From the NCBI GenBank assembly GCA_964551375.1, contig CAZKBG010000001.1, forward strand, positions 240,001 through 272,000: a stretch of 32,000 nt of DNA, read 5' to 3'. Under the pieces are notes generated by a model, which was given only the letters and a program-made list of their open reading frames with translations, ran no database searches and was not told the DNA's origin. Made by a program: the position numbers and the translations under genes. Source of the stretch: an uncultured archaeon. GTDB lineage: Archaea > Iainarchaeota > Iainarchaeia > Iainarchaeales > JAAZKV01. Of the stretch, positions 1 through 32,000 are shown piece after piece (within the stretch, counting starts at the first letter, position 1; each line of letters opens with the position of its first letter).

Positions 1-1
1 A

Positions 2-388
2 TTCATCGGGGACGCAATTGTGATTGAACTAAGATATCCAATGCCTGACTTGAGTTTTGTTCAGCCAAATGACATAGTATTTTTTTACACAGGGCACTCA
101 AACAAAGCCTTCACAAAAGATTACTTTGAGAAAAATCCGGTAATAACCCCTGAAATAGCTGAAGCTTTGATTAAAAAAAGAATAAAAATAGTCGGAATTG
201 ACTCATTCAGCCCTGATAATGAGCCTTATGAAGTTCACAAAATGTTTTTTGAAAAAAGCATCCCGATTGTAGAAAATCTTGTAAGCCTTGACAAACTTGT
301 GAATAAAAGATTCAAATGCATTATCCTGCCAATAAAATTGGAAGAAGCTGACGGAGCGCCGTGCAGAGTTGTGGGCATAATTGAATAA
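2..388 (+). CDS. cyclase-family protein (arylformamidase/kynurenine-formamidase-like), 3' part; the 5' end lies outside the window
   Basis: The frame is open from base 2 to TAA at 386-388, so the ORF-track GTG at 20 is probably internal. The pattern IVFFYTGHS...KIVGIDSFSPD...EVHKMFF...IPIVENL...GAPCRVVGI resembles the C-terminal half of cyclase-fold hydrolases (by eye). Confidence 0.6.
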   Translation, partial: FIGDAIVIELRYPMPDLSFVQPNDIVFFYTGHSNKAFTKDYFEKNPVITPEIAEALIKKRIKIVGIDSFSPDNEPYEVHKMFFEKSIPIVENLVSLDKLVNKRFKCIILPIKLEEADGAPCRVVGIIE

Positions 389-430
389 ACTAAGAAAAAG
401 CTAATAAAAAAAATAATTTGCGCTTAATCT

Positions 431-1123
431 TTATCTAAGCGCATCATCAATTTTCTGCTTTAAAGTTGCGTAAGGAACCGCTCCAACTACTAAAACCCCT
501 TCGCCGGTAGTCTTTCCAACAACAAAAGAAGGAGTTCCGTTAATTCCAATCCTTGCGCCCTCATTAGCATCAGATATTATTGCTGAATCAAACTTTCCTG
601 ACAAAAGGCAAGTGTTGAATGAATTAACATCAACGCCGATTTCTCCCGCCCAAGAGGATACATTAGCAAGGGTCACTGATTGAACCATATTATATGTATT
701 GCCTGCAAGCTCCTGCTGTTTGTTATACATTTTATCATGCATTTCAAAATATTTTCCCTGCTCTCCAGCGCATCTTCCCGCATAAGCGTACATTCCCGCA
801 AGAGGGTGCCCGTTAAGAGGCAAATCCTTAAAGATAAATTTTACTTTTCCAGTGTTAACATAATCAGAAACAAGCTGGGCCTTTGATTCAATGAACCATT
901 TTCTGCAAAACGGGCACTGAAAATCAGAATATTCTATAACCGTAACCGGCGCAGAATCAGAGCCAAGGCTTCCTGCCCCTGCCGATGAAAGAGTTCCTAA
1001 ATTAACTTTTGTTTCCTGCTGTGTACAGCCAAGCAATACTACCAGCGCAAAGATAAGCGCACTGAAAATAATTAATTTCCCCGAGTTCTTCAAGCAAAAC
1101 ACCCACAGTTTATTGGAACACAA
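431..1123 (-). CDS. secreted/anchored DsbA-like thiol:disulfide oxidoreductase (thioredoxin fold)
   Basis: CPFC redox motif in YSDFQCPFCRKW. The N-terminal hydrophobic signal/anchor ends in LLGC (lipobox-like). The ORF-track start is TTG at 1123; the in-frame TTG at 1093 (MKNSGKLIIF...) gives a more typical signal peptide. Confidence 0.75.
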   Translation of the reverse strand: MCSNKLWVFCLKNSGKLIIFSALIFALVVLLGCTQQETKVNLGTLSSAGAGSLGSDSAPVTVIEYSDFQCPFCRKWFIESKAQLVSDYVNTGKVKFIFKDLPLNGHPLAGMYAYAGRCAGEQGKYFEMHDKMYNKQQELAGNTYNMVQSVTLANVSSWAGEIGVDVNSFNTCLLSGKFDSAIISDANEGARIGINGTPSFVVGKTTGEGVLVVGAVPYATLKQKIDDALR

Positions 1124-1278
1124 GTATTAAAGAGGTAACCGCTAAAGAAAAATTAAAGAAACCAAAACAAAAATCTCTGCAAAAATCACTAACGTGAAAT
1201 TTTTTATCCGCATTTTTGGGGCACAGAGCCAAATACCCCAATCAGAAGCTTTTTATATTACAAAGGCCTAATTTGAGC

Positions 1279-1533
1279 ATGAAAAATTCAAACATAAAAA
1301 ATAATTCTGCAGACAGGATTCACAATTTATCAAAAAATGTTGTCTGGTGGAAAGTTGTAGGAGTAATTATTGGCGGATTTGCTTTAGGAATAGTTATTTC
1401 AAATTATTTCTTCAGCTACACAATTGGTGTTGATTCAATTTTTCAAGGAATACAACTATTACTAATAGCATGTATCCTGGCATTACTTCTTGATGTGCGC
1501 AGACTAATAATCAATTCAGCTAACCGGTGCTAA
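1279..1533 (+). CDS. small membrane protein, unknown function
   Basis: ATG at 1279 lies in frame with the ORF-track TTG at 1216. Two hydrophobic stretches (VVWWKVVGVIIGGFALGIVISNYFF and LLLIACILALLL). No recognisable family. Confidence 0.45.
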   Translation: MKNSNIKNNSADRIHNLSKNVVWWKVVGVIIGGFALGIVISNYFFSYTIGVDSIFQGIQLLLIACILALLLDVRRLIINSANRC

Positions 1534-1640
1534 CAACCATCAATAAAACTGGTTTTCTTAATCGAACAATAAAGTTAGTGATTAAGTTCTCTGTATGAAA
1601 ACACCAAAAAGCATTTAATTAACAAAATGAGTAAATTAGT

Positions 1641-2321
1641 ATGCGAGTAAAGCCAAAGGCAAAAGCTCTAAAGAAAGCGCCAATTCCTACGCGCTCAAAA
1701 AAAGCGGCAATTGAAAGAAGATTTCTAAAAAACCCGTTAAAAACAAAATCACTAATAGTAACAGCATGGTTTAGAAAATACTTACGAGAAAACAAAGGCC
1801 TATTAACTTCATTCTTAAAAGCAAGAAGAGAACTTCACAAAGGAAGAGCAGTGGCATTTCAAGAAGGAAAAGTAACTCTTGCATTTCATGATGACCCAAA
1901 CGCAAGCGCATCAGCTCATTTATATAAATTAACGCTTGGAAAAGATATTTTCTTTATTAAAGAACAAAGAGAAGGAAAAAACAGGCACAAATTCAAAGCG
2001 CATCTTGATGTCGCTGACAAACAAATAATGGCGCTTGAGAAAGCAAGAAAAGTTTTGAAAGGAAACCCAGATTTTGAAGTAGCAAACTATCACATGGGGT
2101 GGACAAGCGGGCACAACTCATTTTTAGTAACCGAACACTACCATGGAGTGCTTGTTGAACACATGCGCCCAAGCCAAGGCTGGATAGACCACAAATTCAA
2201 ACCAACAAGAATGAAATTACTTGAAGCAGGACTTGAAGACTTTGGCGTCCACAACTTAATTTACGACGCAGAAAGAAAAAAATGCATAATAATAGATTTG
2301 AGACTATCTGGATACTCCTAA
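1641..2321 (+). CDS. basic orphan protein with a putative minimal protein-kinase-like fold
   Basis: 226-aa ORF with ATG start and a Lys/Arg-rich N-terminal tail. C-terminal EDFGVHNLIYDAERKKCIIIDL has an Asp with Asn at +5, followed by a hydrophobic-Asp strand, like the catalytic loop plus DFG-equivalent of RIO/Bud32/Kdo-kinase-type enzymes. Upstream, FFIKE could supply the beta3 Lys and FLVTEHYHG a hinge. The fold call is inference only. Confidence 0.7.
   Translation: MRVKPKAKALKKAPIPTRSKKAAIERRFLKNPLKTKSLIVTAWFRKYLRENKGLLTSFLKARRELHKGRAVAFQEGKVTLAFHDDPNASASAHLYKLTLGKDIFFIKEQREGKNRHKFKAHLDVADKQIMALEKARKVLKGNPDFEVANYHMGWTSGHNSFLVTEHYHGVLVEHMRPSQGWIDHKFKPTRMKLLEAGLEDFGVHNLIYDAERKKCIIIDLRLSGYS
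2226..2305 (+). repeat. left copy of an 80-nt direct repeat (3' end of the 1641..2321 CDS)
   Basis: Identical to 3816..3895 except 2288 (a) versus 3878 (t). The offset is exactly 1590 nt. Confidence 0.95.
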
Positions 2322-2392
2322 TAATTTAGTAAATCACTTAATCGTTTTAGATATTCTTAAATATAATAAAATCTTAGTAATAGTTGACTTTT

Positions 2393-3214
2393 ATGGCAAT
2401 ATTAAGCTCATTTGACAAAATTGCGCTTGTCGGAATAATAATATGTTTAGCATTAATATTTGCTTCAGCAGCAGGACTTGATTTAGCAAAACCATACCAC
2501 CAATTTACTCAAATGGTATTCGGCACAGAAGCCGTAACGGATTCTAATGGAGTACTTTTGGCAAAATACGGCGGAACAGGAGTAGCAAAATGCGGAACAG
2601 GAGATGTGCTTGTTTGGAACAATACACAAAATAAATGGATATGCACTAACATGTTCGGACCGGGGAGCCCGCCAACAGCAACACTAACCGCAACACCAAC
2701 AACAGTAAATTATGGAGGAGCATCAAGCATAATTTGGAGCTCAACAAACGCAGACACTTGCGTTGTTAGAAAAAACGGAGCAGCATTCTCAACATTACTT
2801 TCAAGCACAGGAACAACTTCAGGCGCGCTTACTGCAAACCCAACAAACTTTGATATAAACTGCACAAACATAAACGGCTCAAACGCGCTAATCACTGTAC
2901 CAATATCAGTAACTGACAATTACCCAGCGCCCCCAGCAGGCGTTTTAGTTTACGACAGCGGATGGCAAGCATGGAACCCAGTATCAATATCACTAAACCA
3001 CACAAGCGTTCCAGTTGCAAACCAAAACGTAGTAGCATACGTTGGATGGGCTCAAAGCCCAGTGCCAGCACACGCAGCAACAAACTTCACAAGCTACGGC
3101 TCAACAGCAGCATACAGAATAACCGCAAAAGCAACAACTTACCTAACGATCACAAGAAGCGGACAAGCAGGCGAGCCATACTACTACTGGGTAAGGATAT
3201 ATTCGACGGCTTGA
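2393..3214 (+). CDS. secreted/anchored protein with a Thr/Ser-rich Ig-like module
   Basis: ATG at 2393 (the ORF-track start is TTG at 2384). N-terminal hydrophobic segment IALVGIIICLALIFASAAG. Module ATLTATPTTVNYGGASSIIWSSTNADTC...DINCTNINGSNALITVPISV has the beta-sandwich repeat pattern common in surface proteins. Several N-x-S/T sequons. Confidence 0.7.
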   Translation: MAILSSFDKIALVGIIICLALIFASAAGLDLAKPYHQFTQMVFGTEAVTDSNGVLLAKYGGTGVAKCGTGDVLVWNNTQNKWICTNMFGPGSPPTATLTATPTTVNYGGASSIIWSSTNADTCVVRKNGAAFSTLLSSTGTTSGALTANPTNFDINCTNINGSNALITVPISVTDNYPAPPAGVLVYDSGWQAWNPVSISLNHTSVPVANQNVVAYVGWAQSPVPAHAATNFTSYGSTAAYRITAKATTYLTITRSGQAGEPYYYWVRIYSTA

Positions 3215-3254
3215 AAAAAGAAATAATTAAATACTAAAAACATCCCATCACATT

Positions 3255-3566
3255 ATGAACGAGAATGAAATTAGATCGCTTTACTTAGCCAGTGCTGTCC
3301 CACTTTTACTTGTCGGACTTTTCATAATATTTATAGTATTATTTGGAAATTATGACCGCACAATTACCACAACAGGTTTTATTAACGGCTTAATTATTTT
3401 TTTAATCGCAATAGTCCCATCGATATACTTTTGTGCGTTTAAATTTTATGAATATAACAAGAAGGTTCATTCGCTTAAATTGACAAAAGTAGGAATTTTG
3501 ATTAATGCAGCATATTATGTTTTTATTTTTATATTTATTTTTCTGATGATTATTAGCATAATTTAG
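3255..3566 (+). CDS. small polytopic membrane protein, unknown function
   Basis: 103-aa ORF with ATG start and three long hydrophobic segments. Very AT-rich, no recognisable motif. Confidence 0.55.
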   Translation: MNENEIRSLYLASAVPLLLVGLFIIFIVLFGNYDRTITTTGFINGLIIFLIAIVPSIYFCAFKFYEYNKKVHSLKLTKVGILINAAYYVFIFIFIFLMIISII

Positions 3567-3623
3567 AAATAGCGAATATGAACACTTTTGTTATACCCAA
3601 ACCGTGTTAGCGATTGGCAATGA

Positions 3624-3905
3624 AATACCTCAACCAACCAACTTCATACAACTTTTAGGCTGGAAAAAAGAGACACGCTCACAATATTCCCAAGCAGCGA
3701 AGAAAAACAAGTTCTAATTGTAAAAAGAGTAATAAGCGTTGAAAATCAACCTCAACGAGAACTAAGCCCAAAACAAAAAGCCCACGCTGAAAAACTAAAA
3801 CAAGCATTCTCAACTGCAGGACTTGAAGACTTTGGCGTCCACAACTTAATTTACGACGCAGAAAGAAAAAAATGCATTATAATAGATTTGAGACTCACAA
3901 GCTAA
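3624..3905 (+). pseudogene. startless 5'-truncated paralog (remnant) of the 1641..2321 kinase-like gene
   Basis: Open frame of 93 codons from the TGA at 3621-3623 to TAA at 3903-3905, with no in-frame ATG/GTG/TTG before its last few codons. It translates to ...EEKQVLIVKRVISVENQPQRELSPKQKAHAEKLKQAFSTAGLEDFGVHNLIYDAERKKCIIIDLRLTS. The last 27 aa match the parent, and the VLIVKR strand sits at the same 40-residue spacing from the EDFGVHN loop as FLVTEH does in the parent. Confidence 0.65.
3816..3895 (+). repeat. right copy of the 80-nt direct repeat
   Basis: 79/80 identity to 2226..2305, read directly from the sequence. Confidence 0.95.
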
Positions 3906-3915
3906 AAAGCAGATG

Positions 3916-4998
3916 TCATCTTTTCAAATACACCGTCTGGGAAGGGAAAGCAAAGCTGATTTTGGCTTTCTCAAAATCTTTTTTTATCCTCAACCCCACA
4001 ATGTCTCGGGCTTGAAGCATTTCCTTATGAACGCCGTGCTTGGTGTAAAAAATAATCTCAATATCAAGCGAACTTGCGCCAAATCCCTTAAACACTACTG
4101 TATAATCATCATCGCACAAATCGCACTCCTTAATAGCGGTCTTGATTATCTTCTTCGCCAGTTCAAGCTTTTTATTTGAAGTATCAAAAGTCAAACCAAT
4201 AGTCCACACGACCTTCTTCTTAGGCGCGCCGGTAATATTTGTCAAAATTTCGCTTGCCAAAATGCTATTCGGCACCACAACAAGCTGCTTGTCAAGATCG
4301 CGAACCTTAGTATGCCTAAGATTAATCTCCTCAACCTTCCCAGTATACTGCCCGTTTGAAAACTTAATCGTATCCCCAACGACAAAAGGGCGCGAAAACA
4401 AAATAGATAAACCTCCAAAAGCATCAGCAATAGTTTTCTGAGCAGCAAAAGCAAGCGCAATACCCCCAATACCAAGCCCCGCAAGCAAAGACCAGACATC
4501 AATCCCCATATTGTCAAGAACAATGATAATTCCAATACAAATCAACCCAACTTTCACAGACTTCTTTAACCACGGCAGAATCTGGTCATCAAGCTTACTG
4601 TCACTCCTATCAGTAATCGGCTTTAAGATGCGCTCAAACAAAGAATCAACAAGCTTTACTACAAACCAAATAATGTTCAGCATGAACAAAACTTTAATCA
4701 CAGTATAAAAAGTTTCAGAAACAGACTCGGGAAAAACAAGAAACTGATAACCTGCAACAAAACCGCCAAGCACAATTATAAAAGCAAAAGGCTCCTCTGC
4801 CAAGTCAACTAAAATATCATCAATATCGGTTTTTGTCTTTTTTGTAAACTTGTGCAAAACATTCTTTGAAAAATAAAGAACAATCTGTGAAAGAACAATT
4901 GCCCCAACAACTACTCCCAACGCATAGCCCCAGCTCTCAATAGAATTGCCGAAATAAACAAACTGCAAAAAGTCCACAGCCATAAAAATCACCGACAA
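3916..4998 (-). CDS. MscS-family small-conductance mechanosensitive channel
   Basis: N-terminal TM helices followed by GLGIGGIALAFAAQKTIADAFGGLSILFSRPFVVGDTIKF...GKVEEINLRHTKVRDLDKQLVVVPNS, the hallmark TM3 plus beta-domain pattern of MscS. Confidence 0.85.
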   Translation of the reverse strand: MSVIFMAVDFLQFVYFGNSIESWGYALGVVVGAIVLSQIVLYFSKNVLHKFTKKTKTDIDDILVDLAEEPFAFIIVLGGFVAGYQFLVFPESVSETFYTVIKVLFMLNIIWFVVKLVDSLFERILKPITDRSDSKLDDQILPWLKKSVKVGLICIGIIIVLDNMGIDVWSLLAGLGIGGIALAFAAQKTIADAFGGLSILFSRPFVVGDTIKFSNGQYTGKVEEINLRHTKVRDLDKQLVVVPNSILASEILTNITGAPKKKVVWTIGLTFDTSNKKLELAKKIIKTAIKECDLCDDDYTVVFKGFGASSLDIEIIFYTKHGVHKEMLQARDIVGLRIKKDFEKAKISFAFPSQTVYLKR

Positions 4999-5018
4999 TT
5001 AATGAAAATTTTAGTAGA

Positions 5019-5091
5019 TACCCCAACCGGGATTCGGACCCGGGTTACAAGCTTGAAAGGCTCGTGTGCTTGACCGCTGCACTATTGGGGC
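5019..5091 (-). tRNA. tRNA-Glu (anticodon UUC), 73 nt, no encoded CCA
   Basis: The minus-strand sequence GCCCCAA-TA-GTGC-AGCGGTCAA-GCAC-A-CGAGC-CTTTCAA-GCTTG-TAAC-CCGGG-TCCGAAT-CCCGG-TTGGGGT-A folds as a cloverleaf. It has a 7-bp acceptor stem (G1-U72), a 4-bp D stem, a 5-bp anticodon stem with loop CTTTCAA (U33, TTC, A37) and a 5-bp T stem. Confidence 0.85.
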
Positions 5092-5152
5092 AATCAACTC
5101 AACCAACTATCCAATAGTGCGTTCGTTTTCGCCAGCCTTTTTCTAAAAGGCT

Positions 5153-5169
5153 GCTGCACTATTGGGGCA
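5153..5169 (-). repeat. 17-nt duplicate of the tRNA-Glu 5' end in the tRNA leader
   Basis: gctgcactattggggca occurs at 5076..5092 (tRNA 5' end plus 1 nt) and again at 5153..5169. Between them, 5111..5120 (ccaatagtgc) is the exact reverse complement of 10 nt of both copies, and 5134..5152 is an 8-bp/3-nt-loop hairpin. Confidence 0.9.
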
Positions 5170-5270
5170 TGAAATTATTTTGTTTTCATGCGAGGCTTTG
5201 CCTCAGTTAAGTTTTTTGTTTTAGTAAAAAGTTTGGGAGGAAAATCGTTTATAAAGCTTTCATTTGGGGG

Positions 5271-5651
5271 TTAATTTTTGCCCGCGAGCATTCTTGCAAC
5301 TCTTTTTGCGTCTCTTCGCTTTGCAAGGTTTCTTTTGAGCTGGCTTTCAAGTTCAAGCTCTCTTCTCATTCCGCTATTTACAATTCCCAAGTCTCCAGTC
5401 ACTGCTCCTGTGAACTGCCTGTCCCTTGCTCTACGCATGCCTGTATTTATTTCTCCAAGCGCAGGGCTTGTTCTTCTTCGCTCAAATTTCAAAAATTCAG
5501 CAGCTACTTTTCTTCTCGCAGCAATCATCGGTCTTCTTCTTGGAGCAACCATTAAACCATCACTAAAGTATTTCTTCTTTAGAAGTATAAATGCTTTGCC
5601 CCTAAAGGAAGCGCTTAGGGCTTTTTGGGGACTTTTGTTTTTGAAGCCCAA
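5271..5651 (-). CDS. Arg/Lys-rich orphan protein (start uncertain)
   Basis: AGA/AAA/GCA codon usage matches the other genes here, whereas the overlapping plus-strand ORF 5278..5703 is Leu/Ser/Phe-rich like an antisense artefact. The ORF-track start is TTG at 5651. The first ATG, at 5552, is preceded by AGTGATGG (SD-like) and would give a 93-aa protein. Internal short repeat N-[TS]-G-M-R-R occurs twice. Confidence 0.5.
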   Translation of the reverse strand: MGFKNKSPQKALSASFRGKAFILLKKKYFSDGLMVAPRRRPMIAARRKVAAEFLKFERRRTSPALGEINTGMRRARDRQFTGAVTGDLGIVNSGMRRELELESQLKRNLAKRRDAKRVARMLAGKN

Positions 5652-5702
5652 AACAACCCTTATAAAGCTTTGGCTGTTGATTTCTTTGATAGGTGAGTTT
5701 TA

Positions 5703-5867
5703 GTGGCTGACTTCAAAGAATCATTGGCAAGAAGATTCAATAATGTTTACATCTGCCAAAGGTGCAATGCAACAAACAGATCTTCTTCAGGACTTCCTGC
5801 CCAGTGCAGAAAGTGCGGTTCAAAGAGATTAAGATTAAAGAAGAAAAAGAAGAAGGCTGCTGCTTAA
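5703..5867 (+). CDS. rpl40e: ribosomal protein L40e (zinc-ribbon)
   Basis: This 54-aa ORF is below the ORF-track cutoff. GTG start at 5703 follows AGGTGAG (SD) at 5-nt spacing. Product: VADFKESLARRFNNVYICQRCNATNRSSSGLPAQCRKCGSKRLRLKKKKKKAAA. The CxxC...CxxC arrangement and basic tail match archaeal L40e. Confidence 0.75.
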   Translation: MADFKESLARRFNNVYICQRCNATNRSSSGLPAQCRKCGSKRLRLKKKKKKAAA

Positions 5868-5895
5868 AAGCAGGCTTCTTTTTAGAACTTTTTTT
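5850..5895 (+). terminator. hairpin plus oligo-T tracts downstream of rpl40e
   Basis: aagaaggctgc (5850-5860) pairs with gcaggcttctt (5870-5880) with one mismatch. T5 (5879-5883) and T7 (5889-5895) follow. Oligo-T is the usual archaeal termination signal. Confidence 0.45.
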
Positions 5896-6042
5896 GCTTG
5901 GCTCAAATTTTTATCAAAAATCCCAGGCAGGTTTTTAAACGTTTTACTCTTGACTTCTGTCCGCAAAATATGCTAAGAGGAATTTAATTAAATAATTTGA
6001 TAACACGCTATAAGTTCAGATAAATAAGCAAGAGGATTATTC

Positions 6043-7857
6043 ATGGTTGCAATGGGACTGTTTGTTCAAATGGCGGAAATTATTGTTGCCGCCACTATCA
6101 TCAGCCTTGTCTTAAGAAAACTAAAACAGCCAAATTTATTTGCTTATATTATTGCCGGAATTGTAATAGGCCCTTTTGTTTTAGGAGCATTTGATTTGAG
6201 TTTCTTGAATCTGCCTTTTGCTTTGGGAATAAAAGAAATAACTCCGGAGATTCACTTATTATCAGAGCTTGGCGCAGCGTTTTTGTTATTCTCAATCGGA
6301 ATTGAAACATCAGTAAAAAGACTCCTTCAAATGGGAAAACCATTACTTGCAGGAACCTTCATGCAGGTTGTTGGAGTAATTTTAGTAACAGTAATTTTAA
6401 CAAATTTTACAGGAATGCTTCCTTTAGAAACTTCACTATTCCTTGGAACAATAATCGCATTCTCCTCAACTATGATAGTAATCAAACTCTTAGCTGATAA
6501 GAAGGAAACTAACACATTGAATGGAAGAGTCACTATTTCAATTTTATTAATTCAGGACTTTTTAGTAATAATATTCGTTCCACTTTTACAAAATGTTTCA
6601 AAAATCGGGGACCCAACTTTCTTTGCCCCGATTGTAGCCCAAACAGTAGCCCTTTTGGCAATTGCCCTTCTTGCAAACAAATTCCTCTTCCCAAAATTGT
6701 TCTCAATTGCGGCAAAGGATAATGAATTATTTTTCCTCTCAAGCATCTCAACAGCATTTTTATTTATTGGAGTGAGTTATATTTTAGGAATACCAATTTC
6801 AATCGGAGCCTTCATTGGAGGACTTGCATTAAGCAGTCTGCCTTACAACACAGCAGTATTTTCAAAAGTAAGAGCTCTTCGAGACTTCTTCTTAACAATA
6901 TTCTTTGTTTCCTTGGGAGCAACTTTAACATTTGCGTTTGGAAGCCTGCCAATATTATTAATGATAACAATAATTCTCTTAATTTTTGTATTCAAACCCC
7001 TAGTATTTTATGCAGTGAGCCTGCTTTCAGGGTACGGCTCAAGACTTGCGCTTGAAGTCGGAATGACGCTTGCACAGGTGTCAGAATTCGGATTTGTAAT
7101 TGTAGCACTGGGCGCCGCAGCAACGCTTGCAAACGGAGAATCAATAATCTCGCAAAGCCTTGCTTCATTCATAATCGCAATTTCTGCAATCTCAATGATG
7201 GTAACCCCGCATTTGATGAATTATTCCCCAAAAATGGCAAATATTGTTTCGCTTAAAATGAATAAATGGTTTAAAGTTGACCAAAATAAACGCTTGAATA
7301 AAAGAATTGATGATTTAAGAAAAATGCCTTCAAAGGAAAAATTGCAAAATCATATTATTGTAATAGGGGGCGGGCTTTTAGGGAGAAGACTTGCAAGAAA
7401 GCTGAAAATTAACTCAAAAGTAATTATTGTTGACGCTGATCCGGAAGTGGTTCTTCAGGGACAGCATGACAAACTTGATTTTGTTTACGGGACTTCAGAA
7501 GATGTGGAGCTTTTGGAAAAACTTGATTTTGAAGACGCAAAATTAGTCCTTATTGCGATGACAGCCCATAAAGAAGCGTGCAATTTTGTCATGGCATTAA
7601 AGAGAATGTCCCCCAAAACAAAAATATTCGCTATTTCAAATCACTTTTATAACGCGGTGGAGCTTTACGCTAAAGGAGTGGAGTACGTTTCAATCCCGCC
7701 AATTTCTGGAACGCAGGAAATTTATAATTTAATTGATAACTTCGGGAAAACAAGAAAAGTTTTCATAAGCCAAAAAGCAAAAGAAGCGCATATTAATTAC
7801 ATCAAATCACAGGCTGAAGAAGAATTAAAGTATAGAAAGAGATTAATGGTAATTTAG
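6043..7857 (+). CDS. CPA2-family monovalent cation:proton antiporter (Kef/NapA-like) with C-terminal RCK/TrkA-N domain
   Basis: About 12 TM segments with an N-terminus IIAGIVIGPFVLG typical of the Na+/H+ exchanger family. The C-terminal Rossmann motif IIVIGGGLLGRRLARKL...VIIVDADPE indicates an RCK domain. Confidence 0.85.
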   Translation: MVAMGLFVQMAEIIVAATIISLVLRKLKQPNLFAYIIAGIVIGPFVLGAFDLSFLNLPFALGIKEITPEIHLLSELGAAFLLFSIGIETSVKRLLQMGKPLLAGTFMQVVGVILVTVILTNFTGMLPLETSLFLGTIIAFSSTMIVIKLLADKKETNTLNGRVTISILLIQDFLVIIFVPLLQNVSKIGDPTFFAPIVAQTVALLAIALLANKFLFPKLFSIAAKDNELFFLSSISTAFLFIGVSYILGIPISIGAFIGGLALSSLPYNTAVFSKVRALRDFFLTIFFVSLGATLTFAFGSLPILLMITIILLIFVFKPLVFYAVSLLSGYGSRLALEVGMTLAQVSEFGFVIVALGAAATLANGESIISQSLASFIIAISAISMMVTPHLMNYSPKMANIVSLKMNKWFKVDQNKRLNKRIDDLRKMPSKEKLQNHIIVIGGGLLGRRLARKLKINSKVIIVDADPEVVLQGQHDKLDFVYGTSEDVELLEKLDFEDAKLVLIAMTAHKEACNFVMALKRMSPKTKIFAISNHFYNAVELYAKGVEYVSIPPISGTQEIYNLIDNFGKTRKVFISQKAKEAHINYIKSQAEEELKYRKRLMVI

Positions 7858-7869
7858 TTAAAACCGTTT

Positions 7870-8070
7870 TTACCTTGGCTTTTTTCTTCTGCTTCTTGCC
7901 CATCTCATCTTTAATTCATCCGCAAGAGCAACTCTCTGCGATTGAGTAAGCTGAGACGAAATCTTAACGCCTTTACTCCAAACGCTTGGAAGTCTTCTGC
8001 CGCTTTCAAGCTTTAAAATCAGTTTTCTATCAATCTTTCTCTTGGCTTTGGTTGACATTCGCCTTGGCAT
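7870..8070 (-). CDS. small basic protein, possibly L39e-like
   Basis: ATG at 8070 is preceded by AAGGAGTG (SD); the ORF-track GTG at 8079 lies inside that SD. KRKIDRKLILKLESGRRLPSVW resembles the L39e core (R-I-K-R-x-L-A-K-K-x-K-x-N-R-P-I-P-x-W) and RWARSRRK resembles its RHWRRTKL tail, but about 15 extra residues lie between them. Confidence 0.4.
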   Translation of the reverse strand: MPRRMSTKAKRKIDRKLILKLESGRRLPSVWSKGVKISSQLTQSQRVALADELKMRWARSRRKKPR

Positions 8071-8185
8071 TAAAAACACTCCTTAACGCTAAAATAAACT
8101 CTATTGATTAATATTAACCTTTTGTTTTCAAGAAGTTTAACCCAAATAGCGAAAGCATTTAATAGTAGAGAAACCTACTTTTTGC

Positions 8186-9121
8186 ATGGCAAAAAAAAAA
8201 CAAGCAAAAGTGTCAAGAACAAGAGTTGCTAGAAGAGAAGTAAAGCAGGCAAGAAATGACTTTATGCTTGAAGTTAATCCAAATAATCTTCCAATTGAGA
8301 AGAGACTTTGGGCATTTTTAGAACTTGCAAGAATTGGAAACTGCATAATGGCAGGAATTGCAATATTAATCGGATTTTTTGTAGCAAGCGGATATGATAT
8401 TGGGCTTGCAACAATCGCAGCACTTTCAGGAATGCTTGTATGCGCAGCAGGACAGGCAATTAATGATTACTTTGACGCAAAAATTGACGCTAAAACTTCA
8501 AAGCATAGGCCGATTCCTTCCGGAAGAGTAACTCTTCATGAAGCAATGCTATTTTCAATTGGATTATTTATTTTAGGAATCGCGCTTGCATCCCAAATCA
8601 ATGTTGTCGCATTCTTTATTGCGTTAATAATGTCAATACTCCTTGCAGCATACCCTCTTTACATGAATAATGTGAAATTTATTGGAAATGCTCTTGTGGC
8701 GCTTGGAACAGCAATTACTTTTGTTTACGGAGCAGCAGCAGTATCAGGAAATATCCCGCCGCTTGTAATCGCGCTGGCTTCAACAGCATTCTTTGCCAAT
8801 ATTGCAAGAGAAATAACAAAGGATATTGAAGATGTGAATAAAGACAAAGGCGCAAAGAACACTCTTCCAATTATTATTGGAGAGTTTAAAGCAAAAGGAT
8901 TTGTTTTCATTTACTATTACCTTGCAGTTGCAGTAAGTATTTGGGTGTTCTTTGAGTACAGCCTGTCATTTGGGTATTTATTATTCGCAGCGCTTGGCTC
9001 AATTACATTCATTAATGCATCATGGCTGTTGTTCAAAAAACACGCTAAGAAAAGCCAGAGGATGTCAAAACTGGGGATGATTGCAAGCCTGTTAGCATTC
9101 ATCCTTGCGGGATTAAGGTAA
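8186..9121 (+). CDS. UbiA-family prenyltransferase, likely digeranylgeranylglyceryl phosphate (DGGGP) synthase
   Basis: Polytopic membrane protein with NDYFDAKIDAKTSKHRPIPSGR (NxxxDxxxD plus RPxxSG) and a second Asp-rich region (KDIEDVNKD). In archaea this family makes the membrane lipid core. A TATA-like gcatttaatag lies about 25 nt upstream of the ATG, suggesting a leaderless start. The N-terminus carries a basic 25-aa extension. Confidence 0.8.
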   Translation: MAKKKQAKVSRTRVARREVKQARNDFMLEVNPNNLPIEKRLWAFLELARIGNCIMAGIAILIGFFVASGYDIGLATIAALSGMLVCAAGQAINDYFDAKIDAKTSKHRPIPSGRVTLHEAMLFSIGLFILGIALASQINVVAFFIALIMSILLAAYPLYMNNVKFIGNALVALGTAITFVYGAAAVSGNIPPLVIALASTAFFANIAREITKDIEDVNKDKGAKNTLPIIIGEFKAKGFVFIYYYLAVAVSIWVFFEYSLSFGYLLFAALGSITFINASWLLFKKHAKKSQRMSKLGMIASLLAFILAGLR

Positions 9122-9212
9122 CATCCCTTAAAGCAGACATGTTTTTTGACTAATTTTTTGACAAAGGAAAAGATTTAACTGCACAACAAGCATATTTTAC
9201 ATCAGAATTAAT

Positions 9213-9842
9213 ATGATTAAGGCAATTTTCTTTGATTTTGCTGGGGTTCTTTCAAAAGAATACAGCATAGTAAGCGGATACTTTGTGCCTTACTATAAAC
9301 AACTTACTGAAGAAGTTCTAAGGGAAAGATATAGAAAAGGAAGAGATGGGGAATTAACATTTGAAGAAATTATAGAAGGCATTCCAGAAAGAAAAGTGTT
9401 TAATTATTTAGAAAAAGCGAAGCTTAACAAAGGCGCAACAGAAGCTCTTCAGGAATTATCAAGGCATTACAAGCTTTACATTGCCTCAAACCACCTCCCT
9501 GGTTTTTTTGAAACAGAAATAGAACACTTAGGAATCAAAAATTATTTTACAGATTTTTATATCAGCTATAGGCTCAAAATGCACAAGCCGTTAAGAGAAT
9601 TTTTTGAAAAAATGATTTCTGAATCAAAAATCAATCCAAAAGAAGCTATTTTTGTGGATGATGCATTGACAAACCTTGAAACCGCAAAAGCAATTGGAAT
9701 GAAAACTATTTGGTTCAACAATAAAAACAACGACAAAAGGAATGCAATTGAATACAAGCCGGATTATGAAGTAACAAATTTTAGAAAACTGCTTGAAGTA
9801 ATTGAAAGCATTGAGTTAAAATCTGAAAATCAAACGCTTTAA
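9213..9842 (+). CDS. HAD-superfamily hydrolase
   Basis: Motif I FFDFAGVL has the nucleophile Asp, but Ala sits at the +2 position where phosphatases have Asp, as in dehalogenase-like members. Also SNH (motif II-like), K in HKP, and FVDDALTNLETAKAIGMKTIWF (motif IV). Confidence 0.7.
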   Translation: MIKAIFFDFAGVLSKEYSIVSGYFVPYYKQLTEEVLRERYRKGRDGELTFEEIIEGIPERKVFNYLEKAKLNKGATEALQELSRHYKLYIASNHLPGFFETEIEHLGIKNYFTDFYISYRLKMHKPLREFFEKMISESKINPKEAIFVDDALTNLETAKAIGMKTIWFNNKNNDKRNAIEYKPDYEVTNFRKLLEVIESIELKSENQTL

Positions 9843-9886
9843 ATTAAAATAAAAAAGTTTTAAACCCCATAAATTATAAAGGTTAA

Positions 9887-10918
9887 TCAAAACCACTGAC
9901 TTAGGCTTCTTTGCTTTTCAATCTCTTCTCTTTTCTTAATAAAAGAATTAATTGTTGATTCAACCCTGTCTTTTGAAAAATCATGCTTCTCTACCAAAAA
10001 CTCTATCACTTTTTCTTTATTCGGCTCCCTTGCTTCAAGATCCTTAAGCGCAACATCCACGCTCACCGGGTTAAGAAACACCTGCGCGATTTCTTTGTAA
10101 TCAAAATCAGGCTCGTATTTTGTTTTTGCAATAATTTCCTCAAAGCTATTTGCTTCCTTTACTAATTTTAACGCGGTTTTTGGCCCAATTCTTGGAAACT
10201 TTTCATTAAAATCAGTTCCGACAAGCATTCCGAGCCAGATTAATTTTTCTCTTGACACTCCAAGCTGTTTTTCAACGCTTTCAAGCTCAATATGCTGGGG
10301 CTTTACTTCAACGTAAAAATTCTTTCCAGCAACTTTTCTTTTCCCTGTGATTCCAACATTTCTAAACAAATGATTTGCCCCAAAAAGCAGACAATCAAAG
10401 TCCTGGCTAACTACTCCAAACAACTGCCCCTTTGAAACCATTACACTTCCCTGAGCTTCCCCTTCCTGCGGAGCTTCAATTACAGGAATTCCCATGTGAA
10501 TTAAAAGTTCTTTTGCTTCGCTAATCATCTGAGGAGTCATTTTTAATGCGCGTGAGCCGAATTTTTGCGCGTCTTCTAAATTTCCTTCCTGCAAAGCATC
10601 TTTTGATTTTTTTTCAGCATCAGTTCTAACTTCTCTTCTCTTTCTAAGTGTTTCAGCTTTTAATTTTGAAGGAGCGCCGTCAAAAACATAAACAGGTTTT
10701 ACTCCAAGCTCAATTAAATTAAGAGTTCGGTAAAATAATCCTGTTAAATGAGAAGTAACATTCCCATGTGAATCAGCTAACGGCAAACCGTCAGGTCCGC
10801 GAATACTTGCAAGAAATTGATAAAGCATGTTGTAAGAATCAATTCCAACTTTTTTTCCCGACAAATAATCAAGCGCAATCTCTTCTTTCTCCACAAGCTC
10901 TGAAATATTTACTCCCAT
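9887..10918 (-). CDS. fen1: flap endonuclease FEN1
   Basis: MGVNISELV... N-terminus, XPG-N/XPG-I pattern (VYVFDG, SQDFDCLLFG), helix-3-turn-helix GVSREKLIWLGMLVGTDFN and C-terminal PIP box QRSLSQWF. The ORF-track GTG at 11020 adds 34 hydrophobic residues that FEN1 proteins lack, so I take the ATG at 10918. Confidence 0.9.
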   Translation of the reverse strand: MGVNISELVEKEEIALDYLSGKKVGIDSYNMLYQFLASIRGPDGLPLADSHGNVTSHLTGLFYRTLNLIELGVKPVYVFDGAPSKLKAETLRKRREVRTDAEKKSKDALQEGNLEDAQKFGSRALKMTPQMISEAKELLIHMGIPVIEAPQEGEAQGSVMVSKGQLFGVVSQDFDCLLFGANHLFRNVGITGKRKVAGKNFYVEVKPQHIELESVEKQLGVSREKLIWLGMLVGTDFNEKFPRIGPKTALKLVKEANSFEEIIAKTKYEPDFDYKEIAQVFLNPVSVDVALKDLEAREPNKEKVIEFLVEKHDFSKDRVESTINSFIKKREEIEKQRSLSQWF

Positions 10919-11189
10919 AAAAACACTGTAATCATTAGCTTTGAAAGCATTTAACTTACTTTTCAAACTGTAAAAAATGAATAAAATCAAACAAATCCAG
11001 AATATAACTAATAATTCCACAATTGACGAATATAATTTATAGAATGTATTTTATATCGTCAAATGTTAAAGTACAATAATAAATTTCCCAAATAGAGCTT
11101 TAAATGCAAAATAACTCACATAAACTCAAAAATGCCGCTAACTAACCATATGCATAAGTTTATATATAGGGAATAATACAAATTGTTCT

Positions 11190-11341
11190 ACCCGGAAAAA
11201 TTTAGAATTAGGTAAGCAGGTGAGCCTACCCAATTCAAGGGCAAAACAAAGGTTTTGCAAGAGTCCAAAAACATAACTCTCTTAGGTCTCGGCAGAGTTG
11301 CCGAGGCCAATATCTCTATTTTCATCCCTCGGTAATTTTTT
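11190..11341 (+). ncRNA. candidate ~150-nt structured small RNA (unclassified)
   Basis: TATA box tttatatata (11159-11168) lies about 25 nt upstream. Hairpins: GCAAAAC-AAAG-GTTTTGC (11241-11258) and GGTCTCGGCA-GAGT-TGCCGAGGCC (11285-11308), plus weaker ones at 11211-11230 and 11261-11280. T6 (11336-11341) and T7 (11351-11357) follow. No ORF and no C/D or H/ACA boxes seen. Confidence 0.3.
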
Positions 11342-11411
11342 GCCCAAGAATTTTTTTGAAAGTGTTTTATCCAATTTAGATTAGCCTTTTTCCAGAGAAA
11401 TTAGGATTAAT

Positions 11412-12044
11412 TCAAATTTTTTCAGCGATAATAGTAGTTGTTCTTATTGTATTCCAAAAGCCAAGCCTTGATTTTGAAGGTCTTAACTGCCTGTCAAAGT
11501 CAAAATGAAGAATCCTAAGTTTTTTATGCGCAGTAAATATTTTCAACGCATCAACTTTCACAACTTCCCCTACATCGCCTATTTCGTTGCAGTATTTTAG
11601 AATAATTACTCCTCCAGGTTTTACCCAGCTGATTAATCCTTCAATTGCTTTAACTTGATGATGTTTTGGAATCACTTCAATTAATCCCGAGCTTAATACC
11701 AAATCATATTTTCTTTTTTCTTTGCACACATCAACAAAATTAGATTTCTCTGCATTCACAACAACATTTTCTTTTTTTGCATATTCAAGTATTCTATTTA
11801 CACCAGACCGCGCAATTTCGATGGCGCTTGTTTTGTAACCAAGTTTTGCAAGAGGCACCGCGTATCTTCCGTTTCCAGAGCCGACATCAATTGCAGTTAT
11901 CTGCGAGCGATTATTTTTCAGAATTTTAGCATAAGAAATTAAAGTTTCAGTCGGAGCGCCAAATGAATGAGCAGAATCTTTCCAGAAGCTATCCCACCAA
12001 GCTTCCTCATACATTTCCTTTCCTTTTGCTCCAATTCCTACCAT
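11412..12044 (-). CDS. class I SAM-dependent methyltransferase (TehB-like)
   Basis: Motif I AIDVGSGNGRYAVPLA, acidic end of beta2 (SAIEIA), motif IV DLVLSSGLIE and post-motif VKPGGVIIL. Confidence 0.8.
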   Translation of the reverse strand: MVGIGAKGKEMYEEAWWDSFWKDSAHSFGAPTETLISYAKILKNNRSQITAIDVGSGNGRYAVPLAKLGYKTSAIEIARSGVNRILEYAKKENVVVNAEKSNFVDVCKEKRKYDLVLSSGLIEVIPKHHQVKAIEGLISWVKPGGVIILKYCNEIGDVGEVVKVDALKIFTAHKKLRILHFDFDRQLRPSKSRLGFWNTIRTTTIIAEKI

Positions 12045-12109
12045 TATCCATCAGCCAATTAATTGCACATATTGATTATTTGATATATACAAAATATATA
12101 CCGACTATA

Positions 12110-13753
12110 TTAAGCAATCATAGTTAAATAAGGTATCATATTAAGCACAAGCGCTGCTAAAAGAATCCAAATAAATATTCTGCCTATTAATACCTGTGTT
12201 TCTTTCTTATTCATCCCCATAAATGCAAAGTAAGGCAATAAAATTATTTTTGCCATTCTGCCACCGTCAAACGGATCTGCCGGGAAATAATTAAATGAGC
12301 CTGCGGCGAATGCAATCACAACAAGCAGCAGAAGAATCATTGTAATATTGCTGATTATAAACTGCTGAAGCATAATTCCAGCATCCACTTCATATCCTGT
12401 CGGAATTGCGCCAAACTCAGCCCCTATTTTTTTCAAACCAAAATCTTCAAACTTGTGAGGAGTAATTGAAACATTCACATCATAAGGCATATTTGTATCC
12501 TTTGCAAGTCTGGTAATTGTAAAATTCAAATCTCCTTTTGATTTTGCAAATATTGAAGTCACCAAAGAAAGCGAATTAATATCCACCCCGTCAAGCTTTT
12601 TTATCACATCCCCTACAAATAATTTTCCTTTTGCAGGAGCGTTAATATCAGTTCCGCAAAATGAAACAACATCATTTACTTTTGCAATCATAACCCCGTC
12701 ATATGTTTTTGAATATTCGGAATTAATGTTTGAAATTAAAGGAGTTACTGCGAATGAAAATACAAGAAGAACAGCAAGAGCTATTGGAATTGTGAGCAAA
12801 TTGCTTGCAGAGCCCGCGCTAAGCACCATTAATGATTTTCTATCATCAAGAGAATCAAATGTTTTATCATCCTGCTCAACAAAAGCGCCAAGAGGAATAA
12901 TTCCTGCAAGAAGAACCCCTACTGATTTTATTTTTTCCTTAAAATAAACCATCATTATTCCATGGCTGAATTCATGAACCACAAGAACTATCACAAGCGA
13001 AATCCAGCCCACAAGAGGAATTGGAACACCCATCCCCGGAATTGGAGCGCCTGGAATTACAGGAGCAACAGCGGGGCACAATTGCTTTGCAGTGAATAAG
13101 CTTTGCACTGACATTATTCCGTAGCCGAGAAGAATCATTAACGACATTCCGCCAAAGCCAAGGAAAACAAAAGCAACTAAAGAAGGCCAAAATAAAGGTT
13201 TAAGGATTGGAACTGAATAAACAATTTGCATTGTGAAGAAAAATAATAAAGCAAGAACTACTGCTGAAAATAATAAAATTGTGGCTCTCTTCCCCTGCGA
13301 GATTTTTTCCCCAAGTTCTTTTCTTCTATGATAAAACCAATAATCAACGCCCGCAATTCCAAATCCCAAAAACATTCCGCCAAGGCACACATATTCAAAC
13401 CATTTTGCATGATGCGCTATGCTTTTTATAAAATTAATAAAATGCCTTGTCTTCATCATTGTTAAAATATATTTCCAAATAAACGGCTGTGCAAAGTCAA
13501 ACCTAAGCCAGAAGGCATTAATTGCAATAACCATTCCGCCAATCCAAAAGAGCCACTCCCAAGAGCCTCCAATTCCCCATGAAGATACTAAAAAACCAAG
13601 CAGAAATAATGCGATTCCAAAAATCAAGAATTTATTTAATTCATCAATTGAAGGCTTAACGTAATGAGCGGGCTTTTTCTTTTTCACTTCAGCAGCTCTT
13701 TGCTTAAAATGCTCTTTTCCGGATAAAGGAACTTGTTTTGATTTCTTTGGCAT
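12110..13753 (-). CDS. site-2 protease (M50 family intramembrane metalloprotease) with PDZ domain
   Basis: HEFSHG (HExxH) in a TM helix, NYFPADPFDGG (NxxPxxxxDG) near the C-terminus, a PDZ-like segment GKLFVGDVIKKLDGVDINS, and many TM helices. Confidence 0.85.
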   Translation of the reverse strand: MPKKSKQVPLSGKEHFKQRAAEVKKKKPAHYVKPSIDELNKFLIFGIALFLLGFLVSSWGIGGSWEWLFWIGGMVIAINAFWLRFDFAQPFIWKYILTMMKTRHFINFIKSIAHHAKWFEYVCLGGMFLGFGIAGVDYWFYHRRKELGEKISQGKRATILLFSAVVLALLFFFTMQIVYSVPILKPLFWPSLVAFVFLGFGGMSLMILLGYGIMSVQSLFTAKQLCPAVAPVIPGAPIPGMGVPIPLVGWISLVIVLVVHEFSHGIMMVYFKEKIKSVGVLLAGIIPLGAFVEQDDKTFDSLDDRKSLMVLSAGSASNLLTIPIALAVLLVFSFAVTPLISNINSEYSKTYDGVMIAKVNDVVSFCGTDINAPAKGKLFVGDVIKKLDGVDINSLSLVTSIFAKSKGDLNFTITRLAKDTNMPYDVNVSITPHKFEDFGLKKIGAEFGAIPTGYEVDAGIMLQQFIISNITMILLLLVVIAFAAGSFNYFPADPFDGGRMAKIILLPYFAFMGMNKKETQVLIGRIFIWILLAALVLNMIPYLTMIA

Positions 13754-13798
13754 GTAAAAAAATATGCTCTAAAAGGTTATAAATAAACGCATTTTATT

Positions 13799-14581
13799 TT
13801 GCGCATGACACAAAATGCCTTATTTTCAACCCATAGAAAGTATTTAATAAGCACAAAACAGGAATTACTTATGCCTTATGCATTTGCAAAAGAAGTCCTG
13901 AAAATGAGGGCGCTTTGGGGAAGAAAACAACCTGTTCTAAAAATTGTGAGCCAACATTTTGGTTCGACAAAAATCACAAGACTAAAAAAAGTTTTTGAAA
14001 ACAAAAAGCAAAAAGGGGTTATTGCAAGCATCAAGCACGGGGAAGCGCACCCAAAATCCGAAACCGTTACATTAGCATATTACCCAAGGTCGGAACATAT
14101 GCCGATGTTTGCGATAGCATCAAGCCACACTCTGGCAGGCGCTCCAGGGCACATGCTTCCAGGCTCAGTCGGCTCAATTGAATTTAATGAAATGCACAGG
14201 CATGGAAAATCCGAAATTAGAATTAGTTTTATGCAGGCGCATTTTAAAACAGCTTTATCAAAAACAGAAATGGAACTACACAGATCAAAAAGCAGAATGA
14301 ACACCGGAGTCCTCCCAAGAGCGCTTGCCACAAAATACGGCGGCTGGAGAAACAGGCTTTTACAGGAAATATTCTCAAGGGCAAAATCAAAAAAAGCGGA
14401 TGTTGTAATGTTTGACTATGACCCAAAAAGATGGGAATCAAGAGCCGCCACAATCAATGCAAGAATAAGGGTTTTTACTGAAATAGCTGAAAAAAACGGA
14501 TACTTGGTGGAAGTTAAAAAGGCAATAGGAATCGGGATGCACCACAGAGAAATTGAAATTCGTGCAACGCTTAATAAATAA
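13799..14581 (+). CDS. His/Arg/Lys-rich orphan protein
   Basis: The ORF-track start is TTG at 13799. ATG at 13871 (MPYAFAKEV...) lies about 25 nt downstream of tatttaataa (TATA-like). Codon usage is coding-like. There is only a faint GNAT-like pattern (GSIEFNEMHRHGKSEIRISFM ... YGGWRNRLLQEIF). Confidence 0.6.
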   Translation: MRMTQNALFSTHRKYLISTKQELLMPYAFAKEVLKMRALWGRKQPVLKIVSQHFGSTKITRLKKVFENKKQKGVIASIKHGEAHPKSETVTLAYYPRSEHMPMFAIASSHTLAGAPGHMLPGSVGSIEFNEMHRHGKSEIRISFMQAHFKTALSKTEMELHRSKSRMNTGVLPRALATKYGGWRNRLLQEIFSRAKSKKADVVMFDYDPKRWESRAATINARIRVFTEIAEKNGYLVEVKKAIGIGMHHREIEIRATLNK

Positions 14582-14584
14582 ACT

Positions 14585-16576
14585 TTATTCAACCTTGCTT
14601 CCGACTTTTAAGTCTTTTTCAGGCGAAAGAAAAGCCACTTTTTCATCATTTCCCTCAACCGCTGCAAGAATCATTCCATTGCTTTCAACTCCGCGAATAT
14701 TTGCAGGAGCAAGATTTGCCACAAAAATCGCTTTCTTTCCAATTAAATCCTCTTTTGAGTAATGCTTCTTAAGCCCGGCAACAATTGTCCGGGGCTCGCC
14801 TTCATTAATATCAACTTTGAGAACGAAAAGCTTGTCGGCTTTTGGGTGGTCATTTACTTCAAGAATTTTTCCAACCTTTAAATCCAGCTTTGCAAAGTGC
14901 TCATAAGGAAGTTTTGATAAATTCACAACATCAGTCAGCCCGGCGCATGCCCCGCTTGATGCTTCTTTTGAATTATTCTTTGGTTTAGCACTTGACTCAG
15001 CCACCTTACCGCCTCCAGCAGAAACTTCCTTGCTTAATTCAACTTTCTTAAATAAAATATCGGCTTTTTTTACTTTTGAAACCTTCAAAGGCTTGTTCAA
15101 CTCATCCAAATTTAATTTGAAGTTAAAAACATCAGCAATTTTTTGAGAAGTTGAAGGAATGAACGGACTTAGGAGAATTGAAATATCCTTAATTGCATTT
15201 GAGGCCTGCCAAAGCACTTTCTTATCTTTAGTTTCCCAAGGCTTCTTTGACTGCACAAATTCATTTACCTTATCAATGCAAGCAAATATTTCATTTAATG
15301 CTTTATCAAACTCAAAATTGTCAATATGCTTTTTTACTGAAGCAAAAACTTCTTTGGAATCAAAAATACTTGAAGTATCTTTGCCATCGTTGCCCGCTTC
15401 AAGCCCGTATTTTTCAGCAAGAGTAGAAACTCTGCTTACTAAATTCCCGAGTTTATTTGCAAGCTCGGTGTTATGTCTTTCGCAAAGAGAGGTTTCGCTA
15501 AACTCCCCGTCAAGCCCAAATGGTGTTGAGCGGAAAATAAAGTATCTAATTGAATCCGTCCCGTAAGTGTTAATCAAATAATCAAGGTCCATAGCATTTC
15601 CAGCTGATTTTCCTATTTTATTCCCTGCACTGCTCCACCACCCATGCGCAAATACGCACTTTGGCTGTTCTATTCCTGCTGAGAAGAGCATTGCCGGCCA
15701 AATCACTGAATGAAACCACAAAATATCCTTTCCAACTAAGTGAACATTGCAAGGCCAGAACTTTTCAAAGAGCTTTTTGTCTTCTAAATATCCAATTCCT
15801 GAAACATAATTAGTAAGAGCATCAAACCAAACATAAGCCACATGTTCTTTATCAAATGGAAGTTTAATTCCCCATGATTGATTCTTTCTTGAGATGGATA
15901 AATCCTTCAAACCCTCTTTTACCCTGTTCAAAATTTCATTTTTCTTCTCAAGAGGAAGGATAAATTCAGGATTTTTCTTGTACAACTCAAGGAGCTGCTT
16001 TTGATACTTGCTTAATTTGAAAAAGTAAGATTCTTCAGCAATTTTTTCAATAGGGCGCTTATGAATAGGGCAAATCAAATCAGGAGCATCCTTTTCAGTG
16101 TAATACGCCTCGCAATCTGAACAATACAGCCCTTCATATTTTCCCTTGTAAATATCCCCTTTTTTGTAAACAACTTCAAGAATGTACTCAACAAACTTTT
16201 TGTGATCCTCATCGCTTGTTCTAATGAACCTGTCATAATTAATATCAAGCCTTTTCCAAGCGCCTTTAAATTGAGGAATAATTTCATCCAAAAACTGCTT
16301 TGGAGTCTTGCCTTCTTTTTCAGCGGCTTTAATCACTTTTTTTGTGTGCTCATCAGTGCCTGTTAAAAAATAAACTTCATCTCCTTCAAGTTTATGCCAT
16401 CTTGCAAGTATATCAGCAGCAATTGTAGTGTAAGCCGAGCCAATGTGAGGCTTGCCTGAAGGGTAATAAATCGGAGTAGTAACGTAAAAAGCACCATTTT
16501 TATTTTTTGAAGTTTTTGAAGTAACTGCTTTTGCAGTTATTTTTGGAGCAATTGCCTTTGAAGTTAGTTTAGCTTT
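14585..16576 (-). CDS. metG: methionyl-tRNA synthetase with C-terminal Trbp111/EMAPII-like tRNA-binding domain; 5' end unresolved
   Basis: The ORF-track version (GTG at 16336) lacks the catalytic N-terminus. The same frame stays open up to 16588 and encodes ...KNKNGAFYVTTPIYYPSGKPHIGSAYTTIAADILARWHKLEGDEVYFLTGTDEHTKKV (HIGH motif at about 16430-16450). A KMSKS variant KIGKS and the C-terminal KVGKILEVNDHPKADKLFVLKVDINEGEPRTIVAG domain are present. There is no in-frame ATG/GTG/TTG between 16588 and 16336 (see finding). Confidence 0.85.
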   Translation of the reverse strand, partial: KAKLTSKAIAPKITAKAVTSKTSKNKNGAFYVTTPIYYPSGKPHIGSAYTTIAADILARWHKLEGDEVYFLTGTDEHTKKVIKAAEKEGKTPKQFLDEIIPQFKGAWKRLDINYDRFIRTSDEDHKKFVEYILEVVYKKGDIYKGKYEGLYCSDCEAYYTEKDAPDLICPIHKRPIEKIAEESYFFKLSKYQKQLLELYKKNPEFILPLEKKNEILNRVKEGLKDLSISRKNQSWGIKLPFDKEHVAYVWFDALTNYVSGIGYLEDKKLFEKFWPCNVHLVGKDILWFHSVIWPAMLFSAGIEQPKCVFAHGWWSSAGNKIGKSAGNAMDLDYLINTYGTDSIRYFIFRSTPFGLDGEFSETSLCERHNTELANKLGNLVSRVSTLAEKYGLEAGNDGKDTSSIFDSKEVFASVKKHIDNFEFDKALNEIFACIDKVNEFVQSKKPWETKDKKVLWQASNAIKDISILLSPFIPSTSQKIADVFNFKLNLDELNKPLKVSKVKKADILFKKVELSKEVSAGGGKVAESSAKPKNNSKEASSGACAGLTDVVNLSKLPYEHFAKLDLKVGKILEVNDHPKADKLFVLKVDINEGEPRTIVAGLKKHYSKEDLIGKKAIFVANLAPANIRGVESNGMILAAVEGNDEKVAFLSPEKDLKVGSKVE

Positions 16577-16615
16577 AGGTACGAGTACTCACCATAATAA
16601 TTGACGATTAATGAG

Positions 16616-16627
16616 TATTTAAAATAA
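16616..16627 (-). promoter_or_regulatory. TATA box of the metG promoter
   Basis: The minus strand reads TTATTTTAAATA. Its centre lies about 25 nt upstream of the ATG at 16595-16593, the spacing expected for a leaderless archaeal mRNA. Confidence 0.45.
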
Positions 16628-16744
16628 TCATTTAGAAGAGTGTAAAATAATAACCAAAATATGCACTTTCCCCCTAATCACGCCAAATCAACAGAAATTA
16701 AGGCAAGATAGGCAAAGGCAGTTTATATTTTTTGAAAAAGCATT

Positions 16745-16820
16745 GGAGGGAAAGGGAGACTCCCTTGTTTAGGGGGAGTCTTCTTCCCGTTAAGAGGGGT
16801 AAGAGGGGAACTCTTACCTT
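16745..16820. other. G-rich twin-hairpin element with a tandem 9-mer, immediately 3' of ftsZ
   Basis: AGACTCCC (16757-16764) pairs with GGGAGTCT (16774-16781). GGTAAGAG (16798-16805) pairs with CTCTTACC (16811-16818). TAAGAGGGG is exactly tandem at 16791-16799 and 16800-16808. Five G3-G5 tracts fall within about 60 nt of an otherwise AT-rich intergenic region. Confidence 0.5.
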
Positions 16821-16844
16821 GTTTGAAACTATACTACTTACTAT

Positions 16845-17945
16845 TTACCTTATGAAATCCAAGTCAAGGTCGCTGTCTCTATAAGATCTTCCGCCTCTTG
16901 ACTGTCCCTGATCTTTTCCTGAGAATTTACCAGGTGATGCTTTTATGTATGGGCTGTGAACTCCAGTGAAGATGCAGATAACTTCCAACTTGTTTTCGAA
17001 AGTTGGGTCAACTCTTGCTCCCCAAATTACTACAGCTTTAGGATCAATCTTTTCTGTTAGCATTTCACCAACAGCGTTAGCTTCTCCCAAAGTTAAGTCT
17101 GGTCCGCCTGTTATGTGGATTAAGCATCCTGTTGCTCCGCCGATATCAATATCGAGCAATGCGTTCTTTAGTGTGTCTTCAACAACTTCGTTAACTTTAT
17201 CAACGCTCTTGCTTTCTCCAACTGCGATTACTGACAATCCTTTATTACTCATTATTGAGCGAACATCAGCATAATCCAAGTTGATTAATGAAGGCTGTGT
17301 GATTGTTTCTGTAATTCCTCTTACAGTTCTTGCAATTACTTCATCAGCAACCTTGAATGCATCCTGGATTGGCAAGTTAGGTACTAATTCAACAAGTCTA
17401 TTGTTATCAATAACAACAACTGTATCGCACACTTTCTGTAGTGTTTCAATACCTTCTTCAGCCTTGATTAATCTTGCTTTTTCAAGAGCGAACGGGTAAG
17501 TAACCATTGCTATAACGATTGCGCCCTGTTCTTTAGCTATTCCTGCGATGATTGGTGCTGAACCTGTTCCTGTTCCTCCACCCATTCCGCTTGATAAGAA
17601 TAACATATCTACGCCTGCTAGAACTTCTTCTAGAGCGTTTCTTGATACTTCAGCAGCTTTAGCTCCAACTTCTGGGTATCCGCCTGCACCAAGTCCTCTT
17701 GTTACTGACTTACCGATTAAAACTTTAGTAATTTCATCATTAACAATTGCCAAGTGTTGCTTATCAGTGTTAACAGCAACTAATTGAGCTCCTGCTATTC
17801 CCATTGCAGCAAGTCTGTTAACTGCGTTACATCCTGCTCCTCCGGCACCAACAACCATAATCTTTGGTGTTCCAAATTCTTCTAACTTATCGTCAGCTGC
17901 TGGAGCAGCTGCTTTGTGGATTGCTCCTTCTACTATTGACTTCAT
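16845..17945 (-). CDS. ftsZ: cell division GTPase FtsZ
   Basis: GGGTGTGSAPIIA tubulin signature, VVGAGGAGCNAVNRL, IDNNRL, and an acidic C-terminal peptide DSDLDLDFIR. ATG at 17945 is preceded by AGGGTGAT (SD); the ORF-track GTG at 17954 lies inside that SD. Confidence 0.95.
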   Translation of the reverse strand: MKSIVEGAIHKAAAPAADDKLEEFGTPKIMVVGAGGAGCNAVNRLAAMGIAGAQLVAVNTDKQHLAIVNDEITKVLIGKSVTRGLGAGGYPEVGAKAAEVSRNALEEVLAGVDMLFLSSGMGGGTGTGSAPIIAGIAKEQGAIVIAMVTYPFALEKARLIKAEEGIETLQKVCDTVVVIDNNRLVELVPNLPIQDAFKVADEVIARTVRGITETITQPSLINLDYADVRSIMSNKGLSVIAVGESKSVDKVNEVVEDTLKNALLDIDIGGATGCLIHITGGPDLTLGEANAVGEMLTEKIDPKAVVIWGARVDPTFENKLEVICIFTGVHSPYIKASPGKFSGKDQGQSRGGRSYRDSDLDLDFIR

Positions 17946-18618
17946 CAAAATCACCCTGCCATTTTAGGCTAAAATATTCAGATTTTTCTAAATATTATAT
18001 TGCACATATTGCCTCATCCTACCTTTATAAACCTTTCCTTTTATGTATAGGATTCTAACGCCTTAAACACGAAAAGAAGCCCAAATAGAGCTTATTTTAA
18101 CAACTTCGTTGATCGTGGAACTATGCTAAGTACGGTAGATTAGCTTTAAACCCCAATATAACGCATCTGTCGTAAAAAAACACAATCCACTGCATAAATA
18201 AGTGTTATAATTGCTTATTTTGACTAAATTAAGGAAATATTAGCCTTAATCTTGCCGATTTGCTATGGCGACACACAGAAGGCTAAAAACTGTTATGTAT
18301 CAAATTTACCTCGTAAAAATACTCAAAAATGGCTAAAATGCACTAAATCAACAATAAAACACATTTTAACCACAATTATACATATTATTTTGAGTCGATT
18401 TTGGGAGTTTTGAGAAAAAAAGATGAGTAAATTTTTTCTAAAAAACAAATAACATAACAAACCCCTAAGCAACTTCTTCAACTTTACTTAATCCACACCA
18501 AAATTTTATTCAAACCAAATAATATGCCCTCTGCAAGAAGAGCATAATTCCCCCACGCCCTAAGATAGAAATTAAACAAGTTCGTTATGTACAAGATAGA
18601 ATTTGGGCTGGCTGGAGG

Positions 18619-19173
18619 CTATTTGCCTTTACCAAACTTTCTCAAAAGCTTAACCATCTGCCCGTGTTCTTGCTTCTGAACATAGCCATGAGAACCAAAC
18701 CACTTCACCCTAACTTTTTGAGGGTCTCGACCAGTAGGCATCTTGCCAAGCTTCCCCCTAAGCGCTCTAATTGAAGGCACTAAAGTAAAGTAAGCAGTCC
18801 GCATCCCTTGACTTACTCTTCTTGCCTTAATCATCTCTTCCGCCTTAGTCATTAAGTGAGTGCCAGTAAAACCGCCATACCCTTCCTTAACTCCAATAGC
18901 ATCAATATGAACTCCGCCCCTGCTGACATAATGGTATTCCAAAAACCCAATAACCCCTTTTTTGCCTTTCTCATGCATCACAATAAGCCCAATTTGTTCA
19001 GGGTACATTAACATAAGGTTTGAAGGCTTCTCCACCCCATACGCACGCCACCCCTTTTCTTTGTAATGAGAGTGAATCTCAGCAAGCTCATCAGCGCCGC
19101 CATGCCTAAACTCCACTTCGCCCTTAAAACCCATAATCATCAACCAGTTAAATCCCTTTATCTTCACGTCCAC
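18619..19173 (-). CDS. orphan protein, weak GNAT-like (acyl-CoA N-acyltransferase) pattern
   Basis: VIGFLEYHYVSRGGVHIDAIGVKEGYGGFTGTHLMTKAEEMIKA resembles GNAT beta4-alpha3 (strand, then x-G-x-G, then helix). Only 7 nt separate it from the upstream gene's stop at 19181. Visibly more G/C and Gly/His/Arg than its neighbours (by eye). Confidence 0.6.
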   Translation of the reverse strand: MDVKIKGFNWLMIMGFKGEVEFRHGGADELAEIHSHYKEKGWRAYGVEKPSNLMLMYPEQIGLIVMHEKGKKGVIGFLEYHYVSRGGVHIDAIGVKEGYGGFTGTHLMTKAEEMIKARRVSQGMRTAYFTLVPSIRALRGKLGKMPTGRDPQKVRVKWFGSHGYVQKQEHGQMVKLLRKFGKGK

Positions 19174-19180
19174 ACTAATT

Positions 19181-19813
19181 TCATTTAAGATGCCTCATTA
19201 TATCAAGCCTTGGCTGTTTAAAATGTTTTTTAGGGGCAAGTTTTTTTGAAAAAGTAACCCCGATTTCACTTAATTCTTTTTTGTAAGCAGATCTTGGCAA
19301 TCTAAACCCTCTTGGCATAGACTCGCTTTTTGGATGAACTGTATAAGCCCCTTCAAGCATCACAAGATGCGTTTTTGGAAATGCTCTTCGCGCTAATTTC
19401 AACCCCTCTGTAACACAAATGGATCTCAAACTCCCAACTGCGACAATAGTTGATGGAAAAATTTTTGCGCTTCTACAAACATCCCTAAGCGTCTCTTTTC
19501 CCATGTCATGAATATTAGTATTCGCCCACACCACTCTTAATTTTTCAAATGTTTGAGCAGGCATCATCCGTTTAACCGCACTAAGCGCCTCTTCCCTATG
19601 AGAAGCACCCATATAATCCCAAATAACAGGAGTCCCTGTGCTTGCCGCTTTTTTTAATGCATCAACCACTCGCTTATTGTGAGTAGCCCACATGAAGTCA
19701 TCATACTCATAAGCTCCGCCGGGCTTTGCCCCTCTTGGAGTGGTTCTTTCTCTCCTTGGCGAATGAATAAGATATAACACTGGCCCTATGTAAAAATAAT
19801 TAGAAGTGCTCAT
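19181..19813 (-). CDS. orphan protein, weak isochorismatase/cysteine-hydrolase-like pattern
   Basis: ATG start. HDMGKETLRDVCRSAKIFPSTIVAVGSLRSICVTEGLKLARRAFPKTHLVMLEGA parallels the K...L...G-x5-CV...A...v.v..DA layout of isochorismatase-family enzymes. The N-terminal strand VLYLIHSP lacks the usual catalytic Asp. Tentative. Confidence 0.6.
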   Translation of the reverse strand: MSTSNYFYIGPVLYLIHSPRRERTTPRGAKPGGAYEYDDFMWATHNKRVVDALKKAASTGTPVIWDYMGASHREEALSAVKRMMPAQTFEKLRVVWANTNIHDMGKETLRDVCRSAKIFPSTIVAVGSLRSICVTEGLKLARRAFPKTHLVMLEGAYTVHPKSESMPRGFRLPRSAYKKELSEIGVTFSKKLAPKKHFKQPRLDIMRHLK

Positions 19814-19864
19814 TTAACCACGCAAAACATTTAATCACGCAAAAATTAAGAAAAATGCGAAAAG

Positions 19865-20458
19865 TTAATACTCTTCGCACTTAACCATGAAATAATTGCT
19901 CGCATGTCCGCATGAAGGGCACTCTTTTGGAGGCTCTTTTCCAATATGCTGATAACCGCATTCTCTGCAAACCCAAACCATTACTTTCTCTTTCTTCCAC
20001 AAAGTGCCTTTCTTTATTTCATCAAGGAACTTAGCATACCTTTCTTCATGATGCTTTTCTGCAATTCCAATTGAGCGAAGCTTTTTTGCAATTTCAGGCA
20101 ATCCTTCTGCATCCGCAACTTTTGCAAAATCCGGGTACATTGTGGTGTTTTCATAACTTTCCCCAGCAATTGCAGCTTTTAGGTTGAATTGAGTATCGCC
20201 AAGCGCTGCCTCGGCATGAACATCAAGCTCAGGCTCCACAACTTTTATTTTTGCTTTCTTCATTTTTTCTTTTAATTCAGTTATCATTACAGCAAGCTGC
20301 TTAGCGTGCTCTCTTTCCTGCTCGCTAGTAAGAGTAAAAATATCCCCAAGCTGAATGTACCCTTCCTTAATCGCCTGCTTGGCATAGAAAGTATATCTAT
20401 TCCTTGCCATTGATTCCCCAATAAAGGCTTTCCCTAAATTTGCTAAAGTTTTCTCCAC
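19865..20458 (-). CDS. rbr: rubrerythrin (four-helix diiron domain plus C-terminal rubredoxin-like CxxC...CxxC)
   Basis: GESMARNRYTFYA, EQEREHAK, AGESYE and EKHHEERY ferritin-like motifs, plus C-terminal CRECGY...CPSCGH. Starts are ambiguous: GTGs at 20467, 20464 and 20458. AGGTGGTG-TTT-GTG favours 20458, the same SD spacing as the histone gene. Confidence 0.9.
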   Translation of the reverse strand: MEKTLANLGKAFIGESMARNRYTFYAKQAIKEGYIQLGDIFTLTSEQEREHAKQLAVMITELKEKMKKAKIKVVEPELDVHAEAALGDTQFNLKAAIAGESYENTTMYPDFAKVADAEGLPEIAKKLRSIGIAEKHHEERYAKFLDEIKKGTLWKKEKVMVWVCRECGYQHIGKEPPKECPSCGHASNYFMVKCEEY

Positions 20459-20606
20459 AAACACCACCTGTTAAGATTAGGGCAAAGTAGTACAAAAAGG
20501 TTTCTATGAGTTTTTATAAATTTGGGCAATAACCAATTTAGAAAAAAATAATAAGAGAAATACTGTTAATAGAAAGACTGCTAAGAAAAAGACTGAAATG
20601 GGCAAA

Positions 20607-21170
20607 TTAAATTTTGCCCACTAAATCAAGTTCTGTTGTCATTGCGTCCATTCCCGGCTCCCAAGCCGCCTGGCAAACCATTCCTGTGTGCTCTCTGACA
20701 AACTTTGCAGCATTTAATTTCCGCAGGAGTTCTTTTGCGCTTCTTCCAAATGAATTATCATTCACTTCGCAAGCTCGGAGTATTCCGTCAGGATCTATAA
20801 TGAAAGTTCCCCTCAATGCCAAACCCTCATCTTCAAGATACACTCCAAATTCCTTTGAGAGTTTTCCGGCAGGGTCCGCAACCATCGGGAAAGTTATTTT
20901 CTTAATAGCAGGAGAAGTATCATGCCATGCTTTGTGAACATAAGCAGTGTCAGTGCTCACGCTTAAAATTTCAGCGCCAAGTTTTTTGAATTCGCTGTAA
21001 GAATTTGCAAGCTCCTCAAGCTCTGTAGGGCACACAAAAGTAAAATCAGCAGGATAGAAAAAAACTATAACCCACTTTCCTTTATAATTTGAAAATTTAA
21101 TTTTTTTTATCTCATCATCTTGATATGCGTCAAGCGAAAAATCGTTTATTTTTTGTCCTATGAAAACCAT
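20607..21170 (-). CDS. peroxiredoxin (AhpC/Prx1-type)
   Basis: FYPADFTFVCPTE peroxidatic-Cys motif, WHDTS, and a second Cys (VCQAAW) near the C-terminus. ATG is preceded by GGGGGT. Hairpin GGGCAAA/TTTGCCC overlaps the stop codon. Confidence 0.9.
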   Translation of the reverse strand: MVFIGQKINDFSLDAYQDDEIKKIKFSNYKGKWVIVFFYPADFTFVCPTELEELANSYSEFKKLGAEILSVSTDTAYVHKAWHDTSPAIKKITFPMVADPAGKLSKEFGVYLEDEGLALRGTFIIDPDGILRACEVNDNSFGRSAKELLRKLNAAKFVREHTGMVCQAAWEPGMDAMTTELDLVGKI

Positions 21171-21278
21171 TGTATTACCCCCGCTAGCGACAAACTAACA
21201 CATACACTAAACTAGTACTTAAATTAGATTCTAAGGTGTGCAAATGTGTCTAAAATATTCACATTTAATTATTGTTAT

Positions 21279-21485
21279 TCACTGCTTTTTCAACGCCAGT
21301 CTGATATCTTCATCAGTAACTGTTTTTCTTCCAGCGTGCTTTGAAAATATTGCTGCCTGCTGTGCAACCTTCATTCCTTCTTCTTCCAAAAAATTTGAAA
21401 GCTCTTTAGCCGCGCTCTCGCTGACTCTAATTCCAGTAGATTTTCTAATAATTCTGTCAATTGCCGCTAATGGTAACTCGCTCAC
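21279..21485 (-). CDS. archaeal histone (HMf-type histone fold)
   Basis: 68 aa: LPLAAIDRIIRK...RVSESAAKEL...AQQAAIFSKHAGRKTVTDEDIRLALK is the canonical archaeal histone-fold pattern. GTG start is preceded by AGGTGGTG-TAA. Confidence 0.9.
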   Translation of the reverse strand: MSELPLAAIDRIIRKSTGIRVSESAAKELSNFLEEEGMKVAQQAAIFSKHAGRKTVTDEDIRLALKKQ

Positions 21486-21515
21486 TTACACCACCTGACA
21501 AAAGAAAAAAGAAAA

Positions 21516-21530
21516 AAGGTTATAAACCTT
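21516..21530 (-). promoter_or_regulatory. palindromic TATA element upstream of the histone gene
   Basis: aaggttataaacctt reads AAGGTTTATAACCTT on the minus strand. Its centre lies about 38 nt upstream of the GTG at 21485, compatible with a ~13-nt leader carrying the SD. Confidence 0.4.
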
Positions 21531-21631
21531 GACAAAAAAACTCATTTTAACTGAAAAACATGCCCCAGAAATCAATAAATATGCGAAAACACTTAAAACA
21601 AATGAATTAATTAGATAAAAAAGGCGACAAA

Positions 21632-24600
21632 ATGCAAAAAATTAATCAAGCAATAATTATCCTGATTTGTGTTGCACTTATCCCAACTTTCATTAATGCC
21701 GCGACATATTACCCATCAGTAACTCTTTCATGCAAAGCTGCGGTCGGACAAATTGGAAATTCAAATCCAGGGTGCACAGTTGACGGCCCGCCAAACTTTT
21801 CTTCAATAAGCGCGGGCGGAGGATGCCCATACCAAGGAGCAACTGCATTCAATGGAGGAATTATGGCAAGATTTGGAGGAAGCAACTGCACAGGAAGCGC
21901 AACTTTCACTTGCAATAATGCAGCATGCGCACTTGATGACGCATATAACTACCCTTCAACATCGCTGTCCTGCACTACAGGCGCATGCGGAGTCGGAGGA
22001 TGCCCTCAATGTTATCTTGATAACGTAGCAGGATACTGGCTTGATGGAACAGTTTGTTACGGAGACTGGGGAAGCGGAGGATATTTATATTACTCTTGCA
22101 GCGGACAATATGCGACAGCAAGAGCAAATAGAAAATGCATCAGCGCAGGATGCGCAACTGCAAAACCAGGGGCTTGCGGAACAGCAAACGCAAAAACATA
22201 CGGATTTACTGCAACAGGATTTGGCGCCGACACTATTTGTTCAATAGGAACATCAACCCCATCAACAGTTTCATTCCCAGCAGCAGGATCAACTGCATCA
22301 TGGACTTGCCGAACAGCAACTGGAAGCGCAAATTGCAGCGCAACACATAGCGCAGCGGCTAATTGCAGCGCAGGCGGCGTGACTGTTTTGCACGGCGCTT
22401 CAAGAACATTTTATCAAACATCAACAGTTGCGTGTGGAGCTTCATGCGCATCAGTAGCGCAAACAAGGACCTGCAATAACGGCACTCTTTCAGGAACATA
22501 TACTAATGCAACATGCACAGAGCCCCCAGCAATTAATGGAAATTGGACTTCGTGGAGCGCATGTAATTCCGGAATAAAAACACGAACCTGCACTAACCCT
22601 TCGCCGTCATGCGGAGGAGCAGGATGCAGCGGACTTTCAAGCGACTCATGCACAAATGCTTCATGCGGAACTAACGCAAGAGCACACACTGCAGTTGAAA
22701 GCACATTCACAGGAACATTCTGCGCAAGCGGAAATGCCCCAGCAACAACCCCCTCCTTTCCAGCATCAGGGGCAAGCACAACATGGACTTGCACTGGAAT
22801 TAATGGAGGAACTAATTCCACATGCACCGCAACAAGAGCCGCTGGAGGAGTTCCAACAGCGACATGCGCTGATTTATCAATATCAACAGGATTTAGATTA
22901 AGCACTCAAGTAGGTTGTTTTTATGTTGATGCAAATATTATTAACAACTCAGGAAAAAACTTTGCAGGAAGTTCAAATGCAAGGTTAATTGTAAGAAATC
23001 CAATAACAGCAACAAATGCATATGTATTCAATCAATCTCCAGAAGCAGGGGACAACTATGGATGGTGGCTATATGACCAATTTAGCTGTATTGGAGCAAC
23101 TGGAAATCCATGGGTTTCCACAACATATCCTTATGCACATTGCATAGCATATGATGTCGCAAATTGGCCTGCATTAATTGCAAGCAACCAACTAATTGGA
23201 AGCGATAATTCGCCGTATATGAAAATGAAGACAACATTTACAGGATGGCTTACAGAAAGCGGCAAAAGATATCCCTATATTGATTTTACTTTGCCCGCAC
23301 TTACAAACGGACAAAAGGCAAGTGTTCCAACAATGCAGTGGCTTTGTCATAGATTAAGAAACCCGCTTGCAGCAGATATGACTTATGAACTAAACTGCAC
23401 ACCAACAGCGGTAAATAATCCCCCATTACTTTTAGACTTTAACCTTGCGACAACTGTTAATTCAGCCGTTAAGTCAGAACTTCTTACAAATTATGTTACT
23501 GACGAATCGCCTTCAACTTTAACTTACCAAATCACTTCCGAAAACACTGCGCAAGTGGACTGCGCAATCAGCGACAAAAATATTCTTTACACACCTGCGG
23601 CAAATTACGCTGGAAACGCAACATGTGTAATTAGAGTTACTGATGATGGAGGACTCACAAGCACTGCGACTGCAAGAATAACTGTTTCAGGAGAAATTGC
23701 AAACTGCATTGGGGCTAATTGCATTCAAGGAAAAACTGGAGTATGCGGAAGAACATCAGGAGGAGCAATACCTTTAGTGAATATAACGCTCCCCCCATAT
23801 GATGCAAACACAATCGCATACTGGATAATGAGAGCAAATAATCGCGCAGGCCCATATATACTCTTAGGAGCATACGGCTACCAGCCAATTACAGTAAATG
23901 ACTCTTATGACTTAAATGCGGGACTTGTTTATTATTACAACTTTGCAAAGCACAGCAGATTCGGCGACAACAATGTTGTAAGAACAGAAGCTTACTGCGC
24001 GCAGGCATACTGTTCAGTGATGCAATGCGGAGGAAATATTGACGCAAACTGGAGCGCAATTGCTGGATCAAACAAATACTTTGTTTATGTTTCTACTGAC
24101 AACAATATTTTCACAAAAGTAACTGGAATGAGTTGCGATGTAAGTTTCCCTTCAGGAATGGGTGTAGTAACAACAGAAACCCAGTTTAATTCAGTATGCT
24201 CAACAAATTTCACAATCCCTAGACTTAATCCAAACACTTTGTACTACTTCAAAGTTGAGGGAAGGAGCAGATACTACGGCGGAGAAAGTTCACAAGGATT
24301 TACCGGAACAGCAACTGCAGTGTCCTCTCAGCTATGCACAACAACGCCAGCCCCTCCCTGCACTGCGCCAATAAATGGAATTTGCGGAAATGCATCCACT
24401 GCTTACGCAGTAGGAACTACAACTTGGCCAGTGGGAGCAGTATTCTGCGCTGATGGAAATGCAATTCCTTCCTCGCCAACATTCCCAATTGCAGGAACCC
24501 CAACAATATGGGACTGCAACGGACTAAATGGAGGAAATAGTGTAACATGCAATGCAACAGTAGGAGCATGCTCGCCTGACACAAACACTGATGCTTATCA

Positions 24601-25279
24601 CTGCGCAAGAGCTAATGCTGAATGTGGAAATATCACTGTTCAAAACGGAAATTGCGGAAATAAAACAGTGAATTGCGGACCTGATACTAATGCATGCAAT
24701 ACAATGTACGGCACATGCAATACAGCAGGAGTAAAAACATGCAGCGCAAATAAATACTCGCTTACTTGCGCAACAGTTGACCCAAGAATTTCATACTGCG
24801 CAACAAGAGTTTGCGGAAGCGATTTGTGCGGCGGAACTTGCGGAAGCGGATGCGGAGCAGGACTTACATGCAACGCAAGCGGACAATGCATACCCGCTCC
24901 AGAAAACTCAATCACTTCACTTTCAGCAATTTATGACGGAAACTTAAACCTTGAATCACAGTGCGCATTTGAACAGCCAAATGCAAGAATGATAATTAAT
25001 TACCTTGACACAAATGAAGAAATCGCAAACTACAGCCCTTATTTGTGCGGAGCAACATCACAAACACAAATAAAAAATATCCCAAACCTTCGCTCAAACA
25101 CAAATCTTGTGATAACACTCACAATTCCTGCGCCATGCGATGTGTGCATAAAAACAATTTATCTTCCAATTAAAGCAGTGAATCAAAAAACCGAATCAAT
25201 TCCTGACAATAATTTAATTGCAGTAATTTTAGTACTCGCAGCCGCAGTAATTCTAATCTCAGCAAAGCGAAGAAATTAA
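21632..25279 (+). CDS. giant cysteine-rich mosaic surface protein (signal peptide, multiple disulfide-rich and beta-sandwich modules, C-terminal TM anchor)
   Basis: 1215 aa. N-terminal signal MQKINQAIIILICVALIPTFINA. C-terminal LIAVILVLAAAVILISAKRRN (TM plus basic tail). Many Cys and many N-x-S/T sequons. Modules are described in the findings. The long antisense ORFs inside it are artefacts of the compositional bias. Confidence 0.9.
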   Translation: MQKINQAIIILICVALIPTFINAATYYPSVTLSCKAAVGQIGNSNPGCTVDGPPNFSSISAGGGCPYQGATAFNGGIMARFGGSNCTGSATFTCNNAACALDDAYNYPSTSLSCTTGACGVGGCPQCYLDNVAGYWLDGTVCYGDWGSGGYLYYSCSGQYATARANRKCISAGCATAKPGACGTANAKTYGFTATGFGADTICSIGTSTPSTVSFPAAGSTASWTCRTATGSANCSATHSAAANCSAGGVTVLHGASRTFYQTSTVACGASCASVAQTRTCNNGTLSGTYTNATCTEPPAINGNWTSWSACNSGIKTRTCTNPSPSCGGAGCSGLSSDSCTNASCGTNARAHTAVESTFTGTFCASGNAPATTPSFPASGASTTWTCTGINGGTNSTCTATRAAGGVPTATCADLSISTGFRLSTQVGCFYVDANIINNSGKNFAGSSNARLIVRNPITATNAYVFNQSPEAGDNYGWWLYDQFSCIGATGNPWVSTTYPYAHCIAYDVANWPALIASNQLIGSDNSPYMKMKTTFTGWLTESGKRYPYIDFTLPALTNGQKASVPTMQWLCHRLRNPLAADMTYELNCTPTAVNNPPLLLDFNLATTVNSAVKSELLTNYVTDESPSTLTYQITSENTAQVDCAISDKNILYTPAANYAGNATCVIRVTDDGGLTSTATARITVSGEIANCIGANCIQGKTGVCGRTSGGAIPLVNITLPPYDANTIAYWIMRANNRAGPYILLGAYGYQPITVNDSYDLNAGLVYYYNFAKHSRFGDNNVVRTEAYCAQAYCSVMQCGGNIDANWSAIAGSNKYFVYVSTDNNIFTKVTGMSCDVSFPSGMGVVTTETQFNSVCSTNFTIPRLNPNTLYYFKVEGRSRYYGGESSQGFTGTATAVSSQLCTTTPAPPCTAPINGICGNASTAYAVGTTTWPVGAVFCADGNAIPSSPTFPIAGTPTIWDCNGLNGGNSVTCNATVGACSPDTNTDAYHCARANAECGNITVQNGNCGNKTVNCGPDTNACNTMYGTCNTAGVKTCSANKYSLTCATVDPRISYCATRVCGSDLCGGTCGSGCGAGLTCNASGQCIPAPENSITSLSAIYDGNLNLESQCAFEQPNARMIINYLDTNEEIANYSPYLCGATSQTQIKNIPNLRSNTNLVITLTIPAPCDVCIKTIYLPIKAVNQKTESIPDNNLIAVILVLAAAVILISAKRRN

Positions 25280-25329
25280 CTTCTTAAAACCTTTCGCCAA
25301 ATAACTGGACGGCAAACCTCTTCGAGAGG

Positions 25330-25337
25330 ATTTAAAA
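25330..25337 (+). promoter_or_regulatory. TATA box of the hef promoter (leaderless start)
   Basis: atttaaaa is centred about 26 nt upstream of the ATG at 25360, and no SD lies between them. Confidence 0.45.
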
Positions 25338-25359
25338 CCCCTCGAAACACAACTCTTGC

Positions 25360-27795
25360 ATGGCATTTGTAACGCACAAACTCATAAAGCCTGACGCGGT
25401 AGAAGCAAGACTATATCAGGAAGTTTTAGTGTCAAGAATTGCTGATAAGGGAAACACGCTTGTTGTAGCCCCCACTGCGCTAGGAAAAACAATTGTCGCA
25501 GTAATGCTCACAGCATATTTACTTGAACACCAGCCCGAAAAGAAAATCCTCTTCCTTGCCCCCACTAAACCTCTTGTAGTACAGCATGAAAAAAGCTACA
25601 AAAAGTTCATGGCAATTGATGAAAATGACATTGTCGCAATCACAGGAACTACAAAGACAAATGAAAGGGAAAAACTTTACAAAACAAAAAAAATAATCAA
25701 CGCAACCCCGCAGACAATTGAAAATGACCTGCTCACAGGCAAAATCAGATTGGATGATTTCGGGCTTGTCATATTTGATGAAGCGCACAGAGCAATCGGA
25801 GACTATGCTTATGTGTTTATTAATCTCCAGCTCCAAAAACAAAATCCAAAAGCATTGGTTCTTGCATTAACCGCAAGCCCCGGAAGCGAAGAAGAGCACA
25901 TACAGGATGTTTGCAGGAATTTAAGCATTAAAAATATTGAAATCAAAGACGCAAGCGATCATGATGTTAAGCCGTACGTGAATGAAATAGAAATTGACTG
26001 GGTAAAAGTGGATCTTCCCCAGGATTTTATGAAAATAAAACAGCACCTTGAAGAGTTTCAGGAGAAACAGCTCAAAACACTAAAATCGCTTGGAGTGGCA
26101 ATGACGGCAAACAAGAGATACTATAACAAAATTAGGCTTCTTGAAATGCAGGCAGTAATTAGAAAGAGAATAATTTCACACGGAAAAAGCCAGCCGAGCT
26201 TATTTTTCGCAGCAAGCAGATGCGCAGCAATGCTAAAAGTATCCCACGCGGAAGAATTAATTGAAACACAAGGAATTGGAGCGTTGAATAACTATTTTTC
26301 AAAACTTGAAGAAGACGCAATGAAAGGAAAAAGCAAAGCCGCAAGAGCAATACTTGCTGATGAAGAAATCAAACTCGCAATAATTCTTACGCGAAAACTT
26401 TTCCACAATAAAGTACAGCACCCAAAATACGCTGAGCTGAAAAAGATTATTCTAAAACAATTAAGCGAACAGCCTGAAAGCAAAATAATTGTATTTAACC
26501 ATTACAGAGATTCGATTAAAGAAGTGGTTGAGTTTTTGCACAACAATACTGACGAAATGCTTGCCAACGGAAATAATCCAATAAAAGCGACAAAATTCAT
26601 AGGGCAGGCAACTAAAGGCACGGAAAAAGGAATGAGCCAAAAATTACAGCAGGAAGTGCTTGATGAACTTCGAAGCGGAGAGCATAACGTTATTGTTGCA
26701 AGCTCTGTTGCAGAAGAAGGGCTTGACATACCGGCAGTGGAGCTTGTAGTATTTTTTGAGCCGGTGCCAAGCGAAATAAGAACAATTCAAAGAAGAGGAA
26801 GAACTGGAAGATTTTCAAAAGGAAAAACAATAATATTAATGGCGAAGAATACAAGAGACGAGGCATTTTACTGGACTGCAAGAAACAAAGAACGCAAAAT
26901 GAAAGAAACATTAAATACTATGAAAAAATCAGATACATTCGCGCTCCCAGAGCAGACGCTTCTCACAACTTACGCTGAAGACAAAGGCGAGCAGATAATT
27001 ATTTTTGTTGATTCACGCGAGCAGGCATCTACCGTGAATAAAGAGCTTTTTGAAAAACCGCAGGTAAAAGTTATTATGAAAGCGCTTGATGTGGGAGATT
27101 ATATTTTAAGCAAAGATGTGTGCGTTGAGAGAAAAACAACTGAAGATTTCATCAGCTCAATGATTGACGGAAGATTATTCAACCAAATAAAAAGCATGAG
27201 AGAGAATTACGCAAAACCATTAGTTATAATTGAAGGAAATATGAACGAAATGTACACGCTCCGCAATATTCACAAAAACGCAATCATTGGCGCGCTCACA
27301 AGCATTGCCCTTGACTACCAAGTCGCAATTATTAATACAAAAAATGACGCAGAAACCGCGGAATACATTTACGCAATTGCAAAAAGAGAACAGCTTGGAC
27401 AGGACAAAGAAGTAAGGCTTCGAGTGGGAAGAAAAGGATTCACGCTTGAAGAACAGCAGAGATTCATTATGGAAGGGCTCCCAATGGTGGGACCGACTCT
27501 TGCAAAATCACTGCTTGAAAAGTTTGGAACAATACAAAATATCGCAAACGCAAACGAAAAGGATTTGCAAAAAGTGGATAATTTAGGATTAAAGAAAGCA
27601 AAACTAATCCACAAAGTTCTTCAAACCAAATTTGACCCTGAAAAGAAATACGAGCTTGACGAAGCAAATGACGAACTTAATGAAGAACACTCAAAAAGCG
27701 AAACCGCAGGCAGTGAGGAAGAAAGTTTTGATATTTTAACAACAAGCGACGGAGAAAAATTTGAAAATGGAGAAGGAGATGAAACTAATGAGTGA
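25360..27795 (+). CDS. hef: Hef: SF2 helicase fused to an ERCC4/XPF-type nuclease and an HhH2 domain
   Basis: Helicase motifs APTALGKT (I), FDEAHR (II), TASPG (III) and QRRGRTGR (VI). Nuclease VDSREQ...GDYILS...VERKTTEDFISSMIDGRLFNQ (ERK-x3-D). HhH2 LPMVGPTLAKSLLEKFGTIQNIANANEKDLQKVDNLGLKKAKLI. Acidic C-terminal tail. Confidence 0.9.
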   Translation: MAFVTHKLIKPDAVEARLYQEVLVSRIADKGNTLVVAPTALGKTIVAVMLTAYLLEHQPEKKILFLAPTKPLVVQHEKSYKKFMAIDENDIVAITGTTKTNEREKLYKTKKIINATPQTIENDLLTGKIRLDDFGLVIFDEAHRAIGDYAYVFINLQLQKQNPKALVLALTASPGSEEEHIQDVCRNLSIKNIEIKDASDHDVKPYVNEIEIDWVKVDLPQDFMKIKQHLEEFQEKQLKTLKSLGVAMTANKRYYNKIRLLEMQAVIRKRIISHGKSQPSLFFAASRCAAMLKVSHAEELIETQGIGALNNYFSKLEEDAMKGKSKAARAILADEEIKLAIILTRKLFHNKVQHPKYAELKKIILKQLSEQPESKIIVFNHYRDSIKEVVEFLHNNTDEMLANGNNPIKATKFIGQATKGTEKGMSQKLQQEVLDELRSGEHNVIVASSVAEEGLDIPAVELVVFFEPVPSEIRTIQRRGRTGRFSKGKTIILMAKNTRDEAFYWTARNKERKMKETLNTMKKSDTFALPEQTLLTTYAEDKGEQIIIFVDSREQASTVNKELFEKPQVKVIMKALDVGDYILSKDVCVERKTTEDFISSMIDGRLFNQIKSMRENYAKPLVIIEGNMNEMYTLRNIHKNAIIGALTSIALDYQVAIINTKNDAETAEYIYAIAKREQLGQDKEVRLRVGRKGFTLEEQQRFIMEGLPMVGPTLAKSLLEKFGTIQNIANANEKDLQKVDNLGLKKAKLIHKVLQTKFDPEKKYELDEANDELNEEHSKSETAGSEEESFDILTTSDGEKFENGEGDETNE

Positions 27796-28297
27796 AATGA
27801 ATAAAATTGATTCGGAAAATAAAGAATTTAATAAAATACTCAGCAGTTTTTTAGTTGAAGCAAAAATAAAAGCGTACGCAAGCGGAATAAAATACAAAAC
27901 GACACAGGAAGGGTTAAACGAGTTTGAATACCAAGTGGGCAATTACAGGTTCAAGGACACTTATTTTGGGCACTACGCATTCAGCGGAATAGAAATAATA
28001 TGGCATAAAGAGGAGCCAATCTGGGCGATGAACTATTTTGGCTCAACAGACGAAGAAGTGTCAAAAAACAGCGTACTTACAAGCGTATGCTATTCTCTAT
28101 TAAGACAGGCGCTAAGCATGGTTGGAGAAAACAATCCATTCAGGGGCCCAAAATCTCTAATCAGCGGAAAATGGGAATACAAAAACAACTCAAAAGGCAA
28201 AATCAGCAGATTTTTTGGAAAAGAAAGCATTCTTTACAAAGGAAAAGAAGTGTACAACTTAGCGTATTTTGGCGGGTTTTCAAAGGGAAAAGAATAA
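27788..28297 (+). CDS. DUF5680-like protein
   Basis: FLVEAKIKAYASG...EFEYQVGNYRFKDTYFG...FSGIEIIW...EPIWAMNYFG...LRQAL...NPFRGP...WEY...FFGKESI...GKEVYNLAYFGG matches my memory of the DUF5680 consensus. The ORF opens at 27761. Candidate ATGs at 27788 and 27797 overlap or abut the hef stop (27793-27795). Confidence 0.65.
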   Translation: MSEMNKIDSENKEFNKILSSFLVEAKIKAYASGIKYKTTQEGLNEFEYQVGNYRFKDTYFGHYAFSGIEIIWHKEEPIWAMNYFGSTDEEVSKNSVLTSVCYSLLRQALSMVGENNPFRGPKSLISGKWEYKNNSKGKISRFFGKESILYKGKEVYNLAYFGGFSKGKE

Positions 28298-28395
28298 CGC
28301 ATAACAAAGTCAGTTTTTCCCTCTCAAAACAACATTTAAAAACCTGCACTATAACAAGTTTTGTATTCTATATTAGAAGCAATTGGTGAGTTAAA

Positions 28396-28803
28396 ATGGT
28401 TCAGTGGCACATGAGAGACGATAAGAAGCCAAGCGGCGGAAAAAGAAATACTGTTAACGCGGTAGACAAAAAACTTGCTTGGAAAGGCGGAGCAAGCGCA
28501 ATGACTAAAACTGATTCAACTGTTAAAGCAAACAAGGTTGAAATGAAAAAAGGGCTTGGGTCAACAATAAAAGTAAGAGCTCTTGAAGTTAAATTTGCAA
28601 ATGTTACTGATAGAAAAGGAAAAGTAATCAAGGCAGAAATTGTTTCAGTAAAGGACAACAACGCAAACAGACTTTATGGAAGAGCAAATATCTCCACTAA
28701 AGGCGCGATAATCCGGGTAAAAGTTGATGGAAGCGAAAAACTTGCTGAAGTAACAAACAGACCGGGGCAAGAAGGCGTAGTTAACGCAAAGTTAATGGAA
28801 TAA
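28396..28803 (+). CDS. rps8e: ribosomal protein S8e
   Basis: WHMRDDKKPSGGKR N-terminus, NANRLYGRANISTKGAIIRV and VTNRPGQEGVVNAKL match the S8e pattern. ATG is preceded by TGGTGAG. Confidence 0.85.
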   Translation: MVQWHMRDDKKPSGGKRNTVNAVDKKLAWKGGASAMTKTDSTVKANKVEMKKGLGSTIKVRALEVKFANVTDRKGKVIKAEIVSVKDNNANRLYGRANISTKGAIIRVKVDGSEKLAEVTNRPGQEGVVNAKLME

Positions 28804-28826
28804 ATAATAAATCTTATTTTAACAGC

Positions 28827-28859
28827 GCAGACAATTGTCTGCCCTGAATATATTTTTTT
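28827..28859. terminator. perfect 16-nt palindrome plus T7 between convergent genes
   Basis: gcagacaattgtctgc (28827-28842) is followed by ttttttt (28853-28859). It sits between the 3' ends of rps8e (+) and 28897..29505 (-). Confidence 0.45.
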
Positions 28860-28896
28860 ATTTGCACTAATAACTTTCTCAATTCTTTTTCACTTT

Positions 28897-29505
28897 TTAC
28901 CAATCTTTAACCATTCTAAACCCGCGCTTTGTTTTTTGAAGAACAAACTGCTGGCGAATCTGCGCTCCAAGCAAATATCCGCCTGGACGAAGGCTCTTCC
29001 ACGCATTAACAAGCGTCCTTCTTCTCTCGCTTTCAGTCATGTAGTTAGTAACAGTGGCAAGTCTTAACGCATCGCACTTAAAGGGAAGGGGCTTTCTTGA
29101 AAGAGAATGAAACATCGGCTCAACATCACCCTGTTTTAGGGGCATTTTATGCCCGGCTAAATTCTTTTTGGCTGCATCAGCATTAAATTTCATTATATCA
29201 ATAGCAACCACTCGCGAATCTGCTCCAAGAGCATGCTTAGCGTCAAAAGAAGTTGGAGCACCGATTGAATTTGCCGCTCCAATATCAGCAAATACCTTGA
29301 TTTCAGCCCTATGCTCGCGCAAAAAAGCATCATGTTCAGACAGGCGCTTTGGGGCGGAATAAACAGTGTGAACGACTCTTCTCAGCGTCATTGTTCTACG
29401 CTCATTTTTTGTCTTTGCCCCTGAAAGAAAATAACTCGCAAGGCCCCTAGACCCTCTTCCCCAGTTCATTTCGCCGTTAACACTTGGAACTTTTGGCGCA
29501 GGCAT
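28897..29505 (-). CDS. orphan protein with a degenerate class I methyltransferase-like pattern
   Basis: KVFADIGAANSIG (motif I-like, GxGxG degraded), VVAIDI (beta2 acidic end), CDALRLATVTNYM (motif IV-like) and LRPGGYLL. Arg-rich N-terminus. Confidence 0.6.
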   Translation of the reverse strand: MPAPKVPSVNGEMNWGRGSRGLASYFLSGAKTKNERRTMTLRRVVHTVYSAPKRLSEHDAFLREHRAEIKVFADIGAANSIGAPTSFDAKHALGADSRVVAIDIMKFNADAAKKNLAGHKMPLKQGDVEPMFHSLSRKPLPFKCDALRLATVTNYMTESERRRTLVNAWKSLRPGGYLLGAQIRQQFVLQKTKRGFRMVKDW

Positions 29506-29780
29506 AAAAAATCACTAATAAAATTACTGCAGAGGAGCAATAAAAACGCTCCCCCCGGGCAGGAAGACTAAATCAACCCCTAACTTTTCATTTAAAACAC
29601 TACAAAAGCAGTAATTTGAGTCAATTTATTGAGCCCTTTATATGCTTGGAATTATCCCCAAACATTTATAAACTTGCTTAATGGCTATTTATATAATTAA
29701 GCGCTGGTGAACTATTTTTTCTGTTTTGATTAACTCCCAACAGAATAAATACTAGTGCAAATTTTTAAAGGGTGGTAAAT

Positions 29781-30683
29781 TTGGTAACTAAATGCCCGGA
29801 ATGCGGAAGCGAAAAAATTAGAGTAGACCACGGAAAAGGGGAAGCAGTGTGCATGAACTGCGGACTGATTGTTTCAGAAGAAGAAATGATTGACACTGGA
29901 AAAGAATGGAGAAGCTTTGAAGATTCTGATGACGCTTCAAGAGGCGGAAGTCCGATGAAGTATGTAAAACTAAACAAGGGTTTAGTTACAATGATTGACA
30001 GAAGAGGAACTGATTTGAGAGGGAATAAACTTTCAAGCAAAGGAAGAGCGCAGATGTACCGCTTAATCAAGTGGCACAAAAGAGCAAGTGTATCAAGCTC
30101 AATGCAGAGAAACTTATCAATCGCATTAACAGAAATGAGAAGAGTAGCTTCATATCTAAATATACCGGACACTCTTGTTGAAGCAGCGGCTTTGCTTTAT
30201 AGAAAAACTGTAAAGAAAGGATTAATCAGAGGAAGATTAATCGAAGCAGTTGTTGCTGCAGTACTTTACACTGTGTGCAGAACATACCACGTTCCAAGAA
30301 CTCTAAACGAAATGGCTGAAGCAAGCGGACTAACTAAGAAGGAAATTGGAAGAACATACAGATTCCTTGTTAGAGAATTAAACCTTGGAGTACCACTAAC
30401 AAATCCAATACACTACATCCCAAGATTCGCAAGCGAACTAAACTTGAGCGGAGAAGTTCAGGAAGAAGGAAGAAGAATCCTTGAAGAAGCAATCAAGAAA
30501 GGATTAATCTCTGGAAGAGGACCAACTGGAGTAGCAGCAGCAGCTGTTTATATTGCAGGACTCTTGAAGGGAGAAAGAAGAACTCAAAAAGAAGTTGCAA
30601 ATGTTGCCGGAGTTACAGAAGTAACAATCCGAAACAGATACAGAGAGTTGAAGAAGAGACTCAACATCGATGTAGCAGCATAA
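29781..30683 (+). CDS. tfb: transcription initiation factor TFB (TFIIB homolog)
   Basis: N-terminal Zn ribbon CPECGS...CMNCG, B-finger/linker, and two cyclin-fold repeats (GRLIEAVVAAVLYTVCR and GRGPTGVAAAAVYIAG). The ORF-track start is GTG at 29772, but GGGTGGT-AAAT-TTG favours TTG at 29781. Confidence 0.9.
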   Translation: MVTKCPECGSEKIRVDHGKGEAVCMNCGLIVSEEEMIDTGKEWRSFEDSDDASRGGSPMKYVKLNKGLVTMIDRRGTDLRGNKLSSKGRAQMYRLIKWHKRASVSSSMQRNLSIALTEMRRVASYLNIPDTLVEAAALLYRKTVKKGLIRGRLIEAVVAAVLYTVCRTYHVPRTLNEMAEASGLTKKEIGRTYRFLVRELNLGVPLTNPIHYIPRFASELNLSGEVQEEGRRILEEAIKKGLISGRGPTGVAAAAVYIAGLLKGERRTQKEVANVAGVTEVTIRNRYRELKKRLNIDVAA

Positions 30684-30762
30684 TAACTACAATTAAATTG
30701 GAAAGGGCAGCTATGCTGCCCCATCCAACTATTTTTTATAATTCAAACACCCTATTCTAAGC

Positions 30763-31206
30763 ATGGGTAAAATGCCTGTAACTACTGTTGAATGGATTCT
30801 ATTTGAAGCAACCATTATTGTGATTGCGCTTGTTTTAATCGCAATTGCGCTTTCATTTAGAAAAGGAAGCTATCCAAAAATCAAAATACCAAAACTGCTT
30901 CCGCGGGCAGGATTTAAATTCAAGCTTCAGCAGGTGGCAACAATACTCACGCATGATGGATTGTTTCCATCACTTACTCTTCATGAAACATACTTTGAGT
31001 ACAGACTTGTTAATGGGCACAAAGTAAAATACTCTGACATCACTGGAATTGAAACTAAAAAATATTTGCTTTACGGACACACACTTCTTCTAAAAGTCAA
31101 AGGCAAATCTTGGGGATTTTACCCAAGGGACTTGTGGCTTTCAATGGGAAGAGAGGATAACTTAAAAGAGCTTGAGAAGTTCTTTATAGAGAAAACAAAA
31201 AAATAG
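30763..31206 (+). CDS. membrane-anchored protein, unknown function
   Basis: ATG start, one N-terminal TM helix (ILFEATIIVIALVLIAIALSF) and a ~100-aa beta-rich soluble domain. No recognisable family. Confidence 0.55.
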   Translation: MGKMPVTTVEWILFEATIIVIALVLIAIALSFRKGSYPKIKIPKLLPRAGFKFKLQQVATILTHDGLFPSLTLHETYFEYRLVNGHKVKYSDITGIETKKYLLYGHTLLLKVKGKSWGFYPRDLWLSMGREDNLKELEKFFIEKTKK

Positions 31207-31278
31207 CTAATATGTAAAGTAGCGGCCAAATTAAAACCCTCAAAAGCTTTTTTAACAACAAAATCATATTAGTACTAT

Positions 31279-31845
31279 ATGCAGGCAGGGCTAAAAGCAA
31301 GGAGAATACTTCCAAGCTCAAAACAAAGGGTTTTTGGACTTCCTCCAAAACAAGTTCTTGAAAAATTCTCAGCAGAGTTTCCAAATCACAAAAACCAGAG
31401 GCTTTACTTAATACCAGGAGAAAAAGAATCAGCAGTAATCAAAGCTATACTTCCTTCAAAACAACTGCTTTTCAATGTAAAACACTCAAGCGGAAATCTT
31501 GAGTTCCACCCAGCAGGCGCATTTAATCACGGATTTACGCACAGAGAAGTTTTTGGAGCCCCAAGAGGAGTGGGGCTTGGAAGAGCGGCGCTTAGAACCG
31601 AACTTGCCATAGCAAGAAAAAAAGGATTAAAACACCACAATGTTAATTCACCGCACAAATCAAGCACATTAATGTTTCTAAAGGAAGGATACAAAATTGA
31701 CCCCGCGACAAACAAGCAGGCAATGGCTGCTACGGGAATTAGAACTGAAAGAGAACTTATTGAATTTTTAACAAAACAATCCACTCCTGAAGAATTAAAA
31801 CACGGCTGGAATCTTGTAAGACAGATTAACCCAAGCAAAAAGTAA
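31279..31845 (+). CDS. orphan protein with a GNAT-like acetyltransferase pattern
   Basis: HREVFGAPRGVGLGRAALRTELAIARKKGLKHHNVNSPHKSSTLMFLKEGYKI fits GNAT motif A (strand, R-G-x-G-x-G-x-A-L, helix) followed by the ...FL.K.GY.. motif B pattern. Confidence 0.6.
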   Translation: MQAGLKARRILPSSKQRVFGLPPKQVLEKFSAEFPNHKNQRLYLIPGEKESAVIKAILPSKQLLFNVKHSSGNLEFHPAGAFNHGFTHREVFGAPRGVGLGRAALRTELAIARKKGLKHHNVNSPHKSSTLMFLKEGYKIDPATNKQAMAATGIRTERELIEFLTKQSTPEELKHGWNLVRQINPSKK

Positions 31846-31916
31846 ATAATTCACAATAGTTCCAAAAATAAGCACTTTCTTCTCAATTTATATTCTTTTT
31901 CGTACAAGAGTATTAT

Positions 31917-32000
31917 ATGAAGTCGCAATTATCACAGTACTTTGACTCAACTAAAAGAAACTGCATGCTTTGCCACACTTACAGAAACTTAAAGCCAAGC
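31917..32000 (+). CDS. possible start of an ORF running off the window (MKSQLSQYFDSTKRNCMLCHTYRNLKPS...)
   Basis: ATG at 31917 with the frame open to the window end. Too short to assign a product. Confidence 0.25.
   Translation, partial: MKSQLSQYFDSTKRNCMLCHTYRNLKPS

Follow-up and report, generated by a model that had tools for sequence, protein, structure and literature searches.

An 80-nucleotide direct repeat at the end of a kinase-like gene marks an insertion scar in a DPANN-type archaeon

The 3′ end of gene K, which encodes a minimal kinase-like protein, is present twice in the window (the whole 32,000-nt stretch of DNA that was analyzed), and the DNA that lies between the two 80-nt copies is an insert. 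We conclude that this feature belongs to a known kind, the repeat-flanked insertion scar, and that it is an ordinary scar of this kind rather than a decayed twin gene. The reading that we favor, with a probability of roughly 45%, is that the locus is the decayed, integrase-less remnant of an att-type integrating element that inserted in the 3′ end of K. The features of the locus are listed in Table 1.

Table 1. Positions of the features of the K locus within the window
Feature	Position	Strand	Basis or remarks
K, minimal protein-kinase-like gene	1641..2321	+	ORF, 226 codons/aa, intact
Left repeat copy	2226..2305	+	Codons A196 to L222 of K; A at 2288, same as G004 orthologue
Insert-side tail A	2306..2392	+	Last K codons (SGYS, stop), then 71-nt AT-rich spacer
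Gene for 273-aa membrane-anchored, all-β surface protein	2393..3214	+	ORF
Gene for 103-aa small membrane protein	3255..3566	+	ORF; 3 hydrophobic helices by inspection
Dead P0004-like gene fragment	3562..3815	+	phmmer match, DNA identity, two-frame tblastn
A-run with one-base frame-shifting deletion in P0004-like fragment	3664..3669	+	Comparison with L052
Right repeat copy	3816..3895	+	T at 3878
Tail B: ancestral K end (..L-T-S, stop 3903-3905) and MscS junction	3896..3915	+	Homologous to G004 K-MscS junction
MscS-type mechanosensitive channel gene, convergent on K	3916..4983	-	Pfam matches, synteny

The two copies are in direct orientation and are identical at 79 of 80 positions, with the sole mismatch at repeat position 63. 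Immediately outside both ends of the repeat, in-register identity is random (2 to 11 of 20 positions), which gives the repeat sharp edges and bears out the statement in the preliminary description that the flanks share no nucleotide similarity. The genome-wide search for the 80-mer that the same description had called for found these two copies only in the ~1.05-Mb genome, and self-BLAST found no other internal repeat of at least 97% identity, once 55-nt overlaps between contig ends and one 55-mer beside an N gap had been set aside. In the intact gene K, the left copy makes up the last 27 codons, after which insert-side DNA encodes the current tail (SGYS and stop). A stop-free frame of 93 codons (3624-3905) closes with the right copy and, as had been noted before, has no canonical start, whether ATG, GTG, or TTG. 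All four arms of the repeat are reproduced by Logan k=31 contigs from run SRR12133403, which are 100% identical to the window and end or start at 2255, 2258, 3845, and 3848; the locus is also reproduced by contigs of run SRR12133404. These break points are exactly where unique 31-mers cease around a shared core of 62 nt, which k=31 contigs are unable to resolve; in the assembly graph, the insert plus one repeat is a closed unit of 1,590 bp. Based on the 79/80 identity, the sharp edges, and the agreement of independent contigs, the near-perfect repeat is real.

The closest relative for which DNA is available, genome G004 of the same genus, carries only one K here, immediately next to MscS and convergent with it. 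G004 is colinear with the window once positions 2306 to 3895 are removed, and therefore K runs straight into MscS there. The proteins encoded on either side are about 80% identical (K) and 91 to 92% identical (MscS) between G004 and the window. The G004 K-MscS junction thus represents the empty site, with the reservation that it contains a 10-N gap and lies on a scaffold with a coverage of 3.7×. This synteny comparison, which the preliminary description had named as a check, finds K beside MscS and no second K in G004; since K is directly convergent on MscS there, insertion of the cassette by recombination is the best fit among the three explanations that had been listed. Recombination between the copies would, as had been proposed, leave K intact and ending in LTS. 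The two copies differ at 1 of 80 positions, while the G004 orthologue differs at 7 of 66 over the same stretch, which indicates that the duplication is much younger than the split of the two species.

The earlier assignment of the left gene as kinase-like holds on the basis of its predicted fold and its catalytic motifs. The AlphaFold model of K has a pLDDT of 81, and a Foldseek search with this model gave 79 PDB matches at an E value of ≤0.001, of which the top 50 are all protein kinases; the top kinase matches have E values of around 1e-5 to 1e-4, with TM-scores of only 0.3 to 0.44. A PDB profile alignment to PK-1 kinase aligned the same catalytic motifs, weakly (E value of 0.66). In an alignment of 11 family members, K107, N205, and D219 are invariant and D200 is near-invariant (at least 90% conserved). 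K is similar to the eukaryotic-type protein kinase fold in its predicted β-rich N-lobe and in its lysine (K107), its Asp-x4-Asn motif (D200 and N205), and its metal-binding aspartate (D219). In contrast to that fold, K ends at residue 226, just 7 residues past D219, and hence lacks both an activation segment and C-lobe helices; it also has no Pfam match above threshold, and no PHROG match was found. The closest homologue of K (P0003) is 88% identical and has the tail LASHY, on a JGI contig that ends 104 nt past the gene. An exact look-up of K gave no match, the gene being cut at the repeat in k=31 contigs. A scan of genome contigs for K or the 80-mer found G004 only, and exact-pattern and protein scans of metagenome contigs found neither. 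None of 40 other K-family loci (about ±10 kb each) has a comparable repeat of the 3′ end, which indicates that K 3′ ends are no recurrent integration site.

The insert is a 1,510-bp mosaic composed of a surface-protein gene, a gene for a protein with three transmembrane helices, and a fragment of a plasmid gene. A search of the 21 other genomes of the genus did not turn up its DNA, and the tail by which it follows the left copy has no similarity to the tail that follows the right copy. The 273-aa surface protein has a membrane helix at its N terminus. Its N-terminal ~90 aa belong to a multicopy family of the genus, with 6 further copies in this genome, and its C-terminal part is nearly unique, with one weak homologue match. 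The label "Ig-like" given to it earlier was not confirmed, as there is no Pfam match and the single-sequence AlphaFold model, with a pLDDT of 40, is too poor for a fold search. No relatives of the 103-aa protein were found.

The DNA that abuts the right copy is of mobile-element origin. The preliminary description had taken positions 3624 to 3815 for the C-lobe of a K paralog. However, residues 12 to 63 of this frame match P0004, not a kinase, with 52% identity in a phmmer search of 1.8 billion representative proteins, and the K-family profile finds nothing credible in frame residues 1 to 64 alone. For positions 3562 to 3815, identity to P0004 is 52 to 54% in protein, and DNA identity to the circular element L052 is 72% over 150 nt. 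The fragment reads GNEIPQPTNFIQLLGWKK in one frame, shifts one base, and then reads KRDTLTIFPSSEEKQ...KLKQAFST. The shift is in an A-run, where L052 has TGGAAAAAAAGCGAC and the window has TGGAAAAAAGAGAC; the window sequence of this run is the same in an independent Logan contig. The fragment has no ATG start, and its last ~12 codons are replaced by the repeat. An ATG at 3620 was considered as the start of the P0004-like gene and was ruled out, as the homologous frame opens at 3562. P0004 and the fragment match MazE_antitoxin (PF04014) with an E value of 0.005 and 17.3 bits, which is below the cutoff of 24.7, and are weakly AbrB/MazE-like. The right-hand frame had no matches in a word-based search for homologues. 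The P0004 match and the profile result together rule out that residues 1 to 64 are the remnant of a kinase. With no ATG, a frameshift, and a lost 3′ end, the fragment is more like a captured piece than the intact end of an element, which counts against an att-type remnant.

P0004 is encoded by a 91-aa gene that lies 200 nt from, and in divergent orientation to, a gene for a 441-aa tyrosine integrase (PF00589; E value of 4e-23). This pair is carried on a circle of ~9.36 kb, of which circular permutations were recovered from several runs. Ten further P0004-like genes are present in 196 genomes of the order; 6 of these are near an integrase (whole or as a fragment) or near the large, 941-aa protein of the element, and 1 adjoins tRNA-Met. 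The 21 other genomes of the genus yielded no P0004-like gene. Related elements seem to integrate at a site bounded by the 5′ ends of the integrase and P0004 genes. The geometry in the window is the opposite, with the 3′ end of the P0004-like fragment abutting the repeat. L052 contains no K-like sequence and no tRNA, and three integrated relatives (L069, L070, and L071) have no flanking direct repeats within the DNA that was fetched. A search of window positions 1 to 8000 with the integrase profile found neither an integrase nor a remnant of one, and an integrase remnant is thereby ruled out there. The genome has no close relative of the P0004-element integrase; its only tyrosine-recombinase match is 24% identical and far away.

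If the locus is an att-type remnant, a 1,510-bp foreign mosaic would have recombined into the last 27 codons of K, with 80 bp of the target duplicated in the process. Through the left copy, K would then stay intact with a new, insert-encoded tail (LSGYS), and the right copy would be the former end of K (LTS), orphaned but still next to the MscS gene. An intact target gene with a replaced tail is usual for elements that integrate into the 3′ ends of genes. The integration would have been site specific, by an element with its own copy of the 3′ end of K, and a later loss of the integrase and of most other element genes would have left a repeat-flanked remnant. The duplication, the empty site in the relative, the mobile-element origin of the DNA next to the right copy, and the lack of an integrase remnant in positions 1 to 8000 are observed, and an integrase may have made the junctions. 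The A at repeat position 63 that is common to the left copy and G004 is expected if the crossover took place in the last 17 bases. The 80-bp copies may still be able to recombine, either by homologous recombination or by an integrase acting in trans, and so to delete the cassette.

Several observations tell against an att-type remnant: no integrase is nearby, the P0004-like fragment is in the wrong orientation, K 3′ ends are not recurrent targets, viral and metagenome collections yielded no element with the 80-mer, and the G004 site has its 10-N gap. The main rival is a Campbell-type insertion. This event, in which a circle with about 80 bp of the K 3′ end entered by a single RadA-mediated crossover without an integrase, would account for the absent integrase remnant, for the noncanonical position of the P0004-like fragment, and for K 3′ ends not being recurrent targets. 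It would produce the same final structure as an att-type remnant, and it is consistent with the closed graph unit formed by the insert and one repeat. Nevertheless, we consider it unlikely, as it requires a prior, unobserved event that placed 80 bp of K, with non-K DNA on both sides, on a circle, and no such circle or donor was found in our searches. In addition, the left copy is followed by a tail that does not resemble the ancestral one, which means that, under Campbell-type insertion, the captured K end must derive from a different lineage. Illegitimate or replicative repair, in which a break near the end of K was mended by template switching or end joining from at least two sources and copying resumed 80 bp upstream, would explain why the insert is a mosaic, why its P0004-like piece has neither start codon nor 3′ end, and why no recombinase is present. 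Both the repeat and the insert end in the same 3 nt (ACT), as such repair could leave; however, 3 nt is minimal microhomology for a junction and could be coincidental, 80 bp is a long duplication for events of this kind, and there is no second example in the otherwise repeat-free genome. We regard repair of this kind as quite improbable.

Two further explanations have a low probability. An assembly artefact, in which K adjoins MscS on the true chromosome and the cassette forms a separate 1,590-bp circle or belongs to another molecule that shares the 62- to 80-nt stretch, is suggested by the final assembly k of 55, which is deduced from contig ends that overlap by exactly 55 nt and is shorter than the 62-nt exact core, and by the k=31 graph, which fits both layouts equally. 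Against this, an assembler working at k=55 resolves repeats by means of read pairs, and these span 62 nt with ease; in the assembly, moreover, the variant base ties A to K and T to the end of the cassette. A 1.6-kb circle with a dead fragment and no replication gene is an implausible replicon, and we judge an artefact very improbable. The remaining explanation is that of tandem paralogs, in which the 3′ end of a second, downstream K-family gene was homogenized by gene conversion and the rest of that gene decayed. K-family tandem arrays are present in other genomes, with some 3′ ends 80 to 88% alike over about 50 nt, and the K-family profile matches the right-hand frame, although only from about 22 residues before the right copy. 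However, all DNA from 3562 to the right copy is homologous to P0004 and not to K, no other K-like remnant is present in any cassette frame, and G004 has a single K at the locus. Tandem paralogy, one of the three explanations in the preliminary description, is largely refuted and is hardly tenable.

DPANN-type archaea have tiny, almost repeat-free genomes, and their routes of gene gain are little known. In this ~1.05-Mb genome, the sole internal repeat marks the point of arrival of a surface-protein cassette and a piece of an integrative plasmid, and the incoming DNA would have repaired the target gene K. This makes the locus a concrete and datable case of gene gain linked to a mobile element, and it corrects the tempting misreading of the right-hand frame as a decayed kinase paralog. 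It also draws attention to three families that are still uncharted, namely those of the minimal kinase-like proteins, of the plasmids that carry the integrase and P0004, and of the variable surface proteins. A more far-reaching idea, on which we would place only small odds, is that the 80-bp copies are working attachment sites of an integrase-less mini-element that switches the surface cassette in and out of the end of K. If so, this would be an archaeal counterpart of a cis-mobilizable element, moved by the integrase of a visiting plasmid in trans or by homologous recombination, and cells with and without the surface protein would coexist in the population.

Among known systems, Campbell integration likewise yields an insert between direct copies of a shared segment and is reversible by recombination. 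Most known cases involve laboratory suicide vectors or the reintegration of episomes. For K, there is no evident natural source of an 80-bp piece carried by a circle. Archaeal integrative plasmids and viruses of the pNOB8 and SSV types use tyrosine integrases to insert into tRNA genes, and when they integrate, tens of bases at the 3′ end of the target become duplicated. The K locus resembles them in that its P0004-like fragment comes from small tyrosine-integrase circles, with one related element beside tRNA-Met; it differs from them in that the target is protein coding and not a tRNA gene, there is no integrase at the locus, whole or split, and the insert is only 1.5 kb. Cis-mobilizable elements (CIMEs) are decayed integrative elements that keep attL and attR and have lost their integration genes (PMC5704250). 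These are bacterial (streptococcal) and derive from conjugative elements, whereas the host here is a DPANN-type archaeon; in addition, the K locus has no known cognate integrase, its repeats are putative recombinase sites, and its remnant gene is in the wrong orientation relative to its intact relatives. As in CIMEs, the insert is short, lacks an integrase, and is flanked by direct repeats, one of which extends over the 3′ end of a target gene that remains intact, and it holds the remnant of a gene typical of integrase-bearing elements, at a site that is empty in the relative G004.

The two copies of the 80-nt direct repeat are identical at 79 positions and differ only at repeat position 63, where 2288 is A and 3878 is T. 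Beyond the repeat edges, in-register identity is random on both sides, with 2 to 11 matches per 20 nt. This agrees with the preliminary description, which had reported a near-perfect repeat with dissimilar flanks. The genome-wide search for further copies that it had proposed finds the 80-mer exactly twice in the organism's own genome (1.09 Mb in 10 contigs), both in this pair. Self-comparison of the genome at ≥97% identity shows no other internal repeats; besides this one, there are only 55-nt contig-end overlaps and one 55-mer adjoining an N gap.

Window coordinates of gene K, the repeat copies and the matching Logan contigs
Feature	Position	Description
K	1641-2321	ORF, 226 aa
Direct repeat, left copy	2226-2305	80 nt
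Direct repeat, right copy	3816-3895	80 nt
Logan contig L149	end at 2255	
Logan contig L148	2258-3845	
Logan contig L146	start at 3848	

The left copy is the 3' end of K, a gene with no match in Pfam or PHROG. The K family is found in 64 of the 196 genomes of the order, where its genes are often multicopy, tandem, or fragmented (loci L076 to L145), and every member terminates just past a conserved "..IDL(R)" motif. An alignment of 11 members shows K107, N205, and D219 to be invariant and D200 almost invariant. The AlphaFold model made from this alignment has a pLDDT of 81, and protein kinases make up all of its best 50 Foldseek matches in the PDB (E of ~1e-5 to 1e-4, TM-scores of 0.3 to 0.44). 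The K profile also aligns weakly (E of 0.66) with the D-x4-N and Asp motifs of granulovirus PK-1 kinase. Based on these residues, the model, and its kinase matches, the earlier prediction that K is kinase-like is supported. K ends 7 residues beyond the metal-binding Asp and is a truncated protein; the family as a whole consists of minimal kinase-like proteins that end just beyond this Asp and are absent from Pfam.

The stretch leading into the right copy (3624-3815) had been taken for the C-lobe of a decayed K paralog, which we reject. A K-family profile from which K itself was excluded does not begin to match the 93-residue frame until residue 43 and finds nothing credible in residues 1 to 64 alone. 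Against 1.84 billion representative proteins, the frame has two matches: P0003, a K orthologue, which matches in the repeated part only, and P0004 (91 aa), which is 52% identical to residues 12 to 63. Nucleotide identity between window 3660-3808 and the P0004 gene is 72%. In tblastn, the P0004 homology runs further upstream in a different frame, where "GNEIPQPTNFIQLLGWKK" aligns with "GLYINLPREYMQLLNWKK" of P0004, and a one-base deletion adjoining the A-run at 3664-3669 joins the two frames. The P0004-like frame opens at 3562 without an ATG; the sole possible start, a GTG at 3604, would cut the first strand. At the other end, the repeat replaces the last ~12 codons of P0004. Homology in two frames, the deletion, the missing ATG, and the replaced 3' codons lead us to conclude that, judged by its sequence, 3562-3815 is a dead fragment of a P0004-like gene. 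The match of P0004 itself to AbrB/MazE-type proteins is weak (E of 0.005) and under the cutoff.

The P0004 gene is carried by Logan contigs of 9,388 nt assembled from several runs (L051 to L054; SRR27710317-321). The contigs are circularly permuted versions of each other that overlap by 30 nt, which indicates a circle of ~9.36 kb. On the circle, the P0004 gene lies ~200 nt from the divergent gene of a 441-aa tyrosine integrase (PF00589, 4e-23). The circle also encodes a 941-aa protein without a Pfam match and a histone-fold protein, and it probably represents a virus or an integrative plasmid of DPANN-type archaea. It contains a 520-nt noncoding stretch with short tandem motifs. Among the 196 genomes of the order, 10 others carry P0004-like genes; the 21 further genomes from the window's genus have none. 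Element genes lie nearby in 6 of these 10: an integrase in G165, G188, G084, and G192, an 80-aa N-terminal integrase fragment (E of 2.5e-10) in G162, and the C terminus of the 941-aa protein in G095. In G084, a tRNA-Met gene (L070, C4:54-128) directly precedes the integrase gene of the P0004-type element. This tRNA gene and the 49 nt upstream of it recur at C85:363-486 with 94% identity, the likeness stopping at the tRNA 3' end, so the pair is likely an integration site in its filled and empty states. From the circle with its integrase, the element genes in 6 of 10 genomes, and the tRNA-Met gene of G084, we conclude that P0004-like genes are characteristic of a family of small integrative elements. 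At the G162 locus (L067, C11:371-933), the P0004-like gene is divergent from the integrase fragment, which directly abuts ordinary host genes; the locus is thus a decayed element or else an integrase gene that integration has split, as happens with SSV-type elements.

Of the genes between the repeat copies, that for the 273-aa surface protein encodes an N-terminal helix, and its first ~90 residues are common to six paralogs in the same genome and to others in the genus, several of which carry C-x-DG-x-VLKW modules or collagen-like repeats. The C-terminal part has one weak relative, and the structure model of this putative Ig-like protein has a pLDDT of 40. For the 103-aa protein, which contains three hydrophobic stretches, no relatives were found; none of the 40 relatives searched has the cassette DNA. 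The surface-protein family is multicopy (window 2393-2660; C1:412881-416038 and C2:46137-47976 in the same genome), with a conserved N-terminal anchor, repeated C-x-DG-x-VLKW-...-W-x-C modules, hypervariable C termini and, in some members, collagen-like GPxG repeats.

The synteny comparison proposed in the preliminary description was made with G004, the closest genome with DNA, which is of the same genus (K ~80% and the mechanosensitive channel MscS 91 to 92% identical in protein). Here, K is directly convergent on MscS, and the scaffold is colinear with the window once 2306-3895 is removed. A 10-N gap (~18 to 28 nt) lies just inside the repeat equivalent, and such gaps are expected by chance at the 3.7x coverage of this scaffold. 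The short stretch left between this gap and the MscS stop aligns with the window tail after the right copy, so this tail (..LTS) represents the ancestral end of K, and the left-copy tail (..LSGYS) arrived with the insert. G004 differs from the window at 7 of 66 comparable nt, compared with 1 of 80 between the two copies, so the duplication is recent relative to the species split; at the variant position G004 has A, as in the left copy. The closer homologue P0003 (88% identity, tail LASHY) is carried by a JGI contig (sample 3300075153) that shares the upstream genes and ends 104 nt past K. In this strain, a 391-aa minus-strand gene lies between a DsbA-like gene and K; its place in the window is taken by an 84-aa membrane ORF (1279-1533), so variation between strains extends to the DNA upstream of K.

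An assembly artefact, in which the true chromosome would run from K to MscS beside a separate 1,590-bp circle, is unlikely. Logan contigs from a separate k=31 assembly (run SRR12133403) are 100% identical to the window, and they break exactly where unique 31-mers stop around the 62-nt exact core shared by the copies. All four repeat arms are therefore present in the reads, the k=31 graph showing the arms and not which arm joins which across the core. In the genome's own assembly, overlaps of exactly 55 nt link the ends of C1, C4, C6, and C2 in this order and lead back to C1, which indicates a final k of 55 and a chromosome that closes as a circle of ~1.054 Mb. Taken alone, both graphs are compatible with the artefact, but the 1,590-bp circle would have no replication gene and 62 nt is easily bridged by paired reads.

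We conclude that the locus is not a paralog pair but an insertion lying between duplicate copies of its target end. Tandem paralogs with conversion of the 3' end, as proposed earlier, do not account for a P0004-like rather than K-like stretch before the right copy, while the proposal that the cassette was inserted here gains support from the K-MscS junction in G004 and from the mobile-element fragment beside the right copy. In the best-supported history, a mobile element carrying a copy of the K 3' end would have integrated at K and would then have lost its integrase along with most of its remaining genes. A simple form of this history has several observations against it. The locus has no integrase remnant, the fragment lacks both its start codon and its 3' end, and a repeat like that of K is found at none of 40 other K-family loci. 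In addition, the 3' end of the fragment touches the repeat, unlike in related elements, whose integration site appears to be in the interval that separates P0004 from the integrase gene, on the upstream side of P0004. Two alternatives therefore stay serious: that a small circle that had gained 80 bp of K inserted by single-crossover homologous recombination, and that a complex illegitimate repair event made the locus. With element integration followed by gene loss as the preferred reading, the locus is a scar of an ordinary type, found in an unusual host.

Follow-up and report, generated by a model that had tools for sequence, protein, structure and literature searches.

The window analysed here, a stretch of 32,000 nucleotides, contains a complete, ATG-started open reading frame for a protein of 1215 aa, referred to below as the mosaic protein (Table 1). 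As stated in the initial annotation, this is the largest gene in the window; Hef ranks second at 811 aa. Only seven in-frame codons lie upstream of its ATG. The GC3 of the gene (0.30) is similar to that of its neighbours, suggesting that it is native, and these neighbours are housekeeping genes rather than a surface-protein cluster. An identical protein, P0001, was found in public data (NCBI, Logan) on a contig of 946,135 bp. The source of the DNA is probably a small-genome archaeon of the DPANN group. We assumed an episymbiotic lifestyle for this organism, given that the neighbouring genes are archaeal, that the contig measures 946 kb and that parts of the protein have relatives in DPANN.

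The window also encodes, as a separate gene, a DsbA-like protein with matches to the Pfam families Thioredoxin_4 (E 3.6e-32) and DSBA (E 2.6e-15). This protein has an N-terminal hydrophobic segment that ends in LLGC, and it carries a CPFC motif.

Table 1. Features of the mosaic protein gene and the DsbA-like gene, with positions in the window
Feature	Positions	Strand	Basis
DsbA-like thiol:disulfide oxidoreductase, separate gene	431..1123	-	Pfam Thioredoxin_4 and DSBA matches
Mosaic protein ORF, 1215 aa	21632..25279	+	
Sec-type signal peptide, aa 1-23	21632..21700	+	hydropathy and -3/-1 rule
N1, orphan Cys module, aa 24-103, 6 Cys, furthest from membrane	21701..21940	+	no matches
N2, orphan Cys module, aa 104-175, 8 Cys, 11 aromatic residues	21941..22156	+	no relatives
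Module A copy 1, aa 176-243 (CG..C..FP..G..W.C..C.A)	22157..22360	+	alignment
Module B, aa 244-297	22361..22522	+	alignment, instances in bacterial proteins
Degenerate thrombospondin type-1-like repeat, aa 298-346	22523..22669	+	PDB UNC5D TSR
Module A copy 2, aa ~342-408	22655..22855	+	alignment, AF2
W/Y-rich 'NNSG' beta-sandwich, aa ~401-596	22832..23419	+	phmmer, AF2
Big_9 / cadherin-like Ig domain, aa 595-686	23414..23689	+	Pfam
Weak fn3-like segment 1, aa 687-800	23690..24031	+	bacterial fn3-repeat proteins
fn3-like domain 2, aa 801-900	24032..24331	+	Pfam fn3
Module A copy 3, aa 901-978	24332..24565	+	alignment
Dense Cys block, aa 979-1090, 16 Cys, ends CGSDLCGGTCGSGCGAGLTCNASGQC	24566..24901	+	Cys count
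Membrane-proximal 4-Cys beta-type domain, aa 1091-1188	24902..25195	+	P0053/P0051 similarity
C-terminal anchor: S-I-P-D-N-N junction, TM helix, KRRN tail, stop codon	25196..25279	+	hydropathy

Termini, topology and cysteine content

Inspection and hydropathy analysis confirmed both the signal peptide and the C-terminal TM anchor with a basic tail that had been noticed at the outset. The N-terminus reads MQK-INQAIIILICVALIPTFINA|AT and contains n-, h- and c-regions, namely MQK, INQAIIILICVALIPTF and I-N-A, the last at positions -3 to -1 and followed by A. By inspection, it thus has the positively charged n-region, the hydrophobic h-region and the small -3/-1 residues of a Sec/SPase I substrate, and its hydropathy exceeds 2 across aa 3-25. 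The N-termini of two relatives, P0053 and P0051, resemble it. The C-terminus reads PDNN-LIAVILVLAAAVILISA-KRRN, in which PDNN (aa 1191-1194) precedes a hydrophobic helix (aa 1195-1211; hydropathy peak 2.47) and the KRRN tail.

Of the 75 cysteines in the protein, 74 lie in the mature part, an even number. Sequons of the N-x-S/T type had been described as frequent. The 23 that we counted do not exceed expectation, as composition-preserving shuffles contained 20.7 +/- 3.9, so glycosylation is not specifically indicated by their density.

Surface display of the mosaic protein, as initially proposed, is a prediction well supported by the sequence, because the protein combines a signal peptide with a single C-terminal TM helix, a basic tail and an even number of ectodomain cysteines. 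In addition, it consists of extracellular-type modules only, without an enzymatic domain, and the DsbA-like oxidoreductase is encoded in the same window.

Modules of the ectodomain

The two N-terminal modules, N1 and N2, had been regarded as copies of one another. They do have a Y-x-YPS-x-x-LSC leader in common (BLAST E 0.003 over 25 aa), but nothing beyond it, and they differ in their number of cysteines. N1 gave no Pfam, PDB or homologue matches, and no relatives of N2 were found, in Pfam or otherwise. The two remain orphan modules without a predicted fold.

The three copies of a four-cysteine module proposed initially could be aligned with one another as module A. An HMM of this module identified 99 instances across 19 hit proteins. 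Copies 2 and 3 are similar at the DNA level (74%) over 57 nt only, which points to an old duplication. AF2 modelled copy 2, from an alignment of 91 sequences, as a small beta-rich fold with a pLDDT >90. Foldseek searches of PDB and BFVD with this model yielded no significant match, nor did the profile match PDB, and module A is without a match in the copy of Pfam searched. The adjoining module, which had also been delimited at the outset (aa 245-295), was confirmed as module B, with the pattern C..G..V.HG.S..Y....V.CG..C....RTCNNG.LSG.Y...C. We found 177 instances of it in 23 bacterial hit proteins, with identities of 41-69% in the alignment, and no relative in the Pfam copy searched or in PDB. 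Since neither A nor B has a characterised relative, their description as candidate binding modules is an argument from context.

Module B is followed by a repeat whose resemblance to thrombospondin type-1 repeats (TSRs) held up in comparison with PDB, where the TSR of UNC5D was matched at E 1e-4, and in its 52% identity to canonical TSRs, but not in Pfam, where TSP_1 (PF00090) scored 14.7 bits (E 0.037), below its GA threshold of 21.6. The repeat has the W-x-x-W...R-x-C..NP.P..GG..C.G core of UNC5 and thrombospondin TSRs; W305-T-S-W308 lines up with their W-x-x-W, and K-T-R-T-C320 with the Arg/Lys layer before the third cysteine. In contrast to these TSRs, it lacks the canonical six-cysteine pattern: the first cysteine and the CSxxCG hairpin of 4-7 residues are deleted, there is an extra cysteine at 327, and the last cysteine, C345, doubles as the first of module A copy 2. 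With regard to the three-stranded layered TSR fold, the AF2 model of aa 297-338 reached a pLDDT of about 45, only two sequences having contributed to the alignment there. As a family, TSRs serve as binding modules outside the cell, and apicomplexan TRAP and CSP are examples of TSR adhesins.

The region rich in Trp and Tyr proved to be a conserved domain, since an exhaustive phmmer search matched it to four other proteins (P0050, P0051, P0053 and P0111) at 30-35% identity. Its W/Y-rich insert contains 24 aromatic residues in 186 aa. AF2 predicted a confident sandwich core and left an insert of about 75 aa unmodelled (mean pLDDT 59); Foldseek found no significant match for this model. The cadherin/Big-like sandwich suspected next to it was identified as Big_9 (PF17963; 35.2 bits vs. 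GA 23.6, E 2.3e-8) over aa 595-684, covering positions 1-89 of the 89 in the model, and hundreds of Big_9 repeat proteins matched this region. An overlapping match to Cadherin_5 (PF17892) fell below its threshold (23.8 bits vs. GA 26.5).

Of the two fn3-like segments, which have an LN..YY F-strand motif in common, the first gave no Pfam match; the stretch that could be aligned with bacterial fn3-repeat proteins (P0117, P0133 and P0156) spans aa ~757-839. The second, for which fn3 similarity had been suggested, reached the GA threshold of Pfam fn3 (PF00041; GA 25) when searched in isolation (25.6 bits, model positions 30-82 of 84), but not as part of the full protein (19.6 bits). The dense cysteine block, also noted initially and borne out by the count, gave no Pfam match and is weakly similar (pairwise E 0.002) to the cysteine-rich part of P0050 that follows Big_9. 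The membrane-proximal domain aligns to the C-terminus of P0053 with 31% identity over 113 aa (E 0.001) and to P0051 with a BLAST E of 3e-4.

Relatives and the C-terminal motif

Protein database searches found no full-length homologue of the mosaic protein, and different relatives share different blocks with it, in agreement with its initial description as a mosaic. Several blocks recur in a Ca. Iainarchaeum (DPANN) protein, P0053 (960 aa, JAPLVQ010000114.1), which has P0050 and P0051 as relatives. P0053 carries a signal peptide, the W/Y 'NNSG' domain and then Big_9 (together 33-36% identical over ~300 aa), the membrane-proximal four-cysteine domain, and the P-[DE]-x-N anchor in the form P-D-N-N, with a TM helix and basic tail. 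Unlike the mosaic protein, this group has, in the N-terminal and middle parts, PKD-like domains in place of modules A and B, the TSR-like repeat and the fn3-like segments. Judged by sequence, these three proteins are relatives by parts and not orthologues. A protein of a CPR bacterium likewise contains the W/Y domain, and there the gene context is bacterial (Pth, RecJ, ComEC).

Modules A and B both occur in surface proteins and pilins or pilin-like proteins of Patescibacteria (CPR) and in other bacteria. Carriers of module A include MNSC_02290 (P0006) of Minisyncoccus archaeophilus, a Pacebacteria protein, and P0019, P0022 and P0033, which have a prepilin N-methylation motif. In the Patescibacteria proteins (P0006, P0019, P0022 and P0033), this four-cysteine module, which is ~65 aa long and 31-56% identical, is mostly arranged in tandem, on exported proteins of ultra-small episymbionts, suggesting that such cells display it on structures that are exposed. 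These proteins either have a pilin helix at the N-terminus as their anchor or lack an anchor, and in contrast to module A, the rest of their architecture is unrelated to the mosaic protein. The order B-TSP1-A recurs in bacterial P0021, whose TSP_1 passes the Pfam GA threshold.

The C-terminus of the mosaic protein has the tripartite structure of the CTERM type, in which a motif is followed by a TM helix and then by a basic cluster. This order at the extreme C-terminus of a surface protein is the same as in archaeosortase/exosortase signals (PGF-CTERM, PEF-CTERM, Loki-CTERM), but P-[DE]-[NT]-N fits no curated model: the mosaic protein scored 12.7 bits with GPS-CTERM (threshold 28), and P0053 scored 14.3 bits with Loki-CTERM (threshold 19.9). 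The P-[DE]-[NT]-N layout with TM helix and basic residues is also present in P0053 and P0051, and P0131 carries ETDSN at the corresponding junction. In total, the junction motif was seen in just three to four proteins, and no other ORF in the 32-kb window has such an ending.

Proposed function and alternative readings

The mosaic protein comprises about 13 extracellular modules in tandem; no catalytic domain was detected in it, and it had no matches to enzyme, phage or defence families (NCBIfam enzyme, PHROG, PADLOC). We lean, with modest confidence and on the strength of sequence features, towards a type-I, C-terminally anchored, disulfide-stabilised surface protein that is probably N-glycosylated and whose role would be passive, that of a modular adhesin or binding stalk. 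The DsbA-like oxidoreductase could oxidise its 74 ectodomain cysteines. The beta-sandwich modules near the membrane (the proximal four-cysteine domain, both fn3-like segments, Big_9 and the W/Y 'NNSG' domain) would form a spacer, which, by a back-of-envelope estimate, may project the small Cys-knotted modules, i.e. the three copies of A, module B, the TSR-like repeat, N1 and N2, some tens of nanometres off the cell. The partner of the projected modules might then be a protein or glycan, carried by another cell (a host being the most plausible) or by some other surface. Such a protein may have been assembled through module shuffling, including that of the B-TSP1-A block and of domains across the CPR/DPANN divide.

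By analogy, attachment to a host is plausible, because module A sits on pilin-like and surface proteins of Patescibacteria, including the archaeal parasite Minisyncoccus, and because similar proteins have been hypothesised to be adhesins: Ig-fold, glycosylated surface proteins with signal peptides are host-contact candidates in DPANN and CPR (10.1101/2023.10.27.564410; PMC6142677; PMC10936435). In cultivated DPANN (Nanobdella aerobiophila MJ1, Nanoarchaeota), putative surface proteins with a signal peptide, many N-x-S/T sequons and chains of Ig/PKD-like domains have no homology to characterised proteins and were hypothesised to act in symbiont-host contact (10.1101/2023.10.27.564410; PMC6142677). 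The mosaic protein differs from these in its far higher number of cysteines and in modules A, B and the TSR-like repeat, which are not described there.

An S-layer or structural envelope glycoprotein, which would form a lattice or canopy with its C-terminal helix in the membrane and bind no specific partner, seems unlikely. The signal peptide, large size, Thr/Ala/Asn/Ser-rich composition, many sequons, chain of Ig-like domains and C-terminal TM anchor would all suit such a protein, and DPANN S-layer proteins are likewise lineage-specific, multi-Ig and glycosylated (10.1101/2023.10.27.564410). However, the module set is shuffled among relatives instead of being kept as a unit, and module A is found on bacterial pilin-like proteins as well. 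Moreover, archaeal S-layer proteins are not usually known to carry as many as 74 cysteines or so many small knotted modules. We regard it as distinctly improbable that the protein acts, with no part in host attachment, in self-aggregation or as a receptor or scavenger of environmental polymers or particles such as polysaccharide, mineral or biofilm matrix. Carbohydrate-binding and biofilm proteins often contain beta-sandwich, fn3 and Big modules, and the aromatic W/Y-rich insert resembles sugar-binding surfaces. Pfam searches detected no CBM or lectin family, however, and the Foldseek neighbours that include CBM2 and chitin-binding domains were non-significant (E > 0.1) and came from a low-confidence model. 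No linked glycoside hydrolase or transporter was found in the window.

It is very unlikely that the protein diversifies rapidly as a decoy, shield or variable antigen that gives protection from viruses or host defences, for example as a DGR target or a product of cassette variation. Surface proteins of DPANN and CPR are often hypermutation targets and fast-evolving (in part after PMC6142677), and no close orthologue of the mosaic protein was found. This shortage is partly due to poor sampling of the lineage, as ribosomal protein S8e of the same archaeon is also without a relative at >=90% identity. In addition, the window has no near-identical repeat pair of the TR/VR type, and no RT domain was present among the ORFs scanned. 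The sole long repeat pair (80 nt, 2226-2305 / 3816-3895) lies outside the gene, and the repeats within it are old (72-74% identity). The PADLOC and PHROG searches, being without a match, also argue against this reading.

The mosaic protein is probably an adhesin, and adhesins are anticipated in small-genome archaea, where mosaic, fast-evolving surface proteins cause no upset to current thinking; the value of this one lies in cataloguing and target selection. How DPANN archaea recognise and hold their hosts is poorly understood, and candidate adhesins are an obvious entry point. The mosaic protein is a clean candidate: its ORF is complete, its topology is unambiguous and the boundaries of its modules are defined.

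Beyond the adhesin reading, it is conceivable, though quite doubtful, that module A and the W/Y 'NNSG' domain belong to a cross-domain attachment toolkit and that the C-terminus is in addition a new DPANN sorting signal. The toolkit would have been exchanged horizontally between CPR and DPANN, which are the two radiations of ultra-small episymbionts; pilins would display it in CPR, and stalks with a TM anchor in DPANN. The C-terminus with its P-[DE]-x-N motif, TM helix and basic residues might be cut by an archaeosortase-like enzyme for covalent anchoring. Several elements are reusable in their own right: the widespread cysteine modules A and B, which lack a match in the Pfam copy searched or PDB, the conserved C-terminal junction motif, which may be a sorting signal, and the W/Y 'NNSG' domain, which spans DPANN archaea and one CPR bacterium.

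Surface topology and module architecture

The surface topology of P0001, a cysteine-rich protein of 1215 aa, is well supported by its predicted features. By inspection, its N-terminus consists of MQK, INQAIIILICVALIPTF and I-N-A|A-T, which follow the n-h-c order of a Sec/SPase I signal peptide, and a lipoprotein or pilin-type signal was ruled out by the same inspection. At the C-terminus (...ESIPDNN-LIAVILVLAAAVILISA-KRRN), aa 1195-1211 form one strongly hydrophobic helix (hydropathy up to 2.47) ahead of a basic tail, and the hydropathy profile contained no further hydrophobic segment beyond this helix and the signal peptide. The signal peptide and basic-tailed TM anchor proposed in the initial annotation were thus both recovered, and P0001 is predicted to have type-I topology, with ~1170 residues outside the cell.

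The mature protein has an even number of cysteines, 74, together with 23 N-x-S/T sequons. The sequons had been described as frequent, which is true, but their number adds no information: sequences shuffled at the same composition contained 20.7 +/- 3.9, and 32% of the shuffles reached 23. A DsbA-like thioredoxin encoded in the window has a CPFC motif and a hydrophobic N-terminal segment ending in LLGC, which resembles a lipobox. This protein is likely to belong to the extracytoplasmic disulfide-forming machinery, which would be relevant to a 74-Cys ectodomain; the presence of its gene therefore suggests that the organism is plausibly able to oxidise extracytoplasmic cysteines.

Table. Modules of P0001 and other features of the window
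Feature	Position	Strand	Size or Cys	Details
N1	aa 24-103		6 Cys	orphan
N2	aa 104-175		8 Cys	orphan
Module A, three copies	aa 176-243, ~342-408, 901-978		~65 aa each	CG...C..G...FP..G...W.C.G.NGG...C.A.R
Module B	aa 244-297			41-69% identity to bacterial repeat
TSR-like repeat	aa 298-346			PDB match to UNC5D/UNC5B TSRs, E 1e-4
W/Y-rich region	aa ~401-596			conserved domain (exhaustive phmmer)
Big_9	aa 595-684			35.2 bits, Pfam threshold 23.6
fn3-like segment 1	aa 687-800			weaker than segment 2
fn3-like segment 2	aa 801-900			borderline: 25.6 bits isolated, 19.6 in full protein, GA 25
Dense Cys block	aa 979-1090		16 Cys
Membrane-proximal 4-Cys domain	aa 1091-1188			resembles C-termini of P0053 and P0051
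P0001 gene	21632-25279	+	1215 aa
Histone-fold protein	21279-21485	-		neighbour of P0001 gene
Hef helicase/nuclease	25360-27795		811 aa	neighbour of P0001 gene
DsbA-like thioredoxin	431-1123	-	230 aa	Thioredoxin_4 E 3.6e-32, DSBA E 2.6e-15
ORF with kinase-like tail	1641-2321
Direct repeat, copies 1 and 2	2226-2305, 3816-3895		80 nt	79/80 identical
Putative surface protein	2384-3214	+	276 aa
tRNA-Glu(UUC)	5017-5092	-		ARAGORN; Rfam 63.6 bits
Na+/H+ exchanger	6043-7857
UbiA prenyltransferase	8186-9121
HAD hydrolase	9213-9842
Ribosomal protein S8e	28396-28803

The two N-terminal modules had been described as copies. All that they share is a Y-x-YPS-x-x-LSC leader (25 residues, E 0.003), and neither had a relative in Pfam, the PDB or the sequence databases. 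Module A was confirmed by alignment as a four-Cys module in three copies, and 19 of the retrieved proteins together carried 99 matches to its HMM. AlphaFold2 modelled the second copy as a small beta-rich domain with pLDDT >90 from a 91-sequence alignment. Foldseek returned nothing significant for this model in the PDB or BFVD (best E 2.4 and 1.1; the weak neighbours were Ig-like), and a profile search of PDB sequences was empty. Module B, proposed earlier at aa 245-295, was likewise substantiated as a repeat that occurs 177 times in 23 retrieved bacterial proteins; it had no Pfam relative, and its PDB profile search gave empty results or noise. The dense Cys block was also found as described, with faint similarity only to a Cys-rich stretch of P0050, a relative sharing parts of P0001.

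The thrombospondin type-1 repeat (TSR) is treated as a genuine but degenerate member of its family, as judged from its alignments, and not as Pfam-grade. In support of the original TSP1-like assignment, it matches UNC5D and UNC5B TSRs, covers the Pfam TSP_1 model completely and shares 45-52% identity with the canonical TSRs found in a eukaryote-like protein from a metagenome; its score of 14.7 bits is under the threshold of 21.6. The first Cys and the CSxxCG hairpin are absent, and an extra Cys is present at 327. In the module A alignments C345, the last Cys of the repeat, is also the first Cys of A2, the second module A copy, so that the junction appears compressed. AlphaFold2 gave a pLDDT of ~45 with two sequences. 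Cysteine counts per module are odd throughout aa 244-408 (22361-22855), with 5 in module B and 9 in the TSR-like repeat and A2 jointly, C345 being claimed by both; at least one inter-module disulfide or free thiol is therefore expected, despite the even total of 74.

The Trp/Tyr-rich (W/Y) region proved to be a conserved domain. In a phmmer search of 1.84 billion representatives, the four relatives P0050, P0051, P0053 and P0111 aligned across it with 30-36% identity, and for the first three the alignment continued into the following Big_9. Their alignment has 24 invariant columns, among them an NNSG motif and three Cys. AlphaFold2 produced a confident beta-sandwich core and left an aromatic insert of ~75 residues unmodelled (mean pLDDT 59); Foldseek found no PDB match to the model with E below 0.1. 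The cadherin/Big-like beta-sandwich of the initial annotation corresponds to Big_9, above the Pfam threshold; a word-based search with aa 405-900 returned two weak Big_9 matches only. The fn3-like assignment stood in part, since segment 2 passed the gathering threshold in isolation and fell below it within the full protein. Domain-family searches detected no catalytic, phage or defence family anywhere in P0001, which ruled out a phage or defence origin.

Relatives and the C-terminal anchor

P0001 has no full-length homologue: apart from the identical entry, no match extended over more than 22% of its length, and the matching parts were modules A, B and the TSR. A scan of the genome collection returned no orthologue, and a scan with P0053, from a Candidatus Iainarchaeum MAG (DPANN), returned only its own contig. 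The missing orthologue is partly explained by the thin sampling of this lineage, in which no near relative of the organism has been sequenced: at 90% identity among ~15 billion proteins, four proteins of the window (S8e, the Na+/H+ exchanger, UbiA prenyltransferase and HAD hydrolase) are each a singleton cluster, so that even S8e has no relative at >=90% identity. A metagenome scan also found no orthologue. Its only match was the protein containing the canonical TSRs, which was retrieved solely through TSRs having INGNWTSW in common with P0001. This eukaryote-like protein of 1190 aa (L006, Ga0206696_1629652, 62-3634) combines three canonical TSP1 repeats with a trypsin-like domain, Cys repeats resembling ShK and poly-Arg tracts.

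Each partial relative matched other blocks of P0001, as the mosaic architecture proposed earlier would imply. P0053 shares the W/Y domain with Big_9, the membrane-proximal domain (31% identity over 113 residues at its C-terminus, E 0.001) and a near-identical anchor, VPDNN-TM-KTKITKK, but carries PKD-like modules in place of A, B, TSR and fn3. P0051 ends in APETN-TM-SKK, and immediately upstream of its gene are those for two giant predicted surface proteins (2483 and 2330 aa; L007, Logan SRR32573209 contig, 60.7 kb, 1-10709); its locus is a surface-protein gene cluster, whereas the P0001 gene lies among housekeeping genes. P0111 combines module A with the W/Y domain (L008, GCA_965027525.1, CBCCEY010000008.1, 8001-10430), but the genes around it are of bacterial type (Pth, RecJ, ComEC and signal peptidase I), and the W/Y domain is therefore common to DPANN archaea and a CPR-like bacterium. 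The bacterial-looking P0021 has the B-TSP1-A order of P0001, with its TSP_1 above the Pfam threshold. Elsewhere, module A occurs mainly in Patescibacteria (CPR), for example in one protein each of Minisyncoccus archaeophilus, which parasitises archaea, and of Pacebacteria, and in proteins bearing the prepilin N-methylation motif, and also in one other small-genome archaeal MAG. The picture suggested by these matches is that P0001 arose through the shuffling of extracellular modules, drawn from a pool that CPR and DPANN have partly in common.

In P0001, P0053 and P0051, the TM helix directly follows a P-[DE]-[NT]-N motif and leads into a basic tail. Sorting signals for sortases, exosortases and archaeosortases have this tripartite layout, and the ending may be considered a candidate sorting signal, as a lead and not a finding. 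Just these three proteins have it, with P0131 (ETDSN) as a looser fourth case; no curated CTERM model matched it, and no other ORF in the window has such an ending. By default, the C-terminus is read as a plain TM anchor.

Candidate function

Nearly all particulars of the initial annotation were borne out, and P0001 may reasonably be regarded as a candidate attachment factor. By its sequence, P0001 has an export signal and is anchored once, at the C-terminus; the modules strung along it are extracellular and include no enzyme domain, and an enzyme that forms disulfides is encoded nearby. The membrane-nearest beta-sandwich modules would serve as a spacer, and the parts that are exposed and bind ligand would be the small modules knotted by disulfides and the two N-terminal orphans. 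If the protein is extended, its ~13 modules, each a few nanometres long, would by a back-of-envelope estimate reach some tens of nanometres. The most attractive putative target is a partner or host cell surface, because CPR episymbionts display module A on their pilins and surface proteins, and because the DPANN/CPR literature's host-contact candidates, without functional proof, are signal-peptide, Ig-fold surface proteins (10.1101/2023.10.27.564410; PMC6142677; PMC10936435).

The most serious rival is that P0001 is an S-layer or envelope protein, since DPANN S-layer candidates have most of the same generic features and are equally lineage-specific (10.1101/2023.10.27.564410); the Cys richness and shuffled architecture of P0001 and the presence of module A on pilins argue against it. 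Binding of environmental polymers is possible, but P0001 gave no CBM or lectin signal. A hypervariable decoy or target of a diversity-generating retroelement (DGR) is unsupported, and the DGR target was ruled out: no RT domain was detected among the scanned ORFs of the window, which also lacks a TR/VR pair, and the gene's internal repeats are old. P0001 belongs among the modular, fast-evolving surface proteins already known from ultra-small archaea. Its architecture is unique and is built partly of unnamed yet widespread modules. P0001 is a good experimental target and holds nothing surprising to a specialist; it offers three catalogue-level leads, namely the A and B modules, the W/Y domain shared by archaea and a bacterium, and the P-[DE]-x-N anchor.

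Gene context

The P0001 gene is an uninterrupted ORF of 1215 codons with an ATG start, which is unambiguous because just seven in-frame codons separate it from the preceding stop. As had been stated, it is the largest in the window, followed by that for Hef. The identical protein is recorded in NCBI and in Logan, on a 946,135-bp contig, and assembly SRR12133404 is a second record with unchanged neighbours. Other archaeal housekeeping neighbours encode peroxiredoxin, rubrerythrin, FtsZ, MetRS, FEN1, ribosomal protein S8e and TFB. Third-position GC is 0.30 in the P0001 gene and 0.28-0.37 in its neighbours, and its raised overall GC arises at codon position 2, from an Ala/Gly/Thr/Cys/Ser-rich composition. 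The gene therefore looks native, and recent horizontal transfer of the entire gene was ruled out.

The tRNA-Glu(UUC) gene was the sole RNA gene detected in the window. An 80-nt direct repeat with sharp edges resembles the trace that an insertion or duplication would leave: copy 1 forms the 3' end of the ORF with a kinase-like tail, and copy 2 is intergenic. No integrase was seen. The 1.5 kb between the copies encodes a 103-aa multi-TM protein and a putative secreted protein of 276 aa. The latter, another putative surface protein, had no Pfam match; it has a hydrophobic N-terminal segment and an Ig-like module ('TLTATP..V..GG.S.I.WSS.NA..C'), and modules of the same kind occur in the CPR/DPANN matches P0031, P0036 and P0040.

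Follow-up and report, generated by a model that had tools for sequence, protein, structure and literature searches.

The thrombospondin type-1 repeat (TSR) is a textbook eukaryotic adhesion module, occurring in thrombospondins, ADAMTS proteases, complement proteins and apicomplexan invasion proteins, and eukaryotic members typically carry C-mannose on Trp and O-fucose on C-x-x-S/T-C-x-x-G, marks that do not define the fold. The TSR fold is elongated, with three antiparallel strands, and Arg residues of strand B (R-x-R) are layered between the Trp rings. Its A strand is rippled whereas B and C are regular, and in complement C6-C9 the third disulfide is lacking from the C-terminal TSRs (Tan et al., 2002; PMC2173040). 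Two further reports describe animal UNC5 and thrombospondin-1 repeats as both C-mannosylated and O-fucosylated (PMC6954052, PMC9198472). A literature search for prokaryotic, CPR or DPANN TSRs returned no relevant paper, the sole near-miss being bacterial thrombospondin type-3 repeats.

The module considered here, aa 301-345 of a 1215-aa protein encoded in a 32,000-nucleotide stretch of archaeal DNA (the window), shares with the C-terminal Group-1 TSRs of complement C6, C7, C8alpha/beta and C9 the WxxW A strand, the strand-B Arg, a Pro/Gly-rich BC loop, two capping Cys pairs and the lack of a disulfide from the AB loop to the C-terminus. Complement chains are its top Foldseek matches and are also found among its phmmer matches. 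However, it differs from the complement repeats in that its AB loop has just 8 residues, it carries two Trp rather than three, K-x-R stands in place of R-x-R, a Cys has been added to the BC loop, and neither a C-mannosyl- nor an O-fucosyltransferase is detectable in its archaeal host. Since these accepted TSRs also do without the third disulfide, the missing AB-loop Cys is compatible with TSR membership. Among solved structures, the best sequence matches are the TSRs of UNC5B, UNC5D and thrombospondin-1 (PDB 6OOL, 7ZA1, 1LSL, 7YYK), whose AB region exceeds that of the module by 4+2 residues. Closer still are canonical TSRs of prokaryotes (L002:177-332; P0024, the L006 gene at 8001-10013; and L004 of the Nanoarchaeota), which show 55-65% identity, contain the identical string TRTCTNPSPSCGGAGCSG and, like the module, sit in presumably secreted mosaic surface proteins, some of them fused to pilin-type leaders. 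These prokaryotic copies keep the C-S-x-x-C-G AB loop and score 25.7-40.6 bits on Pfam TSP_1, whereas the window copy and its relatives within the genus have lost the loop and fall below the cut-off.

Sequence, layout and cysteines of the module

The position and sequence that a first-pass annotation had given for the module are exact (INGNWTSWSACNSGIKTRTCTNPSPSCGGAGCSGLSSDSCTNASC in translation; Table 1), and every element of the TSR layout it had described was located, namely W305-x-x-W308, K316-x-R318-x-C320, N-P-S-P, GG-x-x-C332, C-x-G and C340/C345. Strand A was assigned to W305-T-S-W308, strand B to I315-KTRTC-320 and strand C to approximately L335-S339, with a BC loop of TNPSPSC327GG. 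Of the strand-A motif W-x-x-W(-x-x-W), W305 and W308 pair with the second and third Trp of UNC5D, the first being missing, and in the phmmer alignment, a comparison of sequence only, K316-T-R318 is matched to the strand-B R-x-R of TSRs. The residues on offer for a Trp/Arg ladder are thus two Trp, one Arg and one Lys.

The translation also confirms the reported lack of the C-S-x-x-C-G pair. Relative to the canonical prokaryotic TSR, a 4-residue deletion (SxxC) leaves an AB loop of 8 residues and takes the loop Cys with it, so that the module cannot form the third (“bottom”) disulfide that classical TSRs possess; of the six conserved Cys (three disulfides), those four that belong to the capping pairs are present. 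Cys residues stand at 311, 320, 327, 332 and 340, and C345 doubles as the first Cys of the four-Cys module that follows. By homology, the capping disulfides would be C320-C332 (top) and C311-C340 (bottom). C327 is the additional Cys of the BC loop; Cys co-occurrence was tried as a guide to its partner and set aside, as the metagenome search pattern itself demanded that Cys and the resulting table was biased and uninformative. The O-fucose site was deleted along with the AB-loop Cys.

As to function, acidic glycans abound in the cell envelopes of potential hosts, and a real TSR working like those of TSP-1 or TRAP would bind sulfated or acidic polysaccharides through a positive Trp/Arg face. The W/R front face is where eukaryotic TSRs bind glycosaminoglycans (PMC2173040), but in the module K316 and R318 are the sole basic residues and are joined by one acidic residue, so that a TSP-1-type positively charged “recognition” groove is not evident. 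Further, most relatives keep a single Arg (QTRTC), and one of the two N-glycosylation sequons in the module, N304-W-T, lies at the first Trp, where glycans could mask that very face. Glycan binding of the TSP-1/TRAP kind consequently appears unlikely.

Homology to thrombospondin type-1 repeats

A search against Pfam TSP_1 (PF00090), which had been suggested as a check, fails for the module by itself and succeeds only through relatives. The module aligns with the profile over nearly its whole length (positions 2-49 of 49) and reaches 14.6 bits (E 0.038), and 13.4 bits in the genome-wide TSP_1 search, against a curated cut-off of 21.6 bits; the same-genus copies give no Pfam match at E<=1. The canonical relatives L002:177-332 and L006:8982-9134 reach 39.6 and 40.6 bits, respectively, and TSP_1 is matched by 8 of 14 and by 64 of 135 related modules in two sets.

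It is conceivable that a Cys/Ser/Thr/Gly-rich linker mimics TSR spacing by chance or convergence, without common ancestry, and the sub-threshold TSP_1 score would suit this reading, as would the biased composition of the protein (75 Cys, 146 Thr and 118 Gly) and the high HMMER bias terms in PDB alignments of the surrounding 107-aa piece. However, the module aligns with the Pfam-positive TSR L002:177-332 over its full length at 61% identity (E 1e-18), with one clean indel, a sole gap of 4 aa where SxxC is missing. A leave-one-out profile of 134 related modules, with the window sequence excluded, scores the module at 53.6 bits, whereas the best of 2000 composition-preserving shuffles reaches 11.5 bits on the same profile. 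A family profile of 14 modules (A1) matches TSR proteins exclusively among PDB sequences (35 of 35), down to E 2.8e-18 for thrombospondin-1. Chance resemblance is effectively refuted by the shuffles, the 61% identity and the family profile, and we leave it a vanishingly small probability. The identity to the canonical prokaryotic TSR and the profile match to thrombospondin-1 likewise bear out the earlier description of a compact TSR variant without C-S-x-x-C-G. In addition, when all six frames of the 1.09-Mb genome are searched with a regular expression for the layout, the module site is the single match, and phmmer with the 107-aa piece against all PDB sequences returns 20 matches at E<=10, 19 of which are TSR-containing proteins, with UNC5B (E 1.2e-6) and UNC5D (E 2.9e-6) as the best.

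Structure prediction, the second check proposed, yielded the expected B/C hairpin and an irregular A segment, but Foldseek support was weak. AlphaFold2 (135 sequences, 51-residue query) gave a model with pLDDT 80.7 in which residues 20-27 and 40-44 form strands and the N-terminal strand is irregular, an arrangement that corresponds to the published description of the TSR fold (PMC2173040). Foldseek ranks 1-8 are C7, C8alpha, C6, C8alpha again, properdin three times and pleiotrophin, all TSR-type chains, although the matches are weak (best E 0.018 at probability 1.00, TM <=0.48). The predicted fold of the aa 301-345 region is thus compatible with a TSR.

Relatives, subtype and distribution

An archaeal TSR, it had been suggested, would bear on domain origin or transfer. 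The module is no isolated case: its family has sporadic members in CPR bacteria and in further DPANN archaea, and the question of origin therefore concerns the whole pool rather than this gene. Relatives are present in about 1-2% of the sampled genomes of Iainarchaeota (6 of 215, all in one family), Nanoarchaeota (5 of 401) and one CPR phylum, that of L003 (5 of 401). The 8-residue, Cys-free AB loop is shared by 7 metagenomic modules, by P0075, P0050 and P0127, and by the same-genus copies L010 and L012. A phylogeny, also called for earlier, was built from 59 modules over 64 columns and places Iainarchaeal modules in at least three positions, with the eukaryotic modules not forming one clade; as 33 of its 56 inner branches are open, it backs no statement on origin or direction, be it vertical descent or an exchange with CPR bacteria.

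A recent, direct horizontal gain by the host archaeon from a eukaryote, such as an animal or protist host, might be considered, as the module is 40-57% identical to metazoan SCO-spondin-like TSRs and the BC-loop Cys (P-x-P-x-C-G-G) also occurs in such repeats of sponge and snail. The closest modules, however, at 55-65% identity, lie on CPR/DPANN-type contigs, and related modules, in proteins with the same C-terminal anchor domain, are found in four other species of the genus and in one of a sister genus. At codon position 3 the cassette has a GC of 0.31, in line with the 0.33-0.37 of neighbouring housekeeping genes, and this likeness argues that the module is not a recent import; the raised GC of the cassette is due to codon position 2 alone. 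Further, the 93%-complete host genome yielded no O-FucT (PF10250) or Dpy19 (PF10034) homolog, that is, none of the POFUT2- or DPY19-type enzymes. A recent eukaryotic gain is, on this evidence, highly improbable.

Host protein and genomic setting

The protein that carries the module is a mosaic (Table 1) in which Big_9 alone exceeds a Pfam cut-off. Its SIPDNN...KRRN tail may serve as a membrane anchor or possibly as a sorting signal, to judge from its residues, and tails of the same pattern close three large ORFs of the host genome as well as the relatives' proteins. The cassette order of four-Cys module, HG module and short TSR recurs in same-genus L010 and L012. The juxtamembrane domain, which lies directly C-terminal of the TSR in same-genus relatives, shows tblastn identities of 52% (L012), 45% (L010) and 30% (L014).

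Table 1. Features of the module-bearing gene (window coordinates)
Feature	Position	Strand	Basis or remark
Gene for 1215-aa mosaic Cys-rich surface protein, carries the module	21632..25279	+	ORF list, composition
Signal peptide, probably Sec (MQK, hydrophobic core, INA|A)	21632..21700	+	Reading of the translation
Four-Cys module copy 1, aa 181-240	22172..22351	+	Sequence
“HG” module, aa 245-295, C-x-HG-x-Y-x-C-x-RTC-x-NG-x-LSG-x-C	22364..22516	+	Directly N-terminal of TSR
AB-loop-shortened thrombospondin type-1 repeat, aa 301-345	22532..22666	+	Sequence, profile and structure-prediction evidence
Four-Cys module copy 2, aa 345-402	22664..22837	+	Sequence; abuts TSR
Big_9 / cadherin-like Ig domain, aa 595-684	23414..23683	+	PF17963, 35.2 bits vs 23.6-bit cut-off
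Four-Cys module copy 3, aa 916-978	24377..24565	+	Sequence
Lineage-specific juxtamembrane domain, aa 1092-1188	24905..25195	+	tblastn to same-genus relatives
C-terminal tail, SIPDNN + ~20 hydrophobic residues + KRRN	25196..25276	+	Sequence

The neighbouring modules have relatives of their own. A four-Cys module of the copy 2 type recurs in a Minisyncoccus protein (P0005), and the HG module can be aligned (A4) with arrays in proteins of uncultured organisms, including one of Kaiserbacteria (P0006), at a mean column identity of 62%; it has no sequence relative in the PDB and no Pfam match. Derivation of the HG module from a TSR was considered and rejected, as the profile-profile match covers 10 columns only (QTRTCtN; 66% probability), PDB relatives are lacking, and such a match is not evidence of homology. 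A joint HG and TSR alignment for a two-module model (A2) was likewise dropped, since MAFFT matched the HG modules, in their second half, to the TSR.

A 946-kb contig carries the module-bearing gene, which adjoins hef; the product of hef has its nearest named relatives in Candidatus Iainarchaeum and Diapherotrites (69-73% identity). An ortholog of the 1215-aa ORF stands upstream of hef in none of 14 same-genus genomes; this slot is not conserved, and the context thus yields no functional partner. Elsewhere in the window, positions 431-1123 encode a DsbA-like CPFC protein that may be a lipoprotein, and VKOR (PF07884) was not found in the host genome.

Discussion

Taken together, these results allow a model to be proposed for the module, which we hold with good, though not complete, confidence. 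According to this model, aa 301-345 form a genuine but divergent and shortened TSR of a mosaic, membrane-anchored surface protein, drawn from a pool that CPR bacteria and DPANN archaea share, and serve there as an attachment bead. A 4-residue deletion would have shortened the AB loop of an ancestral TSR and removed the loop Cys, while two of three Trp, the strand-B K-x-R, an N-P-x-P-x-x-G-G BC loop and the four capping Cys were retained. The module would then be one bead in a secreted, C-terminally membrane-anchored protein, alongside an Ig-like domain and further modules rich in disulfides, and each such small, rigid, disulfide-stapled extracellular unit could lend reach and binding surface. 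The host protein itself may be a fast-evolving, strain-variable cell-attachment protein of a presumably episymbiotic DPANN archaeon. The most likely role of the module, as far as its sequence and setting suggest, is therefore to form one disulfide-stapled bead of that attachment protein. The pool from which it came would be patchily common to CPR bacteria and DPANN archaea, and the module itself would be long resident in this Iainarchaeota lineage rather than recently imported from eukaryotes. As a single copy with a putative function, the module is a modest instance of this wider CPR/DPANN pattern of TSRs.

A bolder extension, which we put forward tentatively and consider doubtful at present, is that the AB-loop-less TSR with five to six Cys represents an unrecognised prokaryotic subfamily hidden beneath the Pfam threshold, and that it belongs to a toolkit of small disulfide-rich beads, comprising TSR, HG and four-Cys modules, that pass between CPR bacteria and DPANN archaea, from one domain of life to the other, and from which fast-evolving host-attachment proteins are built. 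If true, the TSR fold could have diversified, or even arisen, in a prokaryotic pool and not in animals.

For the family, the module means that a recognisable TSR, minus one disulfide and the eukaryotic glycosylation sites, can be native to a surface protein of an archaeon, and for annotation it points to an AB-loop-less TSR subtype that curated thresholds miss. The prokaryotic TSRs assembled here provide a concrete set with which the origin of the fold and the direction of its transfer may be tested, and, for DPANN biology, the 1215-aa protein becomes a candidate host-contact protein.

Assignment to the Thrombospondin Type-1 Repeat Family

The sequence that the first-pass annotation had likened to a thrombospondin type-1 repeat (TSR) proved identical on translation and lies within a 1215-aa open reading frame (see table). 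Its likeness to TSRs exceeds chance on four counts. A phmmer search of all PDB sequences with a 107-aa piece returned 20 matches at E≤10, 19 of them to TSR-bearing proteins, the best being UNC5B (1.2e-6), UNC5D (2.9e-6) and C8alpha (1e-3), with ADAMTS13, TSP-1, C6 and BAI1 among the others. A profile of 134 related modules, from which the window sequence had been left out, scored the module at 53.6 bits, while the best of 2000 composition-preserving shuffles reached 11.5 bits on the same profile. Translated in all six frames, the genome gives a single match to the layout written as a regular expression. In the Pfam TSP_1 check, the 51-aa module alone aligned over profile positions 2-49 of 49 but at 14.6 bits (E 0.038), below the cut-off of 21.6; a second search gave 13.4 bits, and the Pfam scan of the full protein and the 107-aa piece reported no TSP_1 match.

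Relatives were gathered by searches with the module or its surrounding region. Those from Metazoa are multi-TSR, SCO-spondin-like proteins (40-57% identity per repeat). The prokaryotic relatives comprise four repeats in a Ca. Shapirobacteria MAG (L003) and TSR relatives in a MAG from Nanoarchaeota (L004), in another of 0.9 Mb that bears the label Methanosarcinales (L002), in a contig with PilM, KhpA and S16 genes (L005), in a contig with PNPase, S15, TsaD and ComM genes (L006/L007), for whose protein P0024 Pfam TSP_1 hits were already precomputed, in the Patescibacteria protein MBU1130471.1 (P0129) and in P0050, a protein of prepilin type. The string RTCTNPSP[SA]CGGAxC is common to all of these and to the window module, which is 35-64% identical to the other modules of a 14-module alignment (A1). 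The genome of L002 (G215), which carries canonical TSRs under the label "uncultured Methanosarcinales archaeon," amounts to only ~0.9 Mb, and either this label or the binning of the contig may be wrong. The Nanoarchaeota TSR protein (L004, gene 2002-3888) has a pilin-like hydrophobic N-terminus and a long Gly-rich tract at its end, and P0050, annotated as prepilin-type, bears four clear and five degenerate TSR-like repeats; TSRs thus also occur as cargo on pilin-type proteins.

Judged by sequence comparison, homology of this module family to eukaryotic TSRs is secure, since all 35 PDB matches of the A1 profile are TSR proteins (thrombospondin-1 TSRs at E 2.8e-18) and since several members are Pfam-positive. 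Canonical members exceed the cut-off at L002:177-335 (39.6 bits), L006:8982-9134 (40.6 bits) and L004 (25.7 bits), and TSP_1 matches were obtained for 8 of 14 and 64 of 135 related modules. With a canonical L002 repeat the window module shares 61% identity (E 1e-18), which places it in the family as an AB-loop-less TSR homolog.

The AB-Loop-Less Subtype and Its Predicted Fold

The C-S-x-x-C-G pair was indeed absent, as had been noted: against the L002 repeat, a single 4-residue gap in the window copy (C-SVEC-GG to C-N----SG) removes the AB-loop cysteine, the second Cys of CSxxCG. In TSRs, a rippled A strand bears WxxWxxW, the B and C strands are regular, two disulfides cap the Trp and Arg layers, and a third joins the AB loop to the C-terminus; in C6-C9, the TSRs at the C-terminus lack this third bond (Tan et al., 2002, PMC2173040). 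The phmmer PDB alignment places W305 and W308 as the second and third Trp, and K316 and R318 as the R-x-R. C320-C332 and C311-C340 would correspond by position to the two capping disulfides, and the BC loop carries one cysteine more, C327, with a counterpart in some sponge and snail SCO-spondin-like repeats. The 8-residue, Cys-free AB loop recurs in seven metagenomic modules, in proteins P0075, P0050 and P0127, and in the same-genus copies of L010 and L012. The subtype scores 14.6-20.3 bits or nothing against TSP_1 and is therefore overlooked by curated annotation.

AlphaFold2, run with a 135-sequence alignment (A3), modeled the module at a mean pLDDT of 80.7, placing strands over residues 20-27 (IKTRTCTN) and 40-44 after an irregular N-terminal stretch, a predicted pattern consistent with the TSR description of PMC2173040. 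Foldseek against PDB structures ranked C7 first (E 0.018, probability 1.00), followed by C8alpha, C6 and C8alpha (ranks 2-4), properdin (5-7) and pleiotrophin (8), with the semaphorin-5A TSR and MIC2 lower.

The Surface Protein and Its Genomic Setting

Features of the window bearing on the TSR-containing protein
Feature	Position in window	Strand	Protein position	Basis
DsbA-like thioredoxin-fold protein, 230 aa	431-1123	-		Thioredoxin_4, 112.7 bits
1215-aa ORF holding the module	21632-25279	+		ORF list
Four-Cys module (C-G...F-C...F-P..G...W-C..G-G...C), 3 copies	22172-22351, 22664-22837, 24377-24565			sequence
HG module, ~51 aa (C-x-HG-x-Y-x-C-x-RTC-x-NG-x-LSG-x-C)	22364-22516		aa 245-295	
Window TSR module	22532-22666	+	aa 301-345	translation
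Big_9 domain			aa 595-684	Pfam, 35.2 bits, above cut-off
C-terminal tail ([SV][IV]PD[NS]x, ~20 hydrophobic residues, basic end)	25196-25276			sequence

The 1215-aa protein is a Cys-rich mosaic (75 cysteines) that looks exported and membrane-anchored: by inspection, it begins with a signal-like segment, MQKINQAIIILICVALIPTFINA, and ends in a hydrophobic stretch followed by KRRN. Big_9 is its sole domain above the Pfam cut-off. C345 is both the last residue of the TSR and the first Cys of the next four-Cys module. Many copies of the latter occur in hypothetical protein P0005 of Minisyncoccus (given as "archaeophilus" in its record), a CPR bacterium in culture that lives as a parasite of archaea, making this a second module common to CPR bacteria and DPANN archaea. 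The HG module occurs as arrays, 4-14 copies long, in proteins of uncultured organisms, including P0006 of Ca. Kaiserbacteria, with copies also in L008, L018 and P0003-P0010; Pfam contains no model for it and PDB sequences no relative, and its likeness to the TSR is confined to a 10-residue QTRTCtN motif. The tail closes three ORFs of >1000 aa in the host genome (the others at C1 offsets -546529 and -106712) and the TSR proteins of relatives L010, L011, L012 and L014, and has the look of a conserved anchor or sorting signal at the C-terminus.

The genome amounts to 1.09 Mb at 93% completeness, and the gene lies on its 946-kb contig, between peroxiredoxin and hef genes (window 21237-25359). As the nearest named relatives of the adjoining hef are Candidatus Iainarchaeum and Diapherotrites (69-73% identity), the archaeal, DPANN assignment of the host holds. 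GC over 21700-22900 rises to 0.48-0.50 against a background of ~0.38, owing to codon position 2 only (0.78; Cys/Ser/Thr/Ala/Gly/Pro codons); GC3 is 0.31, near the 0.33-0.37 of neighbor genes, so the segment is no foreign island, and GC by codon position revealed no compositional trace of recent import there. The module is native to its lineage. Gene content upstream of hef varies widely among 14 same-genus genomes (L093-L106), none of which has an ortholog in the interval from the peroxide-detoxification genes to hef (in G130, peroxiredoxin and hef are ~0.8 kb apart with nothing of the kind in that gap), marking this as a variable, shuffled surface protein gene.

The DsbA-like protein has the active site CPFC and, at its N-terminus, an LLGC lipobox-like sequence; it renders extracytoplasmic disulfide formation plausible, and could plausibly serve as oxidase for the many Cys-rich exported proteins. 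VKOR, O-FucT and Dpy19 were not found in the 93%-complete genome.

Distribution and Proposed Role

The window module is the sole match in the host genome (65.9 bits; E cut-off 1). Among Iainarchaeota, matches at 1e-3 occur in 6 of 215 genomes, all of one family: the host itself, four others of its genus and one of a sister genus. At 1e-5, the CPR phylum of L003 and the Nanoarchaeota each gave 5 of 401, counts that include the genome serving as search center. In the same-genus relatives L010 and L012, a four-Cys module, an HG module and a short TSR directly precede the same juxtamembrane domain and VPDN-TM tail that end the window protein, in which ~740 residues of other modules intervene after the TSR; in L014, a TSR joins the same domain and tail behind a different ectodomain. 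In a module tree, Iainarchaeal modules interleave with CPR and metagenomic ones; most of the tree is unresolved, and it does not show which way transfer went.

As a fold the TSR is known, and Pfam already tags its canonical copies in uncultured prokaryotes; literature searches found no description of TSRs from CPR or DPANN organisms. Heparin-type binding seems less likely for the window module, as its basic residues number only two and one of its two N-glycosylation sequons falls on the Trp motif. It probably folds as a TSR with two capping disulfides, and would serve as a rigid extracellular bead that adds reach and a binding surface to a probable cell-attachment protein of a DPANN archaeon presumed to depend on a host.
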